A stretch of DNA of 64,000 bases from Verrucomicrobiota bacterium (GCA_029573725.1 JAKQDQ010000178.1:337174-401173); one strand, 5' to 3'. Numbered from the stretch's first letter, positions 1 through 64,000 are shown. Program-made: numbers and translations. Notes: generated from the letters alone by a model not told the origin.

Positions 1-249
1 GGATCGCCTTCCAATCATGCCCCCAACTCTGCTCCCGCTCTGTTGGTTTTGTCGAGTTCTTCCCGCGCGCTGCGTCATTGGACACCGCGCACAGCGGCAC
101 GAGCCGGGGCGGGACGTCGGTCGCTGATCCGGCGTGGTCTGGGTCGCGCAGTTTGTCGCCTCGGGCGGGCAGGAGGCGCTCTGGATTCAGCGGCGATGAA
201 CTGCGCCGGCCGCGTGCGGCCGCCGCCCCCACATTTTGCGTTCACGACA

Positions 250-278
250 TTGACTCGCTTCCCGCGCTTGGCTAAGGT
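250..278 (+). promoter_or_regulatory. candidate sigma70-like promoter upstream of recA
   Basis: TTGACT (250-255), 17-nt spacer, TAAGGT (273-278), about 48 nt upstream of the recA ATG. Motif match by eye only. Confidence 0.25.
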
Positions 279-325
279 CGCCACCGGTAAGAAACGAGTC
301 ATCAACCACGGTTTTACCCTCATTT

Positions 326-1432
326 ATGCCACCCAAAACCACTGATAAATCGGTCGCAGAAGCCAGAGCATCCGATGCGGCCAGACAGGCGGCCACGCGC
401 TCGCGGGAACTGGATGCCGCGATTTCCACCATCACCAAAAGTTACGGGGAAGGCGCCATCATGCGCCTGGGTTCGGCGCAGGCACTGAAAAAAATCGAGG
501 TCATTCCCACCGGTGCGCTCGCCGTGGATCTGGCGCTGGGGGTGGGCGGTGTGCCGCGCGGCCGGGTCGTGGAAATTTTCGGTCCGGAATCCTCCGGCAA
601 AACCACCCTGATGCTGCACGTCATCGCCAATGCGCAACAGGCCGGCGGTCTGGCCGCCTTTATTGATGCGGAGCACGCGCTGGACCCCGCCTACGCCAAG
701 AAGCTGGGAGTAAACCTTGACGATTTGCTGGTTTCGCAACCGGACTCTGGCGAGGAGGCTCTGACTATTTGCGAAACGCTGGCCCGCTCCAATGCGCTGG
801 ACGTCATCGTGGTGGACTCCGTGGCGGCGTTGGTGCCCAAGGCGGAATTGGAGGGGGACATGGGGATGGCCACGATGGGCATGCAGGCGCGGCTGATGTC
901 GCAGGCGCTGCGCAAGCTCACGGCGATTCTGAACAAATCCCGGACCACCTGCGTGTTCACCAATCAACTGCGTGAAAAGGTCGGCGTGATGTTTGGCAAT
1001 CCCGAAACCACCCCGGGCGGCAAGGCCTTGAAATTTTATGCCAGCGTGCGCATGGACATCCGGCGCAAAGACACCCTCAAAGATGCGACGGGCGCCGCGA
1101 TCGGCAACCACGTGAAGGTGAAGATTGTGAAGAACAAGGTGGCGCCGCCGTTTGCCGAGGCCGAGTTCGACATCATTTACAATCACGGCATTGACAAGGA
1201 GGGCAGCATTCTCGACATGGGCATTGACACCGGCGCCTTGGACAAGCGCGGTGCGTGGATTCAATTCGAAGGCGAACTCGTGGGGCAGGGCCGTGACGCC
1301 GCCAAAAAGGCCCTGATCGAGAAACCAGAACTCGCGCAAAAAATCGTGGCCGCCATCCTTGCCAAAAAGAATCCCGAGCCGGTCCCGGCCAAGCCGGAGA
1401 AGGGCGACAAGGCGGAGAAAGCCGAGAAATAA
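326..1432 (+). CDS. recA: recombinase RecA
   Basis: 368-aa ORF with ATG start. Walker [10 protein letters not shown]. Full-length RecA-like sequence ([51 protein letters not shown]). Confidence 0.97.
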
Positions 1433-1574
1433 TTCCTGCGTCAAGGCTTTCGGCCGGTGCAACGCCGGCCTGTATGGCCGCGGTTAACCGGGCGCGGTAG
1501 GAAGGCTGAAGCCCGGCCGGAGCGGCGGCCTCCGGTGGCGGCGCCCCGGCTCGCCGTCGCGCCACGGGCTTCCC

Positions 1575-4500
1575 TCAATGCGCTTGTTGCGCTTCCGGTT
1601 CGGGGGAGAATTTCTCCGGTTCGGACTTGGGGTTGCCGCTGGAGAAAAGGTTGCCCAGGGTTTGAAACGGACTGAAGGGCACCAGCAGGAGCCGTGGGAT
1701 ATAGACCGGTTCCGAGCGGGGATGTTGCATCGTGCCGGTGAGCTGATATGCGAACAAATGGGCGACCGGCGACAGGATGGTGCTGACCAGGGAGCCGACC
1801 ACCGGCGTGTCGCGCAACGGCTCGGCAATCACGCGCGCATCCAGGTTGCCGTCGAAATCCACGACGCCCCGGTATTTCAACCGCATCATGCTGGAACGCA
1901 TTTGCAGATCGGAGGAGGCAATCAATCCGTTGCTGAAGCTGAAACTGCCCTTTGCCTCGGTGAATTGGCTGTTCCCGACCCCGGGGATCAACGCATCCAG
2001 CGGCTCGGAGAGGATTCCGAAAATGGGCAGTTCCCAAAGCAATCCGTCGCGCAAAACCGCGTCCCCAGATCCGGCCCAGGTATTGACGCTTTTGGTGTTT
2101 GCGTTGGTGATCGTCAATCCGCCCGCCAGCCGGCCTTCCAGGTGATTGGGTTGCCCGGTCAATGCGGTGACCAGGGCGGGCAGATGCGTGTTGGTGGTGT
2201 GGAGGGCGAAGGCGTAACTGGCTGCGCCTGGCTCGTCAAAGACAAAACGCGCCCAGCCCTCGGCGGCGCCCCCATAGAATTCTCCGGCCACATTGGTGAC
2301 GATCAACGTATCTCCTGCCCAGATCACCCGGGCCTGGTAATTGGACGTTTGGAGATTCAGGGCGGAAAAATGCTTCCCGGTCCCCTCAAACACCAGATAC
2401 GCATCGTCAGGATCGTGCATGGGCGCATGGCCGGAAACATGCGCCACCGGCGGCTCACCGAAATGATAGGGCGACAACGCATGTTCGACGACGGGCCCGA
2501 TTACATGGACGATGTTGCTCGGTGCGAAGGTGCTGAACGCGTTGGTGAAATAAACCCGCGCTGCGTGGAAATCAGCCACCACGGCTTCGGCAGTGGCGTA
2601 TTGCGCACCGCTCCAGAGACGCGGCTCCACGCAGGTTACCACCAGATTGGTGTATTCCAGCCCGGTGACGGCAGCGTCGGCAATCCGGCCCCGAAACGCG
2701 ACATTGGTCAAGGCAATCCGGCCCCGAAACCCGGAACGGCTGTAATCATACCAGCGTCCCCACAGCTCGCCTTCCACGGTGGGGGGCTGCCCAAATTCAC
2801 AGAAGCCCAGACCGCGCTGGATTTCGGGCTCCAGCGCGGGAAGCAGGGCCATGGGGTCCAGAGTGCTGCGCAGGCGGCAATAATAGTCGCGGGTGGCGTT
2901 GTCGGCTTCCAGTGCCAGCTGCAATCCGCCTTCGGGCCGGCCGATGACGAGATCGGGCAGACGCCAGACGCGATTCGAGAACGAAAAATGCGTGCTGGCC
3001 CAATCGGCATGAATTCCACGGTAGGTGCCGTTCGTCACCGTGGTCCGGCCGGTCAGTCGCAGCGAAGTGGCCATTTCGTGCCGCCAGTCGGGACTGGCGT
3101 TGGTCCAGGCGGGCAACGTCACGGTCAGTTCGCCCTGTAATCGGGGGGCCTGTGCCCAGGTGAATTTTCCCAGCCACTGTTGCGCCGCCGCGGGCAGCAG
3201 CGGCAGGATGGCGAACGGATCGAAATCCGAGGCCGCTTGGGCGGTCACCTCCCGTGTCAGGACATTCAATTGCGCCGTGCTGGTCAGGCTGCCTTCGTAG
3301 AGCTGCGCCTGCAGCTGGGCGATGGAAAGGGTCGGTGCGCGCCAGGCACCGGCCACCTCAAGCTGGTCGGCCTGGAGCAGCACGGATCGCAAGCGGCCGA
3401 TGCGCCCGTTCCATTGAATGGCATAAGGCAGGAGCCGGTTCCAATAGCTGAGCCCCGCTTCCGTTTCGACCGGTCCGGCCCGCGGCTCCAAGCCCACGGC
3501 AACGTGGACATCCAGCGCGTGCGTCAGCCACGAACTCACCCGGCCGGCATGTGATTCCATTTCCAACTGTCGCGGGAAAAGGTTCGTGCGGTCCTGCACC
3601 CAGCCGGCTTTCAGTTGCCAGTCGCGCACCCCGGCCCAGCGGGTTTCCGCCGCCCCGGCGCGCAAGGTCAGGTGACTGTGGATTTGATCCGGCTGCTCAA
3701 GCGTGGTTTCGAGGCGCAACGCCAGTTCCAGATTCGTGGCGCGCGCCCATTTCGTTTCGGCCTGATCCGCGCGCAAGTGGACCTCGAGGCGCGATTGCTC
3801 ATTGCTGCCCGGGGGGGATAATCGTGTCAGCAGCAGCAAATTTTCGCCGGTACCCCATGGCGTTGCGGCGGCGGACGCTTTGACGCTCAGCCGCGCGTCG
3901 AACGACCGCCACCGGGCCGCATCGCCGGCAACATCCAGACGGAATTCGGGCGGCGCGGCAAACTGGATCTGCCCGAGGAGGTTGGCGAGTTGTTCCAGAC
4001 GGGCCAGATCGAACCGGGCGCGCCGTTTTGCGTCCGGCGGCAGACCGCCGGGGGTCGGGGTCTGGCGGCGATGTTTGAACAGGGCCGGCACGTTGGTCAC
4101 CACGCCATGAGCATAAAAGTTGACGCCGCCAAATTGGGCGCGGAAATCGTCCAGCGCCCAGCGTTCGTGCGCCTGCAACCGGAGATTGGATTCGATGTTG
4201 CTGATGGTCAGGGTTCGCGGCGCTCCGTTGGTGGCGGGCAGCGTCCATTCCAGCCGGCCCCGGCGCAGGATGAGCGAATCCAGCTGCAGCTGGCCTTCGA
4301 GCAGGGCGCGAAGCTGAAAGTTGAATTCCAGTTCCTGGGCGGTGAAGTGTGGCAGCGCGGGATTATGGATGGCGGTACTGGCGCCGAAACGAACCTGCTC
4401 GGCGATGAATCCGCGCGACCAGTGCAGGCGCAGGGTGCGAAACTCCACGTCCAAACCGGTTTTTTGGAGCTGTGCGAGCAGGGGGCGCTTTACAAAGTCC

Positions 4501-4640
4501 GGCAACCCGGCCTGGTTGAGATAGATCAGCGCCGCCAGAATGACGAAGATCAACAACCAGACGACGATGCGGAAGCCGCGAAAATAAATCCGCAGCCGGC
4601 GCCAGAAACCGCGGGCTTTGGCCTTGGACGGCGCGGGCAT
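1575..4640 (-). CDS. giant AsmA/TamB-like envelope protein with N-terminal membrane anchor
   Basis: The ORF is open to 4676, but the ATG at 4640 lies 1 nt after the upstream stop. N-terminal TM helix IVVWLLIFVILAALIYL, ~1000-aa body, and a C-terminal segment (GSFSFSNGLIASSDLQMRS...KYRGVVDFDGNLD) resembling the AsmA-family C-terminal region. Family assignment from memory, not a search. Confidence 0.5.
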   Translation of the reverse strand: MPAPSKAKARGFWRRLRIYFRGFRIVVWLLIFVILAALIYLNQAGLPDFVKRPLLAQLQKTGLDVEFRTLRLHWSRGFIAEQVRFGASTAIHNPALPHFTAQELEFNFQLRALLEGQLQLDSLILRRGRLEWTLPATNGAPRTLTISNIESNLRLQAHERWALDDFRAQFGGVNFYAHGVVTNVPALFKHRRQTPTPGGLPPDAKRRARFDLARLEQLANLLGQIQFAAPPEFRLDVAGDAARWRSFDARLSVKASAAATPWGTGENLLLLTRLSPPGSNEQSRLEVHLRADQAETKWARATNLELALRLETTLEQPDQIHSHLTLRAGAAETRWAGVRDWQLKAGWVQDRTNLFPRQLEMESHAGRVSSWLTHALDVHVAVGLEPRAGPVETEAGLSYWNRLLPYAIQWNGRIGRLRSVLLQADQLEVAGAWRAPTLSIAQLQAQLYEGSLTSTAQLNVLTREVTAQAASDFDPFAILPLLPAAAQQWLGKFTWAQAPRLQGELTVTLPAWTNASPDWRHEMATSLRLTGRTTVTNGTYRGIHADWASTHFSFSNRVWRLPDLVIGRPEGGLQLALEADNATRDYYCRLRSTLDPMALLPALEPEIQRGLGFCEFGQPPTVEGELWGRWYDYSRSGFRGRIALTNVAFRGRIADAAVTGLEYTNLVVTCVEPRLWSGAQYATAEAVVADFHAARVYFTNAFSTFAPSNIVHVIGPVVEHALSPYHFGEPPVAHVSGHAPMHDPDDAYLVFEGTGKHFSALNLQTSNYQARVIWAGDTLIVTNVAGEFYGGAAEGWARFVFDEPGAASYAFALHTTNTHLPALVTALTGQPNHLEGRLAGGLTITNANTKSVNTWAGSGDAVLRDGLLWELPIFGILSEPLDALIPGVGNSQFTEAKGSFSFSNGLIASSDLQMRSSMMRLKYRGVVDFDGNLDARVIAEPLRDTPVVGSLVSTILSPVAHLFAYQLTGTMQHPRSEPVYIPRLLLVPFSPFQTLGNLFSSGNPKSEPEKFSPEPEAQQAH

Positions 4641-4641
4641 A

Positions 4642-6423
4642 TCACGGGGGGAAGGCGCCGGCGTTGAGCAACGCAAACTCCATGTATTTGTAAAGCATCA
4701 GCGGAAATTCGAAACACCAGGACTCCCCCTCCAGTTTGAGGGCGGCCACGGGATAGCCATCCGGTGTGGGGCGGCCAAATTCCACCTGGTAGCGCGTTCC
4801 GTTTTTGAGCTCGATGTCCACTTGCAGACTGTTGGTGGTGATGCCGAAGGTCGCGCGGCTGGCATCGCCATGCCCCAGCCACGTCACGGCGTTCAGCGCG
4901 GCAAATTGCTTGATGATATTCTCCACCTCCGAACCGTTGATGTTCCCCGACGGTGGCACACTTGCCCAGGCGTTGGCCCCCGCCCGCCGCAGGTCCAGCT
5001 GGTGTCCGCCCCGCCGCAGGAGCATGCGCACCGCATTGGTTTCGGCAAAGCGCCAGAGGCGGCGCTCACGCAATTGCCAATCGGCCACGGCCAGTTTGCC
5101 GTAATCGGTGTTGCGGAGGGCGTAAACCGGATTTTCATCCGCGCGCCGGACATAAACCAGTCCGTTGGTGGTCGGGGCGCCGAAGGCCAGTTCCGCCGCA
5201 AGCGCATTGGTGCCCGCGGAGGCCACAAACAACCGCAGCACGCGTTGCGGCGTGGCCAGCCCGTAGCGCGACAGATCCTCGGCGGTGATGGAATCCTTGT
5301 ATTGTTGAATGGGGGCCGCCAGCAGGGTCAGCAACAGGTTTGTCACCAGCTCCTGATCCACCGGGAGCGGGCTGCCTTTCAACTGCCAGGTGTTGGTGGG
5401 CGAGACTTGCAGGGTGAACGGGTCGGGCCCGCTGAACTCCACTTCGGTCACCGCCGGCAGCGTGCTGAGCAGGTGCGGATCGCGAAATTCGTTCAGTGAA
5501 ATCAGCCACGGCTGCAAGGCCTGGCGCTCGACGGTGCAGATCGTGGGTTGACCGGCGCGGCGGACATAAATCAGCGTGGAATCGTTTGTGGGGCTTTTGC
5601 CAAACTGCAGGGTCGTCAAGACGTTGGTGTCGCGCGCGAACGTCAGGGTCAGTTCCGGCGTCAGAAAACCGAAGCTTTCGGGATCGGCGGAGGGTTGATC
5701 CGTGACAAACTGCCGCACGCGGGTGGCGTTCAATTGCTGCAAGGCCGCCAGTAATCGTTCGTTGTCCGCGCGCGCCGGAATGGGGAAGGTCAGCCGCCAG
5801 GGCTGGTTGGTGCCCCCTTGCGCCAGCGCCACCACGGCGGCGGCGTTGGAGACCGTCAGCCGGTCAAACGCCGCCGGCGGCAGATCCAGCAAGGCGGTGT
5901 CGCGCCAGTCATCCGGTTTGCCGGGCAGTAAATCGAGCAAGCCGGCGTCCACCACAAAGACGCTCTCGCCACCCACCACCCGCACGTAGACGCCGTCCCC
6001 CGGCGCGGTCCGGTTGCCAAACTGCAGCGGGCGCGTGTCGCGATCTGATTGCAGGGTGAGCATGCGGCGGTTTTGAAAACCAAATTCCTCGTCGACGTTG
6101 GTGTGGCTGCGGAGTTCGGCGCTGGAAATGGTCTGCAACGGCGCCAGGCGCTCCAAGGTGGCCAGCAAAGCTTCGAGGCCCGCCTTCTGGGCCGGGTAGA
6201 CGATGGGTTTGACCAGCTGCCAGACGCCATTGGTGCGATCGGCGCGAATCTCCAGCTGCCCGGGCGGCGTGTATTGCACACTGTTGACGGCGGCGGCGTG
6301 GAAGTTGGGCAACACCGGCACAACTGCGGGCGGCGGTTGGCGCCAGTATTTTTCCACGCCCAGCACCGCGGCGAACAGGATCGCCGCCAGCGTGAACCAG
6401 ACCCAGGTGCTTTTGGTGTTCAT
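4642..6423 (-). CDS. DUF4340-like protein (accessory protein of GldG-type ABC systems)
   Basis: 593 aa, ATG start, N-terminal anchor WVWFTLAAILFAAVLGV. Sits directly downstream of the GldG-like gene, the usual position for DUF4340 proteins. Confidence 0.6.
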   Translation of the reverse strand: MNTKSTWVWFTLAAILFAAVLGVEKYWRQPPPAVVPVLPNFHAAAVNSVQYTPPGQLEIRADRTNGVWQLVKPIVYPAQKAGLEALLATLERLAPLQTISSAELRSHTNVDEEFGFQNRRMLTLQSDRDTRPLQFGNRTAPGDGVYVRVVGGESVFVVDAGLLDLLPGKPDDWRDTALLDLPPAAFDRLTVSNAAAVVALAQGGTNQPWRLTFPIPARADNERLLAALQQLNATRVRQFVTDQPSADPESFGFLTPELTLTFARDTNVLTTLQFGKSPTNDSTLIYVRRAGQPTICTVERQALQPWLISLNEFRDPHLLSTLPAVTEVEFSGPDPFTLQVSPTNTWQLKGSPLPVDQELVTNLLLTLLAAPIQQYKDSITAEDLSRYGLATPQRVLRLFVASAGTNALAAELAFGAPTTNGLVYVRRADENPVYALRNTDYGKLAVADWQLRERRLWRFAETNAVRMLLRRGGHQLDLRRAGANAWASVPPSGNINGSEVENIIKQFAALNAVTWLGHGDASRATFGITTNSLQVDIELKNGTRYQVEFGRPTPDGYPVAALKLEGESWCFEFPLMLYKYMEFALLNAGAFPP

Positions 6424-6435
6424 GTCATGCGATGC

Positions 6436-7938
6436 TCATTTGCGCCGGCGCCACCAGACCAGGGCGCCAAACAGCAGGATGCCCCCCGGCAGGGCGCCCA
6501 GCAACAGCCAACGCAGTTTGACCATTTGCTGTTCGGTCAGCACCACGCGGAATTCAGTGAAAGGTTTCGGCCCGATGCCCTCGGTAAATTGCGGCCGGTC
6601 CAGCAGCCAGTTCACCGCATAGTACGCGAAATCGCGATTGGCCGGGAATTTGTTCAGATGTTCATTCGCCAGAAAGAAGGAATCGCCCACGATGACCATG
6701 CGGGTGCGGCCGCGGGGTGCGATGATGCCCGGTGCGAGCTGCTGTTCCACCGCCACGGCCAGGACAAAGGACTGGGGAGGGATGCGCGGATTGTTCACGA
6801 GCCGCGCGGTCGGTTCCGTGGCAAACAACGTTTGCACGCTGACCGGGTCGGGCGCGGCACGCCGCGGTTCACGTTTCTCGCCCAGCGCGCGTGGCGCCAG
6901 CAGATTGAGCTGGTAATTCAACAAACCCCTGACCACGGGATGTTCGGAAAAGGCGGCAATGGTCACATCGCGCCCCGGTGCCATTTTCAGTGAATTTATC
7001 GCGTGCGCCGGGTCGATCACCACGCTGTCCGTCACCACGACGTGCCACTGTTTCGCCAGCAAGGCTTCGAGGCCGCTGTCCGCTTCGGTGGTGAAGGAAT
7101 TGAACAAGGCAAACAGGCGACCGCCGTCATCCAGGTATTGCCCGATTTTTTTCAGCTCGAGATCGGGAATGGGGCTGCGCGGCCCGGGGATGACCAGCAG
7201 CGCGCAATCGGCGGGGATCGCGTTGGTGCCCGTCAGGGAGAGCGGCTCGACCCTGATCGCATTCTGCTGCAGCAGCGATTTGAAGCCGAGGTAGCCGGTG
7301 ATTTCGTCGCTGCCGTCAATGTTGTGTTCGCCGTGCCCCTGCAAGACGTAGGCTTTCAGTGGTTTGGGATGGGAAACCCACAGCAACATGGCGGTGAACG
7401 CCGTTTCGCCCTTGAATGCCGTGGCGCGCCGCACCAGCTCGCCGGTTTCGCGGTCGCGGCCGATGGTGGTATCGGTCAGGAAGCTGCCGGGCACAAAGCG
7501 GGATTCCGGGCCGGACTTGAAGATGACAAAATTTTTCTCGTCGTCCTTGCTGGACTCGGGCAGATCGAATTCCCGTTTGATCTCCAGCGCGCGGCCGGCG
7601 TCCCGCACGTAATCCACGGTCTCCACGTGCAACCGGGGATTCAACGCCTGGTATTCCCGCAACAAGGCGGCCACGGTGGGGTAGAACTCGTCCTCCCGGT
7701 CGTAGTAAATGGTGATGTGAACGTCGTTGGTGACGGAGGCGATGACGTGGCGCGTGCGTTCGGACAGCTCCACCCGGGTGGCGCGGCTCAGGTACTGGCG
7801 GTGGAAAAACACACCCGCCAACTGGTTGAGCAACGTCAATACCATCACCACGAACAGCGTGCGCAAAGCGAGGTTGAGGCCCACCGACCAGCGGCGGCGC
7901 GGCGTGAAGCTGGGTTGGGGATGCGGGGCGGCGGCCAT
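6436..7938 (-). CDS. GldG-like auxiliary component of an ABC-type transport system
   Basis: TM helices at both ends (TLFVVMVLTLLNQLAG; LLLGALPGGILLFGALVWW) with a large exported middle. The first ATG (7938) is 1 nt after the permease stop; the ORF-track start at 7968 is GTG. Confidence 0.65.
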   Translation of the reverse strand: MAAAPHPQPSFTPRRRWSVGLNLALRTLFVVMVLTLLNQLAGVFFHRQYLSRATRVELSERTRHVIASVTNDVHITIYYDREDEFYPTVAALLREYQALNPRLHVETVDYVRDAGRALEIKREFDLPESSKDDEKNFVIFKSGPESRFVPGSFLTDTTIGRDRETGELVRRATAFKGETAFTAMLLWVSHPKPLKAYVLQGHGEHNIDGSDEITGYLGFKSLLQQNAIRVEPLSLTGTNAIPADCALLVIPGPRSPIPDLELKKIGQYLDDGGRLFALFNSFTTEADSGLEALLAKQWHVVVTDSVVIDPAHAINSLKMAPGRDVTIAAFSEHPVVRGLLNYQLNLLAPRALGEKREPRRAAPDPVSVQTLFATEPTARLVNNPRIPPQSFVLAVAVEQQLAPGIIAPRGRTRMVIVGDSFFLANEHLNKFPANRDFAYYAVNWLLDRPQFTEGIGPKPFTEFRVVLTEQQMVKLRWLLLGALPGGILLFGALVWWRRRK

Positions 7939-7939
7939 G

Positions 7940-8692
7940 TTATTTCCAGCGGCGACTTTCCACCACACGCAACGTGAGGAACAGGAAGAGGAACGCCAGG
8001 CTCAACAGCACGACGACCGTGCGTGTGTCAATCACGCCGTGCGCGAATTCCCGCATTTGTTCAAAGAAGCAGAAACGGCTCAACACCTGGTTCCGCCACG
8101 GGCCGCTCACAAAACCCGGGCCGGCCACGTAGCCCAGCGCAAACACCGCCATGCCCAGCAACATGCTGAGCATGGCCGCCACCATCTGGTTTACCGTCAG
8201 TGCCGAGGCGCAGGCGCCGAATGAAATGAAGAAGGCGCCGAAGAGGCCGATGCCCAGGTACGTGCCCAGCAACACCCCCGGATCCAGCGCGCCCGCCTGT
8301 TGGGCGTAATGTTGAATCAGATAGCAACAGCCCAGAAAGGGCAGCCACATGATCATGTAAAAGAGCCAGGCCGCGGTGAATTTGGCCGCCACGACCTGCA
8401 GGTCTCCCACCGGGGTGGTCATGAGCGTCTCGTATGTTCCGGAGTATTTCTCCTGGGCAAACAGCCGCATCGTGATGACGGCGTTGGCAATCAACAGGAT
8501 GAACCAGAACATCGGGTTCTGAAAAAACAGCTCCGTGACCGGCACCTGAAAGGGCATTGTGCCCATCGTGCGCAGCATCACCCAGAAGCTCAGGCCGCAG
8601 AGCAGCGCCACCGCCGCAATCGTGACATAGCCGGTGAGCGAGACGAAATACGTCGCCAGTTCACGACGGGTCAGGGTGAGATAGACACGCAT
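7940..8692 (-). CDS. ABC-2 type transporter permease
   Basis: Polytopic membrane protein starting MRVYLTLTRRELATYFVSLTGY. Its ATG overlaps the ATPase stop as ATGA at 8692. The 74-aa N-terminal extension in the ORF track is rejected. Confidence 0.75.
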   Translation of the reverse strand: MRVYLTLTRRELATYFVSLTGYVTIAAVALLCGLSFWVMLRTMGTMPFQVPVTELFFQNPMFWFILLIANAVITMRLFAQEKYSGTYETLMTTPVGDLQVVAAKFTAAWLFYMIMWLPFLGCCYLIQHYAQQAGALDPGVLLGTYLGIGLFGAFFISFGACASALTVNQMVAAMLSMLLGMAVFALGYVAGPGFVSGPWRNQVLSRFCFFEQMREFAHGVIDTRTVVVLLSLAFLFLFLTLRVVESRRWK

Positions 8693-9654
8693 CAGAATTC
8701 CTCCTCCTCGTTGGGCTTGGTGACCTGCATGTAAATGTCTTCCAGGGAATGGCGGCTGCGCGTCAGCTCGCGCAATTGCCAGCCGCGCGCCTGGACCAGC
8801 GCGAAAATCTGCGGGCGCAGATCGAACCCGGCCCGCGCGGTCAGCGCGCAACGTTGAAACACCCCCTCTGCCGGCGCCACTTCGTAGTGTTCCACCTCCC
8901 CCATGCGCGCCCATTCCAGCTTCAATTCCTCGGGCGGTGCGGCAATTTCCGCGACGATTTGTCCCCGGCCGGCGACGAGCCGCTGCAGATTCTCTGGTGT
9001 GTCGGAGGCCAGAATCCGCCCGCGCAGCATGATCATGACCCGGCTGCAGGTCATTTCGACCTCGTGCAGAATGTGCGAGGAGATCAACACCGTGTGGCTG
9101 CCGGCCAGATTTTTGATGAGCTGCCGCACCAGGCGAATTTGGTGCGGATCCAGGCCAATGGTGGGTTCGTCGAGGATGATCAAGTCCGGTTCATGAATCA
9201 GGGCATCCGCCAGCCCGACCCGTTGCCGGTAACCCTTGGAAAGCTGACCGATGATCCGTTTGCGCACGTCCGTCAGGCTGCACTGTTCCAGCACCACATC
9301 AAGACGCTCGCGGGTTGCAGTGCGGTTCAGGCCTTTCAGGCGCGCGCGAAATTTGAGGTATTCGCGCACGCGCATTTCGTTGTGCAGCGGATTGTTCTCC
9401 GGCATGTAGCCGATGCGCCGGCGCACCTCCTTGGAGTGGTGAAAGACGTCGTAACCCGCCACCCGGGCGGTACCGGAGGTGGCCGGCATGAAGCCCGCCA
9501 GAATCCGCATCGTGGTGCTCTTGCCCGCGCCGTTGTCCCCCAGCAGGCCCACAATCTCGCCACGCGCCACGGAAAACGAAATGTCCGCCAAAGCGGTGCG
9601 ACCGGCGTAACGCTTGGTGAGCCGATGAACTTCGATCATGGGAGTGACATCCAT
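8692..9654 (-). CDS. ABC transporter ATP-binding protein
   Basis: Walker A GDNGAGKST, signature LSKGYRQRV, Walker B LIILDEPT. Confidence 0.9.
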   Translation of the reverse strand: MDVTPMIEVHRLTKRYAGRTALADISFSVARGEIVGLLGDNGAGKSTTMRILAGFMPATSGTARVAGYDVFHHSKEVRRRIGYMPENNPLHNEMRVREYLKFRARLKGLNRTATRERLDVVLEQCSLTDVRKRIIGQLSKGYRQRVGLADALIHEPDLIILDEPTIGLDPHQIRLVRQLIKNLAGSHTVLISSHILHEVEMTCSRVMIMLRGRILASDTPENLQRLVAGRGQIVAEIAAPPEELKLEWARMGEVEHYEVAPAEGVFQRCALTARAGFDLRPQIFALVQARGWQLRELTRSRHSLEDIYMQVTKPNEEEEF

Positions 9655-9705
9655 TGCGCGTGAAACAGTCTATTCAGGCGTTGCCGGTACCGCGATGAAA
9701 ATTCC

Positions 9706-11112
9706 TTATCGCGCCGGGATGTCCACGGATCCGGTCAGCCACCGCACCTGACCATTGGCATAACGCGTCGCGACGTTGACGAGCAGGCGGAACGGATCCC
9801 CGCTGGTCTTGTTGCCCAAGACATTGCTGAGATTGACCACATCGGTGACCGGAACGTTATCCACCGCGCTGACAATCATGCCCGCCTCCAATTGCGCCCG
9901 GGCCGCGGGGCCGTCCTTCTCCACGCTGGTTACGGGCAATCCCGTCGGGGTGGATGACGGATTCTGGCCGGCAACCCGCGACAAGGAGTCAACCGTCAAC
10001 CCGAGGCGCTTGTTGAACAAGGCCCGGTTCACTTCCTCCAGCGGCACCATTTGCACGACCTCCTGGCGCTGGCGGCCGTTATCCAGGACCACCAACCGTG
10101 CCTTGTGATTGGGACTGGCGGCCATGAGCTGGCAAAACCGGGCGAGGCTGCTGACCGCCTGGCCGTTGACTTCAATCACCTGCTGCCCCTCGCGCAAGCC
10201 GGCATCGTGCGCCGGGCTGTGGGATTGAACGTAGCGGATTTCCAGCGGCTGGGGCGAGCCGCGGAAGCGCGCGCCCAGCCACAGTTTGGCGGAGTACTCC
10301 AAACTGAAAAAATCCGACAGCGCGCTGGAAATCTGCTTGACCGGAATGGCGAACCCGGTGCCTTTGCCCTCCTCCTGGTTGTAAACCGCCACGTTGATCC
10401 CGATAAGCTCGCCGCGGATGTTGACCAGGGGACCGCCGCTGTTGCCCGGGTTGATGTCGGCGTCAGTTTGCAACCAGTCCGGGTAATCCAGGCGTTTGCC
10501 TCCGGCATCCAGACGTCGGTTCTTGGAGCTTAAGATGCCCCGGGAGACCGAACCGCCCAGCCCAAACGGATTGCCGATCGCGATGACGGTCTCCCCCAAC
10601 AGCAGATCATCATCCGCCGCCAGGGTGATGGGATGAAACGGCGGTTCACCCGCCCGGCGGACAATTTTCAACAGGGCCAGATCCTTCTGGGTTTGGTAGA
10701 GCAGCTTCTCCGCTTCATACTCGCGACCATCCCACAGCTGCACCTGCACCCGCTCGGCTTGTTGCAGGACATGAAAGTTCGTCAAAATGTAACCTTCCTC
10801 ATCGGTCGCCTCCACAATCACGCCCGAACCGATGTTGACCTGTTCCTCGGCCGGACCGCTGCCGGCCAGATTCCAGCCGAAAAAGCGCCGGTAAAATTCC
10901 TCCTCGGGCGTGTTGCGCCGGACCAGTTTGGAGGTGCGAATGTTCACCACGCTGGGGGTCACGCGCTCAATCGCCGCCACCGTGGCGTTTCGGCGAATGT
11001 CCGTGTCGCGGAGCGGCGCCTGCGCCCCGCTGAAACTGGCAAGGCAGGCGAGGATCAGTGCCCCGGTTCCGGCCCGGCGAAAATCGGCGGTTTTTTGTAG
11101 TCGCATCTTCAT
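9706..11112 (-). CDS. HtrA/DegP-family periplasmic serine protease with PDZ domains
   Basis: Signal peptide, catalytic His (TNFHVL), Asp (DLALLKI) and Ser (GNSGGPL), with two PDZ-like C-terminal segments. Lies 51 nt upstream of the ABC ATPase on the same strand. Confidence 0.85.
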   Translation of the reverse strand: MKMRLQKTADFRRAGTGALILACLASFSGAQAPLRDTDIRRNATVAAIERVTPSVVNIRTSKLVRRNTPEEEFYRRFFGWNLAGSGPAEEQVNIGSGVIVEATDEEGYILTNFHVLQQAERVQVQLWDGREYEAEKLLYQTQKDLALLKIVRRAGEPPFHPITLAADDDLLLGETVIAIGNPFGLGGSVSRGILSSKNRRLDAGGKRLDYPDWLQTDADINPGNSGGPLVNIRGELIGINVAVYNQEEGKGTGFAIPVKQISSALSDFFSLEYSAKLWLGARFRGSPQPLEIRYVQSHSPAHDAGLREGQQVIEVNGQAVSSLARFCQLMAASPNHKARLVVLDNGRQRQEVVQMVPLEEVNRALFNKRLGLTVDSLSRVAGQNPSSTPTGLPVTSVEKDGPAARAQLEAGMIVSAVDNVPVTDVVNLSNVLGNKTSGDPFRLLVNVATRYANGQVRWLTGSVDIPAR

Positions 11113-11161
11113 CTTAACGAGACAGTTGCAATGTTGATCCGTTCATCGCGCTGCGTCTGGA

Positions 11162-12664
11162 ATGAAGCCAGCGCTTGACTTTGCGGGAGGCTCGACGCAA
11201 AAGCAATTCCAAGTGCACCCCATTCCCGTCAACGATTACACGCGCTGGCGCACCCAACACGGGTTGCCCGCCATGCTCTGCGAAGCGGCATCCGGTCCGT
11301 CGGAAAAACTGCTCCAAGCGATCTGGCTGCATCAGCGTTTGCAACGAGACAACCTCCGCACGTTGGACGATCGACCCGTGCGCGTGCTTCATCCGGGTTT
11401 TATCAGCGTGGAAGGCGGTCCGGATTTTCGCGGCGCCGTGCTCCAGTTCGCCGCAGCTCCACCGGTGTCGGGAGACGTGGAAATCGACGTTGCCGATGCC
11501 GGCTGGCGTGGTCACGGTCACGCGCGCAATCCGGCCTTCAAGAACGTCATCTTGCACGTGGTTTGGGAGGGGCGCGCCAATTCCACCGCCCTGCCCACGC
11601 TGGCGTTGTGCAATGTGCTGGATGCCCCGTTGACGGAACTTGTCTCACAGTTGGAATTGGAGTCGCTGCGCACCCTGCCGAAGGATTGGGTCGGGCGCTG
11701 TCGCGCACCGTTGCGGCATCTGGCGCCGGATGCGCTGGCCGATCTGCTCCGAACGGCGGCCCAGGTGCGGTTGCACAACAAGGCGGCGCTCCTGGAAGCC
11801 CGCGCCCGCCGGGTCGGCTGGGAGCAGACCTGGTGGGAGGGGCTCTTTCGCGCGCTTGGTTACAAGCATAATCGTTGGCCGATGCAGCACCTCGCGGAGG
11901 TTCGCCACATTTGGCGTCCCGGCGTCACCGCGCCTTTTGCCGCGCAAATCAGGCTGTTCGGTCTCAGCGGATTATTGCCGGTCGAACTGCGACGCAACCG
12001 CCCGGCGACGGATGCGTATCTGCGGCGGATTTGGGATGTCTGGTGGCGTGAGCGGGAGATCTTTGCTGCGCATGTTCTGCCACGCGCCGCCTGGCGGTTG
12101 CACGGCATCCGCCCGGCCAATCAACCATTGCGGCGGCTGGCGCTGGCCGCGCATTGGAGCCAGCAACGCGATTTGATCGCACAAGTGGAGGCTTGGAGTC
12201 TGAGCTCCGGCACGGCGGCACGCCTGGCCGCCACGCTGACGAAAATTTTCCGGGTGCCCACCGATCCCTTTTGGTCGTGGCATTGGACGCTTCACGGCGC
12301 ACGTTTGCAGCGGCCGCAACCTTTGATTGGGGAGCAGCGCGTCACGGATCTGGCCATCAATACGGTGTTGCCCTGGCTCCTCGCGCGCGCCCGGGCCGGC
12401 GGGAACAACGCGTTGGCCGAAGAGATTGTGCGGCGCTATCAGGCATGGCCGGCTGCTGAAGACAACGCCGTTTTGCGCCTGGCACGACAGAGATTGCTGG
12501 GAGGTTCGCTGCGCGGCGGGGCGGAGCTGAAATCCGCCAGCGCGCAACAGGGCTTATTGCAGATCGTCCGGGATTTTTGCGATCACAGCAACGCGCTGTG
12601 TGAAGCGTGCCGTTTTCCCGAGCTGGCGGCGGGCTGGCGGCGGCGTCCGGAGTCGGAGTGTTAG
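11162..12664 (+). CDS. DUF2851 family protein
   Basis: 500 aa. N-terminal region (LLQAIWLHQRL...VRVLHPGF...GGPDFRGAVL...GDVEIDV...GWRGHGH) matches my recollection of the DUF2851 signature. Confidence 0.55.
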   Translation: MKPALDFAGGSTQKQFQVHPIPVNDYTRWRTQHGLPAMLCEAASGPSEKLLQAIWLHQRLQRDNLRTLDDRPVRVLHPGFISVEGGPDFRGAVLQFAAAPPVSGDVEIDVADAGWRGHGHARNPAFKNVILHVVWEGRANSTALPTLALCNVLDAPLTELVSQLELESLRTLPKDWVGRCRAPLRHLAPDALADLLRTAAQVRLHNKAALLEARARRVGWEQTWWEGLFRALGYKHNRWPMQHLAEVRHIWRPGVTAPFAAQIRLFGLSGLLPVELRRNRPATDAYLRRIWDVWWREREIFAAHVLPRAAWRLHGIRPANQPLRRLALAAHWSQQRDLIAQVEAWSLSSGTAARLAATLTKIFRVPTDPFWSWHWTLHGARLQRPQPLIGEQRVTDLAINTVLPWLLARARAGGNNALAEEIVRRYQAWPAAEDNAVLRLARQRLLGGSLRGGAELKSASAQQGLLQIVRDFCDHSNALCEACRFPELAAGWRRRPESEC

Positions 12665-12684
12665 CCGGCCGCCCTGCCGGCCGG

Positions 12685-13407
12685 TCATGCCTTCAATTCG
12701 GAGAACGGGTTGTTGATGAAGGAGTCCCGCTTCTCCGCCGCAGGGTTTTCGCCGCGTTTGACTTGAACCGGATTCGGGTTCGCCGGTGTGGGGGTGGTGG
12801 GTTGAACAGGAGCGGGGGCGGCGGGGCCCGACGCAGCGAGGCGCGGGTTTTTGGCCCGTTTGCTCCGGGGCAGCGGACTCATCATGACGTTGATGCCGCG
12901 CCCGACCAGTTTTGGGGGAAAATCGGGATGCCCGTACGGGGCCAGTTTTTCGATGAATTTGGTCACCACCTCGAACCCAAATTCCGTGTGCTGCATTTCG
13001 CGGCCCCGAAAACGCAGGGTCACCTTGACCTTCATTTCCTCGCATAGGAAATCCGTTGCATGTCCGGCTTTCACCGAGAAATCGTGAGCGTCAATCCGCG
13101 GGCTGAGTTGAATTTCCTTAACGACCGAGGCGTTTTGATTTTTCTTGGACTCCTTGTCCTTTTTTGCCTGTTCGTAACGGAACTTTCCAAAGTCCACGAT
13201 CCGACAAACTGGCGGGGTCGCCGTGGCGGCAATTTCCACCAGATCCAAGCCTGCCTGGCGGGCGAGGCTCAGGGCGTCATTCAAAGACATCACCCCGAGT
13301 TGTTTGCCCTCGGAGCCAATGACCCGGACTTCACGCGCACGGATTTTTCCGTTGATCCTAATGAACGAGCCGGGGGAATGATGACGTGAGTGATAAGGGT
13401 GGCTCAA
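12685..13407 (-). CDS. infC: translation initiation factor IF-3
   Basis: RINGKIRAREVRVIG...DLVEIAATATPPVCRIVDFGKFRYE...VKEIQLSPRIDAHDF...KVTLRFRGREMQH. The start codon is TTG (13407-13405), preceded by GAGG 5 nt upstream. There is no in-frame ATG before residue ~40. Confidence 0.9.
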   Translation of the reverse strand: MSHPYHSRHHSPGSFIRINGKIRAREVRVIGSEGKQLGVMSLNDALSLARQAGLDLVEIAATATPPVCRIVDFGKFRYEQAKKDKESKKNQNASVVKEIQLSPRIDAHDFSVKAGHATDFLCEEMKVKVTLRFRGREMQHTEFGFEVVTKFIEKLAPYGHPDFPPKLVGRGINVMMSPLPRSKRAKNPRLAASGPAAPAPVQPTTPTPANPNPVQVKRGENPAAEKRDSFINNPFSELKA

Positions 13408-13780
13408 AACACCCTCGTCGGTTGAGAGATCATTGTATCGTTCAACATCAAACCATGCCGGACACTCCCGGCCACGAATGGGGGCCAGTTAAGCAATTCC
13501 ATTTGGCCGTGCAAGCAAAATCACGCGATTTTTCGCTAAACTTTCCGTCCATCCGCCCGATTCGTAGCAAGGGTGCTGCCAAGACCTGGGCGAGTTGATC
13601 CAGTTCCCCCTTCGGATCACCGGAGGAGCCTGGTTCGGCACCGCACCGCTCCGGACCGGTCGCGCGCGCCAGTTCCGTGACGTGGTGCCAAATTCCAGCA
13701 CAATCCGCCCGCCTTTCTGTTCCGCAAGCCCGGAGAAGAAACTCGACAAACACTGAAATATCTATATCGCCATATCCAGC

Positions 13781-14695
13781 GTGCAACCGGGTCGTTCAAT
13801 CATTGTAGGCTGGCTGCTGCTTTGTGGGTTGGCCCCGGCAATGGCAGGTCTCGCCCGAGCGCCTGAGGCCAAATTACGGGCGACTCTGGAGGCGCAAGGG
13901 TACGTGTCCATCGCCTTGCGCCGAACCGGGCAGCATCACTGGTTTCTCTTCGGACAAGTGGCGGGGCGGCGGCGCAGTTGCCTGATTGATACTGGATGGA
14001 CCTATACCTCGGTCTCTCCCGTCGTTGCCCAACACTTGTCTTCCACCAACCGCATCGAGCGGCTCAAGCTTGGCAAATTGCAGCTGGACAACATTCCGAT
14101 TCGTGTCGTGGAACTCCAAGTAAACGGCCAGCCCACCGGATACGACGTTGTTCTCGGTTGCGACCTGTTGCTGGCCCATCAGGCGCTGATCGACTTCGGC
14201 AGGGCCCGGCTCTACCTGCGTCCCAACCCTGCGACTGGAATTTCGCGCGATGCCTTGGCGGCTGGGTTGGCGGCCACGGGACGGAAAGCCGTTTCGCTGC
14301 AATTGCTAAATCCGCCCGTGTTGGCCGTGCCGGCGACCGTGCATGGAGTCGGTACGCAGCTTCTCGTTGATTCCGGCGCCATGTGGAGTTGTCTGGATGC
14401 TGAATTTGCCCGGCGGGCAACGTTGTCCACCGCCGCCTCCGTGCAGCGGCTTTCCGGGCCGGGCGCGAACGGACAGCGGAATTTTGCCGTTGCAGATCTG
14501 GCCGCCTGGTCCTTGGGAAGCATACCGCTCGCGGGACGATCCGTGGCCGTGCTGGACTTGGCAGACTGGGGGCTTGGCCCCCGGGCCACCCTCTTTCCGC
14601 GGGTCGAGGGCATCTTGGGCGGAGCCGAATTATTGACCACCCGGGCATGGTTGGACTGCGGGCAATTAAAGCTGTGGCTGGTGTCGCCGCACTAA
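13781..14695 (+). CDS. secreted tandem retropepsin-like aspartic protease (two Asp_protease-type domains)
   Basis: GTG start and signal peptide IIVGWLLLCGLAPAMAG. Two D(T/S)G motifs in similar contexts (SCLIDTGWTYTSV and QLLVDSGAMWSCL), each followed by a hydrophobic LG(C/G) flap-like segment. Confidence 0.6.
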   Translation: MQPGRSIIVGWLLLCGLAPAMAGLARAPEAKLRATLEAQGYVSIALRRTGQHHWFLFGQVAGRRRSCLIDTGWTYTSVSPVVAQHLSSTNRIERLKLGKLQLDNIPIRVVELQVNGQPTGYDVVLGCDLLLAHQALIDFGRARLYLRPNPATGISRDALAAGLAATGRKAVSLQLLNPPVLAVPATVHGVGTQLLVDSGAMWSCLDAEFARRATLSTAASVQRLSGPGANGQRNFAVADLAAWSLGSIPLAGRSVAVLDLADWGLGPRATLFPRVEGILGGAELLTTRAWLDCGQLKLWLVSPH

Positions 14696-15029
14696 TCCGG
14701 CTTTCGCCCTGAAATTCTTTCCGGGGGTCTGGATGTGGAGCCGCCGCATCCCGACCGGCTGCGCGGATTGGCCGCCTCCATCCGGTGGGCGAAGCTCCTG
14801 GCCGAACCGCCCAACGCAGCCTGCAAACCTCGACCTGCGAAACCGGCACAACCGGCAGGCTGGACTTCGGATGGCCGGCGAGTCCGATTCAATACGGAGG
14901 CGGGCGGATCGAGCCGGCTGCATTTTTCCGCGTCAGTACGGCGGATGCTCAGGTAAAAAATCCGGGGCTGGGGCGTGATCACCCGGTAACCTGGCCCTAA
15001 ATTTGCGGAAAATTTATTTATAAATTCAG

Positions 15030-15057
15030 TTGACAGACAGGTACTTACTTTTAGACT
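15030..15057 (+). promoter_or_regulatory. candidate sigma70-like promoter for the FecR-like/CHASE2 cyclase genes
   Basis: TTGACA (15030-15035), 16-nt spacer, TAGACT (15052-15057), in the only markedly AT-rich stretch of a 400-bp intergenic region, ~40 nt upstream of the ATG at 15097. Confidence 0.3.
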
Positions 15058-15096
15058 TTGAACGAAATGGCCGTCTGGTAACCAGAAAATCATTAT

Positions 15097-15924
15097 ATGA
15101 AAACGATCAACAAATCTCTCGTTTGGCTGGCCGCAACCGTATTATCACTGACGTTGATTTCCGGCAGTCAAGCAGACTCCGTCAAACAACGTACCGGCAA
15201 GGTGGTTCGCATCAAAGGATTAGCGCGCTACTCCACCGGCAACAAAGTTTGGCAGCCATTGAAAGTCGGGGCGATTTTGCGCTCGGGAACAGTGGTGCAA
15301 ACCAGCACTGATTCATATGTGGACATCGTGTTAAGCCAGGAAGAAACCGCTTCGGCGGTCGTGGTACAACCCATGGCAGTTTCCAGCACGAGCTCATCTT
15401 CCAGTGGCGGCGGCGGACTGTTGCCGGCCCCGGATCAGGATGTCGTTCGGGTGTTGGATGACAGCTATCTGGTATTTGATTCACTCTCCGCCACGGACAC
15501 CGGCGCCGACACCGTCACGGAAACCTTGTTGGATCTGAAGCGCGGCTCCATTTTTGGCACCGTAAAGAAGCAGGCGGCGGCCTCGCGGTACGAAGTCAAA
15601 ATCCCGAACGGGGTGGCAGGCATTCGCGGCACCATCTACATGATCAGTGCCAATGGCAACATCGCCTGCCTGCAGGGCACCGTCGTGGCGGCACACGCTG
15701 ACGCCAATGGCAATGTGGTCACCAAACCCGTCGGGGCGGGCCAGCAGTACAACATTGCCTCGGGCGTGTTGAGCTTCATCTCGACGGCTCTGAACAACAC
15801 GCTGCTGGTCATCGCGCAGCAATGTAATTACACCTCGGGTGGAGGCGGCGGCCTGCCCGGCGGCTGGGGCGGGCACGGCCACCATGATCACGGTCCGGAC
15901 TTGGTTTCTCCGACCCGACCCTGA
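15097..15924 (+). CDS. secreted FecR-domain protein
   Basis: Signal peptide; GKVVRIKGLARYSTGNKVWQPLKVGAILRSGTVVQTSTDSYVDIVL and IPNGVAGIRGTIYMIS fit the FecR-domain pattern. Gly/His-rich C-terminal tail. Confidence 0.6.
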   Translation: MKTINKSLVWLAATVLSLTLISGSQADSVKQRTGKVVRIKGLARYSTGNKVWQPLKVGAILRSGTVVQTSTDSYVDIVLSQEETASAVVVQPMAVSSTSSSSSGGGGLLPAPDQDVVRVLDDSYLVFDSLSATDTGADTVTETLLDLKRGSIFGTVKKQAAASRYEVKIPNGVAGIRGTIYMISANGNIACLQGTVVAAHADANGNVVTKPVGAGQQYNIASGVLSFISTALNNTLLVIAQQCNYTSGGGGGLPGGWGGHGHHDHGPDLVSPTRP

Positions 15925-16012
15925 GTCGAATCATCCAATCTCGTCACGATTGGAAGGCTTTACAAACCAGAGCAGCGTGAGGTTGCTCTGGTTTTTTCTT
16001 TTTACCCGCTGA

Positions 16013-18268
16013 GTGAAATCCTCCTGGTCCAAATCAATCCCCCTGGTCATTGCGGGAGTCCTCCTTCTCCTGACCAGCCTGCTGGCGTGCATTTCCGTGG
16101 ATTTTTTTGAGCGGCAGGAGCGCATGACATACGATTGGCGCGTCCGGCTGGCTCTGCATTTTTCCGCGCCGGTGTATCCCGGCCTGGGCTTCGCCCAAAT
16201 TGATGATGAAACCATCGCCACGGTAAAAAATGGATCGCTCGGGTATGGGTTTGGACTCTATTGGCCGCGGCAGGTTTACGGCCGGCTCATCAACGAACTG
16301 CAGCAGCAAGGTGCGGAAGTTGTCGCTCTGGACGTGTTGTTCGGCGAACTGCGCGAGGACCACAAGGGCGTGCGCCTGGTGGATGGCAGTTATATGGATT
16401 CCGACGCCTACTTTGCCGCGGAAATGCGCCGCGCGGGCAACGTGTTGCTGGCGGTGACCACGAACCTGACCCCGCCCGAGTTGTTTACCAGCGCCGCCGC
16501 CGGGCTGGGGGACATCTCGACCGACCGGGATTCGGACGGGATCCTCCGGCGGGCGCGGGCTTTTACCTGGCATCGGGTCTGGCACCCCCTGCTGCGGGCG
16601 CTGGAAACCAAACCCGGAGCTCACGCCAATCTGCGCCACGCCCGCATTGAGTCACTGGCCGGACAGCGAAAACTCCTTGTCCCCTTGGAAAATGCGAGCG
16701 GGGAGGTGGTGGAAATCCCGCTCGACGATCAGAATAATTTTACCATCACCCCGTCTGCGGATGCACCTGACCAGGGCCGCCAACAAGCCCCCGCGTTTAC
16801 AATGGAACGTATCTGGCACATGGGAATTTGCCTGGCGGCGTGGCACCTCAAACTCGACCTGACCAACGCCGTGGTGGATTTGGAACACGGACGCATCACC
16901 CTGAACGGTCCCGACCGGATGCAACGCACAATTCCCGTGGACCGGGAAGGATATTTTTACGTGGATTGGGTCCTGCGTCCGGACGATCCCCGGCTCACCT
17001 CGGAACCCGTTCACAAATTGCTGCGGGAACAACGGGCGCGGGCCCTGGGTGCACCCGTGGATCCTCCCGTGCGTTGGCGGGACAAGTTGGTGGTGGTCGG
17101 CTCCAGTGCCTTGGGCAATGACTTGACCGACTTGGGAGCCACGCCGCTGGACAAAAGCACCTTGCTGGTCAGCAAGCATTGGAATGTCGCCAACTCCGTC
17201 ATCACCGGACGTTTCATTCGAACCGCATCCGCCCCACAAAAGGTGGGGCTGATTATTTTGTTGGGCGGCTTGACAACCTTTGTTACCACCAAATTTCGCA
17301 TTGGCCGGGGATTGATCGCTGTACTGGCCCTGGCCGTGACTTATGTGCTTGTTTCGCTGGCGCTGTTTGTCCAGGCACGGATCTGGTTGCCGCTTTTTCT
17401 GCCCCTGGTTGGAGCGGTGGCGGTCAATTACGGCCTGCAAATTGCCTACCGGGCCTTGTTTGAGCAGCGCGAGCAACGCCGTGTGAAGGGGATTTTTTCC
17501 AAGGTGGTTTCACCCAATGTCACCAAGGAGCTGTTGGGCCGGAAAAGCTTGTCCTTGAGCGGAGAACGGGTGGCGGTGACCGTGTTGTTCGCAGATGTCC
17601 GCGGTTTTACCGAGCTCACCGACACGCGTGAGGCGGCGGCCGCGGATTATATCCAGCGCCATCACCTCGAGGACGAGCAGGCAGATTCCCTGCACAACGA
17701 ATCGGCCCGGGAAATTTTGCACACGGTCAATTCTTATCTGGCGATTGTGGCGGACATCGTGAAAAAGCACGACGGGACACTGGATAAATACATCGGCGAT
17801 TGTGTCATGGCGTTCTGGGGTGCGCCGACAGCACAGCCGGATCATGCGACGATCTGTGTCCGGGCGGCGATTGAGGCGCAACGCGCCATCCAAACATTTA
17901 ACGCCAGCCGTCAGGAGGAAAACCGCCAGATTGAAACGGCCAATGCTGCGCGGGTGGCGGACGGACTGCCGCCCCGGCCTTTCCTGCCGGTTTTGACCTT
18001 GGGCACGGGAATCAACACCGGAATGGTCACCGTCGGGTTGATGGGCTCGAACGCGCATATTCTAAACTACACGATTTTCGGCCGGGAAGTTAATCTGGCC
18101 AGCCGGCTGGAAAGCGTCTCCGGCCATGGCCGGATTGTGATTGGCGAGGGCACGTACCAGGCACTGCTCCAGAAAGAGCCGGAGCTGGCCGCTGCCTGTA
18201 TCGAATTGGAACCCGCGCGCTTGAAGGGCTTCCAAAAGCCCGTGAGGAATTTCGAGGTGCGGTGGTAA
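16013..18268 (+). CDS. CHASE2 sensor domain-containing class III adenylate/guanylate cyclase
   Basis: GTG start. N-terminal TM, a large extracytoplasmic domain and three TM helices, then the cyclase core (VTVLFADVRGFTELTD, LDKYIGDCVMAFWGAP, YTIFGREVNLASRLES). Confidence 0.85.
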   Translation: MKSSWSKSIPLVIAGVLLLLTSLLACISVDFFERQERMTYDWRVRLALHFSAPVYPGLGFAQIDDETIATVKNGSLGYGFGLYWPRQVYGRLINELQQQGAEVVALDVLFGELREDHKGVRLVDGSYMDSDAYFAAEMRRAGNVLLAVTTNLTPPELFTSAAAGLGDISTDRDSDGILRRARAFTWHRVWHPLLRALETKPGAHANLRHARIESLAGQRKLLVPLENASGEVVEIPLDDQNNFTITPSADAPDQGRQQAPAFTMERIWHMGICLAAWHLKLDLTNAVVDLEHGRITLNGPDRMQRTIPVDREGYFYVDWVLRPDDPRLTSEPVHKLLREQRARALGAPVDPPVRWRDKLVVVGSSALGNDLTDLGATPLDKSTLLVSKHWNVANSVITGRFIRTASAPQKVGLIILLGGLTTFVTTKFRIGRGLIAVLALAVTYVLVSLALFVQARIWLPLFLPLVGAVAVNYGLQIAYRALFEQREQRRVKGIFSKVVSPNVTKELLGRKSLSLSGERVAVTVLFADVRGFTELTDTREAAAADYIQRHHLEDEQADSLHNESAREILHTVNSYLAIVADIVKKHDGTLDKYIGDCVMAFWGAPTAQPDHATICVRAAIEAQRAIQTFNASRQEENRQIETANAARVADGLPPRPFLPVLTLGTGINTGMVTVGLMGSNAHILNYTIFGREVNLASRLESVSGHGRIVIGEGTYQALLQKEPELAAACIELEPARLKGFQKPVRNFEVRW

Positions 18269-18329
18269 CCATCCCGTTGGTGCCGTTTTCTTCCTCGTCA
18301 AACCCTGATTCCTGCTTCAACCTGCCCAC

Positions 18330-18821
18330 ATGCGGACCGCGATTTATCCCGGCAGTTTTGATCCTTTTACCAACGGGCACCTGGATGTGGTCCAACGGGC
18401 GGCCCGGTTGTTCGATCGTGTCATCGTCGCCGTGGCCCAGAATGAGGACAAAGCGCCGCTGTTCACCCTGGAGGAGCGGCAGGCCTTCATCAAACAATCG
18501 GTGGCGGACCTCGCGCATGTCACCACCGATGTGTTGGACGGATTGTTGGTCAATTACGTGCAAAAGCAGGCGGCTCAAGCTGTGGTGCGCGGATTACGGG
18601 CCGTGTCCGACTTCGAGTTCGAATTCCAAATGGCCCTCATGAATCGCAAGTTGAACGATCATTTCGAGACCATCTTCATGATGCCCAAGGGGGCGTACAC
18701 CTTCCTCAGCTCCCGGCTGGTGAAGGAAATTGCCCGCCTGGGCGGCGACGTGAGCGCGTTTGTGCCCGAGCACATTCAGGCCGCATTGCTGGCTAAGTTT
18801 GGCAAAGCCGCAACCCGCTAA
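18330..18821 (+). CDS. coaD: phosphopantetheine adenylyltransferase
   Basis: YPGSFDPFTNGHLDVV, RGLRAVSDFEFEFQMALMNRKL, SSRLVKEIARLGGDVS. Confidence 0.95.
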   Translation: MRTAIYPGSFDPFTNGHLDVVQRAARLFDRVIVAVAQNEDKAPLFTLEERQAFIKQSVADLAHVTTDVLDGLLVNYVQKQAAQAVVRGLRAVSDFEFEFQMALMNRKLNDHFETIFMMPKGAYTFLSSRLVKEIARLGGDVSAFVPEHIQAALLAKFGKAATR

Positions 18822-18824
18822 CCC

Positions 18825-19316
18825 ATGCCGCTACTGGTCAATCTTCGCCATCTGGAGCGGCACGACGTGGAACTTGCCGGCGAGCTGCCGGTGGCGGACC
18901 TGGACCTGGACCTTCGCGACGAGATGATTGAGGTGCGGCATCCCCTGAAGTTCCAACTGGTCGTGCAAGGCCTGACAGACGGTTTGCTCATTCGCGGGCG
19001 CCTGTCCCTGCCGCTGGATTGCCGGTGCGTGCGATGCTTGCGGCCCTTTGTTCAGAAACTGGACTGGCCGGATTGGTCCTGTTTGATCCCCCTTGCTGGA
19101 GAAGAGGCGGTGGCGCGGGACGGAGACACCGTGGACTTGACGCCTTTTTTACGGGAAGATATTCTGCTGGAGTTGCCGCAACATCCGTTGTGCAACCCGG
19201 ATTGTTGCGGTTTCAAACCACCGCTTCACAGCAAACCGAAAGTGAAGTCCCCGGACGATGCGAAAACGCCGTCGGCTTGGGTGATGTTGGACAAAGTTAA
19301 ATTTAGGAAAGAGTAA
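18825..19316 (+). CDS. YceD/DUF177 family protein
   Basis: 163 aa, Cys-containing segments (CRCVRCL; CNPDCCG). Conserved position immediately upstream of rpmF-plsX. Confidence 0.7.
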   Translation: MPLLVNLRHLERHDVELAGELPVADLDLDLRDEMIEVRHPLKFQLVVQGLTDGLLIRGRLSLPLDCRCVRCLRPFVQKLDWPDWSCLIPLAGEEAVARDGDTVDLTPFLREDILLELPQHPLCNPDCCGFKPPLHSKPKVKSPDDAKTPSAWVMLDKVKFRKE

Positions 19317-19318
19317 TT

Positions 19319-19507
19319 ATGGGTGTTCCCAAGCGTAAACCATCAACCAGTCGTATACGGATGCGGCGGGCCTACAACAGTGTGTTAAAGCTGCCGCAGT
19401 TGAGCACCTGCCCTCAATGCGCGGCGCCTTATGTGCCGCATCGCGTCTGTCCAGCGTGTGGATTCTACAAGGGCCGCCAGGTGGTCACGGTGAAAACCGG
19501 GGCATGA
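19319..19507 (+). CDS. rpmF: 50S ribosomal protein L32
   Basis: MGVPKRKPSTSRIRMRR N-terminus and CPQC...CPACG zinc-ribbon cysteines. Confidence 0.9.
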   Translation: MGVPKRKPSTSRIRMRRAYNSVLKLPQLSTCPQCAAPYVPHRVCPACGFYKGRQVVTVKTGA

Positions 19508-19558
19508 TCCGGGCGCGCGGCCGCTCCGCGTGCAGCGTCGCGAGCCCGCCCGTTCACT

Positions 19559-20593
19559 ATGCGAATCGCGCTGGATGTCATGGGTGGTGATCACGGGTGC
19601 GTGGTCGCCATCAGGGGCGCCAAACGCGCACTCGACACGGACAACCGCATCACCGCGTTGATGCTGGTCGGGCAGGAGGAAAAAATCCGCGCAGCCTTGC
19701 GGGAAGCGGGCCTGGTTGACCCCCGCGTGCAGATCGTCCACGCCTCCGAGGTGCTGACGATGAAGGACAAGCCGCTCGAAGGCATCCGCAAGAAAAAGGA
19801 CTCCTCGCTCGTCCGCGCCATTGAGCTGGTCCGCAGCAAAAAGGCGGACGCGGTCATTTCCGCGGGCAACACCGGCGCGTTGGTGGCCGGTTCGATGAAA
19901 CTGGGCCGGGTGGAGGGGGTCGAGCGGCCGGCCATCGCCTGCCGGTTTCCCTCGTTTTCGCAGGATTTCATCATGCTCGATTGCGGGGCGAATACCGTGG
20001 CGGAACCCTCGCATTTGGCCCAGTTCGCCGTGATGGGCCGCATTTACGCCCGGGAAATTTTGGGCGTCGAGAAACCGCGGGTGGGCGTGTTGAGCAACGG
20101 CACGGAAGAAGGCAAGGGTACGGAGCTGACGCAGGCGGCCGCGCGCTTTTGCGCCCGACTCAATCTGGATTTCATCGGCTATTGCGAAGGATTTGACCTG
20201 TTCAACGATGGGGTGGATGTGGTCGTGTGTGATGGGTTCACCGGCAATATCGTGCTGAAAACCTGTGAGAGCCTCAGCAAGACTTTCAGTCGCCTGCTGA
20301 AAAACGAGGTGAAGGCCAACCCGGTGCGGGTGGTGGGCGGGGCGTTGGCCCGCGGGGCGTTCAGCGCCCTGAAGCGGCGTTTGGACCCGGAGGTGTACGG
20401 GGGCGCCGCCGTCCTCGGCGTCAACGGCATCGTCATCAAGGCCCATGGGTCCTCCCGTGAACGCGCCTTTGCCAGCGCGGTTCGCGTGGCGACGGATGAA
20501 TTCGGGCGGGGTCTGAAGCAAATGATCGCCGCGGACATTCAGCAGGCCAATCAACAGATCGCCGCGCTTACCGCCGGCGCCACAGGGACATGA
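19559..20593 (+). CDS. plsX: phosphate acyltransferase PlsX
   Basis: IALDVMGGDHG, AVISAGNTGA, FIGYCEG, CDGFTGNIVLK, VIKAHGSS. Confidence 0.93.
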   Translation: MRIALDVMGGDHGCVVAIRGAKRALDTDNRITALMLVGQEEKIRAALREAGLVDPRVQIVHASEVLTMKDKPLEGIRKKKDSSLVRAIELVRSKKADAVISAGNTGALVAGSMKLGRVEGVERPAIACRFPSFSQDFIMLDCGANTVAEPSHLAQFAVMGRIYAREILGVEKPRVGVLSNGTEEGKGTELTQAAARFCARLNLDFIGYCEGFDLFNDGVDVVVCDGFTGNIVLKTCESLSKTFSRLLKNEVKANPVRVVGGALARGAFSALKRRLDPEVYGGAAVLGVNGIVIKAHGSSRERAFASAVRVATDEFGRGLKQMIAADIQQANQQIAALTAGATGT

Positions 20594-21627
20594 TCTCCTC
20601 CGCTCCTTCCTCCTCCACCGCATCCGTGCCGGGCCACGCCTTGTCGGGGCGAAGCGTTTCCATCGTGGGCTCCGGAGCTTGTGTGCCGGCCAGGGTCCTC
20701 ACCAATTCCGACCTGGAAAAAATCGTCGAAACTTCGGATGAGTGGATCACCACCCGCACTGGCATCAAGGAGCGCCGGATTGCCGCCCAGGACGAATTTA
20801 CTTCAGACCTGGCCACACAGGCGGCGCGGCGCGCCATGGCCGCGGCGGGAGTGGCCGCCGACCAAATCGACCTGATCATCGTCGCCACGATTACACCCGA
20901 CATGGTGTTCCCGTCCACGGCCTGCCTGGTTCAGCAAAAACTGGGGGCTTCGCGCGCCGCCGCCTTCGATTTGGAGGCGGCCTGCTCCGGTTTCATTTAC
21001 GGCATGGAAATCGGACAACAATTTGTGCGCTCCGGCACGTACCACACCGTCCTGGTCATCGGCGCTGAAAAATTGTCTTCCGTGGTGGACTGGCAGGATC
21101 GCAATACGTGCGTGTTGTTCGGCGACGGGGCGGGCGCGGTGATTTTACAGCACCGGCCGGGTTCGCGCGGGTTGTTGACCACCGTCATGGGCGCCGACGG
21201 CGACAAATCCAAGCTGCTGTACATGCCGGGGGGAGGCAGTCGCTGTCCGGCCACGACCCAGTCCGTCATGTCCCGTTTGCATTTCCTGCGCATGGAAGGC
21301 CGGGAGACCTTCAAACACGCCGTGCAAGCCATGATCAGCGCGGCCACGGAAGCGCTGCGTCGTTGTCAGCTCGAGATCTCCCAGATCAAGTGCATCATCC
21401 CGCATCAAGCGAATCGCCGTATTTTGGACGCGGTCGGCGAACGGCTGGGCGCCAAGCCGGAACAGTTGTTTTGCAATCTGGACCGTTATGGCAATACGTC
21501 CGCCGCCTCGGTGGCGATTGCGCTGGATGAAGCCGCCCGGGCCGGCCGGATGCAGCGCGGCGACCTGGTGTTGTTGGTGGTGTTTGGGGCCGGTCTGACG
21601 TGGGGGGCGGTGGTGATTGAGTGGTAG
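20590..21627 (+). CDS. fabH: beta-ketoacyl-ACP synthase III
   Basis: ATGA overlap with plsX. TSDEWITTRTGIKERR, active-site Cys in EAACSGF, HQANRRI, YGNTSAAS. Confidence 0.93.
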   Translation: MISSAPSSSTASVPGHALSGRSVSIVGSGACVPARVLTNSDLEKIVETSDEWITTRTGIKERRIAAQDEFTSDLATQAARRAMAAAGVAADQIDLIIVATITPDMVFPSTACLVQQKLGASRAAAFDLEAACSGFIYGMEIGQQFVRSGTYHTVLVIGAEKLSSVVDWQDRNTCVLFGDGAGAVILQHRPGSRGLLTTVMGADGDKSKLLYMPGGGSRCPATTQSVMSRLHFLRMEGRETFKHAVQAMISAATEALRRCQLEISQIKCIIPHQANRRILDAVGERLGAKPEQLFCNLDRYGNTSAASVAIALDEAARAGRMQRGDLVLLVVFGAGLTWGAVVIEW

Positions 21628-21629
21628 TC

Positions 21630-22481
21630 TCAGCGCCGCTCCATTCGCTTCCGGGCTGTGTCGAGCACTTTCCGTTCGTGCGCCGTTAAACTCTGAATGC
21701 CATGCCGGGAGATTTTTTCCAGGATGGGATCCACGGCTTCGCTGAAAAATTCCGTTTCTGACTCCACCTCCGGTTCCGGTGCCGTGCGGCCGGCCGCCCG
21801 GGTCGGAACGGGTTTCGGCCGCGTAAGCCAGCGCAGCATCAACCACCCGCCCAGGATGCCCCCAGCATGCGCGCCGTGCGCCACACGGCCGTTATCAATC
21901 AGTATCCCCAGCAAGCTGATGCCCAAACTCACGCCCAGCAAAACCCGGGCGCTGACGGTGACCGGAATCACAAAGAACAGCAGCACCGTCAGCTCCCGGT
22001 GGGGAAACATCAGGGCATACGCGGTAATCAAGCCAAAGACTCCGGCTGATGCCCCGACCACCGGCGTGTAGAGGTGCAACCCTTCATGCACCATGACGCC
22101 AAAGCGGCTCGGCAACACAAGACTTCCGGCCACATGCACCAGGCCGCCAATGACGCCGCTCGCCAGGTAGAGCCAGACAAACCGCTTTGTGCCCAACGCC
22201 TCTTCAACCGCGAATCCGAAGAAATAGATCCCGATGGAGTTCAGCACCAGGTGCAGCAAACCAGCGTGTAAAAACTGGAAGGTGAACAATTGCCAGAGGT
22301 AACCGTGCCGCAGCCCGAGCCAGCTGAGGCTGAGGTAATCAGTCGGAAACAGGCGCGGGGCGAGCGCTTCGATCAGGAAAACGGCGGCATTGAAAATCAG
22401 AATGGCGGCCGTTGCCGTTTTCCAGCGACTGGCGCGGCCATAAACCCTTTCGGAGCGCATGTAATCTCGATCACCCAGCAT
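21630..22481 (-). CDS. rhomboid family intramembrane serine protease
   Basis: Six TM segments, Ser motif GASAGVFG and His motif AHGAHAGGILGG, with a soluble C-terminal tail. The stop is 2 nt from the convergent fabH stop. Confidence 0.8.
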   Translation of the reverse strand: MLGDRDYMRSERVYGRASRWKTATAAILIFNAAVFLIEALAPRLFPTDYLSLSWLGLRHGYLWQLFTFQFLHAGLLHLVLNSIGIYFFGFAVEEALGTKRFVWLYLASGVIGGLVHVAGSLVLPSRFGVMVHEGLHLYTPVVGASAGVFGLITAYALMFPHRELTVLLFFVIPVTVSARVLLGVSLGISLLGILIDNGRVAHGAHAGGILGGWLMLRWLTRPKPVPTRAAGRTAPEPEVESETEFFSEAVDPILEKISRHGIQSLTAHERKVLDTARKRMERR

Positions 22482-22702
22482 GTGCCGCCAACCTAGATGG
22501 CTGGCTGGAGATTTTCAAACCTCTTGTCACTGCAGCCCCGGTCGTGTGCCGCCCGTGCGTGACCCGGACCGGCTCCGGACGCGCAGTCCTGCCGAGGGAA
22601 AATCCGGCCGGATTTGAACAAAATCCGTTTCACCCGGTCGAACTGCACGACGGACAAATTCGTATTGAATTTATCTCATCAAATTTTCATTATTTCCTCC
22701 AG

Positions 22703-23521
22703 ATGAATACTCGACTACTTGCGCTGTTCCTGACTGCGACAGTCAGCCTGAGTTTTGCCCGGGCTGAAACCGGCAAAACCTTCAAAGACGAGAAGGAGAA
22801 GGCCAATTACGCCATCGGTTTGAGCGTGGGTGGCAATTTCAAACAGGGCAATCTGGAGTACGACGCGGCTGCGTTCGAGCAGGGCATGAAAGACGCCCTG
22901 GGCGACAAGCCGGGGCTGAGCCCGCAGGAAATCTCCGAGGTGATTCGCAAATATCAAAGTGAACGACGTGCTGTCCTGGGTGAAAAGAACAAAGCGGAGG
23001 GCGAGGCCTTCCTGGCGGAAAACAAGACCAAACCGGGAGTGAAAACCTTCGCGAGCGGACTGCAATACAAGGTGCTGGCCGAAGGCAGCGGCGATTCACC
23101 CAAGCCGGAGGATTCCTGCGTGGTCAAGTATCGGGGCACGCTGATCAATGGCACGGAGTTTGACAGCTCGGAACGTCAGCACAATGGCACGGCCACCTTT
23201 CCCGCCAACCGGGTGATCAAAGGCTGGACCGAGGCCTTGACCCACATGAAACCAGGAGCGAAATGGCAGCTTTTCATCCCGCCGGACCTGGCTTACGGCG
23301 AGCATGGCAACCGCAACATCGGTCCGAACAGTGTGTTGTTGTTCGACGTCGAGCTGGTTTCCTTCAGTCCTCCTCCGCCCCCGGCCAAGCCCGCTGCGCC
23401 TCTGACCAGCGATATTATCAAGGTGCCGTCCTTGGAAGACATGAAGAAGGGCGCCAAGATCGAAACCATCAAGCCCGAGGACGTGGAAAAGCTGCAAAAG
23501 GAAAAGGAAAAGAAGAACTGA
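22703..23521 (+). CDS. FKBP-type peptidyl-prolyl cis-trans isomerase (FkpA/Mip-like)
   Basis: Start taken at MNTRLLALFLTATVSLSFA (signal peptide). N-terminal helical dimerisation region, FKBP core (GLQYKVLAEGSG...VKYRGTLINGTEFDSS...VIKGWTEAL...LFDVELV), Pro/Lys-rich tail. Confidence 0.85.
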   Translation: MNTRLLALFLTATVSLSFARAETGKTFKDEKEKANYAIGLSVGGNFKQGNLEYDAAAFEQGMKDALGDKPGLSPQEISEVIRKYQSERRAVLGEKNKAEGEAFLAENKTKPGVKTFASGLQYKVLAEGSGDSPKPEDSCVVKYRGTLINGTEFDSSERQHNGTATFPANRVIKGWTEALTHMKPGAKWQLFIPPDLAYGEHGNRNIGPNSVLLFDVELVSFSPPPPPAKPAAPLTSDIIKVPSLEDMKKGAKIETIKPEDVEKLQKEKEKKN

Positions 23522-23731
23522 GTCCGGCGGTTCACGGGGCAGTTGGCAGCAGTGGCAGCGGGGGGTGACACTGCGGCGGCTCGCGGCGCACGATGATGGA
23601 GTGGCCCGCGACGGGCAAACCGGTTGCCGGCGGCGGCAAACCCAATGTCCGCGCCCCAAATTAGACTCTTGACAAAGCGGGCGTCCGGCGGAGACTCTTC
23701 ACGCAAACGAAGCCGTAGATTCAAGTCCAAT

Positions 23732-24454
23732 ATGCAAGACTTCAAAGTGGAAAAATTCAACGGGCCGAACTCCCGGGAGACGGCGAAACTTACTTCCTTG
23801 TTGGCCCTGGCCGCCGGTGCGGTTGCCTGCCCGCAACCCGGGCATGCCGACATCATCTATACCAGCCTCGGACCAAGTGGGTATGCCGTCGGATTCACGG
23901 CCAACGAAAGTCTGCAATTTGTGGTTCCCGGTGATGCGAACGTCGGATTCAAACGGGTTTCCAGCGTCAGCTACACGTCCCCGGGTTCCCTCACCATCAA
24001 TATTCGGCTGGTGCTGGCCGGTGATTTGGGTGGTGGAGCAGGAGGCGGCTTCAATGGCACGAGCGTTGCCGCGCCCAAACCATTCGGAGCTGCCTGGGAT
24101 AATCCAGCCCTGCTCTACAATGTGCCGGTGGCGTGGGTGAATGATGTCAACGGGAGCAGTGGCACGAGTGATTTCGATCATCAATATTACGCCTGGATGT
24201 TCAATGACAGCACCCAGGGCGGGGCGGCGCGGTACGGCTGGGCCGAGGTCAGTCTGGCCATGGCGGGTTACAACGCTGGTGGACCGACCCTGACGGTTTG
24301 GGCTTACGCCTACGACAACACCGGGCTCAAGCCGACGATGGGGGCAATTCCCGAACCGACTTCAACCGCCCTGCTGGCGCTGGGGGCCATGGCGCTGGGC
24401 GCGCGCGGCGTGCGCAAGTGGCGCCAAGACCGGAAGCCCCTCCGGTCAGTTTGA
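23732..24454 (+). CDS. PEP-CTERM sorting-domain protein
   Basis: Signal peptide, and a C-terminal IPEPTSTALLALGAMALGARGVRKWR (PEP motif, TM helix, basic cluster). Confidence 0.7.
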   Translation: MQDFKVEKFNGPNSRETAKLTSLLALAAGAVACPQPGHADIIYTSLGPSGYAVGFTANESLQFVVPGDANVGFKRVSSVSYTSPGSLTINIRLVLAGDLGGGAGGGFNGTSVAAPKPFGAAWDNPALLYNVPVAWVNDVNGSSGTSDFDHQYYAWMFNDSTQGGAARYGWAEVSLAMAGYNAGGPTLTVWAYAYDNTGLKPTMGAIPEPTSTALLALGAMALGARGVRKWRQDRKPLRSV

Positions 24455-24483
24455 AGCGGATCATCCAGTGATGAATTTTCTGG

Positions 24484-24520
24484 CGGATTGGCCGAATTAG
24501 AGGCCAATCCGTTTCGTTTT
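24484..24520 (+). terminator. rho-independent terminator after the PEP-CTERM gene
   Basis: Perfect 10-bp stem CGGATTGGCC / GGCCAATCCG (24484-24493 and 24502-24511), 8-nt loop, then TTTCGTTTT. Confidence 0.6.
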
Positions 24521-24527
24521 GCAGCGC

Positions 24528-27335
24528 ATGCCCAAACCACGCGTCTTACTCATCGGCTGGGACGCGGCGGATTGGAAAATCATCCGGCCGCTGTTGCAAG
24601 CCGGTCAAATGCCGCACCTTGCCCGGCTGATGCAGGAGGGCGTGAGTGGGAATATCGCTACGCTGTATCCAGTGCTCAGTCCGATGCTGTGGACTTCCAT
24701 CGCGACGGGCAAACGCGCTTACCAGCACGGCATTCACGGGTTCATTGAGCCGCTGCCGGATGGCTCAGGGGTGCGGCCCATTTCGGTGCTGTCCCGGCGC
24801 ACCAAGGCGCTCTGGAATATCCTCAATCAAAATGGTTGCCGCTCCCTGGTTGTGGGTTGGTGGCCTTCGCATCCGGCGGAACCCATCAACGGGGTGATGG
24901 TTTCCAACCACTTTTCCCTCCCTTCGGGCACGCCGGGCCACCCGTTGCCGCTGCCCGCCGGCACAGTGCATCCACCGCCATTGGCCGCCTCCCTTGGGGA
25001 TTTGCGGGTTCATCCGATGGAATTGACCGGGGAATTTGTGCGGGCGTTTGTACCGGATTATGACCGCGTAAACCAAACCGAAGACAAGCGCCTGCACATG
25101 CTGGGAAAAATCCTCGCCGAAACCATGTCCATCCACGCCGTGGCCACCGAGTTGTTGGCGACGCAAACCTGGGATTTCGCCGCGCTGTATTACAGTGCCT
25201 TGGACCACTTCGGGCACGGATTCATGCGCTACCATCCGCCACGTTTGCCCGGCGTCCCGGAGGCGGACTTCGCCATTTATCAACACGTTATCAACAACGC
25301 CTATCGCTATCACGATGCCATGTTGGGGACGTTGCTGGGATTGGTGGACGAACACACCACCGTGATGGTGTTGAGTGATCACGGCTTCCATCCCGATGCC
25401 CAACGTCCGGATTATATTCCCGCCGAACCCGCCGGGCCGGCGCTGGAGCATCGGCACTTTGGTGTTCTCTGTCTGAAAGGGCCGGGGCTGCGCCGCAATG
25501 AACCGGTTTATGGCGCGAGCCTGCTCGATATTTGTCCAACCGTGCTGTCGTTCTTTGGACTGCCGCCCGGACGCGACATGGAGGGCAAGGTGTTACATTC
25601 GATTTTCCAATGCCCGCCCGAACTTCATCCCATTGAGAGTTGGGATGCCGTTCCGGGCGATGCGGGCCTTCACCCGCCGGAGACCCGACTGGATGCCTCC
25701 GCCTCCGCGGCGGCCTTCCAGCAATTGGTGGAGCTGGGCTACATCGCACCGCCGGCTGCCAAAACGCAGGAAATCCTGGCCGAAGGAGTGCGGGAGCTGG
25801 AATACAACCTGGCGCGCGCCTATCGGGACGGGAATCATTGTGCGCCCGCGGCGGACTTGGCCGAGCGACTTTGGACACGCTGGCCGGCGGAACACCGCTT
25901 CGGCGTCTTGTTGATTGACTGTCTCACAGCCTTGCAGCAAACGGAACGGCGCCGGAGCGCCATCACCACGTTGGCGCAGCGCGTGGAGGCGTTTCAACGC
26001 CAGGCTCAAACCGAAACCGTCCCCCTCCCTTCGCCCTCAACGCCTTCGGCCGTCGAACCGATTGCAGATCGCCGGGCGCGCCTCCTGGAGCGGCGGCGCT
26101 GGGAGCTGGCGCAGGGCGCCGACTTGCTGCTGGAATGGCTGTGGATGTCGCAGGCGCTGATGGAAGGGCATCGGGCCGAGGCGCGGGAGCGTCTGACCCG
26201 GCTTCTGCCCCTGGTGACACCCCACCGAAGCTGGACACCACGAGTCATCAGCGCCTTGATTGAGCTGGGGGAAACCGAAAACGCACAGACCCTGCTCACC
26301 AGAATGTTGGATGAGGACGCCGAAGATCCAGCCGCTCACGCGCAACTGGCGGACCTGCATTTCCGCGCCGGAAGATTCGATTGTGCCATCGCTGCGGCCA
26401 GCGAATCCCTGAGTTTGCTTTACTTCCAACCCGCCCTGCAGGCACTGCTCGGCCGCGCGCTGTTGATGCAACGGCGTTTTGCCGAAGCGGAACAGGCGCT
26501 GCTGGTCGCCGTGGCGCAAAGCCCGCGTCATCTGGTGGCGCATGAGGCGCTGGCCGTCCTGTATCGCGACCATCTGCATCGACCCGACGCGGCTTTTGCC
26601 CACGAAGGTCGCGCGCGTTCACTGCGCCATGAACTGACGGAGCGGCAACGCAACGGGGCGTCTCCGCGCCCCCTCGGGCCGCTCCGGGCGGGCCCCGCCC
26701 CTGCCTACGTGACCTGGCGGGACGCGGCGCAGGGAGAGATGCCGCCCCCTTTTCCGCACACCCTGTCGCGCGATCGGATCGTGACCGTGGTGTCCGGCCT
26801 GCCCCGCAGCGGCACGTCGTTGATGATGCAGCTGCTGGCCGCCGCCGGCCGCGTGATCTTGACCGACGGGCAACGTGGTGCCGACGTGGATAATCCACTC
26901 GGGTATTACGAGTTCACCCCGGTGCTTTCCCTGGCCAGAGACGCCTCCTGGCTGCCGCAGGCCCGCGGCAAGGTCGTCAAGGTCGTCGCGCAGTTGCTGC
27001 CGTCGCTGCCGCGCAGCGAATATTACGAAATCATTTTCATGGAGCGGAATCTGGACGCGGTCACCGCCTCGCAACGCATCCTGTTGCAACGCCAGGGGCG
27101 TTCGGGCGCGGACCTGGAGACGGAGCGGCTCGTCGAGACTTATCAGCAGCAGCTCACCCTGTTGCGGCAGCAAATCAATCGGCGGGCGGAGATCCGCTGG
27201 TGGGCGGTGAGCTATGAAGCCCTGTTGCAGGATGCCGCGTCCGTGGTGGCCGCGTTGTCAGAATTCCTCGGGCCGCCCTTTGATTGCGCCCGGGCCGCAG
27301 CGACCGTGCGTCCGGATTTGTGCCGTCATCCGTAG
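24528..27335 (+). CDS. three-module protein: alkaline-phosphatase-superfamily (type I phosphodiesterase-like) domain, TPR region, sulfotransferase domain
   Basis: First ATG at 24528 (the track start at 24519 is TTG). N-terminal VLLIGWDAADW...LSPMLWTSIATGK...LSDHGFH, central TPR-like helical repeats, C-terminal VVSGLPRSGTSLMMQLL (PAPS-binding-loop-like) with further sulfotransferase-like sequence. Confidence 0.7.
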   Translation: MPKPRVLLIGWDAADWKIIRPLLQAGQMPHLARLMQEGVSGNIATLYPVLSPMLWTSIATGKRAYQHGIHGFIEPLPDGSGVRPISVLSRRTKALWNILNQNGCRSLVVGWWPSHPAEPINGVMVSNHFSLPSGTPGHPLPLPAGTVHPPPLAASLGDLRVHPMELTGEFVRAFVPDYDRVNQTEDKRLHMLGKILAETMSIHAVATELLATQTWDFAALYYSALDHFGHGFMRYHPPRLPGVPEADFAIYQHVINNAYRYHDAMLGTLLGLVDEHTTVMVLSDHGFHPDAQRPDYIPAEPAGPALEHRHFGVLCLKGPGLRRNEPVYGASLLDICPTVLSFFGLPPGRDMEGKVLHSIFQCPPELHPIESWDAVPGDAGLHPPETRLDASASAAAFQQLVELGYIAPPAAKTQEILAEGVRELEYNLARAYRDGNHCAPAADLAERLWTRWPAEHRFGVLLIDCLTALQQTERRRSAITTLAQRVEAFQRQAQTETVPLPSPSTPSAVEPIADRRARLLERRRWELAQGADLLLEWLWMSQALMEGHRAEARERLTRLLPLVTPHRSWTPRVISALIELGETENAQTLLTRMLDEDAEDPAAHAQLADLHFRAGRFDCAIAAASESLSLLYFQPALQALLGRALLMQRRFAEAEQALLVAVAQSPRHLVAHEALAVLYRDHLHRPDAAFAHEGRARSLRHELTERQRNGASPRPLGPLRAGPAPAYVTWRDAAQGEMPPPFPHTLSRDRIVTVVSGLPRSGTSLMMQLLAAAGRVILTDGQRGADVDNPLGYYEFTPVLSLARDASWLPQARGKVVKVVAQLLPSLPRSEYYEIIFMERNLDAVTASQRILLQRQGRSGADLETERLVETYQQQLTLLRQQINRRAEIRWWAVSYEALLQDAASVVAALSEFLGPPFDCARAAATVRPDLCRHP

Positions 27336-27391
27336 CGGGCCGAAGCTGTCCGGGCTTTGGTTGCTTGCCAGCGACCGATTCTTCACGGAAA

Positions 27392-28408
27392 ATGCGTTAC
27401 CTTGGCATCATGGGTGCAAACCAGAATCAGCCTTCGAATCCGCCCCGCCCGACGCCGCCGGATTTTTCCGAATCCGGCGCCTGGCGGGATGTGGGCAGCG
27501 GTTGGCAGCCGTTGTTCGGCAGTTTCCATGGTGTGGGGTACAGTTTTGAGTGGCATGATTTTAAGGCGCGGCGTGAGTTTGATTGGGGCGCCACCTTTCA
27601 TCCAAACTGTGTTGAGCTCTGCCTGAATCTTAACGGGCACGGGTATGTGACTGCCGGCGCGCACCGCGCTGATTTCTCCCCGAACACCGCCGGGTTCTAT
27701 TTTCGACAGCAGAACGCCTTGGAGGCGCGCCGGACCGCCGGTGAACAGCACACTTTTTTGACGGTGGAATTTTCCTGCCCGTTCCTTGCGCAACACCTGG
27801 TCGCCGCCAAAACCATGCTGCACCCCCTGGTGCGCGCGGCGGTCGAGGCGCGTTCGAATCAAACCACGGTCGGCGTGCCCCAGCGGTTGACCGCACCACA
27901 ATTGCAGTTGATCACCTCCCTGCGACAACCGCCCGTTTATGCCGCGGCGCAGCCGATTTGGTATCAATGCAAGGCACTGGAACTGGCGGTCATCTTTTTT
28001 GTGCAACCGCCGGCCGGGGAGGAGTTGTTTTGCACGCGCCAGCAGCGCCTCGCGCAGGAGCGGGTGGAACAGGTCATTTTCCTGTTGAAACAAAATCTCG
28101 CGGCGCCGCCGTCCCTGGAAGAGCTGGGAAGGAAAATCGGGTGCAGCCATTTTTATCTGAGCCGGATTTTTTCCGCGCAAACCGGACAAACGATCACCCA
28201 GTTTTTGCGGCAACTGCGCATGGAACGCGCCGCCGAGCTGTTGAAATCCCGTGAATACAATGTGACGGAAGCCGCTCATGAGGTGGGCTACAACAGTTTA
28301 AGCCACTTCAGCACCACGTTTCAGGAGACATTTGGCTGCTGTCCGGGGTTGTATCCCGTCGCAACCGCCACGCAAAAATCCGCCGCGTTGAAATCCCGCG
28401 ATCATTAG
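27392..28408 (+). CDS. AraC family transcriptional regulator
   Basis: C-terminal double HTH (LEELGRKIGCSHFYLSRIF...VTEAAHEVGYNSLSHFSTTFQETFGCCP). Start set at the ATG at 27392, after the upstream stop. Confidence 0.85.
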   Translation: MRYLGIMGANQNQPSNPPRPTPPDFSESGAWRDVGSGWQPLFGSFHGVGYSFEWHDFKARREFDWGATFHPNCVELCLNLNGHGYVTAGAHRADFSPNTAGFYFRQQNALEARRTAGEQHTFLTVEFSCPFLAQHLVAAKTMLHPLVRAAVEARSNQTTVGVPQRLTAPQLQLITSLRQPPVYAAAQPIWYQCKALELAVIFFVQPPAGEELFCTRQQRLAQERVEQVIFLLKQNLAAPPSLEELGRKIGCSHFYLSRIFSAQTGQTITQFLRQLRMERAAELLKSREYNVTEAAHEVGYNSLSHFSTTFQETFGCCPGLYPVATATQKSAALKSRDH

Positions 28409-28494
28409 AGGTGCGCGGTTTCGCAACCGCCCGACAATTTTCCGCAAGCGACCGACAGCCCGAAGATCGGGGCGTCCGTTATGCTGGACGTCTT

Positions 28495-29970
28495 ATGGGA
28501 AAAGTTCATCGATTAGTCCTCACGGCAATTTTGGCTGGACCGGGGTGTCTCCTCTGTCCGCCTGCAGCCAGCGCCCAGATCGTGGAAAAGGTGGCGGATT
28601 TGAACATTGCCGGCGGCGGCCCCGGCGGGCCGCTGGATCGGTTCACGCAAGTTGGGACCAATCTGTGGTTCACCACCGCGAAGGGCGGCATTTTTGATCC
28701 GCGCGGCACCGTCTCCCGTTATGATTTGGTGACCCACGAAGTGACGGTGGTGGCCAGTTTGGGCAACGAGCAGGGGTCCTCGCCGGAAAGTTCGTTGCTG
28801 GTGATTGAGAATGAGGGCTATTTTACCACCAAGAGTGGCGGGACGGGGAATGCCGGCACGATCGCCAAAATCAATCTCATCAACGGCGTCGTCACCGTGC
28901 TCTATAATTTTCCGGAAAACAGTCCGGAGAACCGGGCCAACGGGATGCAAACCGGCTCGACCTCCCGCAGCGGCCTGACGCGGATCGGGGATGAACTGTG
29001 GGCGACGACCTCGCTGGGAGGAACCTCCAACCGCGGCACCATCGTCAAATACGATCTGACCAGTGGCGTCACCACCCTGGTCACCAACCTGGACGGGCCG
29101 ATGTTGGGCGGGCAGGCGTTCGACGGTTTCACGGCGGCGGGTACGAATGGCTGGTATTTTACCACGTTCTCGGGTGGTAGCACCTTTGCCACGCCAGGGT
29201 TGCCGCTGGGGGCGGGAACATTGGGGCGTCTGACTTTCGATGAAGCGGGTCATGCGGTGATTTCGCGGCTGGTTGATCTCCCGGACGGTTACACGCAATT
29301 TCCCGGGCTGTCCCCCACATGGGTCGGCGACAACTCACTTTATTTCGCCACCACCGGACCTAATGATGCGCCCGGGGCCATCATCCGCTATGACCTGGAC
29401 ACCGGCACCTGGACGAATCTTTTCAGCTTTCCCCAGGCAACCGCGCTTGAGATCGGTTCCCGGCCCGGTTACAGCGGTTTGACCGAGTTTCGCGGCGACC
29501 TGTATTTCATCAATCGCCAGGGCGGCACTAACGCCAGCAGTCCCACCGCCACTGCCGGGACGGTGATGAAGTATAATATCGCCTCCAACACCGTGACCAA
29601 GCTGGCGGATTTGGGCGGTCCGGTAGGGCCGCAATCGCTCGGCAGCGCGTCCGGCTTCTTTGGCAGCGGCACACTCGTCGAGGAAAACGGGCGGCACTAC
29701 ATTTATTACCCGTTGACGGCTGGCGGGGCCTACAATAACGGCACGATCATCCGCATTGACCTGGCGGCGTTCCGCGTCAAGATCACGCCGGAGCCGGGCC
29801 AGCAGATTCGCCTATCTTGGGACGGGGGGTATCCGCCCTTCACCGTGCAGCAGCGGACCCATCCGGTGGAGGGTGACTGGGAGAACGTGGCGCAAGGGCT
29901 GATGGACCGGTTCCTGGTGTTACCGGCAACAAACGCCGCGGCCTATTATCAGGTGATTGGTCAACCATGA
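28495..29970 (+). CDS. secreted Gloeo_Verruco (GloVer) repeat protein
   Basis: Signal peptide, and at least 5 repeats of the type GG(T/A)xNxGTI(A/V)K(I/Y)xLxxGxxTxLxxF ([25 protein letters not shown]; [25 protein letters not shown]; [19 protein letters not shown]; [19 protein letters not shown]; [10 protein letters not shown]). Confidence 0.6.
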
Positions 29971-30587
29971 GGCAGGCGCCTCCCAAAGCAGCTCAACCCG
30001 GCCGGACTTCGGTGTGGTCGGGTTTTACATTGATCGAGCTGCTGGTGGTGATTGCCATTATCGCCATTTTGGCCGCCCTGTTGCTGCCGGCTTTGGCCCG
30101 AGCGAAGGACGCGGCGTACCGGGTCAATTGCCAGTCCAATCTGCGCCAATTGGGATTCGTGTATCACCTTTACAATGAGGATTATAACGGCAAGCTGCCG
30201 ACGAGCGCCATGCTGGGGAATTCGAACTACCGCTACAGCACAGACACCAACAGTCTGCCATATTTCTTCCGGCCCTACTGCCCGACGAATCGAGTCTGGA
30301 TGTGTCCGGCCGGCCGCAGGATCCTCACCAACGGTGTGAACTACGCCTGGTCGCGCGCGCAAAACGTCGTGCGCGAAAGCGGCAGCCAGGCGGCCTTTTT
30401 GAAAATGTCCCAGACGTTTGTCGTTTGGGACAATTACTGTTACACGCAGCCTTCGGTTTATAACATTCCTGAAATTCGCAGCGGTCCGCCCGTGGCAAAC
30501 CGGGTCAACTGGTATTATCCCCATAACAACAAAAAGCGTATCAACTGGCTTTACCTTGACGGGCACACCGAAAATCGCGAACTCTGA
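29967..30587 (+). CDS. prepilin-type N-terminal cleavage/methylation domain protein (pseudopilin-like, DUF1559-like)
   Basis: [25 protein letters not shown] and C-terminal [12 protein letters not shown] overlap with the upstream GloVer gene. Confidence 0.8.
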
Positions 30588-30614
30588 CGCCCCGCCATCT
30601 CCCACACCCGGAAT

Positions 30615-32147
30615 ATGATTCACCGTCTCGTCATGATCATCCCGCTGTGCCTGGTCTGCGCCGCCTCCAGCCAGGAGACTCCGAAGCCGCAGCCCGCGCC
30701 GGTCCGGCAGGTCTGGGATTATGCGGACGAGCTCGATTTGAGCCCCCAACAACGGACGGCCTTGTTTGCGATTCGCGACCGCTATGAGGCAGCCCGCGCG
30801 GCGGTGCGCGCCGCTTCCGGCACCAACTTGCCGCCCGACATGTTGCGCGCCGCCCAGTTGAATCTCAACGACCAGCTCCGGCTGGCCAACCGCCAGCTCG
30901 GCGAACTGCTCACGGACGCCCAGAAGGAAAAGCTGACGGAATTGCGCGAGGCCGGCACTGAGCGCCGGACATCGGCCCGCCGCCCGGCCACTGCCACCGA
31001 CGATGGCGACGGTGCGCCCGCGTTGACCACCACACGCAAGCCGCCGCGCAAGCAGTTGTCCGAGGAGGCGTATCGCAAACTGGCGGCCGAGCTGCGCGCG
31101 ATGTATGCGCAACCCGCGACGAACTGGCCCGCGCCGCACCTGGACGACGACATCAAACCGCACTTTCAGGAGCTGGGGTTGCTGCCTCCGGTTGTCTTTC
31201 CAACAAACAATCCCTACACCAGCGCCAAAGCCGAGCTGGGGAAGAAATTGTTTTTTGATCCGCGCCTGAGCGGATCGGGCCAGATCAGTTGCGCGAGTTG
31301 TCACGATCCGGATCTCGGGTTCGCCGACGGGCGCACCGTTGCCTTCGGGCACGAACGACGCGAACTCAAGCGCAACGCACCAACGATCCTGAATTCGGCG
31401 TTCAACACGACGTTGTTCTGGGATGGGCGCGCCACCTCGCTCGAAAAGCAGGCGGCCGATGTGGTGAATAACGCCGACGAGATGCACTCCAGCGAACATT
31501 TTGTTTACGCGAACCTCAACAAGATTCCCGGCTACCGTGACGAATTCGCCGCCGCGTTTGGTTCGCCGGAAGCCTCGCTGGAACGCGCCGTCCAGGCCAT
31601 CGCCACCTTCGAGCGCACCATCACGAGTCGCGGCAACGCGTTTGATTCCTTCCTGCGCGGCGACACCAATGCCCTCAGCGACGAGGCGGTCCGCGGGCTG
31701 CACCTCTTCCGCACCGAGGCGCGCTGCATCAATTGCCACAACGGTCCGAATTTCACCGACGGGAAATTCCACAACGAAGGGCTGACCTACTACGGCCGGA
31801 AGTTGCAGGACCTGGGGCGCTACGAAGTCACGAAGCAGCCCGAGGACGTGGGCCGGTTCAAGACGCCCACCTTGCGCAACATCGCCCGCACCGCGCCCTA
31901 CATGCACAACGGATTGTTCGACCTCGACGGCGTGTTGAACATGTACAACGCCGGCATGGCCACGGTGCGACGCAAGCCGGAGCAAAAGGACGATCCGTTG
32001 TTCCCGGTGAAATCACCGCATCTGCAATCGCTCGGTTTGAACAAACACGACCTCGCTGACTTGAAGGCCTTTCTGGAAGCGCTGACCGAAACCCGGCTGC
32101 GAATGCGCCCGCCGGAATTGCCACCGACCGCGGCGGTCCAGCCCTAG
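30615..32147 (+). CDS. di-haem cytochrome c peroxidase (CCP/MauG family) with N-terminal LTXXQ-type extension
   Basis: Two CXXCH motifs (CASCH, CINCH), NAPTILNSAFNTTLFWDGRA and FKTPTLRNIARTAPYMHNG. A ~190-aa helical N-terminal extension contains LSPQQ and LTDAQ. Confidence 0.88.
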   Translation: MIHRLVMIIPLCLVCAASSQETPKPQPAPVRQVWDYADELDLSPQQRTALFAIRDRYEAARAAVRAASGTNLPPDMLRAAQLNLNDQLRLANRQLGELLTDAQKEKLTELREAGTERRTSARRPATATDDGDGAPALTTTRKPPRKQLSEEAYRKLAAELRAMYAQPATNWPAPHLDDDIKPHFQELGLLPPVVFPTNNPYTSAKAELGKKLFFDPRLSGSGQISCASCHDPDLGFADGRTVAFGHERRELKRNAPTILNSAFNTTLFWDGRATSLEKQAADVVNNADEMHSSEHFVYANLNKIPGYRDEFAAAFGSPEASLERAVQAIATFERTITSRGNAFDSFLRGDTNALSDEAVRGLHLFRTEARCINCHNGPNFTDGKFHNEGLTYYGRKLQDLGRYEVTKQPEDVGRFKTPTLRNIARTAPYMHNGLFDLDGVLNMYNAGMATVRRKPEQKDDPLFPVKSPHLQSLGLNKHDLADLKAFLEALTETRLRMRPPELPPTAAVQP

Positions 32148-32281
32148 TTCACGGCGCAACCCGCCGACAACATTTTGCAAGCAACCGGCGGCGGTCGCCG
32201 GCGAAATCCCGTTTACTCCTCCGGTGCGCCTGCGCGCCAGTCGCATCCAGTGCAACCAACAACACAACCGTTTCGTAACAC

Positions 32282-32977
32282 ATGAACTTTGTCCTTCGTA
32301 ACCGCCAGTTTCTTTTGATCCTTTCCCTCCTCCTCGCGGGAAGCGCGACGAACGCCGCCACCAATGGCTTGGTGGTGCCGGCCTTCCGCGGGTCCGCCAA
32401 CAGCGAGGCGGGTTACTGGGAGGTGTTCACCATGGCGGCGGGTGCGCCGGGAAATCTCGCGGACGGGGCCGGCTCGACTTCGGGCGCCGTGCTCACCCAG
32501 CACAGCCCGAATGCTTTCCTCACCGGTTCGGGCAACATCTACAACTTCACCGATGCCAGCACCTTCACGCTGGCCGACGTCACGCCCTTCGCCCTGGGCA
32601 CGGTGGTTTTGCAGACGCGCACCGTCGGGAGCGAACTGGACTACAGTTCGGTTCAACTCACGTACACCGACGGCGGCGGTGTGCACTCGGTGGCGCCGCT
32701 CTTCCGACTGGAATTGGACCGCAGTGTCGGCAACGGGGACAACGTCTCCTCGTTGTGGCAATGGGATTTGAGCGGCCTGGGCGTGAGCAGTTACAGCATC
32801 GCCTTCGCCGCCGCCGAATCGAGCATGAGCTTCGATGCCCTGACCCTCGACACCTGGAATCAATTTTCGGTGGTGCCGGAACCGTCGGTCGCGGCATTAG
32901 GAGGCATTGCGGGCTTATTGCTCCTGACCCGCGCGCGAAATTTCAAACCAGCTTTAAGGAGGTTAGGAAAGCACTGA
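32282..32977 (+). CDS. PEP-CTERM sorting-domain protein
   Basis: Signal peptide, and C-terminal VVPEPSVAALGGIAGLLLLTRAR. Confidence 0.75.
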   Translation: MNFVLRNRQFLLILSLLLAGSATNAATNGLVVPAFRGSANSEAGYWEVFTMAAGAPGNLADGAGSTSGAVLTQHSPNAFLTGSGNIYNFTDASTFTLADVTPFALGTVVLQTRTVGSELDYSSVQLTYTDGGGVHSVAPLFRLELDRSVGNGDNVSSLWQWDLSGLGVSSYSIAFAAAESSMSFDALTLDTWNQFSVVPEPSVAALGGIAGLLLLTRARNFKPALRRLGKH

Positions 32978-33029
32978 TAACCGCACCGGCGTGCCCGCGG
33001 GTCAACCGTTGCGGGCGCGGTTTCCTCCC

Positions 33030-34271
33030 ATGATACCCGCGCGTCAACTCGGAATGGTGCTGATGGTGGCGACCTCGGTCGCCTCGGCGCAACCTTTCCT
33101 GGTGAACTACAGCCAGCCGGCCCTGGATCGCTGGATGTATCCCTACAACTCCGATCCGGCCGGACGCCCCACGGCACCGGTCTTCGGCACGCTTGGCGAT
33201 GACGCAGGTGTGGACACGCGGCATGCGCAATTCCTGGTCGGCTTCGACACCTATTCGCCGATTGCCACCAACCAAGGCCCCAGGAACTACCTGGTCCGCC
33301 GCGCGCGCTTCACCGCCACGGTCAGCCGGGACCAGGTGTTTACTTACGACCCCACCTCGGACGCCGTCACGACCTACTACGAAACCAATCATCCGGCGTA
33401 TCAGGCGGACAGCGACCCCGGCCGGCCCATCGAATTGTTTGGCGCCGGATTCCGCAACGGTTTCACCGCCGAAAGTTTTCTCGAAGGCTCCCCTTTCGGC
33501 ACCAATGGCATTGCCACGCGCAACGCCTACGCCGTCGGCTATCAAACCAACGGCGCGCTGGTGGATGTGAGCAACAATGTTGGGAAAACCAACGCGCTGT
33601 ATCCGCATTTTGAAGTGTACCCGTTCGCCCTTGGCCTGAACACCAGTCTGACACCCGGCGACCTTGTCCCGAGTGACACCGCCTTCACGTTCGACCTCAA
33701 TCTGGCGGACCCCTTGGTGCGGCAGTATGTGCAGGAGGCACTCGACACCGGCCGGCTGCGCCTGATGGTCACGTGGCTGGGCGGCGGCACGCTTGGCGGA
33801 CAGCCGAGCTACCCGGATTTCTACAACAAGGAAAGCGTCTTGGGGGACCCGCCGGCACTCGAAATCGAAGGCACAGTGGTTACCGCCACCGATACGGAAC
33901 CGGACGGTTTACCTGATGATTGGGAGAATTTTTATTTCGGCAATCTTTCGCAGGGAGCGAACGACGATCCCGACGGCGATGGCGCGTCCAATCTCGCGGA
34001 ATATCTCGCGGGCACGAATCCCAACGAGGCCGCGAGCGTGCTGCAAATCGTTTCGATTGAGAGCGCCCCCGGCGGCACGAGCCTGCGTTTTCAATTCGCC
34101 GCCAGCCGCCGCTACACCATCGAATCCTCCGGCGATCTACAACGCTGGTCGGCGGTGACGGACCCCGTGCTCACGTATTATGCCACGCCGGGCGTGGCGG
34201 AATGGAAGGACGACGGCGCCCAAACCGGCGGCCTTGGCCCCATCCGGTTCTATCGAATTCAAGCGAGATGA
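33030..34271 (+). CDS. secreted protein with thrombospondin type-3-like Asp-rich repeats
   Basis: Start at ATG 33030 (signal peptide [12 protein letters not shown]). [12 protein letters not shown]...[23 protein letters not shown] followed by a C-terminal beta-rich domain. Confidence 0.6.
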
Positions 34272-35074
34272 AACGGAGCGCGTTCACCCTCATCGAATTG
34301 CTGGTCGTGATTGCGATCATCGCCATTCTGGCGGCCATGCTGCTGCCCGCGCTCGCCAAGGTCAAACGCAAGGCGCGCTGCATCGAGGAGGTTTCATCGG
34401 CGCGCCAGGTCATGCTGGCCATGCAGCTTTACACTGACGACAACCAAGACCGCCTGCTGCCGGGCTATGCCGCCGACACGAACGCAGTGGACGAGTTGAA
34501 TCAGCCGCTGAGTTTTCCCGAAAATGCGCGCTACCCTTGGCGGCTCGCCCCCTACCTCGCCAACTCGTTCGAGACCATCTATTGCGCGGACAATCGCGCC
34601 AAGTTGAGCGAGCTGCGCGCGTTGGATCGCGCCGGCTATACCTACGCCGTCAGTGTGTACCCGTCCCTCGGCATCAATGCGTACTTCATCGGTGGCAACG
34701 AATCCGAGTTCTCCGCCGGCAAGGCCAACCAGAAATTTGGCGGCGGCACGGTGGTGCTGAAATTGAATGAAGTGCGCAAGCCTTCCGTGTTGATGGCGTT
34801 CCTCTCGGCGCGTTCCGCCGTTGATGGTGAGCACGCCAATGGTTATTACCAGGTCACGCCGCCTTTCCTGACCACCCGGCAGTGGGCGACGGACTGGTCC
34901 GCCTCCCTGACACCCAAACAATGGGGATTCGTCGCGCCACGTTACAATCAGCGCGCCGTCGCGGCGCAACTGGATGGTCACGTGGAGGCGTTCAACCTGC
35001 GCGAGCAACAAGACATGCGCCATTGGTGCAACACTGCTGACCGGGCCGATTTCACCCTGCAAACCACCCCCTGA
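34268..35074 (+). CDS. prepilin-type N-terminal cleavage/methylation domain protein (pseudopilin-like)
   Basis: [29 protein letters not shown] and C-terminal [11 protein letters not shown] overlap with the upstream secreted-protein gene. Confidence 0.8.
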
Positions 35075-35092
35075 TCCGATCCGTCCCCAACT

Positions 35093-36160
35093 ATGAACAT
35101 GAACCATCACTCCCTCACCGCCTGCGCCGCCGTGCTCGGGGACGGCCGCCGCCACCAACCCGGTGCAAGCCGGGGAACGCCGGCCGGCGCCTCACTGTCC
35201 AAAGTGGTGTCCATCAAATTGCGACTGCCGTCGTTTCTGCTGAGCCTTGTACTCATCGGTCTTTTCAACCCGCTGATGGCGGGAAATTCACCCACCACCG
35301 CTCCCGGTTCGAATCACAAAATCGGCGTGCTGCTCGTCAACCACGGTTCGCGTTCCGCGACGTGGCGTCAGGCGTTGCTGGACCTGGAAACCACGGTGCG
35401 GCCGGCCATCTTGACGAACCAGGCAGTCCAAGGATTGAAGACCGCCTTCATGGAATACACCGAGCCGTCCATTGCCACCCGCTTGAAGGAATTCGACGCG
35501 GAAGGGTTCACGGACATCGTCATTGTGCCCGTGTTCCTGACCGTCAGTTCGCACACGTTCGATGACATCCCCACCATCATCGGCAAGAAGACCGATCCCC
35601 AGTCCCTGGAGACCATGAAGCTGGAGAAGATTGAGCGTTACCAGCCCCGGGCCAACACGGTCATTGCGCCCAATCTCGATTTCACCGATGTGCTCAAGGC
35701 CAACGTGCTGCGCCGCGTGCGCGCCCTCTCCACGAATCCCGCGGAGGAGGGGCTGGTGTTGATCGCCTATGGCGACACCACCTACGAGCGTGAGTGGGTT
35801 GCCCTGTTTGACGCCGTGGGCGCACACGTGAAAGCGCACACTGGCATCACCACGCACACCCATGGCTGGTGCGGACACATTGCGCATTATGATCCCGCGA
35901 AAACCACGGCGGCGGTCGGGCAGGTGTTGCAGACCAAGGCCCGGGCCATCGTGATTCCAGTGCTGGTGGCGCATGACGAAAATTTCCAGGTCCGCATCAT
36001 CGGCGGCGGAATTGCCAAAGTGCCGGACTTTCAGAAGCGCGTGGTGTATCGGCCGGACGCCATCCTGCCCGATGCCGGGGTCGAGCGCTGGATCATTTCG
36101 ATCAGCCAGGAGTTGGTGCGCAAGCTGCAGCCACAGCCTCAACTGGCGGGTAATCACTAG
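35093..36160 (+). CDS. exported two-domain CbiX/CbiK-like (class II chelatase fold) protein
   Basis: Hydrophobic export segment [20 protein letters not shown], then [12 protein letters not shown]...[19 protein letters not shown] (domain 1) and LVLIAYGD...[14 protein letters not shown] (domain 2). Confidence 0.55.
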
Positions 36161-36170
36161 AACCAGCGTC

Positions 36171-36731
36171 GTGCGTCTGCGCCGCCTCAATACAACCCTG
36201 CATCGGGACCTGGGTTATTTCCTGTCCGGCCTCATTTTCGTGTATTGCCTGTCCGGTATCGCGTTGAATCACGTCAACGACTGGAATCCGGACTTCGTGA
36301 TTCAAAAGCGCACCATCACGCTGGATCGCGTTTATACCGCGGACGAGATCAATGCCGACCGCCTCAAGCGGTTCTCCGCCCTGGTCGGCGAGGACCAGCC
36401 CAACCTGCACGACTTTCCCACCCCGGAGCGGGTGAAGCTTTACTACGACAACGCCTCGTTGCTGGTGGACCTCAGCACACGGACCGGAACGTATGAAAGT
36501 GTGCGCCGCCGGCCGCTGTTCTATCAAACCAACGTGCTGCATCGGAACAGTCTCAAAGGATGGAAATGGGTGTCCGATATTTTTGGAGCGCTGCTGATCC
36601 TTCTGGTCATCTCGGGCTGGTTCATTCTCAAAGGTCGCAACGGTGTCCTGGGGCGTGGCAAATGGTTCATCGCCGCCGGCATCCTGCCTCCGGTGGTGGC
36701 CGTCATCCTGTTTCAGTGGCTGCAAAACTGA
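36171..36731 (+). CDS. PepSY-associated TM-helix membrane protein
   Basis: GTG start just after the upstream stop, with no in-frame ATG. LRRLNTTLHRDLGYFLSGLIFVYCLSGIALNH, a central soluble segment, and a C-terminal TM pair (WVSDIFGALLILLVISGWFIL; FIAAGILPPVVAVILF). Confidence 0.55.
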   Translation: MRLRRLNTTLHRDLGYFLSGLIFVYCLSGIALNHVNDWNPDFVIQKRTITLDRVYTADEINADRLKRFSALVGEDQPNLHDFPTPERVKLYYDNASLLVDLSTRTGTYESVRRRPLFYQTNVLHRNSLKGWKWVSDIFGALLILLVISGWFILKGRNGVLGRGKWFIAAGILPPVVAVILFQWLQN

Positions 36732-37094
36732 AACGGGTTGTGCGGTGTGCGCCAGCCACGCGCCGCGCTTCCAGCATTGTCTGACGTGCAAGCGCGATGA
36801 AGCGGTCGCCCGGCCGGCTGACTCCGGAGCGCGCAACCCCGTTGCTTCCGGCAGCCGAGCGACCCGGGAGGCGCGGCAGTTTCTGCGCCGGTCTTCCGCG
36901 CTCACAATACGGCCGGCGGAAGTTTGATGTTCCAGCCATCCTTTGAAAAAGCCGACCTTGGGATCCGAGGTTCCATTTCCGGGGTTGAAGCCGGCGCGGC
37001 CATCCGGGGCCAAAATCGGATTGCATCGCCCCATGCTTTTTCCGATGATGCAGTCCTGACGCCCGACTTGGAAAGGGAACGGGCGGCGGTTGGA

Positions 37095-37169
37095 GCGCGC
37101 TTAGCTCAGTGGTAGAGCATTACCTTCACACGGTAGGGGTCGTAGGTTCGAAACCTACAGCGCGCACCA
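37095..37169 (+). tRNA. tRNA-Val (anticodon CAC), CCA encoded
   Basis: Hand-folded cloverleaf. Acceptor GCGCGCT/AGCGCGC, D arm GCTC-AGTGGTA-GAGC, anticodon stem TTACC/GGTAG with loop TTCACAC, 5-nt variable loop, T arm GTAGG-TTCGAAA-CCTAC, discriminator A, CCA. Confidence 0.92.
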
Positions 37170-37172
37170 TCT

Positions 37173-38237
37173 TCACTTTTGCAACGCCTGCCCCAAATCC
37201 ACCCAGTGCAACTGGTATTTGGCCGGGGCCAGCCCGGCGCGGCGGCAAAGTTCGTCCATGTCCTCCTGCATTTCGTGGCTGGGGCCGGAGGTGGAGCGCC
37301 CGCCACTGAACACCAATTGCCCCGGCAGGGGGATCAGGTCGGGCGATCCGGAGTCTCCGCCTTTCCAGGTGTTCACGGTCAGGGGCGGTACGCCGGTGCT
37401 CACGTTTCCACCCTGCTCCGTCTGGAACAGGGGATAAGGCGCCGGACCAAAACTGGGCGGAAAATAATACTGCTTCCGGTTTTCCGGTGACACCACCGGC
37501 AGGGTTTCGATGTCGTCCGGCAGGTCGCGGTCCAACAGCAGAATGGAATAATCCCGGCGCGACGGCACGGGCGTGCGCACGACGGCCATTTGAATGACCG
37601 CCTCAATCCGGCGATTGTCCCGGGTAACGAACCACACGCGCTTGCCGTTGTGCGCGGGGTTGAATCCATCCATGCCAAAACTGTGCCCGCGCGTGTAGAG
37701 ATGGCGTCGCGTCAAGGCCGTCAACGGGATCTGCCCCGGATTCCCTTCGCCTTCCCAACACGGACTCAAAGCCGTAACTCCCCGCATCCCCCAGATGACG
37801 CTGTTGGTGTTCCACTCGACCACCGGCGGCGTCTGGGGCCAGCCCGGCGGGTGCCGGCGCTGCGACCAGATGCGCAAGGTGCGTCCGTTGGTGTGCGCGA
37901 GGAAATTCGTCCAGATCAAATGTGCCAGGGTGCCCTCCTGATACCCATGGAAAACGCGATTGGTATAGGTGTACTCCCGACGGTAGCGGCGTTGGAAGAC
38001 GGCATTGGTCGCCAGCCGCGCCGGCAGGTTGGTGGGAATGGCATTCGAATATATTCGCGTGATCGCCCAGGATTCCCAAACCCCGGCACCATTCGTGACC
38101 AGGCCCACGGAATTCGTCGTGGCTTCGAGCAACACCGGTGGTGGTGCGGCCGTTGCCACGCCCATCCACCCCAAACCGAGCAGCAGCAGCAGTTGACGCC
38201 ACCGCCCGTATAACCCGGCTGGAAGCGAGGCTTCCAT
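37173..38237 (-). CDS. secreted protein, possible divergent chymotrypsin-fold (PA clan) serine peptidase
   Basis: Signal peptide LLLLLGLGWMGVATA. Ordered candidate triad: YTRGHSFG, DYSILLLDRDLP, KGGDSGSP followed by GQLVFSGG. The stop is 3 nt from the tRNA-Val 3' end. Confidence 0.45.
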   Translation of the reverse strand: MEASLPAGLYGRWRQLLLLLGLGWMGVATAAPPPVLLEATTNSVGLVTNGAGVWESWAITRIYSNAIPTNLPARLATNAVFQRRYRREYTYTNRVFHGYQEGTLAHLIWTNFLAHTNGRTLRIWSQRRHPPGWPQTPPVVEWNTNSVIWGMRGVTALSPCWEGEGNPGQIPLTALTRRHLYTRGHSFGMDGFNPAHNGKRVWFVTRDNRRIEAVIQMAVVRTPVPSRRDYSILLLDRDLPDDIETLPVVSPENRKQYYFPPSFGPAPYPLFQTEQGGNVSTGVPPLTVNTWKGGDSGSPDLIPLPGQLVFSGGRSTSGPSHEMQEDMDELCRRAGLAPAKYQLHWVDLGQALQK

Positions 38238-38240
38238 AAC

Positions 38241-38603
38241 TCAGCGGGTTCGCAGATTCCGGCCGGGGTGATGATGCCGGTGATCCATGCCGCCGGAGGC
38301 CCGCCGAATGCAGGCTGGCACGCAGCGTTGGTGGGGTTGGCCACCTGGACGCAGCATTACCGTCGCGGCTTTTATCGTGGTGACCGGCCTGACCGGCCCG
38401 GCCGCCGTCGTGGCGGCGAGGGCGCCGGCGCCGCGCCCCGCCCTGTCGCGAATGGTGGCTGCCGGTGCAAAAAAATTCTGTATGGCGACGTTTTTGAACT
38501 CAGACAGCAGACGCTGCTGATCAATGCGGTGGAGCTGATACGCCGGCGCGCCAAAGGTGACGGTACGGAAGCGGCGTGTTTTGCCGTGAACGGTTGCCTG
38601 CAT
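38241..38603 (-). CDS. hypothetical small protein (uncertain)
   Basis: 120-aa ATG ORF whose stop is 3 nt before the downstream start. Third-position GC is high by hand count. No recognisable motif. Confidence 0.3.
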   Translation of the reverse strand: MQATVHGKTRRFRTVTFGAPAYQLHRIDQQRLLSEFKNVAIQNFFAPAATIRDRAGRGAGALAATTAAGPVRPVTTIKAATVMLRPGGQPHQRCVPACIRRASGGMDHRHHHPGRNLRTR

Positions 38604-38647
38604 GGGGTCAGCCTACGGCGAAGCGCCGGGGAACGCCAGCCTCCCGG

Positions 38648-39070
38648 TCATTTTTCCACGACCTTGAGGCGCTGGATCTCCGCCTGGATTTGCTTGTAAC
38701 GGGAGTGGGCGCGCAACTTCTCCAGATCCGGATCCTTGGCCAGCCACTTGAAATCCCGATAACCGAGGCGCAGGGCGTTTTCCAGCGCATCGGCGGCTGC
38801 GTCGCATTGCTCCAACAGGGCGTAACTGCACGAGAGATTGTAGAAGACCAGCGGGTTGTCCGGCTCCAGCTCGGCGAGGCGTTGATCCACGCCCAGCCCT
38901 TCGGCGAACCGGCCGCGTTTGGTGTAGTTGTCGCCCAGCAACGCGAGCGCTTCCACGTAGCGCGGATCGCGGCGGACGAGGCCTTCCATGAATTGGATTT
39001 GGATGTCCAGCACTCGCGCCTGTTCGCGAGTATTACGGCTTTTTCTACTCTTGCCCGGCATACGACGCAT
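38648..39070 (-). CDS. TPR-repeat protein
   Basis: 140 aa, TPR-like helices (YVEALALLGDNYTKRGRFAEGLGVDQRLAELEPDNPLVFYNLSCSYALL...). Confidence 0.6.
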   Translation of the reverse strand: MRRMPGKSRKSRNTREQARVLDIQIQFMEGLVRRDPRYVEALALLGDNYTKRGRFAEGLGVDQRLAELEPDNPLVFYNLSCSYALLEQCDAAADALENALRLGYRDFKWLAKDPDLEKLRAHSRYKQIQAEIQRLKVVEK

Positions 39071-39218
39071 CCAGATTTTCCGAATCCGCCGGTCAAGTCA
39101 AGCGGCGCCTCGGTTGGCCCGGTCGGCCCGGTCGCCAGGGCGCGCTTGCGTTCCGCTGCTTTTCTGGCAAGATTCCGGTTCGTTGTGGCGGCAGCCGCTG
39201 CAACGGTTAGGAAAATTC

Positions 39219-40571
39219 ATGGTGCACAGCAAGAACACCCCGACGGCCGCACTGGATTCCGGCGTTTACCTGGAAAGATTCAGTCATTTGGAACGAACCA
39301 CCCGGCAACCCGAATGGTTGCTGCCCCTGCGTCAGGCGGGTCTCTCGCGTTTCGGCGAGATCGGTTGGCCCACGTTGAAGCATGAGGATTGGCGCTTCAC
39401 CAACGTCGCCCCCATCACCCGGCTGCCGTTTCAACCGGTGTTTGAGTCCCGCCATGGCGTCACCCCGGCCGACTTGCAACAGCTGGCTTTTGCACGCCAG
39501 CCGGGGACCCGGCTGGTATTTGTCAACGGTCATTATCATGCGGAGCTGTCCTCGCCCGGTCGGCTGCCTGCCGGGGTGGAGGCGGGCAGTTTGGCGGCCG
39601 CCATCGCGAACCACTCCGCCAGTCTGGAGACGCATCTGGGCAAATATGTCGCTGACGCTGACAACGGCTTTGCCGCGCTGAATCAGGCTTTTTTTCTGGA
39701 TGGCGGTTTCATTCATGTGCCGGCGGATACGGTTGTTCCGGAGCCCATACAGTTGCTGTACCTCTGCACGACCCGGGAAAGCGGGGCGACCATTCATCCA
39801 CGCAATCTGATCATTGCCGGGGCCAACAGCCGGGTGACCATCCTCGAAAGCTACGTTGCCCTGGGCGGCACCGGTTATTTTACCAATGCGGTCACGGAGC
39901 TGTTCGCCGCCGAAAAGGCCCAGGTGGAATTCGTCAAGTTTCAGGATGAAGCAACCGATGCCTATCACATTGCGGCGTTCCACGGGGAATTTGGACGTGC
40001 CAGCCAGGTGAATCTGCACTCCTTTGCTCTGGGCGGACAGCTTTCCCGGAACGACATCCGCACCAAGCTGGCCGGCCCGGGACTGGAGTGTGTCTTGAAC
40101 GGCCTGTACCTCACGCGTCACGAACAACTGGCCGACCACCACATGGTGGTGGAACACGCCCAGCCCAATTGCGCCAGTCATGAGTACTTCAACGGCATTC
40201 TGGACGATCGTTCGCGCGGCGTGTTTCACGGGCGCATCCTGGTGCAGCCTCCGGCTCAAAAAACTGACGCCAAGCAGACCAACAAGAACCTCCTGCTCTC
40301 CGATGACGCGAGTGCCAACACCAAACCGCAGTTGGAAATTTACGCGGACGATGTGAAATGCACCCACGGCGCCACGGTCGGCCAGCTGAGTGAGAAGAGC
40401 ATCTTTTACCTCCGCACACGTGGCATTGGCCTGGAAACCGCCAGGCGCATGTTGATCCACGCCTTTGCCGGCGAAATCATCGAGCGCATCAAGCACGAAA
40501 CCGCCCGCGAAGAGCTGGATAAAATCGTCTGGGACCGCCTGGAAGAAAATCCGCGCCTGGCCGAAAAATAA
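39219..40571 (+). CDS. sufD: Fe-S cluster assembly protein SufD
   Basis: Start at ATG 39219. WPTLKHEDWRFTNV near the N-terminus and C-terminal NTKPQLEIYADDVKCTHGATVGQLSEKSIFYLRTRGI. Confidence 0.78.
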   Translation: MVHSKNTPTAALDSGVYLERFSHLERTTRQPEWLLPLRQAGLSRFGEIGWPTLKHEDWRFTNVAPITRLPFQPVFESRHGVTPADLQQLAFARQPGTRLVFVNGHYHAELSSPGRLPAGVEAGSLAAAIANHSASLETHLGKYVADADNGFAALNQAFFLDGGFIHVPADTVVPEPIQLLYLCTTRESGATIHPRNLIIAGANSRVTILESYVALGGTGYFTNAVTELFAAEKAQVEFVKFQDEATDAYHIAAFHGEFGRASQVNLHSFALGGQLSRNDIRTKLAGPGLECVLNGLYLTRHEQLADHHMVVEHAQPNCASHEYFNGILDDRSRGVFHGRILVQPPAQKTDAKQTNKNLLLSDDASANTKPQLEIYADDVKCTHGATVGQLSEKSIFYLRTRGIGLETARRMLIHAFAGEIIERIKHETAREELDKIVWDRLEENPRLAEK

Positions 40572-40869
40572 GTGCGCCGCGCGGGCCGGCCTCAAAACCG
40601 CAGCCGGACTGAACCGCGCCCAATCGAGCAGCAGAAGCCGGGGGGCAGGACGCGGGGTTTTGTTGGTTCGCGTGTTCCATTGCTTTCGCCGTCTTCCCGA
40701 CGATGCCCGGCAAAACCACAACCGCGGGCGACGCGCTTCACGAGGTTGCCGGACCAAACCGGCGCGCAAGCGCCCAGCCGGACCGGCAAAATCACGAATT
40801 TCACTTTCTCTTCATGTTTGGCCTGCTATGGATGGGCAGACGAGAGCCTGTCGCCAGGCGCGGAAGCCG

Positions 40870-41520
40870 ATGAGAATTCTAGCCGTTGAAGATCAGCCTG
40901 ACCTGCTGCGGACGATTGCCAAGACGCTGCGCGAGAATGGCTATGCCGTGGATACGGCGCGGGATGGGCGGGACGGACTGGAGAAGGCGCGGAGTGTGGA
41001 TTATGACCTGGTCCTCCTGGATGTCATGCTTCCCGAACTGGATGGCTGGGAGGTCCTGCGCCAGCTTCGCAAGGAAAAGAAGACGCCCGTGTTGATGCTC
41101 ACCGCGCGGGATGCCGTGCCCGACCGCGTCAAGGGCTTGAACAGTGGCGCGGATGACTACCAAACCAAACCGTTCGAGTTTGATGAACTGCTGGCGCGGA
41201 TCAATGCCCTGATTCGACGCGCCGCGGGCCAGGCCGAACCCAATCTGAGGATTCAAGATCTGGAGATTGATACGGCGGGAAAGCGTGTCTTCAAAAATGG
41301 AGCGGAAGTGACGTTGACGGCCCGCGAATATTCGCTGCTGGAGTTTCTGGCGTTGCGGCGCGGGCAGGTGGTCACGCGCACCATGCTTTACGATCATTTG
41401 CTCGACGAGGAGGATGACTCGCTTTCCAACCTCATGGACGTTTATGTCGCCTCGATCCGGCGCAAGCTGGGTGCCGAACTCATTGTCACGCGGCGCGGGC
41501 TCGGCTATTTGATCGAATGA
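40870..41520 (+). CDS. OmpR-family response regulator
   Basis: MRILAVEDQPDL...LVLLDVMLPELDG...MLTARD...GADDYQTKPF receiver domain plus a winged-helix output (LTAREYSLLEFL...IVTRRGLGYLI). Confidence 0.92.
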   Translation: MRILAVEDQPDLLRTIAKTLRENGYAVDTARDGRDGLEKARSVDYDLVLLDVMLPELDGWEVLRQLRKEKKTPVLMLTARDAVPDRVKGLNSGADDYQTKPFEFDELLARINALIRRAAGQAEPNLRIQDLEIDTAGKRVFKNGAEVTLTAREYSLLEFLALRRGQVVTRTMLYDHLLDEEDDSLSNLMDVYVASIRRKLGAELIVTRRGLGYLIE

Positions 41521-42917
41521 ACCTGTTCCACTCCATTCGCTGGCGGTTGCAACTCTGGCACGGTGCCGTCCTGCTCATGGTGCTGACCGCCTTTGGCTTC
41601 ACGGCGTATCGGCTCGCCTATGAAAACCGTTTTCGGATGATTGACCGCGAGCTGCAAAAGGCCACGGAGCGGCTGTTCAAGTCCTTCGCGCCGAAAGACC
41701 ATGACGCCAAAGGGAAGCCGCCGCCACCGGACTTTTCCAAGGGCCCGGTGGACATGCTGGCGCGGGTGGACATTCCCGAACCGGAGGACACCTATTATGC
41801 CTTCCTGGAAAATGGGACCATCAAGCGCGCGTCAAAAAACGCGCCGGCGGACATTCCCCCACCGCAAGCGTTCTTCGAAGGCGCGGCGATTCGCATGCGC
41901 GGAGAGTGGCGCGAGCAGGTCATGTGCAAAAACCCCAACGCGAGCCTGGTGATTGGGCGGTCCGTGGCCACGGACCTCGCCGATTTGCACCGGCTGGCCT
42001 GGATCATGGGACTGGTCGGCGCCGCGGTGGCGGCGTTCGGACTGATCGGGGGATGGTGGATTGCCAACGGCGCCATCCGGCCGGTCCACGACATCAGCGA
42101 AACGGCCTCAAAAATCGCCGGAGGCAATCTCGCCGAACGCATCAAAGTTCCCCATGCCGGCAACGAGCTCGGGCCCCTCGCGCACACCCTCAATTCCACC
42201 TTTGACCGGCTGCACGTCGCCTACGAACAGCTCCGCGCGGCGCTGCAACGACAAACCGACTTTACGGCGGATGCGTCGCATGAGTTGAGAACGCCCGTCT
42301 CCGTGATTCTCGCCGAGACCTCGTCCACGCTGGCGCGGGACCGAACGACGGAGGAATACCAGGAATCCCTGGAATCCATCCAGCGGTCGGCCCGCCGCAT
42401 GCGCCAACTCACCGAATCGCTGCTGACGCTGGCGCGACTGGACTCGAACCACAATTCCGAACGCGTCCGGTGCGACGTGCAAATCCTCACCCGGGAAATC
42501 CTGGAGGGGTTGCGGCCGCTGGCGGCGCAGCATCAGGTGAGTCTGAGCGAGGATTTGTCACCTGTGGCCATGACTGCAAATCCGGCGCAGATCGGGCAGG
42601 TGATCGAAAACCTGCTGAGCAACGCCATTCACCATAGCCGGCCGGGTGGGACTTGCCGGATCAAGGTGACGCTGGACAATGGATCGCCCACCATTACGGT
42701 GAGCGATGACGGCCCCGGCATTGCTGCAACGGATTTGCCGCATATTTTTGAGCGCTTTTACCGGGCGGACAAATCACGCTCCCAAACCCACGGCGGCGTC
42801 GGGTTGGGGCTGGCCATCGCGAAGGCCATCATCGAGGCGCACCAGGGCAACATCTCCGTCTCCAGCCAGCCCGGAAAAGGTTCAATCTTCACCGTCCGGT
42901 TCGCTCCGGGGAATTAG
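41517..42917 (+). CDS. sensor histidine kinase (TM-periplasmic-TM, HAMP, HisKA, HATPase_c)
   Basis: ATGA overlap with the regulator. H-box FTADASHELRTPVS, N-box NLLSNAIHH, G-boxes DDGPGI and GGVGLGLAIAK. Confidence 0.9.
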   Translation: MNLFHSIRWRLQLWHGAVLLMVLTAFGFTAYRLAYENRFRMIDRELQKATERLFKSFAPKDHDAKGKPPPPDFSKGPVDMLARVDIPEPEDTYYAFLENGTIKRASKNAPADIPPPQAFFEGAAIRMRGEWREQVMCKNPNASLVIGRSVATDLADLHRLAWIMGLVGAAVAAFGLIGGWWIANGAIRPVHDISETASKIAGGNLAERIKVPHAGNELGPLAHTLNSTFDRLHVAYEQLRAALQRQTDFTADASHELRTPVSVILAETSSTLARDRTTEEYQESLESIQRSARRMRQLTESLLTLARLDSNHNSERVRCDVQILTREILEGLRPLAAQHQVSLSEDLSPVAMTANPAQIGQVIENLLSNAIHHSRPGGTCRIKVTLDNGSPTITVSDDGPGIAATDLPHIFERFYRADKSRSQTHGGVGLGLAIAKAIIEAHQGNISVSSQPGKGSIFTVRFAPGN

Positions 42918-43039
42918 ACCGAAAAAATTTCCCCCCGCATGGTCGTTTCACGTTCCTTTCATGTTCATTCTGCGACAATGGGCGGGATGATTATGGTTGC
43001 CAGCTCACTACAGATTTGGGTCAACGGAGGTCGGAACCG

Positions 43040-43693
43040 ATGAAATGGAAAAGCGTTTTACTTCTGTGCCTGGTCTCAGCCGTATCCGGGTGGGTGGGAT
43101 ACTACCTGGGCGCCATGCGCAACCCGGGTGCCATGCGGCTCGCCGGAGATTCCGGGGTGGCCCTGGATTATCTGGTTTCAACGAAATCCTTTTCGGAGGT
43201 CGAGCAGGCCCGGGCCGTTTTGGATGCTCTGGCTGGGCAATACGCTCAAAGCGCCGAACGCTTGATTGTCCAGGAGCACCTGAGCCAGCAGTTCGACTAC
43301 CGGGTTCGGATGTCCAACCCAGAACGCCCCACGGTCGCCGCCATCCATTTGCTCGATGAAGCTCTGCCCGAATTCCGGGGCACCGAAGCGGAATTACGAT
43401 TGCTGCAACCACTGCTCATCGCGCTCAAGCGGGAGAAACTTTACGACCGCTGGTTGGATGCCTATCTGGATGCCTTGTACCGGCATCCGACCCACGAAAT
43501 GATGAGCACGCTGGCGGCCGAGGCGCTCGGGATCGGTCAGACCGTGGGGCGGGAGCAGGAACTGACCGCCGGCCTTCGTTACGTCAGTGATTTTCCGTTC
43601 CATTTTCCGGCCAAATCAAAGATCGAACATACGTTGATGAGCGCCCTCGCCAGAACCCGATTCGCCGGCCACGACCATGAATGTCCATTGTGA
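43040..43693 (+). CDS. membrane-anchored hypothetical protein
   Basis: ATG at 43040, preceded by GGAGG 9 nt upstream. N-terminal anchor WKSVLLLCLVSAVSGWVGYYL, helical remainder. Overlaps the next gene by 17 nt. Confidence 0.55.
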   Translation: MKWKSVLLLCLVSAVSGWVGYYLGAMRNPGAMRLAGDSGVALDYLVSTKSFSEVEQARAVLDALAGQYAQSAERLIVQEHLSQQFDYRVRMSNPERPTVAAIHLLDEALPEFRGTEAELRLLQPLLIALKREKLYDRWLDAYLDALYRHPTHEMMSTLAAEALGIGQTVGREQELTAGLRYVSDFPFHFPAKSKIEHTLMSALARTRFAGHDHECPL

Positions 43694-44219
43694 CCAAACC
43701 CGGCAGCGGCTGCCCGCCGCCCGCAACACACTCTGGATTTTCGCCAGCGCCCTGATGGGACTGCTGCTGGTATTCCGGACGCATTACTCCCTGTATCTGA
43801 CCAAGGGTGAAAGCATGCTCCCGGGCCTGCAATCCGGTGATTTGGTCCTGGTGGACAAGCTGGCCTACCGGACAACGGAGCCCGAACGGGGTGACATTGT
43901 GGTGGCGCGCGATCACGATGACCTGATCGTCAAGCGCGTCGTGGGACTGCCGGGTGAGGAAATCGAATTGGTGCAGGGAAAACTCCGGGTCAACCGGCAG
44001 CCGTTCCCCGAAGCCTATGCCGTCGAGCCGGGTATGTTGAGCCTGCAAAGAGGCAGGTTGTGGGAAGACCGGTATGCACTACTTGGCGACAACCGTGCCG
44101 TCTCCAGTTCCACGGTCGTTCATGCGGTCGTGGCGAAGGAGCAAATCGTGGGGAAGGTGGTGCAGTCGCTGCGCCTGTGGCCGGATTGGTGGACCGCAAA
44201 GTTCAACCCGGCAGCGTGA
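43677..44219 (+). CDS. lepB: short S26-family signal peptidase I
   Basis: TM segment, GESMLPGLQSGDLVLV (Ser box), GDIVVA, IVKRVVGLPGEEI (Lys box), LLGDNRAVS. Confidence 0.72.
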   Translation: MNVHCDQTRQRLPAARNTLWIFASALMGLLLVFRTHYSLYLTKGESMLPGLQSGDLVLVDKLAYRTTEPERGDIVVARDHDDLIVKRVVGLPGEEIELVQGKLRVNRQPFPEAYAVEPGMLSLQRGRLWEDRYALLGDNRAVSSSTVVHAVVAKEQIVGKVVQSLRLWPDWWTAKFNPAA

Positions 44220-44371
44220 TCGGGATTCTCCCGGCCCAAGCCACATGAGCATGCGCATCGTATCAGTTACCGGAGCTTGGCAACGCATTGCCTCGCGGGG
44301 TAGGAGTGGCCGGAAATGAGATTGCAAGCGCGCGTGAATCCGGATTCGATGCCTGGCCGACGTCGCAGGCA

Positions 44372-46489
44372 ATGACAGCAATGAAGCAACAGAAACCAGC
44401 ACCAGAAATGGGATTCCGCCCCTCGCACTCCGGAGGCGGCCCCCGCTGGCGGTGGGCCCTCGGCGTGGTGGCGGGAGCGGGTTTGATTCTGCTCGCCTTG
44501 GGGAGTGTGCTGGCTTTGCAAAAGTCCGTGCCCGCCAGCGCAACACACGAACTGAACGGGGATCGGTTGTATGACCTCACCAACGTGTGGACGGTGCATC
44601 TGAAGTTCGCGCCCGATCAATGGGAGGCGATGGAGCCAAAAGGCGGGGCCAATCCGTTCGGAGGTTTTGGCGGCGGTCCGCCACGTGGAGATCGCCCCGG
44701 TGGACCTGGTGGGCGGGGTGGGTTCAGCGTGGCGATGCTGCTGTCGCCCGTCTTCATGACGCAGGGCGACGCCAACCGTGATGATCGGTTGTCCCAGGAG
44801 GAGTTCACGACACTGGCACAAAAGTGGTTTCGGGCCTGGGATACCAATCAGACCGGAAAGCTCGACGCGGACCAGATTCGGACGGGCCTCAATGCCACCG
44901 GCAATCCGCCCGGAGCTCGCGGCCGTGGCGGGCCGGGTCGGGGACTCATGCTCCAGGGGCCGGAGGGCAAGCGCAACGGCCTGGCTTCCGCCATGGGAAT
45001 CGAGTTCGTTTACGTGCACGCCGACCTGGAATTTGCAGGGCGGCTGTTGCGAGACGTAGGCGTGCGCTACAAGGGCAACGGCACCTTCCTCGAGTCGCGG
45101 GGTTCACTCAAACGCTCGCTCAAGGTGGATCTCAATCAGTACGTGAAAGGCCAGGGGCTGGGTGAGGTGACGACCTTGACGCTGCAGAACAACGTCACGG
45201 ACGCGAGCCTGATGAACGAGGTGCTGGCGTACCGGCTCTATCGGGATGCCGGCGTTCCCGCACCCCGCACCAGTTATGCGAAGGTGTTCATCACCGTGCC
45301 GGGAAAATTCGAGCGACAATACTTTGGCCTCTACTCGATCAGCGAAAACGTGAGCAAACAATTTGCCGCCCGGCATTTTGGCACCAAGAAGGGCGCGATC
45401 TTCAAGCCCGTCACGCCCGCGCTGTTCAATTACCTGGGCGATAACTGGGCGCGGTACAACCAGACGTACGATCCCAAGACCCAGCTTTTCGACGAGCAGA
45501 AGCAGGCGGTGATGGATTTGTGCCGCCTCGTCACCGATGCGAGCGACGCCGAGTTCGCCGCGCGGATCGGGCATCACATTGATCTGCCCGAGTTCGCGCG
45601 TTACCTGGCGGTGACGGTTTACCTCTCGGACCTGGACGGGATTCTCGGCCCGGGACAGAACTTTTATCTGCATCTGCACCCGAAGACCCAACTGTTCCAG
45701 TTCATCCCGTGGGACCAAGATCATTCGTGGGGGCAGTTCAATCGCGCCAGCCAGGAGCAACGCGATCAGTTGAGCGTTCTTCACCCGTGGCAGGGCGAGA
45801 ATTTTTTCCTCGAACGCATGTTCAAGGTGGAAGCGTTCAAAAATCTGTATCTGGCCCGGCTGGACGAGTTCAGCAAAACAATCTTCGCACCCGAACGCTT
45901 CGCCCGTCAGGTGGACGAAATCGCCGCCGTCATCCGCCCGGCCGTCCAGGAGGAGTCCGAAGCCAAACTTGAGCGGTTCGACAAGGCGGTCGCGGGCGAA
46001 ATCCTCACCGGTGGCGGATTCGGTCCGTTTGGCGGTTCCGGGATCAAACCGATCAAACCCTTCACCGTGGTGCGAACCGAGTCGGTGCGCGATCAAGTGG
46101 CCGGTCGGTCGGAAGGTCTGGTGGCGGGCGGCTTCGGGTTTCCGGGAGGCGGCGGCGGGGGTTCGGGCGGCGGTCCGCCGCGTGGAGGCGGTCCCGGCGG
46201 ACCCGGCGGGCGGGGTGGTTTTGGCCCGGGCATGATCTTCGCCGAACCTTTGCTCAAGGCCTTGGATGAAAACAAGGACTCCGCCGTAACGCGCGACGAG
46301 TTCGTCCAGGGATTTGCACGGCTCTTCGAGGCGTGGAACACGGACAAGGGCGGTTCGCTGACGGAGCAACAACTTCGCTCCGGAATCGAAAAGGATTTGT
46401 CCCCACCTCGGGGTGAATTCCCGCCCTTTGGCCGGCCTCCGGGCCAGGGTTCCGCACCCCCAGGACCGGATCAACCGTCGCCACCCTGA
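44372..46489 (+). CDS. exported CotH kinase-family protein flanked by duplicated Gly/Pro/Arg-rich plus EF-hand-like modules
   Basis: First ATGs at 44372 and 44381 (the track start at 44288 is TTG). TM/signal segment WALGVVAGAGLILLALGSVLAL. CotH-like core (LKVDLNQY...LQNNVTDASLMNEVLAYRLYRDAGVPAPR...NFYLHLHPKTQLFQFIPWDQDHSWG). EF-hand-like loops DANRDDRLSQEE, DTNQTGKLDADQ, DENKDSAVTRDE, NTDKGGSLTEQQ. Confidence 0.78.
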   Translation: MTAMKQQKPAPEMGFRPSHSGGGPRWRWALGVVAGAGLILLALGSVLALQKSVPASATHELNGDRLYDLTNVWTVHLKFAPDQWEAMEPKGGANPFGGFGGGPPRGDRPGGPGGRGGFSVAMLLSPVFMTQGDANRDDRLSQEEFTTLAQKWFRAWDTNQTGKLDADQIRTGLNATGNPPGARGRGGPGRGLMLQGPEGKRNGLASAMGIEFVYVHADLEFAGRLLRDVGVRYKGNGTFLESRGSLKRSLKVDLNQYVKGQGLGEVTTLTLQNNVTDASLMNEVLAYRLYRDAGVPAPRTSYAKVFITVPGKFERQYFGLYSISENVSKQFAARHFGTKKGAIFKPVTPALFNYLGDNWARYNQTYDPKTQLFDEQKQAVMDLCRLVTDASDAEFAARIGHHIDLPEFARYLAVTVYLSDLDGILGPGQNFYLHLHPKTQLFQFIPWDQDHSWGQFNRASQEQRDQLSVLHPWQGENFFLERMFKVEAFKNLYLARLDEFSKTIFAPERFARQVDEIAAVIRPAVQEESEAKLERFDKAVAGEILTGGGFGPFGGSGIKPIKPFTVVRTESVRDQVAGRSEGLVAGGFGFPGGGGGGSGGGPPRGGGPGGPGGRGGFGPGMIFAEPLLKALDENKDSAVTRDEFVQGFARLFEAWNTDKGGSLTEQQLRSGIEKDLSPPRGEFPPFGRPPGQGSAPPGPDQPSPP

Positions 46490-46533
46490 TCGCGCAACAT
46501 TTTCCAAGCACAACTCCAATCAAGCCAACAACC

Positions 46534-47220
46534 ATGCAAATCGAACAATCCCTCCGTGAACTATTGTGGAATCCTGAAATGGTCGCTTCCTTGCCCAAGC
46601 TCGTCCTGAGCCTCGGCATCGCCGCCTTGCTCGGCGTCATTCTGGGACAGGTTTATATCCGCTTCGGGCAGTCCCTCTCCAACCGCCGGCTCTTTGCCCG
46701 GAACTTCCTCGTGCTGGTGGTAACCACGACGCTGATCATCAGCATCGTCCGTTCCTCCCTGGCGCTTTCGCTGGGCCTCGTGGGCGCGTTGTCCATCGTG
46801 CGATTTCGCGCCGCCATCAAGGAGCCTGAGGAACTGGCCTTTTTGTTCCTCGCCATCAGCATCGGGCTGGGATTGGGCGCAGGCCAGGCTTTGGTCACCA
46901 TCGTCGCCCTGGCCATCATCCTCGGTCTCATCATCCTTCGCGGCCTGACCCGGTCCACGCCGGGAAATCCCAATCTCTACCTGACCGTCACCACGCCGGC
47001 CCAGGCGCAGTTGGGTGCCGACCAGATGCTCAAGACCCTGGCGGAAGTTGGCGCGACGGCCAGCTTGAAACGCTTTGATCAATCGGCCGATCAACTCGAA
47101 GCGGCTTTCCACGTGGACTTCAAACAAGTCGCCCACCTCGAACGGTTTTCCCAGCGGCTTCGCGAGTTGAGCCCCAACGTCCGGGTGAGCTGTCTCGAAG
47201 ACCGCGGTCTCCATTCCTAG
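46534..47220 (+). CDS. DUF4956 family membrane protein
   Basis: Four or five TM helices and the hallmark LGLVGALSIVRFRAAIKEPEELAFLFLAISIGLGLG. Confidence 0.78.
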   Translation: MQIEQSLRELLWNPEMVASLPKLVLSLGIAALLGVILGQVYIRFGQSLSNRRLFARNFLVLVVTTTLIISIVRSSLALSLGLVGALSIVRFRAAIKEPEELAFLFLAISIGLGLGAGQALVTIVALAIILGLIILRGLTRSTPGNPNLYLTVTTPAQAQLGADQMLKTLAEVGATASLKRFDQSADQLEAAFHVDFKQVAHLERFSQRLRELSPNVRVSCLEDRGLHS

Positions 47221-47248
47221 AAATCCCCATCAACTTTTCAAGCCGCCG

Positions 47249-47941
47249 ATGACTGCCGGTTTCCGCTACGAGCGCAAGTTTCTGCCGTCAGACCTCGATC
47301 TCGCCAGGGCGCTGGCGGTCGTGCATCGCCATCCCAGTCTCTTTCGGGAGGTTTATCCCCCACGGCTGGTGAACAACATCTATCTGGATTCCCCCCGGCT
47401 GGACAACTATCACGATCACGTCAATGGCACCGCAAACCGGAGCAAAACCAGGGTGCGTTGGTATGGCCACCCGCGCAGCCTCATCGAAAACCCGGCGCTC
47501 GAACAAAAAATAAAACGCGGCACGGTCAGCCGGAAGGAAACCCACCCGCTGCCGTCCCTCCGCCTGGAAGGTGAGACCGCCCGTTCCCGCCTCGACGAAA
47601 CATTCCGGATCGCTTCACTTCCGGAACTGTTACGGTCCAGGTTGCAACACCTGCAACCCTCGCTCTTTAACTGTTACCGGCGGCATTACTTCCTGAGCCA
47701 GGACCGGCGGTTCCGGCTGACTGTGGACTCGGACCTGAGATTCGAAGGCATTGACGGAAACACAAATGTCACCGGCGCGTCCGCTTCCACGGCGCTTCAT
47801 CCCTCCGGCTTTGTCATCATCGAGTTGAAGTATTCCGCGGAAAACGCCGGACTCGCCGACGCGGTGACCAACGCCCTTCCCTTCCGCGTGACGCGCTGCT
47901 CGAAGTACATCCTCGGCATTCAATGCGCCGTGCCGGCCTGA
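47249..47941 (+). CDS. VTC-domain (polyphosphate polymerase-like, CYTH/triphosphate-tunnel) protein
   Basis: FRYERKFL...FREVYPPRLVNNIYLDSPRLDNYHDHVNG...SKTRVRWYG...FVIIELKY. No TM segment. Confidence 0.68.
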   Translation: MTAGFRYERKFLPSDLDLARALAVVHRHPSLFREVYPPRLVNNIYLDSPRLDNYHDHVNGTANRSKTRVRWYGHPRSLIENPALEQKIKRGTVSRKETHPLPSLRLEGETARSRLDETFRIASLPELLRSRLQHLQPSLFNCYRRHYFLSQDRRFRLTVDSDLRFEGIDGNTNVTGASASTALHPSGFVIIELKYSAENAGLADAVTNALPFRVTRCSKYILGIQCAVPA

Positions 47942-48252
47942 CCGGCAGCCTGCGGAATTCTTCTGGGAACCTGCGATGGCGTGTGGTCGTCGTTGCGCAA
48001 CGCATGTCGCAACCGCACGAATGACCCTCCGGATGCCGGCAGCGGTGCCCAAGCCGGGTCCTGAAATACTTCGGTGGTTGCCCTTGTGATTATCGCCGGA
48101 ACAATTGCCAACCACTCCGCCGGCGTACATTCAGACCATCCGGCCCATGGGCGCCGCCGCATGACCGGCCCGGGCGCGAATCCACCCTCCTCTTGTCCGG
48201 ACCACGGCAGGTCTCGATTGCCACGCCGCGAAATCCGGCGCGCCGGGCCGGG

Positions 48253-48870
48253 CTAAATCAGCGACAAATGTTTCAGACCTCCGCGAATGAGGAAGACGGC
48301 GAAGAGCACCAGCAATCCGGCGAGTACCCGCATTACACCGCGATAATATCGCCCCGACAAAAAGTGCCGCGACCGGCTGACCAACAGGGCCAGCCCCACC
48401 TTCGAGCCGACCAGGAACGCGTAGAATCCGGCAAGGAAAGTGGCGGCGGCAGAACCATCCTGCTGCAGGGCGTTGGCCAGCAGGGCGGTCCCGACGGTGA
48501 GCCAAAACAACCAGGGATGCGGATTGAGCAGATTGGTGGCGATGCCCTTCAGCCAGGACCGCGGGGAGGTGGCTGAGGTCGCGGGATGACGCGACGCCGG
48601 GCGCAGGGTTTCCCACGCGAGGTAGAGCACGAACAGGCCACCGGCAATGCCGATGATGCCGAGCAGGGTTTGCCACTGCGCGAACCGGGACGCCAGCAGC
48701 CAGGCGACCAAAATGATGGGCGGATCCGTGATCAGCGGCGCGAGGGCGATTTTGGCCCCCTCGCGCCAACCGTGCCGCAAGGTTTGGGCGATCACCAGCG
48801 TCAGCATGGGGCCGGGGGCAATTCCTGCGGAGAGTCCCAGCAGGAGCCCGGAGGCCAGGGCGGTCAACAT
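48253..48870 (-). CDS. LysE/RhtB family amino-acid exporter
   Basis: 205 aa, six hydrophobic segments, N-terminal LLLGLSAGIAPGPMLTLVI typical of the family. Confidence 0.8.
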   Translation of the reverse strand: MLTALASGLLLGLSAGIAPGPMLTLVIAQTLRHGWREGAKIALAPLITDPPIILVAWLLASRFAQWQTLLGIIGIAGGLFVLYLAWETLRPASRHPATSATSPRSWLKGIATNLLNPHPWLFWLTVGTALLANALQQDGSAAATFLAGFYAFLVGSKVGLALLVSRSRHFLSGRYYRGVMRVLAGLLVLFAVFLIRGGLKHLSLI

Positions 48871-48982
48871 GCGCTCCAGCGTAAATTGAACCCGGGGCCG
48901 GCTTCAACAGGTGACTGTCACCGGCGTCGGCTCCCGGCAATTGGTTTGCTTCGCCGGACGGGAGATTATTCAATACCAGCAC

Positions 48983-49762
48983 ATGATCGCAAAACGTGTC
49001 ATTCCGTGCTTGGACGTCCACGACGGCCAAGTCACTCGCGGGGTACAATTTGGTCTGGCGGAACAAGGTGGTTTGCGCAGCGTGGGCGACCCGGTTGAAC
49101 TCGCCGTGCGTTATAACGAACAGGGAGCGGACGAGATGGTGTTCTTTGACATCACGGCCACTGCGCACGGTCGCGGCACGATGGTGGAAGTGATGGAACG
49201 GGTGGCCGACCAGTGTTTCATGCCGTTGACGGTTGGTGGCGGCATCAAATCCGTGGCCGACATGCACACGATGCTGCGCGCGGGCGCCGACAAGATCAGC
49301 ATCAATTCCAGCGCGCTGGCCCGGCCGGAGCTGATCCGTGAAGGCGCGGAAAAGTTTGGCAGCCAGTGCATCGTGGTTTCCATTGACGCCAAACGCGCCG
49401 CCCCGCGCGTGGATCAATGGCGGGTATTTTCGCACGGTGGGCGCCGGGACACGGGGCGGGAGGCGGTGGCGTGGGCGGAACAGGCGGTAAAACTCGGCGC
49501 GGGAGAAATCGTTCTGAATTCCATTGATGCGGATGGCACGAAGGCCGGATTTGACCTGGAAATCACCCGGCGGATCAGTGAATCCGTCGGGGTACCGGTG
49601 GTGGCCAGCGGCGGGGCGGGCAAGCTGGAGCACCTGGCGGAGGTGTTGCTGGCCGGCAAGGCCGATGCGGTGCTTGCGGCAAGTATTTTTCATTTCGGCA
49701 CCTATACTGTGGGCGACGTCAAGCGGTATCTGGCGGCCCGGCAGATTCCCGTCCGGCTCTGA
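48983..49762 (+). CDS. hisF: imidazole glycerol phosphate synthase cyclase subunit
   Basis: [72 protein letters not shown]. Confidence 0.95.
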
Positions 49763-49848
49763 AGTTGCGCCCCGCCGCCGGCGGGATTGGAGAGCGCCCG
49801 GCGAACAAAATTATTGCCACGCGCACCGCCGTTTGGCTTCATGTTGGG

Positions 49849-50163
49849 ATGGCACAAACGGCCGGAACTGCGGGCTCTGCTCCGAGCGAACGTCGCCGGA
49901 TGCAGATTCTGTATTCCGGGCACGTTCAAGGAGTCGGATTTCGTTACACGGTCCAAACCCTGGCGGCAGGTTATGCGGTCACGGGGTCGGTGCGGAATCT
50001 GCCCGATGGCCGGGTGGAATTGACTGCGGAAGGAACTCCCGAAGAACTGGAAGCATTTCGCGCGGCTGTTCGCACGGGCGGCCTGGGCGCCAACATCCGG
50101 CAGGAAGAAGCGCAGTGGACACCCGCCCGGGGCGGCCTCGCCGGATTTGCCATCGAGCGATAA
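49849..50163 (+). CDS. acylphosphatase
   Basis: YSGHVQGVGFRYT and GSVRNLPDGRVEL motifs. Start uncertain (ATG 49849 or 49900). Confidence 0.78.
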   Translation: MAQTAGTAGSAPSERRRMQILYSGHVQGVGFRYTVQTLAAGYAVTGSVRNLPDGRVELTAEGTPEELEAFRAAVRTGGLGANIRQEEAQWTPARGGLAGFAIER

Positions 50164-50171
50164 TTTATTCA

Positions 50172-50894
50172 ATGAAGTTTGCGATCATAGCCGACATCCA
50201 CGGAAATTGGGAGGCCTTTCAAGTCGTACTGGCGGATGCGAAGGAACAGCGGGTGACCCATTACGCCTGTCTGGGCGATGTGGTGGGTTACAATGCCAAC
50301 CCCAAGGAATGCCTGGATCTGGTGCGGGAAATGAACATTCCCTGCGTCAAAGGGAATCACGACGAGTATTGCTCGAGCGAGGACCAGTTGGAGGGATTCA
50401 ATCCCGCCGCCGCCGAGGCCGTCAACTGGACGCGCAAACAACTGACCGCGGACGACCGCCAGTGGCTGCGTGACTTGAAATACTCCCGGATGGTCACCCA
50501 CTTCACGATCGTTCATGCCACCCTGGACGGACCGCAGCGGTGGGGTTATGTCTTCGACAAGCTGGCGGCCGCCGCCAGCTTCACCTACCAAAACACCGCG
50601 TTGTGTTTCTTTGGCCACACCCATGTGCCGGTTGCCTTTGTGAAGGACAGCGTCGTGCGGGGCGGCACTTACTCGAAGTTCAAAATCGAGCCGGGCAAGA
50701 AGTATTTCATCAATGTCGGTGCCGTGGGCCAGCCGCGGGACAACAATCCCAAGGCCGCCTATGTGGTTTTTGACAGCACGGAAGGCACCATTGAACTGCG
50801 CCGGCTGGAGTACGACATTCCCGCCGCGCAAAAGAAGATTCGTGCCGCCGGGCTGCCGGAGCGCCTGGCCGAACGCCTGGCTTACGGTCGCTAA
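50172..50894 (+). CDS. metallophosphoesterase (YfcE/MJ0936-like)
   Basis: MKFAIIADIHGN, CLGDVVGY, KGNHDE, FFGHTHVP, INVGAVGQPRD. Confidence 0.85.
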   Translation: MKFAIIADIHGNWEAFQVVLADAKEQRVTHYACLGDVVGYNANPKECLDLVREMNIPCVKGNHDEYCSSEDQLEGFNPAAAEAVNWTRKQLTADDRQWLRDLKYSRMVTHFTIVHATLDGPQRWGYVFDKLAAAASFTYQNTALCFFGHTHVPVAFVKDSVVRGGTYSKFKIEPGKKYFINVGAVGQPRDNNPKAAYVVFDSTEGTIELRRLEYDIPAAQKKIRAAGLPERLAERLAYGR

Positions 50895-50981
50895 TGCCAT
50901 GAAGCGCCGCGGCGGAGCGGCGGCGCCGATTCCGCCCGGGCGAAACGGGCGGCCCGCCTGAGCAGCAACGCGCCAGCAAGC

Positions 50982-51905
50982 ATGAGCCACCCACTGCAAC
51001 TGATTCGCGTCATTTCGGAAGGACGGCCCGGCCACGAGAATCAAAGCGCGGGTCTGGCGTTTGCCCTGGCGCGGCGCACGGGCGCCTGGGTGGAAGTGGT
51101 GCGAATTCCTCCGACTTGGAACCTCCTCACCCGTTGCCGCGCGGCGTTGTCATCCGGCCCCACCCGTCCGCAACTGGTGATCGGCGCCGGGCACAAGGTG
51201 CATTTACCGCTCTGGTTTGCCGCCCGGAAGTTCCACGCGCGCTCGGTGGTCATCATGGAGCCCACCTGGCCGAAGCGCTGGTTTGACCTGTGCATCCTGC
51301 CCCGGCACGACACCGCCCCCGGCCAATCATCCGCCCGCATCATCGTCACCCTGGGCGCGTTGAATCGCATTCCCGAAGACATTCCCGCCAAACAACCGCA
51401 GGGCCTCATGTTGATCGGTGGTCCGTCGCGGGCCTGCGGGTGGGATGCGCCCGGGCTGATTGCCGCGATCACCACGGTGATTCGCACCCGGTCCGAACTG
51501 GCCTGGACCATCACCGACTCGCGCCGCACGCCCGCCGGTTTTCTCGAACAACTGGGGGCGGTCGGACTGTCCGCCACCGTGGTTCCGCACCAGCAAACAC
51601 CCGCCGGCTGGGTGCCGGCGCACCTGCTCACGGCCGCCGAAGCGTGGGTGACTGCTGACAGCGTTTCCATGATTTTTGAGGCGGTGACGGCCCGGGCGCG
51701 GACGGGCGTGATTCCGGTGCCGGCCATCCGACCCGGCGCATCGCCGGTTCGCGCCATCCAAACGCTGATTCGCGAGGGTTACGCCACCACGTTTGACCAT
51801 TGGCAGCGCAACGGGCGGCAGCTGGTTTCCGCCAAGCCGCTGCAGGAGACTGGACGGTGTGCGGAGCTGGTGCTCGAACGGTTATCTTTCCACGCGGCCG
51901 CATGA
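50982..51905 (+). CDS. ELM1/DUF1022-family protein (glycan-cluster associated)
   Basis: GRPGHENQSAGLAFAL near the N-terminus, ~300 aa. First gene of the plus-strand glycan arm. Confidence 0.55.
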   Translation: MSHPLQLIRVISEGRPGHENQSAGLAFALARRTGAWVEVVRIPPTWNLLTRCRAALSSGPTRPQLVIGAGHKVHLPLWFAARKFHARSVVIMEPTWPKRWFDLCILPRHDTAPGQSSARIIVTLGALNRIPEDIPAKQPQGLMLIGGPSRACGWDAPGLIAAITTVIRTRSELAWTITDSRRTPAGFLEQLGAVGLSATVVPHQQTPAGWVPAHLLTAAEAWVTADSVSMIFEAVTARARTGVIPVPAIRPGASPVRAIQTLIREGYATTFDHWQRNGRQLVSAKPLQETGRCAELVLERLSFHAAA

Positions 51906-53017
51906 AAGTTCTGCAAATTCTTCCGGAATTGCATGCCGGTGGTGTGGAATGCAGCGTCTTGGAAATTGCCCGCCACCTCGTGCAACAGGGTCACGAGGCG
52001 CTGGTGGTTTCCCATGGCGGCCGTCTGGTGGCCGGGCTGGAAGCTTTCGGAGCGCGGCATATTGCCATGCCAGTTCACCGCAAGCGGCTGAGCTCGGTAT
52101 TTCAAGTGGCCCGGCTGCGCCGGCTGCTGGCGCTCGAACGTCCGGACCTGTTGCATCTGCATTCCCGCGTGCCGGGATGGATCGGCTGGCTGGCCTGGCG
52201 GAAATTGCCGCCGGCCACGCGGCCGCGACTGGTCAGCACCGTGCATGGATTCTACTCGGTGAACGCCTACTCCGCCGTCATGATGCGCGGCGAACGGGTG
52301 ATCGCCGTATCCGAATGTATTCGGAATTATATCGAGCAAAATTTTCCGCGGACGCCCGTCGCGGCGATCCGGGTGGTGCGCAATGGCGTTAACCCGGCCG
52401 ATTATCCGCGCGGCTATCAACCCGGCGCGGATTGGATTGCGGGGTGGCAACGCGACTATCCGCAGTGCGTCGGCAAACGCCTGCTGCTGTTGCCGGGGCG
52501 CATCACACGCTTGAAGGGGCACCCGGATTTTTTGCGATTGATCGCCGCGTTGGCCGCAACCGACCCGCAAGTTCATGGACTGATTGTGGGCGACCTCCAC
52601 CCCCGCAAGCGCGCCTACCGGAAGGAACTGGAGCGGCTGACGACCCGGCTCGGGCTGGCGCCGCATCTCACCTTCCTCAAGCACCGCGCCGACCTGCGGG
52701 AAATCATGGCCGTGTCCGCACTGGTGTATTCCCTGTCCACACAGCCGGAATCATTCGGGCGCACCACCCTGGAAGCGCTCGCCCTGGGGCGTCCGGTGGT
52801 GGGTTACGATCATGGCGGCGTCGGCGAGTTATTGGGTCAGTTATTTCCCGCCGGGCGCGTTCCGTTGGGCAATGAAGCAGCGCTCGCGACGGTTTCGCGC
52901 AAGTTGCTGGCCGATCCGGTCTGGCCGGCGCCCGTCCCTGCTTCCCTCACCCTGGCCGTCATGCTGCGGCATACGCTCGACGTTTACCACGAGTTGCTCG
53001 CCGCCGCCCGCGCTTGA
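51902..53017 (+). CDS. GT4-family glycosyltransferase
   Basis: ATGA overlap with the upstream gene. MKVLQILPELHAGGVE N-terminus and a C-terminal ESFGRTTLEALALGRPVVG (E-X7-E-type) motif. Confidence 0.8.
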   Translation: MKVLQILPELHAGGVECSVLEIARHLVQQGHEALVVSHGGRLVAGLEAFGARHIAMPVHRKRLSSVFQVARLRRLLALERPDLLHLHSRVPGWIGWLAWRKLPPATRPRLVSTVHGFYSVNAYSAVMMRGERVIAVSECIRNYIEQNFPRTPVAAIRVVRNGVNPADYPRGYQPGADWIAGWQRDYPQCVGKRLLLLPGRITRLKGHPDFLRLIAALAATDPQVHGLIVGDLHPRKRAYRKELERLTTRLGLAPHLTFLKHRADLREIMAVSALVYSLSTQPESFGRTTLEALALGRPVVGYDHGGVGELLGQLFPAGRVPLGNEAALATVSRKLLADPVWPAPVPASLTLAVMLRHTLDVYHELLAAARA

Positions 53018-53020
53018 ACC

Positions 53021-53911
53021 ATGCACCGCGCCGTCATCGCCATCGTCAAGGGAGGGTTGGGCAATCAATTGTTCATTTATGCGGCAGCGCGGGCGCTCGC
53101 GTTGCGGACGGGACGGACGTTATATCTGGATGCCACTCGCGGCTATACCCGGGACGATTATGGCCGCAATTACCGGCTGGACCGGTTTCCGATCGAGGCG
53201 GAAGTGATGCCGGAGGCCTGGCGGATTGCGCCAACGCTGAAACATTTCCGGCACAAGCTCATCCGGGCCGGCAGCAAGCTGCTCCCGCGCAATCAACGGA
53301 CTTATCTGGCCGAGCACTGGCACCGGCCCCCCACGCAGCTCACCGCGCTGCGGCCGCGCCGGAAACGCCTCACGCTGCTGGGCTACTGGCAGAATGAAGC
53401 CTATTTTGCCGATCATGCTGCCACCATCCGTGCCGAACTCACGCCACCCCCGCCAACCGACACCCAGGACCAGGCGCTCGGCGAAAAATTCGCCACATGC
53501 GAATCCATCTTTCTGCACTTCCGCCGCGTCCGATACTGGAATCTGTTGGGCAGTGATTATTATCAGACGGCCATAGATGCCGCGCTCGCCAAGCTTCCCC
53601 GGCCGCATTTTGTCCTGTTCGGCGACGACTTGAACTGGCCCCGGCAACACTTGGATTTTCGCGGCGCGAGCCAGGAATGCGTCAACCACAACTCCGGGGA
53701 TGAACTCGCCGACCTCTGGTTGATGAGCCGCTGCCGGCACGCGATCGTGGCGAACAGCTCCTTCAGTTGGTGGGGCGCGTGGCTGGGGGAGGCCGCGCTG
53801 CCGCGGTTGGTCTTTGCGCCGCAACAAACCGGCTGGCCCCTCGTCATGCCGCCCCGCTGGCAACGGATTGCCAACGTCCTGGATTCCAGCGAAACTGGGC
53901 GTCCACAATGA
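53021..53911 (+). CDS. GT11-family glycosyltransferase (alpha-1,2-fucosyltransferase-like)
   Basis: GGLGNQLFIYA, LLGYWQNEAYF, FVLFGDDLNW, MSRCRHAIVANSSFSWWGAWL. Confidence 0.72.
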   Translation: MHRAVIAIVKGGLGNQLFIYAAARALALRTGRTLYLDATRGYTRDDYGRNYRLDRFPIEAEVMPEAWRIAPTLKHFRHKLIRAGSKLLPRNQRTYLAEHWHRPPTQLTALRPRRKRLTLLGYWQNEAYFADHAATIRAELTPPPPTDTQDQALGEKFATCESIFLHFRRVRYWNLLGSDYYQTAIDAALAKLPRPHFVLFGDDLNWPRQHLDFRGASQECVNHNSGDELADLWLMSRCRHAIVANSSFSWWGAWLGEAALPRLVFAPQQTGWPLVMPPRWQRIANVLDSSETGRPQ

Positions 53912-54660
53912 AAGCGCTGCGCAACGTGTTCAAATTGGCCGTCCAGTTCCCGGCGCGCCCAACCGACGTGTTTTGGTTTTGGAAAACCTATGGACAATGG
54001 CAGCGGGCCGCGCCGCCGGAGTGGCGGGCGCGCCTGGCGGAACTCAAGCCCATGCTTCAGGACCGGCATGCCCCGGCGGGCAGCGCGCAGGGGCATTATT
54101 TTTTGCAGGACTTGTGGGCGGCACAACGAGTCTGGCGATTGCGCCCGGAGGAGCACGTGGATGTGGGGAGCCGGGTGGACGGATTCGTTGCGCACGTGGC
54201 CAGTTTTTGTCCGGTGAAGTACGTGGACATCCGCCCGCTCCGGACCGGAGTGCCGGGGTTGACCGGGGTGCAAGGTTCCGTCTGCGAGCTGCCGTTTGCC
54301 GATCAGTCGGTGCGGAGTTTGAGTTGTCTGCATGTGATCGAGCACATCGGTCTGGGGCGTTATGGCGATCCCCTTGAACCCCAAGGCTGGTTGCGGGGTC
54401 TGGCGGAATTACAACGGGTGCTCGCGCCGGGCGGCCAATTGTTGTTGGGCACACCGTGCGGCCGGTCCCGGGTGGTGTTTCATGCACATCGGGTGTTTGA
54501 TCCGGCGCAGATCGCTGCCGCCCTGCCCGAACTGCAGCTCCAGGAATTTTCCCTGATCCGGGATGGGGCCGCCACTGCCTGGCAGGAACGCGTGCCGCTC
54601 ACCGCCGCGCGCGATCTGGACTATGGATGCGGGCTGTTTGTCTGGGCGCGTCCCGGTTGA
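53908..54660 (+). CDS. DUF268-like class I SAM-dependent methyltransferase
   Basis: ATGA overlap with the upstream gene. VDVGSRVDGF, LSCLHVIEHIGLGRYGDPLEPQG, LAPGGQLLLGTP. Confidence 0.55.
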   Translation: MKALRNVFKLAVQFPARPTDVFWFWKTYGQWQRAAPPEWRARLAELKPMLQDRHAPAGSAQGHYFLQDLWAAQRVWRLRPEEHVDVGSRVDGFVAHVASFCPVKYVDIRPLRTGVPGLTGVQGSVCELPFADQSVRSLSCLHVIEHIGLGRYGDPLEPQGWLRGLAELQRVLAPGGQLLLGTPCGRSRVVFHAHRVFDPAQIAAALPELQLQEFSLIRDGAATAWQERVPLTAARDLDYGCGLFVWARPG

Positions 54661-54669
54661 GTCCAGCCA

Positions 54670-55674
54670 ATGAATCCAGCCGCCTCCCCCTGGTCGCCCC
54701 GGTTGCGGGTGCGCGTGTCTTCCGCGGGATTGCCGGGCGGATTGGAACTGTTCACTCCCGGAGCAGGCTTGTCATGGGGCAACTGCCAGTTTTCACTGTC
54801 GGCAGCCGATGACGCCGAATGCGACTATTGGATTGTTCTGGCGAATGCGTTTCCGCGGGAAACGGGTTGGGTCGCACCGGAGAACACCCTGTTTATTGCC
54901 GGCGAACCCCCGGCCAAAAAGGTGTACCCCCGCGGGTTCTACCGGCAGTTCGCGCGCATCGTGGACACGCACGATGGCTCGCGACATCCCCGAGTACATC
55001 TGGATGCGCCGGGTCTGCCCTGGCTGGCAGGGTTGAGCTGGCGGCAACAGCGCTACACACTGGGATACGACGTGCTGCGGGGGCTGGCGCCGCCCGCGAA
55101 GCAAAACTTGATTTCGGTCGTGTGTTCGACCACCGCCCAGACCGCCGGGCAACGTCGCCGCCTGCAATTTCTGGCCGCGCTCCGCCAACGGCTGGGCGGG
55201 GACCTGTTGATTTTTGGGAAAGGGTTTCGTCCGGTGGATGACAAGCTCGAAGCCATTCTGCCGTATCGCTATCATCTGGTGCTTGAAAACAGTCAAAGTC
55301 CGCACTATTGGACGGAAAAACTGGCCGACGCCTTTCTGGGCTGGGCTTTCCCGCTTTACGTGGGCTGTCCCAATCTAGGCGATTATTTTGCGCGGGAATG
55401 TTTTCTGGCATTGGACATGAGCGACGTGGAGGGGGCGGTGCGGCGGTTGCGCCAACGGCTGGCCACTCCGCTTTCCCCGCGCGAGCAGCAGGCGCTGCAA
55501 CTGGCCCGCACCCGGGTGCTGGAGGTTTACAACCCCTTCGCGCGATTTGCCGCCTGGGCAAATAAATTTTATGCTCCGGGGCGGCGGGAACGGGTGACGA
55601 TTCAATCGGCCAAGGCGTTTCGTTTCCTGCGCGGCTGGTTCTACCGGTGGCAGCACCGGTCGCCGGCCGCATGA
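54670..55674 (+). CDS. GT10-like glycosyltransferase (alpha-1,3/4-fucosyltransferase family)
   Basis: ISVVCS...YRYHLVLENSQSPHYWTEKLADAFLG, resembling the GT10 (F)ENS...Y(V)TEK motif. Confidence 0.62.
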   Translation: MNPAASPWSPRLRVRVSSAGLPGGLELFTPGAGLSWGNCQFSLSAADDAECDYWIVLANAFPRETGWVAPENTLFIAGEPPAKKVYPRGFYRQFARIVDTHDGSRHPRVHLDAPGLPWLAGLSWRQQRYTLGYDVLRGLAPPAKQNLISVVCSTTAQTAGQRRRLQFLAALRQRLGGDLLIFGKGFRPVDDKLEAILPYRYHLVLENSQSPHYWTEKLADAFLGWAFPLYVGCPNLGDYFARECFLALDMSDVEGAVRRLRQRLATPLSPREQQALQLARTRVLEVYNPFARFAAWANKFYAPGRRERVTIQSAKAFRFLRGWFYRWQHRSPAA

Positions 55675-56595
55675 TCAGGACACGACGCGCCAGCCGGGCG
55701 GAAGCCATTGCTCGGACGGCCGTTGCGGCATCAGCAGGAGGTCGGTCCCCGTGAAGGCGGCCCCGTGTCGAACCAGCAAATCGCCATATTCCCTGAGCCG
55801 CCACAGTTCCCGGCGCTTCACGCTGGCGTAGCAATACACCTCGAATTGTGCGCGCAGCCGGGCGAAGAAAGCCTCCGGGACCACTCCCGCCCATTGCATG
55901 AACTGCGGCGTGAATTCGATGAAGCCGAACGCGTGTTGGACGCGGGCCAGCGTGGCGGTAAAACCCGCGAGTGCGCGGCTTTCGTAGCCTTCAATGTCCA
56001 TTTTGAACAACAATGTCTTGCCGGTGGCGACCGGCGCGGGAATCAGCGCATCCAGGGTTCGCGCGGGCAATTTGAACTCGATGTGCCGGTGCGTTGCATT
56101 CATTTGCCGTACGGCGGAAGAACTCCCGCTCCATTCCGGGTTGACCAGAAAAGGGACGTCCTCGGCCGGCGCGTCGGCGACAAGACAATGGGTGAGAGTG
56201 ATGCGCGCGCCGGCGGGGTGCTGCTGCCGGCTGCGTTCCAGATAAGGAATCAGGCGGGGATTGGCTTCAAAACCATACAGGGTTGCATTGGCGGCATACT
56301 GGGTGCCGAACAGGCATTCGCCATAATTCAACCCCACATCCACGACGAGATCGGGCTGGAGATGCGCATTAAACTCACGCCAGAAGATCAGGTTGCTGGA
56401 AACTTTGCCGCGCAGGGGCTCCTGCACCACCTTCTTGATGGCGCAGGGGTCATCGGGATCAATGTAAATCCAGTTGTCACTCTGATGCAGTCGCGCGCGG
56501 TGCGGCCGCGTGGTGCCGTAACGCAGGAAGGTGAGCGGCAGCAAATAGGCCTGTTTGAACGCCCGCTCAAGACGAGGATACAGGGGCGGAGTCAT
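55675..56595 (-). CDS. FkbM-family methyltransferase
   Basis: VVDVGLNYGE, LYGFEANP, LFKMDIEGYESRAL. Its stop abuts the convergent GT10 stop (TGATCA). Confidence 0.7.
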   Translation of the reverse strand: MTPPLYPRLERAFKQAYLLPLTFLRYGTTRPHRARLHQSDNWIYIDPDDPCAIKKVVQEPLRGKVSSNLIFWREFNAHLQPDLVVDVGLNYGECLFGTQYAANATLYGFEANPRLIPYLERSRQQHPAGARITLTHCLVADAPAEDVPFLVNPEWSGSSSAVRQMNATHRHIEFKLPARTLDALIPAPVATGKTLLFKMDIEGYESRALAGFTATLARVQHAFGFIEFTPQFMQWAGVVPEAFFARLRAQFEVYCYASVKRRELWRLREYGDLLVRHGAAFTGTDLLLMPQRPSEQWLPPGWRVVS

Positions 56596-57398
56596 GCGCG
56601 GGCGGGCGCGCGTCGCGCCACAAAGTTGGTGGTGGCAAACTGTTCCTCCGTTTCGCGATAGCGCCGGATGCGGCTGAAGTAACGCCCGGGGGTCAGACGG
56701 TACAGCTGCATCCCCCGGGCGCTGAAGAACTGGTGGAAATCGCGCAAAAATATCCGCGTGTCAATGTTGCAACCGCCAAATTCAAAGGTGACCAAATCCA
56801 CCGCCCGACGCGCAAATAGATCGATCCCGCCCCGGAGAACGTCCAGTTCGTGCCCCTCCACATCCAGTTTGAGCCAGTCAATGTGCGGCACCCGCTTCTC
56901 CGTGCAGTAGGCGTCCAGCGTGGAGAGCGTGATGGTTTCGTGCCGCGCAAATTGAATGTCCCGAAACCCGAGGTCCCGCCGCGTCAGCGAGGCGAGCCCC
57001 GATTTTTCCTCGTCGTAATACAACTCGGCCGTTCCCGCCGCCGCCCCGAGGCCGCAATGATTCAAGACCACCCCGGGATGCGCGGGCCGCGCCTGTTGCA
57101 ACGCGGCAAATGTTGCCGCCGCCGGCTCGAAGGAGTGGATGGCCCCCAACCGGCCCCCCAGCTGGCTGACGGCGAGATTCAGAAATTGACCGCAATTGGC
57201 GCCGACATCAAACACCACGAGGTTGGATTTTCGGTTCCGCGCCAAATGCCGCATCACGGCCACTTCACCGCTGTCATCCACGTCGCCCCCGGCTCCGATG
57301 CCCATCAGCCAATGACACAACTTCACCTGCTTGCGCAGCAGGTACTGGCCGGGCCGGTTTGCCAGCGGATATTTCAATAGATGCCGGAAGATTGCCAT
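56592..57398 (-). CDS. FkbM-family methyltransferase
   Basis: VVFDVGANCGQF, IHSFEPAAATF, IDWLKLDVEGHELDVLRG. Its stop overlaps the ATG of the next gene (55675-56595) as ATGA at 56592-56595. Confidence 0.75.
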   Translation of the reverse strand: MAIFRHLLKYPLANRPGQYLLRKQVKLCHWLMGIGAGGDVDDSGEVAVMRHLARNRKSNLVVFDVGANCGQFLNLAVSQLGGRLGAIHSFEPAAATFAALQQARPAHPGVVLNHCGLGAAAGTAELYYDEEKSGLASLTRRDLGFRDIQFARHETITLSTLDAYCTEKRVPHIDWLKLDVEGHELDVLRGGIDLFARRAVDLVTFEFGGCNIDTRIFLRDFHQFFSARGMQLYRLTPGRYFSRIRRYRETEEQFATTNFVARRAPARA

Positions 57399-57407
57399 GC
57401 GTCTTGA

Positions 57408-58463
57408 TCAAGCATGCTGCCGGAACGCAAACCGCAAAGCAACCCGCGCGCGTTCGAGGGCCAGGCCGAGGCTTCCGAGCGGATGCCTCCGCCGCCACCG
57501 GTGGCGGCTCTGAATCACGGCGGGACGCACCGGCGGCGTGGGGGCGCGCTGTTCGTGTCGTTCGGCAATCAGGCGCGCGAGTTGCGGGAAGGTGGAATAA
57601 CGCTCCAGCACGAGGCGGCGCGCCTCGCGGATGGCCGGCAGCCGGCGTTCGTATGCATTGTCGCGAATAGCCTGCTGGATGCGGGCAAAACTTTCCTCGA
57701 AATTGTGGATGTTGATGGGGATGAAACTTTCTTCCGGGAAATAATCCGCCGCGTTGGGCGCCCCGTGATAGAACGGCAGGCACAGGCCGAGGAACGCATC
57801 GGCCAGTTTCTCCGTCCAATGATGCGCACACACGTGGTTTTCAATGGCCACATGGTACTGGAAAGTGTCGAGCGCCTCGTTCTTGTGTTCGATGTAGCGC
57901 ACGCCATGGCCGAAAACCTCCAGTTCCGGCAGCGCCTGTTTCAACCGCTGCGTGAAGCGATAGCGATACTGGTGCAGCGTGTGAGTCTGTCGCTTGCTGG
58001 AACAAACCGTCGAAATCAATGCGGTCTTGTTGGCTGGCGGATGTTGCGCGACATGGTCGTGATCCCCGACGTAGAAACGGATCAGACCGGTCTGGCAATA
58101 GATCGCGCCCGGATGCCGGATCACCCACGGTTCCTGGCTGGTTAGCACCCAGCCGAACTGTTTCAGAAAGCCGTGCCCATAGACCTTCACAGTGGCCGGT
58201 TCGCTGGTCAGCAACAAGGTCCGCTCCCGCGGGCAGGCGAGCACCTCTTCCCAGAGCGAGTGACGTTCGCCGCGGCTGGATGGCAGATCGTCATAAACCA
58301 CGAGCCAGTCGTAGTCGCGCGCGTCGCGATCGAAGAGGAACCGGCAACGTCCCACCACCGGGTTGCCGCCGGGCAGGAACTGCCGCCAGATTCCGGTGAC
58401 ATCGCGTTCCGGATGTTTGGTCAGGAATTTGACCCGGAGGAGTGGGGCCGCGGGGTGCATCAT
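57408..58463 (-). CDS. GT10-like glycosyltransferase, paralogue of 54670-55674
   Basis: ISTVCS...FQYHVAIENHVCAHHWTEKLADAFLG. The 11-aa WTEKLADAFLG is identical to the plus-strand copy. Start set at ATG 58463, 2 nt after the upstream stop. Confidence 0.6.
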   Translation of the reverse strand: MMHPAAPLLRVKFLTKHPERDVTGIWRQFLPGGNPVVGRCRFLFDRDARDYDWLVVYDDLPSSRGERHSLWEEVLACPRERTLLLTSEPATVKVYGHGFLKQFGWVLTSQEPWVIRHPGAIYCQTGLIRFYVGDHDHVAQHPPANKTALISTVCSSKRQTHTLHQYRYRFTQRLKQALPELEVFGHGVRYIEHKNEALDTFQYHVAIENHVCAHHWTEKLADAFLGLCLPFYHGAPNAADYFPEESFIPINIHNFEESFARIQQAIRDNAYERRLPAIREARRLVLERYSTFPQLARLIAERHEQRAPTPPVRPAVIQSRHRWRRRHPLGSLGLALERARVALRFAFRQHA

Positions 58464-58465
58464 GT

Positions 58466-59326
58466 TCAAAAACCGGCAAGGCGTTTGCCCAGACCCCGGA
58501 AGCCATCGGCGACCAGCCCAAGCCGGATGGTGAGGCGACGGAGGGCGTGACCGGCGTAGTAACCCCACATGCCCGAAGTGGAGGTCACCGCGCGCCGCAG
58601 TTGGGGCTGCGCGTGGTAGTCCGTTGTCCGTCCGACAATGTCCGAGAAATCATCGGTTTGATTGACAATGCCGGGTGACACGCAGGTGACGGGAAACACG
58701 AGGCCGAGTTGACGTTGGTACCAACGATCAATCGCGCGATGTCGGGCGAGCCAGGGCCAGACCTGGGCCGCATCCGGCAGGCGGGCGAGAATCCACTCCC
58801 GCGCCGGTTCCCGGACGAGATACGCGTGGGCGGTGTTGCAACCCTGCACCCGGTAAAGCCCGTGTTCCGCGTCCAATTCAGTTTCCTTGCGGCGCGGCCA
58901 CCAGGGATCGGTGAAGCCCAGGTAGCACACCTCCCAATCGTACTCCTGAGACACCGCCATCAGGGCATCTGCCAGCCGGGCGAAATCCGGCGCGAAGGCC
59001 ACGTCATCCTCAAGAATCAACACGGTTTTCCAGTTGGCGGCCCGGGCCCGCAGCAAGGCTTGCCGGTGGGACAACAAACAACCTGCGCGCCCCGCCCAGC
59101 GGCGGTCGCGGGGGCGACCTCGAAACCAGGGCCGCCGCCCAAAACCCGGGACGTCCGTGCCCTGGATGGCCGGAAGCCGCTGCAATTTTTCGGCCGGCAC
59201 GATGTGCTGTGCGGCGGCCTGGAACGTGGCCCATCGGTCCGGACGGGAATCCAGATTGAGCACCAGTGCGCCGTCCACGGAGGACCAGAAGGCACGGGGG
59301 GCGGAGTGGTGAGCGGGCGCGATCAT
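58466..59326 (-). CDS. GT25-family glycosyltransferase (LPS beta-1,4-galactosyltransferase-like)
   Basis: LVLNLDSRPDRW, GCLLSHRQAL, VLILEDDVAF. The first ATG (59326) forms an ATGA overlap with the upstream stop; the track start at 59335 is TTG. Confidence 0.68.
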   Translation of the reverse strand: MIAPAHHSAPRAFWSSVDGALVLNLDSRPDRWATFQAAAQHIVPAEKLQRLPAIQGTDVPGFGRRPWFRGRPRDRRWAGRAGCLLSHRQALLRARAANWKTVLILEDDVAFAPDFARLADALMAVSQEYDWEVCYLGFTDPWWPRRKETELDAEHGLYRVQGCNTAHAYLVREPAREWILARLPDAAQVWPWLARHRAIDRWYQRQLGLVFPVTCVSPGIVNQTDDFSDIVGRTTDYHAQPQLRRAVTSTSGMWGYYAGHALRRLTIRLGLVADGFRGLGKRLAGF

Positions 59327-60078
59327 GCGTGCCAATGCCGGGCAATCCAGGGTGCGGGTCGGAGATGATGATGGAGGCGCTTGCCGCGATAACCACGAAT
59401 GGCCTCATCCGGATCGGGGCGGCCGTGAAAGACCAGGATCCGACAATTGGTCGGCGGCTTCGGGGCACAGAGGAGGTTTAGCGGAAACGTCGGGCGGCAA
59501 TGCCGTTTGTAGCTGCGCGTCCAACCCTCCGGCCACCAGCGCACTTCGCCCATGGCGTGAGTGAGGAAGGCCTGCTCGGTGTTCCACACACTCAAGTCCT
59601 CCGCCTGTGCCATTTCGCGCCTGAAGGTGTCGTAGATGTAATTCGATTTGCCCGCCTCAAAACGAAACACGGACGAGTTCCCCACCGCCGGCCGGCGGCC
59701 GATGAGTTCTTTGCGCGGGTTCACCCAGTTATGGATGATGCAGTTCTTTCCGGGTTCATACGTGAAAAAGTCATCCAAGCCGCCCAGGATCACCACGTCC
59801 AGATCGAGAAACAACGTCGGGCCGACGAGTCCGCCAAACCCATCCCGGGTGACCAGCAGTTTGACCAACACATCCGGCCAGCCGCGGCGCAAACCGGGAT
59901 TGGCCGGGAAGGGAACGGTTTCCACGCCCGCCGCCAGGCCGGTCGGATCCTCCGTGCAGCAAACGAAACGAAACGGTTGATGCAAATGCCGCTGGACTCC
60001 CGCATGCAAGAAATTGACGTAGTTCGCCGGGTAGCGCGTCCCCCATTTAATGCACAAGATGTTCACCCGTCCGGGCAT
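59323..60078 (-). CDS. putative GT-A-type nucleotide-sugar transferase
   Basis: NILCIKWGTRYPANYVNFL and a DxD-like LFLDLDVVI. Weak family recollection only. Confidence 0.4.
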   Translation of the reverse strand: MPGRVNILCIKWGTRYPANYVNFLHAGVQRHLHQPFRFVCCTEDPTGLAAGVETVPFPANPGLRRGWPDVLVKLLVTRDGFGGLVGPTLFLDLDVVILGGLDDFFTYEPGKNCIIHNWVNPRKELIGRRPAVGNSSVFRFEAGKSNYIYDTFRREMAQAEDLSVWNTEQAFLTHAMGEVRWWPEGWTRSYKRHCRPTFPLNLLCAPKPPTNCRILVFHGRPDPDEAIRGYRGKRLHHHLRPAPWIARHWHA

Positions 60079-60102
60079 GCCAGCAGTCTGGCAAGCGGCC
60101 GC

Positions 60103-61023
60103 TCAACGGGCAAGGGGAGTTCCGGCCGCGTCCCGGGGCCGCAACGGCAAGGCTCCGGAAGCCATCAGTGCCCGCAGCGCCAGGGGCATCATTCGCTGGG
60201 AGAGATGACAGCCGTCCAGGAAGCAGTCCGCCGCCGCGGGCGCGGTCCACGCGTGATATTTTCCGGCGATGCCGGCACAGCGCAGGTTTTCGCGGTCGCA
60301 GGCGCGCTGGAGTTGCTCACAATAAATCCGGGTGATTTCCAGGCGCAGAGACTGCGGTCCCACGATCGGCAGCGGATGGTTGGTGCCGGCCGGAGTGGGT
60401 GCGCCAAGCGTGACGCCGGAAGGCTGCCATACCGTCACGTCGTAACCGGCCTGCGCGAGCCGGCGGGGCAGCGGCAGGAAGCGGCGGATGGTTGCCTGGG
60501 TCGCCGCCGGGATCGTCTGGCCCGCCAGCACCGCCCGGGGCAGATGCCAGCGGCAATCAATCTCGCCAAACACCAGCAAAATCGCCCCACCGGCCGGAAT
60601 GTCGTGGCGCAACAAAGCCGCAATTTTTCGGCGGGTATAGCTCGCGGATCGGGGGGCATCCGCGCTCCAGGCGGTGGATGCCCCCGTGTGAAACACGCGA
60701 AAGACCGGCAGCAGCTCGACAAACACACTGATGGAGCGGCGGCGCAAAAATCCGGTGAACACCTTTCTGCCTGGAAAAAAGTCAAGGCTTTCGGTGCCGG
60801 AAAAAAACGCGGCGTGGCTGTCGCCAATGACGTGCAGCCGGGGGCAGGGGGGTTGCGGCGTGAAGCCCAGATGGTGCGTCAGGAGTTCCACGCGCCGCTG
60901 TTCCAGATCGGGCGGGCACTGGACCGGATGCGCCGTCGGCGGGCCCAGGCGCTGCAGCAAGGTCGTTTGCAGCTCGCGAATCTGTTGCAACCGCCCGGGC
61001 GGGACTGCGGGGAGCGCCTCCAT
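60103..61023 (-). CDS. SGNH/GDSL-like hydrolase or acyl-esterase family protein
   Basis: VIGDSHAAFFSG (block I-like), FGEIDCRWH, FLDGCHLSQRMMP (DxxH block V-like). First ATG at 61023 (the track start at 61059 is TTG). Confidence 0.5.
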   Translation of the reverse strand: MEALPAVPPGRLQQIRELQTTLLQRLGPPTAHPVQCPPDLEQRRVELLTHHLGFTPQPPCPRLHVIGDSHAAFFSGTESLDFFPGRKVFTGFLRRRSISVFVELLPVFRVFHTGASTAWSADAPRSASYTRRKIAALLRHDIPAGGAILLVFGEIDCRWHLPRAVLAGQTIPAATQATIRRFLPLPRRLAQAGYDVTVWQPSGVTLGAPTPAGTNHPLPIVGPQSLRLEITRIYCEQLQRACDRENLRCAGIAGKYHAWTAPAAADCFLDGCHLSQRMMPLALRALMASGALPLRPRDAAGTPLAR

Positions 61024-61034
61024 GCGGGAAGGGA

Positions 61035-61613
61035 TCAGCCCGGAAAAATCCGGATGCAATCGTCAGCCACCTCCACACGCCAGCCGGGGCGCAGAGTGGT
61101 GATCAATTCCCGGAGTCGGGGCAGCGTGGGGTATCCCGGACTGGTTCCGAAGCAACGGGCGTCGTCAACGAGCACCACGTGGTCCGGCTGGCCCGGCTGG
61201 AAAATCGCGCGCAGCTCCTCATTGATGGGGGTGTCCTGCAGCCCGCGCGCCGTGTCGCCTCCCGAGTAATGACCATCCAGCCAGAACAGGGCGCGGTCGG
61301 GCAGCCGGGCGACCACCTCCGCCAGTTTGATGGCGCTGTCGCCGTGAATCAATTCGATGTGAGGTGCGTCTTTGAATCGTTCACAGACTTCCTGGTAAAA
61401 CTGGTCGGCCAGTTCGATGGAGATGATTTTTTTGAACTCTCCCTGCATCGCCGCCACCATGTCGCCATGGCAGGTGCCGGTTTCCACCAGGTATTTCAAA
61501 TCATAGCGGCGCGCAAACTCGCGCACCACGGCCTGTTTTTGCGCGTGGGTCGGCAGTTTGGGACCGGGGTTGAGCCACCGCCCGACCCGTTCCCTCAATG
61601 TTTTTTTGCTCAT
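61035..61613 (-). CDS. class I SAM-dependent methyltransferase
   Basis: YLVETGTCHGDM (motif I-like), IISIELA, ELIHGDS, FWLDGHYSGG. Confidence 0.55.
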   Translation of the reverse strand: MSKKTLRERVGRWLNPGPKLPTHAQKQAVVREFARRYDLKYLVETGTCHGDMVAAMQGEFKKIISIELADQFYQEVCERFKDAPHIELIHGDSAIKLAEVVARLPDRALFWLDGHYSGGDTARGLQDTPINEELRAIFQPGQPDHVVLVDDARCFGTSPGYPTLPRLRELITTLRPGWRVEVADDCIRIFPG

Positions 61614-61706
61614 AATATCCGTGTGCCGCCGGTCCCGCGAGCCACCGGGGGACGGGGCGGGCCGACGATTCCAAAATCCTGGCCGCCGCCCCGGTGGCCC
61701 GGCAGA

Positions 61707-62423
61707 TCACTGTGATGTCGGGGCCCAGTCCACCCAGCCCGTACCGGTCCAGTGGCCGAAGGAGGTCAGGTCCAGTTTGGGTTCGGTGATCTCATTCCAG
61801 ATGCGCAACATCTTCCATTCCCGGACATCGTCGAACATCACCAACGGCCTGCGGGGCAGCGTCAAGCGCCGGAAATTTTCAATGAACCGCTGCTCCATGA
61901 TGCCGTCCTTCGCAGCATCCACAAAAATAAAATCGGCCCCTTGAAACACTTCACGGTATTGCGCCAGGGTCTGAAAGTCTTGCAGATCGGCAATTTCCTG
62001 GCGCAACCGGCCATCGGCGAAATCCGTGTCCCGCAGGACATTGGGTTGGATTTGCCGCCAGGGGATCACATCAAACGTGGTGATCCGTCCGTCGGACGGC
62101 AGTTGTGACAGCATGGCCAGTGCGGCGGTGCCCTGGTAGGTCCCGATCTCGACAATCCGCTTGGCCCCCAATTCCGCCACCAAGGCGGCCACCAGACGGT
62201 AATGCTCACCCGGCCAGGCATTCACGGCGTCTCCCGCCCGTTGCGCCAGGTCGCGCAACTCCAGTTGTTGAGCCCGCGCCACCGTGCGCAACGCCAGGCT
62301 GATCAAGCGCGCATTGGGCCGGCTCTTCCAGACATCCGGCGGCAGGGTCATGGAATAGAGACGGTGTCGGGTCGGCACCGGCGGCGGCAGAATCAGGCGC
62401 AGCAACAATTTGCGAATGTTCAT
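61707..62423 (-). CDS. class I SAM-dependent (O-)methyltransferase
   Basis: RIVEIGTYQGTAALAM, GRITTFD, DFIFVDAAKDG. Confidence 0.62.
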   Translation of the reverse strand: MNIRKLLLRLILPPPVPTRHRLYSMTLPPDVWKSRPNARLISLALRTVARAQQLELRDLAQRAGDAVNAWPGEHYRLVAALVAELGAKRIVEIGTYQGTAALAMLSQLPSDGRITTFDVIPWRQIQPNVLRDTDFADGRLRQEIADLQDFQTLAQYREVFQGADFIFVDAAKDGIMEQRFIENFRRLTLPRRPLVMFDDVREWKMLRIWNEITEPKLDLTSFGHWTGTGWVDWAPTSQ

Positions 62424-62442
62424 GCCCCGCCAAGGTGGGCCG

Positions 62443-62462
62443 CCACGTCAAACCACGTCAAA
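62443..62462. repeat. perfect tandem 10-bp direct repeat CCACGTCAAA x2 in a divergent intergenic region
   Basis: Read directly: 62443-62452 and 62453-62462 are identical. Bracketed by the inverted repeat CCGCCAA (62427-62433) / TTGGCGG (62469-62475). Confidence 0.9.
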
Positions 62463-62537
62463 GCCTTTTTGGCGGGCGGCAGCAGTTTCCCGTCGTGGTT
62501 CCGGCAGGGGCCATTGTAAATTGTTGCCGGTTTTTGC

Positions 62538-63338
62538 ATGAAGACTGCGCTGGCAACTCCCACCGTCCCGGCCGCCGCGGCGCCGATTTATTGTCTGGGC
62601 GACAGTCACGTCAGCTTCTTTGCCGGGGCAGACGTGATTCAGCCGGCCTGGCCGGCGCCCGCGGCGACGCGGCTGCCCTGGTTTCGCGTGCTGCACCTCG
62701 GGCCGATTCTGGCCTTCAGCCTTGCCCGACCGAACACCCGCGAGCGCGGACGCGAGCGCCTGTTTGCCGCCTTGGAACGGACGGTGCCGCCGCGGGCGCG
62801 CGTCCTGCTTTGCTTTGGGGAGATCGACTGTCGGGCGCATTTCCTGAAACAAGCCGCCCGGCAGGGCCGTCCGGTGGAGGCCATCGTGACGGATTGCCTG
62901 GCCGCCTATTTTCACGTGGTGCAAGACGTGCAGCAGCGTGGTTTTGAAGTCATTGTGTACAACGCCATCGCGACGCGACTGCGCACCCCCCGGCGTCCCC
63001 GGCGGGAGGACGATTACGTGGCCGTGGGCTCGTGGTCGCAGCGCAACGCCGCCACCCGCCTGTTCAATCAGGGCGCCCGCCAGCGTTGCCAGGCGTGCGG
63101 GGCCAAATTTCTGGAAAATTATCCGGGCCTGGTCACGAGCCGCGACAAAACCATTCCCTGGTTTTATTTCGACGCCATCCACCTTTCACAACGCGCCATG
63201 CCAATGACACTGCGCGCGCTGGCGGAGTTATATCCGGAAGCGGGCTATCCGCGACCGCCGCTGCCGCATCCCGGCTGGCTGGCCCGGCTTGCGGATCGGG
63301 CGCGGAAACGGTTGCGGCGTTGGTGCCGGCTCACTTGA
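62538..63338 (+). CDS. SGNH/GDSL-like protein, paralogue of 60103-61023
   Basis: CLGDSHVSFFAG, FGEIDCRAH, YFDAIHLSQRAMP. Same motif order as the minus-strand copy. Confidence 0.5.
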   Translation: MKTALATPTVPAAAAPIYCLGDSHVSFFAGADVIQPAWPAPAATRLPWFRVLHLGPILAFSLARPNTRERGRERLFAALERTVPPRARVLLCFGEIDCRAHFLKQAARQGRPVEAIVTDCLAAYFHVVQDVQQRGFEVIVYNAIATRLRTPRRPRREDDYVAVGSWSQRNAATRLFNQGARQRCQACGAKFLENYPGLVTSRDKTIPWFYFDAIHLSQRAMPMTLRALAELYPEAGYPRPPLPHPGWLARLADRARKRLRRWCRLT

Positions 63339-64000
63339 GCTGTTGCAATTCCAGCATGTGCTGGAATGCCGCGTGAGTGCGTCCGAGTTCCGCCGGCGGG
63401 CCATCTCCCGTGATCCGGCCCGCTTCAAAGACCAGGATTCGCGTGGCCAGATTCAGGGAGCTGAACCGGTGCGCAATCAGGAAGGTGGTGCGCCCCAGCA
63501 CCAGTTCCTGCAAGGCTTGCTGGACTTTTTGCTCGCTCTCGGCATCCAGGGCGCTGGTGGCTTCATCCAGAAGCAGGATCGGGGCGTTTTTCAAAAAGGC
63601 CCGGGCGATGGCAATGCGCTGGCGCTGGCCGCCGGACAGGGTCGTGCCGCGCTCGCCCACCAGCGTGTTGTATGCCTGCGGCAGCGTGGTGATGAAATCG
63701 GCGGCGAAGGCTTTGCGGGCGGCTTCCCGCACTTCCGCATCGGTGGCAGTGGGCCGGCCAGCGCGAATGTTGTCCGCAATGCTGGCATTGAACAGCACGG
63801 GCATTTGCGGCACCAGCGCCATCTGCGCCCGCAGGACCTGCTTGTCCAACTGCCGCAGGTCCACTCCCGCCAGGGTGATCCGCCCCAGGGTGGGATCGTA
63901 AAACCGGGGGATGAGGGAGATGAAGGTGGATTTCCCCGCGCCGCTGGGCCCCACGAGCGCCACCACTTCACCCGCCTGGAAGCGCGCATGGATTTGGCTC
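63331..64000 (-). CDS. ABC transporter ATP-binding domain, MsbA/lipid-exporter-like (5' part beyond the window)
   Basis: The frame stays open to the window edge (..GEVVALVGPSGAGKST Walker A, LSGGQRQRIAIARA, LLLDEATSALD). The stop overlaps the convergent SGNH-like gene end by 8 nt. Confidence 0.85.
   Translation of the reverse strand, partial: SQIHARFQAGEVVALVGPSGAGKSTFISLIPRFYDPTLGRITLAGVDLRQLDKQVLRAQMALVPQMPVLFNASIADNIRAGRPTATDAEVREAARKAFAADFITTLPQAYNTLVGERGTTLSGGQRQRIAIARAFLKNAPILLLDEATSALDAESEQKVQQALQELVLGRTTFLIAHRFSSLNLATRILVFEAGRITGDGPPAELGRTHAAFQHMLELQQLK

Follow-up and report, generated by a model that had tools for sequence, protein, structure and literature searches.

A cotH-family gene, a DUF4956 gene and a gene for a stand-alone VTC-domain protein stand in tandem on one strand of a 64,000-nt stretch of Verrucomicrobiota DNA (the window), and the linkage of these three families across genomes is more than chance. 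We tentatively propose that the trio is a self-contained, horizontally mobile envelope module of three proteins, whose parts would lie in three compartments and which may supply phosphate to the outer CotH enzyme, a reading that we hold as possible rather than probable.

The cassette and its three products

ORF calling in the window places the three genes on the + strand with gaps of 44 nt (cotH-DUF4956) and 28 nt (DUF4956-VTC), and the Pfam matches of all three products exceed the gathering cut-offs. An earlier note had described closely spaced same-strand genes for an extracytoplasmic, Ca-binding CotH with a transmembrane or signal segment, a DUF4956 protein with its hallmark motif, and a soluble VTC protein; the gene positions, the profile searches and the features below agree with that description. 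The features are as follows.

40843..42917, + strand: OmpR-type response regulator and HAMP/HisKA histidine kinase, a possible dedicated regulator (Pfam)
43016..43693, + strand: possible accessory gene, 225 aa, hydrophobic segment at the N-terminus, nothing matched in Pfam
43677..44219, + strand: possible accessory gene for a signal peptidase I paralogue (Pfam Peptidase_S26, E=1.7e-27)
44372..46489, + strand: cotH-family gene, 705 aa from the ATG at 44372 (Pfam CotH)
44456..44518, + strand: N-terminal hydrophobic segment of CotH, residues 29-49, signal-anchor or signal peptide (hydropathy)
44714..44911, + strand: CotH module 1, residues 115-180, Gly/Arg-rich stretch and EF-hand pair N-terminal to the kinase core (Pfam EF-hand_6, BLASTP)
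45062..45964, + strand: CotH kinase core, residues 231-531 (Pfam CotH, 5jd9 alignment, residue conservation)
46211..46408, + strand: CotH module 2, residues 614-679, Gly/Arg-rich stretch and EF-hand pair C-terminal to the kinase core (Pfam, BLASTP)
46534..47220, + strand: DUF4956 membrane protein, 228 aa (Pfam DUF4956, AF2, Foldseek)
46753..46836, + strand: near-invariant DUF4956 core, residues 74-101, SSLALSLGLVGALSIVRFRAAIKEPEEL, helix 3 and predicted cytoplasmic loop (alignments)
47249..47941, + strand: stand-alone VTC-domain protein, 230 aa (Pfam VTC, AF2, Foldseek, aligned Vtc4 residues)

By its Pfam match (PF08757, E=1.3e-54, residues 231-531) and its retained catalytic Lys/Asp/Asn/Asp set, the first protein is assigned to the CotH family of atypical kinases. 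The B. cereus CotH structure 5jd9 aligns to it with E=2e-15, bringing the LDG, QNF and PWDQD motifs into register; all 42 cassette CotH proteins compared share K247, D422 and D448, and 34 of them also have N430. The kinase-like core is flanked by EF-hand matches at residues 150-177 and 626-648 (EF-hand_6 in module 1, E=4.8e-11), and the two modules that contain them are duplicates of each other (32% identity over 66 aa, E=2e-9, BLASTP). Residues 29-49 form a hydrophobic segment (mean Kyte-Doolittle 2.35 over 19 residues), preceded by RWRW and followed by QKSVPASA/THE; an alternative upstream TTG start of cotH lies at 44288. An equivalent N-terminal segment is found in 46 of 58 full-length CotH partners of other loci, and CotH partners bear extracellular-type domains (EF-hand, PKD, LTD, Fn3-associated, beta-helix). 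From the positive-inside rule, we infer that CotH is exported or membrane-anchored. Compared to the Bacillus spore-coat kinase CotH, whose catalytic Asp, Asn and metal-binding Asp are kept here, the protein is therefore predicted to act outside the cytoplasm; it is also twice as long and flanked by Ca-binding modules, and no CotB/CotG-like substrates are adjacent to it. To our knowledge, Verrucomicrobiota do not form spores.

The third protein matches Pfam VTC (PF09359, E=6.4e-27, 95.1 bits against a cut-off of 23, residues 36-226), contains FRYERKF, VNNIYLDSPRLDNYHDHVNG and RVRWYG, and has no signal sequence. Its AF2 model (pLDDT 89, pTM 0.86) retrieves only Vtc4, Vtc3 and Vtc2 at Foldseek ranks 1-13 (best 3g3r_B, E=8e-12, TM 0.65), and the other TTM proteins (YgiF, CyaB, ThTPase) rank below them. 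In Vtc4 the triphosphate/Mn2+ ligands are K200, R264, R266, K281, Y359, R361, E426, S457 and K458 (bioRxiv 10.1101/2023.01.27.525886). Eight of these nine have aligned counterparts, namely R68, R70, K87, Y143, R145, E192, S218 and K219 for R264 through K458, and all eight are invariant in 22 homologues; K10 corresponds to K200 by its position in strand 1 alone, without alignment. K219 lies in RCSKY, aligned with KFSKF, at the K458 position of Vtc4, the one residue that differs in the inactive Vtc2/3, where it is Leu/Ile. The alignable catalytic residues are intact, and together with the model they support a soluble, cytoplasmic Vtc4-type tunnel enzyme, which most likely builds polyphosphate (polyP) from the gamma-phosphate of ATP within its basic tunnel. 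A literature search found no biochemical data for any bacterial VTC-domain or DUF4956 protein.

The second protein matches DUF4956 (PF16316, E=4e-11, 43.4 bits against a cut-off of 30.6, residues 51-135) and carries GALSIVRFRAAIKEPEEL at residues 84-101. Among the cassette proteins it shows the highest conservation (median 66% identity), and it belongs to a family of 6088 representative clusters at E<=1e-3. In a 65-sequence alignment that includes a Methanosarcina protein, 25 of the 28 residues from 74 to 101 are invariant or at least 90% conserved; a 12-sequence alignment with two archaeal proteins agrees on this core, and GALSIVRFR...KEPEE is invariant across bacteria and archaea in these alignments. 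Two invariant loops, the basic/acidic RFRxxxKEPEE and SNR, can be distinguished, and small and polar residues within the membrane helices are extremely conserved. Five helices are predicted over residues 14-139, followed by a C-terminal beta-alpha-beta-beta-alpha-beta domain (148-222); the AF2 model is of moderate confidence (pLDDT 74). Foldseek matches are limited to this C-terminal domain and have PII-like, ACT or ferredoxin-like folds (SbtB, the MetN C-terminal domain, the aspartokinase ACT domain). In Anaerolineae, in-cassette DUF4956 genes are fused at the N-terminus to a signal peptide and a ConA-like/3-keto-disaccharide-hydrolase-type domain. This fusion puts the N-terminus on the outer side, and the five helices then bring the C-terminal domain to the inner side; the predicted topology is thus N-out/C-in, with the ACT/PII-like domain in the cytoplasm.

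The suggestion of the earlier note that VTC and DUF4956 form a minimal bacterial counterpart of the eukaryotic VTC complex (Vtc4/Vtc3/Vtc1, a polyphosphate polymerase-translocase) was not borne out. The enzyme does share the Vtc4 tunnel fold and the triphosphate/Mn-binding residues, and its gene is linked to that of a polytopic membrane protein. However, it is a single 230-aa domain with neither SPX nor a C-terminal transmembrane domain, enzyme and membrane protein are separate polypeptides, and the exported CotH kinase adds a third partner that the yeast system lacks. DUF4956 has no Pfam match to DUF202, and a Foldseek search of the PDB, in which 8i6v and 7ytj were included, returned only its C-terminal ferredoxin-like domain and no yeast VTC membrane chain. 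In profile and fold searches its membrane domain resembled neither any known channel nor the yeast VTC transmembrane subunits. Since DUF4956 has no detectable homology to the Vtc1/DUF202-type subunits, the comparison is at most an analogy.

MgtC/SapB/YhiD proteins share the general layout of DUF4956, with several transmembrane helices ahead of an ACT-like domain in the cytoplasm, and JGI labels many DUF4956 proteins 'YhiD', but no sequence relationship is detectable. Pfam MgtC (PF02308) did not match DUF4956 even at E<=10, E. coli YhiD itself matches that family at 5e-39, and hhalign of the DUF4956 profile against E. coli YhiD gave a probability of 0.16%.

Linkage in other genomes

The survey comprised 80 independent genome loci whose VTC proteins were the best matches to the Verrucomicrobial query, so that the sample is taxonomically biased. 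In 77 of them the gene just 5' of VTC, with the same orientation, is DUF4956, and in 66 of the 80 a same-strand CotH is found no more than 8 kb away, as the synteny predicted by the earlier note would have it. Among the taxa are Verrucomicrobiota, Planctomycetota, Chloroflexi, Deltaproteobacteria, Bacteroidales, KSB1, Sumerlaeia and Methanosarcina/Methanogenium; gene order varies across these distant phyla and archaea, whereas membership of the trio is constant and the tightly spaced same-strand linkage persists. For the three proteins, the matrices of pairwise distances are correlated with one another (Mantel r 0.57-0.77). The immediate flanks are otherwise heterogeneous, with 171 Pfam families among 130 neighbours, the top ones being response regulators (7/130) and PQQ beta-propellers (6/130), and the three genes stand out as the conserved unit.

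There are departures from the full trio. DUF4956-VTC occurs with no CotH in the flank in 11 of the 80 loci, and in one pair a PEP-utilising dikinase-like protein follows in place of CotH. In a Deferribacteres MAG, a DUF4956-CotH pair has no VTC gene nearby; a second MAG is possibly similar, although the DUF4956 partner there was not detected as CotH. The loci that lack CotH, together with the 'YhiD' annotation and the description of the membrane part as MgtC-like (PMC12345266), could be taken to mean that VTC and DUF4956 serve cytoplasmic phosphate or polyP homeostasis in an MgtC-like way and that CotH is an unrelated exported kinase, merely a frequent neighbour. Such a loose association is highly improbable in view of the tight same-strand linkage across distant phyla and archaea and the failure of both the MgtC and the YhiD comparisons.

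Upstream genes may form part of the module in this lineage. The signal peptidase I paralogue is 152 nt 5' of cotH on the same strand, and its gene is overlapped by 17 nt by the 225-aa ORF. In the flank comparison, 4 loci have this pair beside the cassette: in three (L007, L026, L040) it immediately precedes cotH, and in the fourth (L028), which has no cotH, it follows VTC. Orthologues of the two-component system (E 1e-84 to 1e-258) adjoin the cassette in 7 Verrucomicrobial loci; in the window, a terminator-like hairpin (42965-42990) stands between the two-component pair and the genes downstream. The two-component system and the signal peptidase I paralogue may be concerned with regulation of the module and processing of CotH, respectively. 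At E<=0.01, no PADLOC defence model matched the three cassette proteins or the upstream ORF.

Glycan loci and the pel connection

The earlier note knew of no experimental description of the trio. This holds for biochemical function but not for the genes themselves: in Streptococci, Clostridia and Bifidobacteria, Whitfield et al. (2020; bioRxiv 10.1101/768473) described a set of accessory genes directly adjoining the Gram-positive pel operons, namely cotH, a 'poly-phosphate polymerase' gene and DUF4956, and each of the three (SIR_1594-1592) has been deleted in S. intermedius (PMC12345266, mBio 2025). There, the CotH and DUF4956 mutants showed reduced Pel-dependent aggregation and opposite effects on Pel level, whereas the VTC deletion had no phenotype (PMC12345266). 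The pel-locus trio has the same three Pfam families contiguous on one strand and a secreted CotH. It differs in order (cotH-VTC-DUF4956 there, cotH-DUF4956-VTC here), in host (here a Gram-negative-type Verrucomicrobium) and in CotH architecture (FN3 there, EF-hand/RGG modules here), and neither pel genes nor a DUF4832 glycoside hydrolase are adjacent here. The C. perfringens NELoc-2 pathogenicity locus likewise combines CotH and VTC-domain genes on a mobile locus, but with sigma/anti-sigma factors, a deacetylase and a glycosyltransferase as context, according to its published description.

These precedents raise the reading that the trio is an accessory module of exopolysaccharide or surface glycans, in which CotH phosphorylates a secreted glycan or its synthesis machinery and VTC and DUF4956 play a supporting part. 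In addition to the pel operons and the S. intermedius phenotypes, the trio of an Omnitrophota MAG and the Deferribacteres DUF4956-CotH pair sit inside glycosyltransferase clusters, and DUF4956 of Anaerolineae is fused to the ConA-like/3-keto-disaccharide-hydrolase-type domain. In the window, where the genes found between 38.6 and 58.6 kb are SufD, the two-component system, the ORF without a Pfam match, signal peptidase, LysE, HisF, acylphosphatase, phosphoesterase and then GT4/GT11/GT10, a glycan cluster (GT4, GT11, two GT10, methyltransferases) begins 3 kb downstream of the trio. However, LysE, hisF, acylphosphatase and phosphoesterase separate these glycan genes from the trio, and no glycosyltransferase enrichment was seen among the immediate neighbours in the 80 loci. 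No recurrent pel-type family was found in those flanks, nor did the same 38.6 to 58.6 kb of the window show any around the trio, so that the trio is not contiguous with pelDEADAFG and this copy is independent of pel. A glycan role is on balance rather unlikely; it concerns the target, not the mechanism, and is compatible with either transport or control across the membrane. The mBio 2025 authors did not find synteny outside pel loci (PMC12345266); the present survey gives pel-free synteny in dozens of loci.

A possible phosphate supply across the membrane

In the phosphate-supply reading, the VTC enzyme would make polyP from ATP in the cytoplasm. DUF4956, in the inner membrane, would present its RFRxxxKEPEE loop, SNR loop and ACT/PII-like domain to the cytoplasm, where it would dock the VTC enzyme and most likely pass its product or phosphoryl groups across the membrane. 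On the outer face, CotH, anchored or released and held between its two Ca-binding EF-hand/RGG modules, would draw on this supply to phosphorylate a protein or glycan outside the cytoplasm, in a compartment that lacks ATP. What we observe are the family assignments, the conserved linkage, the intact catalytic residues of both enzymes and the topology markers; that the VTC protein is active as a polymerase, that it docks physically on DUF4956, that a product is translocated and that CotH takes polyP as its phosphoryl donor are the steps that we infer. The change of Pel-dependent aggregation on deletion of either CotH or DUF4956 in S. intermedius counts for this explanation (PMC12345266).

The route suggested by the earlier note, in which polyP would be made inside, passed through DUF4956 and used by CotH outside, fits the topology. 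Several observations count against it: some DUF4956-CotH pairs lack a nearby VTC, the VTC deletion in S. intermedius was silent while those of both neighbours were not (PMC12345266), and the DUF4956 membrane domain, in a model with pLDDT 74, is unlike known channels. That DUF4956 and the stand-alone VTC protein are a prokaryotic polyphosphate synthase-exporter, with a membrane part non-homologous to the yeast VTC channel, and that the donor of CotH is exported polyP and not ATP, is an unlikely proposition. We also know of no kinase-fold enzyme that takes polyP as its donor, which weighs on the same side.

Alternatively, control may run from inside to outside with nothing crossing the membrane: the VTC-type enzyme would produce a signal in the cytoplasm, whether polyP, a nucleotide derivative or some short phosphoanhydride, and the ACT/PII-like domain of DUF4956 would bind it; DUF4956 would then activate, anchor or position the outer CotH. 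The sole structural relatives of DUF4956 are ligand-sensing domains of this type, class IV adenylate cyclases belong to the TTM superfamily and are also among the VTC fold matches, DUF4956-CotH pairs can occur without a nearby VTC, and the opposite effects of the CotH and DUF4956 mutations on Pel level suggest regulation (PMC12345266). We nevertheless consider it somewhat improbable, since the VTC residues match those of the polyP polymerase Vtc4 specifically, with Vtc proteins above cyclases in the fold search, since small and polar residues in the DUF4956 helices are so extremely conserved as to suggest more than an anchor, and since the source of the phosphoryl donor for an extracytoplasmic kinase would be left unexplained. 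Under the phosphate-supply reading, the trio may carry the energy of phosphate bonds to the outside; its unlikely synthase-exporter form, with exported polyP as the donor of CotH, would, if true, constitute an ATP-independent extracytoplasmic phosphorylation system common to bacteria and methanogenic archaea.

Gene arrangement and surroundings of the cassette

The earlier note had described three closely spaced genes on one strand, and the open reading frames, the gaps of 44 nt and 28 nt between them and the Pfam families of their products were all confirmed; every motif quoted in it was found in the trio proteins. In profile-HMM searches, gene 1 was placed in CotH, gene 2 in DUF4956 and gene 3 in VTC, with all three Pfam matches exceeding the gathering thresholds, and no NCBIfam model was obtained for genes 2 and 3.

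Features of the trio and its surroundings in the window
29967-30587: ORF with a prepilin-type N-terminal methylation motif at its start
40843-42917, + strand: OmpR-type response regulator and HAMP/HisKA histidine kinase, upstream of the trio
43016-43693, + strand: 225-aa protein with an N-terminal hydrophobic segment, 17-nt overlap with the signal peptidase gene
43677-44219, + strand: signal peptidase I paralogue, directly upstream of cotH
44372-46489 (alternative TTG start at 44288), + strand: cotH gene; Pfam CotH E=1.3e-54, residues 231-531, with EF-hand matches on either side
44714-44911 and 46211-46408: duplicated module, a Gly/Arg-rich (RGG-like) stretch plus an EF-hand pair, flanking the kinase core on both sides
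46534-47220, + strand: DUF4956 gene; Pfam DUF4956 E=4e-11
47249-47941, + strand: VTC gene; Pfam VTC E=6.4e-27
49765-50894: acylphosphatase and calcineurin-like metallophosphoesterase, side by side, downstream of hisF
50982-58568: surface-glycan cluster (ELM1-like, GT4, GT11, two GT10 fucosyltransferase-like genes, several methyltransferases)

In a promoter and terminator scan, no sigma-70-like promoters were found, and terminator-like sites were fewer overall than in shuffles, which makes the scan uninformative except on two points: a terminator-like hairpin follows the upstream histidine kinase gene, and none was seen on the + strand inside the trio. A PADLOC search for anti-phage defence systems gave no matches for the cassette.

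Orthologues of the upstream two-component system (E 1e-84 to 1e-258) adjoin the cassette, mostly in divergent orientation, in seven other Verrucomicrobial loci (L001, L020, L029, L031, L034, L036 and L041; L numbers denote the genome loci surveyed), and this system may be a dedicated regulator of the cassette. The pair formed by the 225-aa protein and the signal peptidase adjoins it in L007, L026, L028 and L040, and its role may be to process the CotH signal sequence, which is unusually long. On the short contig of L028 (2283-4368), homologues of both genes lie directly after VTC, which suggests tandem cassettes or a different gene order. The surface-glycan cluster of the window starts approximately 3 kb downstream of the trio, with LysE, hisF, the acylphosphatase and the metallophosphoesterase in between. 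N_methyl/DUF1559 proteins were recorded near the cassette in several loci of the Pfam census; since prepilin-type proteins are common in Verrucomicrobia and Planctomycetes, their presence here is probably coincidental.

Linkage of the three genes across genomes

One genome per species was scanned with the VTC profile, which yielded 420 confirmed loci; the best 80 were retrieved, and their six-frame ORFs were scanned with local HMMs built from the three window proteins. Among these best 80 of 420, which rank highest against a Verrucomicrobial query and in which the taxon labels of MAGs may be wrong, VTC has DUF4956 as its immediate upstream neighbour on the same strand in 77 and a same-strand CotH no more than 8 kb away in 66; the synteny of the trio extends to other genomes. 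The gene order is CotH-DUF4956-VTC in 44 of the best 80 loci and DUF4956-VTC-CotH in 11; several others contain two CotH paralogues, and in two CotH lies between DUF4956 and VTC. Pfam CotH was confirmed in ten taxonomically distant partners (a Methanosarcina locus included), one of them slightly under the gathering score. DUF4956-centred look-ups, based on precomputed Pfam labels, also placed the trio in Methanosarcina, Sedimentisphaerales and Omnitrophota.

Verrucomicrobiota MAGs of the Limisphaerales/Pedosphaerales type supplied the closest homologues; in L001, the DUF4956 and VTC proteins are 95% and 76% identical to those of the window, respectively. Methanogenic archaea (Methanosarcina, Methanogenium) carry the cassette in L068, L074, L084, L085 and L092. 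The DUF4956 proteins of these archaeal cassettes share 45-48% identity with the Verrucomicrobial one, which implies that the whole unit has been transferred between domains. The three proteins have correlated distance matrices (Mantel r 0.57-0.77), a correlation of little weight because shared vertical descent would also produce it.

An association with pel or glycan clusters was sought in the 80 VTC-centred loci by ORF clustering and a Pfam census of 130 immediate neighbours, and was rejected: no family was enriched, the census returning 171 families with none in >7 proteins. The lineage-specific two-component system is the sole exception. These results show that the cassette is autonomous, with nothing else conserved around the trio.

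Properties and predicted location of the three proteins

The AF2 model of the VTC protein is confident (pLDDT 89, pTM 0.86), and in the PDB its 13 leading matches all belong to the Vtc4, Vtc3 and Vtc2 tunnel domains (best E=8e-12, TM 0.65), with YgiF, class IV cyclases and thiamine triphosphatases ranking behind them. In yeast Vtc4, the triphosphate is bound by K200, R264, R266, K281, R361, K458, S457 and Y359 and Mn by E426, and K458 is the single difference of Vtc4 from the inactive Vtc2/3 (cryo-EM study, bioRxiv 10.1101/2023.01.27.525886). By combining HMMER and hhalign alignments to Vtc4 189-480, whose sequence was checked against 3g3q, window residues R68, R70, K87, K96 and Y143 were matched to Vtc4 R264, R266, K281, K294 and Y359, and R145, R156, E192, K194, S218 and K219 to R361, R373, E426, K428, S457 and K458; for K10 and R6, the correspondence to K200 and R196 is one of position alone. 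Across 22 homologues, none of these window residues varies. Based on this Vtc4-like fold and the matched ligands, the gene 3 product, a bare 230-aa domain with neither SPX nor a membrane segment, looks like a competent Vtc4-type enzyme, and we consider it slightly more probable than not that it is a polyphosphate (polyP) polymerase. No biochemical activity of bacterial VTC-domain or DUF4956 proteins is reported in the literature found.

DUF4956 is the most conserved of the three, with a median identity of 66% across loci versus approximately 50% for the other two, and its core, SxALSLGLVGALSIVRFRxxxKEPEEL, shows essentially no change between Verrucomicrobia and Methanosarcina. The AF2 model (pLDDT 74) contains five helices (residues 14-139) and a C-terminal beta-alpha-beta-beta-alpha-beta domain. 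In Foldseek searches, this domain alone was matched, weakly, to PII-like SbtB, ACT and ferredoxin-like folds; the membrane part found no match, though VTC complex structures were among those searched, and the DUF4956 profile matched no PDB sequence. These searches gave no homologue among the yeast VTC membrane subunits or among other membrane proteins of solved structure, and the minimal bacterial counterpart of the eukaryotic VTC complex suggested in the earlier note is at most an analogy. Membership in the MgtC family, as given in JGI names and in the mBio study of S. intermedius (PMC12345266), is likewise without sequence support: Pfam MgtC gave no match even at E<=10, and with E. coli YhiD, a genuine member of the MgtC family, hhalign returned a probability of 0.16%. 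DUF4956 is therefore neither Vtc1-like nor demonstrably MgtC-like. The family comprises 6088 representative clusters at E<=1e-3 (50% identity clusters).

The CotH core aligns with B. cereus CotH 5jd9 (E=2e-15) and retains the catalytic-loop Asp and Asn and the metal-binding Asp; K247, D422 and D448 are invariant in 42/42 CotH partners. Residue roles were taken from the 5jd9 alignment and from the D228Q mutant as cited in PMC7821199. The two flanking modules represent an internal duplication (32% identity over 66 aa, E=2e-9), and one may speculate that their basic Gly/Arg stretches bind a polyanion such as polyP.

The CotH protein carries a 21-residue hydrophobic segment after RWRW and then an ASA|TH site. 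An equivalent segment is present in 46/58 full-length CotH partners, whose accessory domains are extracellular in type (EF-hand, PKD, LTD, Fn3-associated, beta-helix). Long DUF4956 proteins (442-502 aa) from the representative search were considered as VTC-DUF4956 fusions and rejected, as they carry a ConA-like/3-keto-disaccharide-hydrolase domain, not VTC; they are uninformative on docking and useful for topology. In Anaerolineae, such forms lie inside the cassette (L063 6425-7957, L071 261-1718, L075 6539-7924; also the representative proteins P0366, P0367, P0373 and P0389), and the N-terminal fusion consists of a signal peptide, this domain and a Pro/Glu-rich linker, which puts the N-terminal end of DUF4956 on the outside. 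Given the five helices, and applying the positive-inside rule, we infer that the SNR and RFRxxxKEPEE loops, like the ACT-like domain, are cytoplasmic. From the CotH export signals and this topology, the three proteins would therefore occupy three places: the cytoplasm, the membrane and the exterior.

Possible functions and relation to known systems

It is highly probable that the three proteins act together. In a modified form of the supply line proposed in the earlier note, a cytoplasmic Vtc4-type polymerase would dock on DUF4956, DUF4956 would pass polyP or phosphoryl groups outward, and the exported CotH kinase would use this supply where ATP is absent. The whole chain is the best-supported reading, held tentatively. 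Several observations stand against it. In a Deferribacteres MAG (L081-L083, 7001-10340), the DUF4956-CotH pair is embedded in a polysaccharide biosynthesis cluster (Wzy_C, GT2, GT4, PMT_2, flippase), and no VTC gene was found within 6-7 kb. In another MAG (L089, 6001-9382), DUF4956 adjoins an 897-aa beta-helix protein without a CotH match, with no VTC nearby. In L091 (6001-10638), CotH is missing after DUF4956-VTC, and its position is taken by a different phosphotransfer enzyme, a 1033-aa protein with PPDK_N and PEP-utilising mobile domains. In S. intermedius, deletion of VTC gave no phenotype; loss of CotH or of DUF4956 lowered aggregation, and these two mutants shifted Pel levels in opposite directions (PMC12345266).

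The VTC-less pairs, the CotH replacement and these deletions favour DUF4956-CotH as the core pair. They also keep two further readings under consideration, both rather unlikely in our estimate: a regulatory inside-out model, in which the ACT/PII-like domain of DUF4956 would sense the VTC product, and a glycan-modification role.

The earlier note knew of no experimental description of the trio as a unit. In fact, cotH, a 'poly-phosphate polymerase', DUF4956 and DUF4832 appear in Whitfield et al. (bioRxiv 10.1101/768473) as accessory genes that directly adjoin the pel operons of Streptococci, Clostridia and Bifidobacteria. The S. intermedius study modelled and deleted each trio gene, and its authors stated that they had not found the synteny beyond pel loci (PMC12345266). 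The locus survey corrects that statement. C. perfringens NELoc-2 likewise combines CotH and VTC-domain genes. Compared to the pel-locus trio, the window copy is pel-independent, belongs to a Verrucomicrobium, contains EF-hand modules, has another gene order and comes with a signal peptidase I paralogue upstream and a two-component system specific to its lineage. We rate the trio as already known and functionally uncharacterised, and its pel-independent copy in the window as a variant.

To our knowledge, how polyP reaches the periplasm or exterior of prokaryotic cells, and which phosphoryl donor serves exported kinases where ATP is absent, are open questions. One operon here holds a likely polyP polymerase, a membrane protein and an exported kinase, which makes both questions testable with three small genes; the membrane protein represents a large family (approximately 6000 clusters at 50% identity) with a core almost unchanged from bacteria to archaea.
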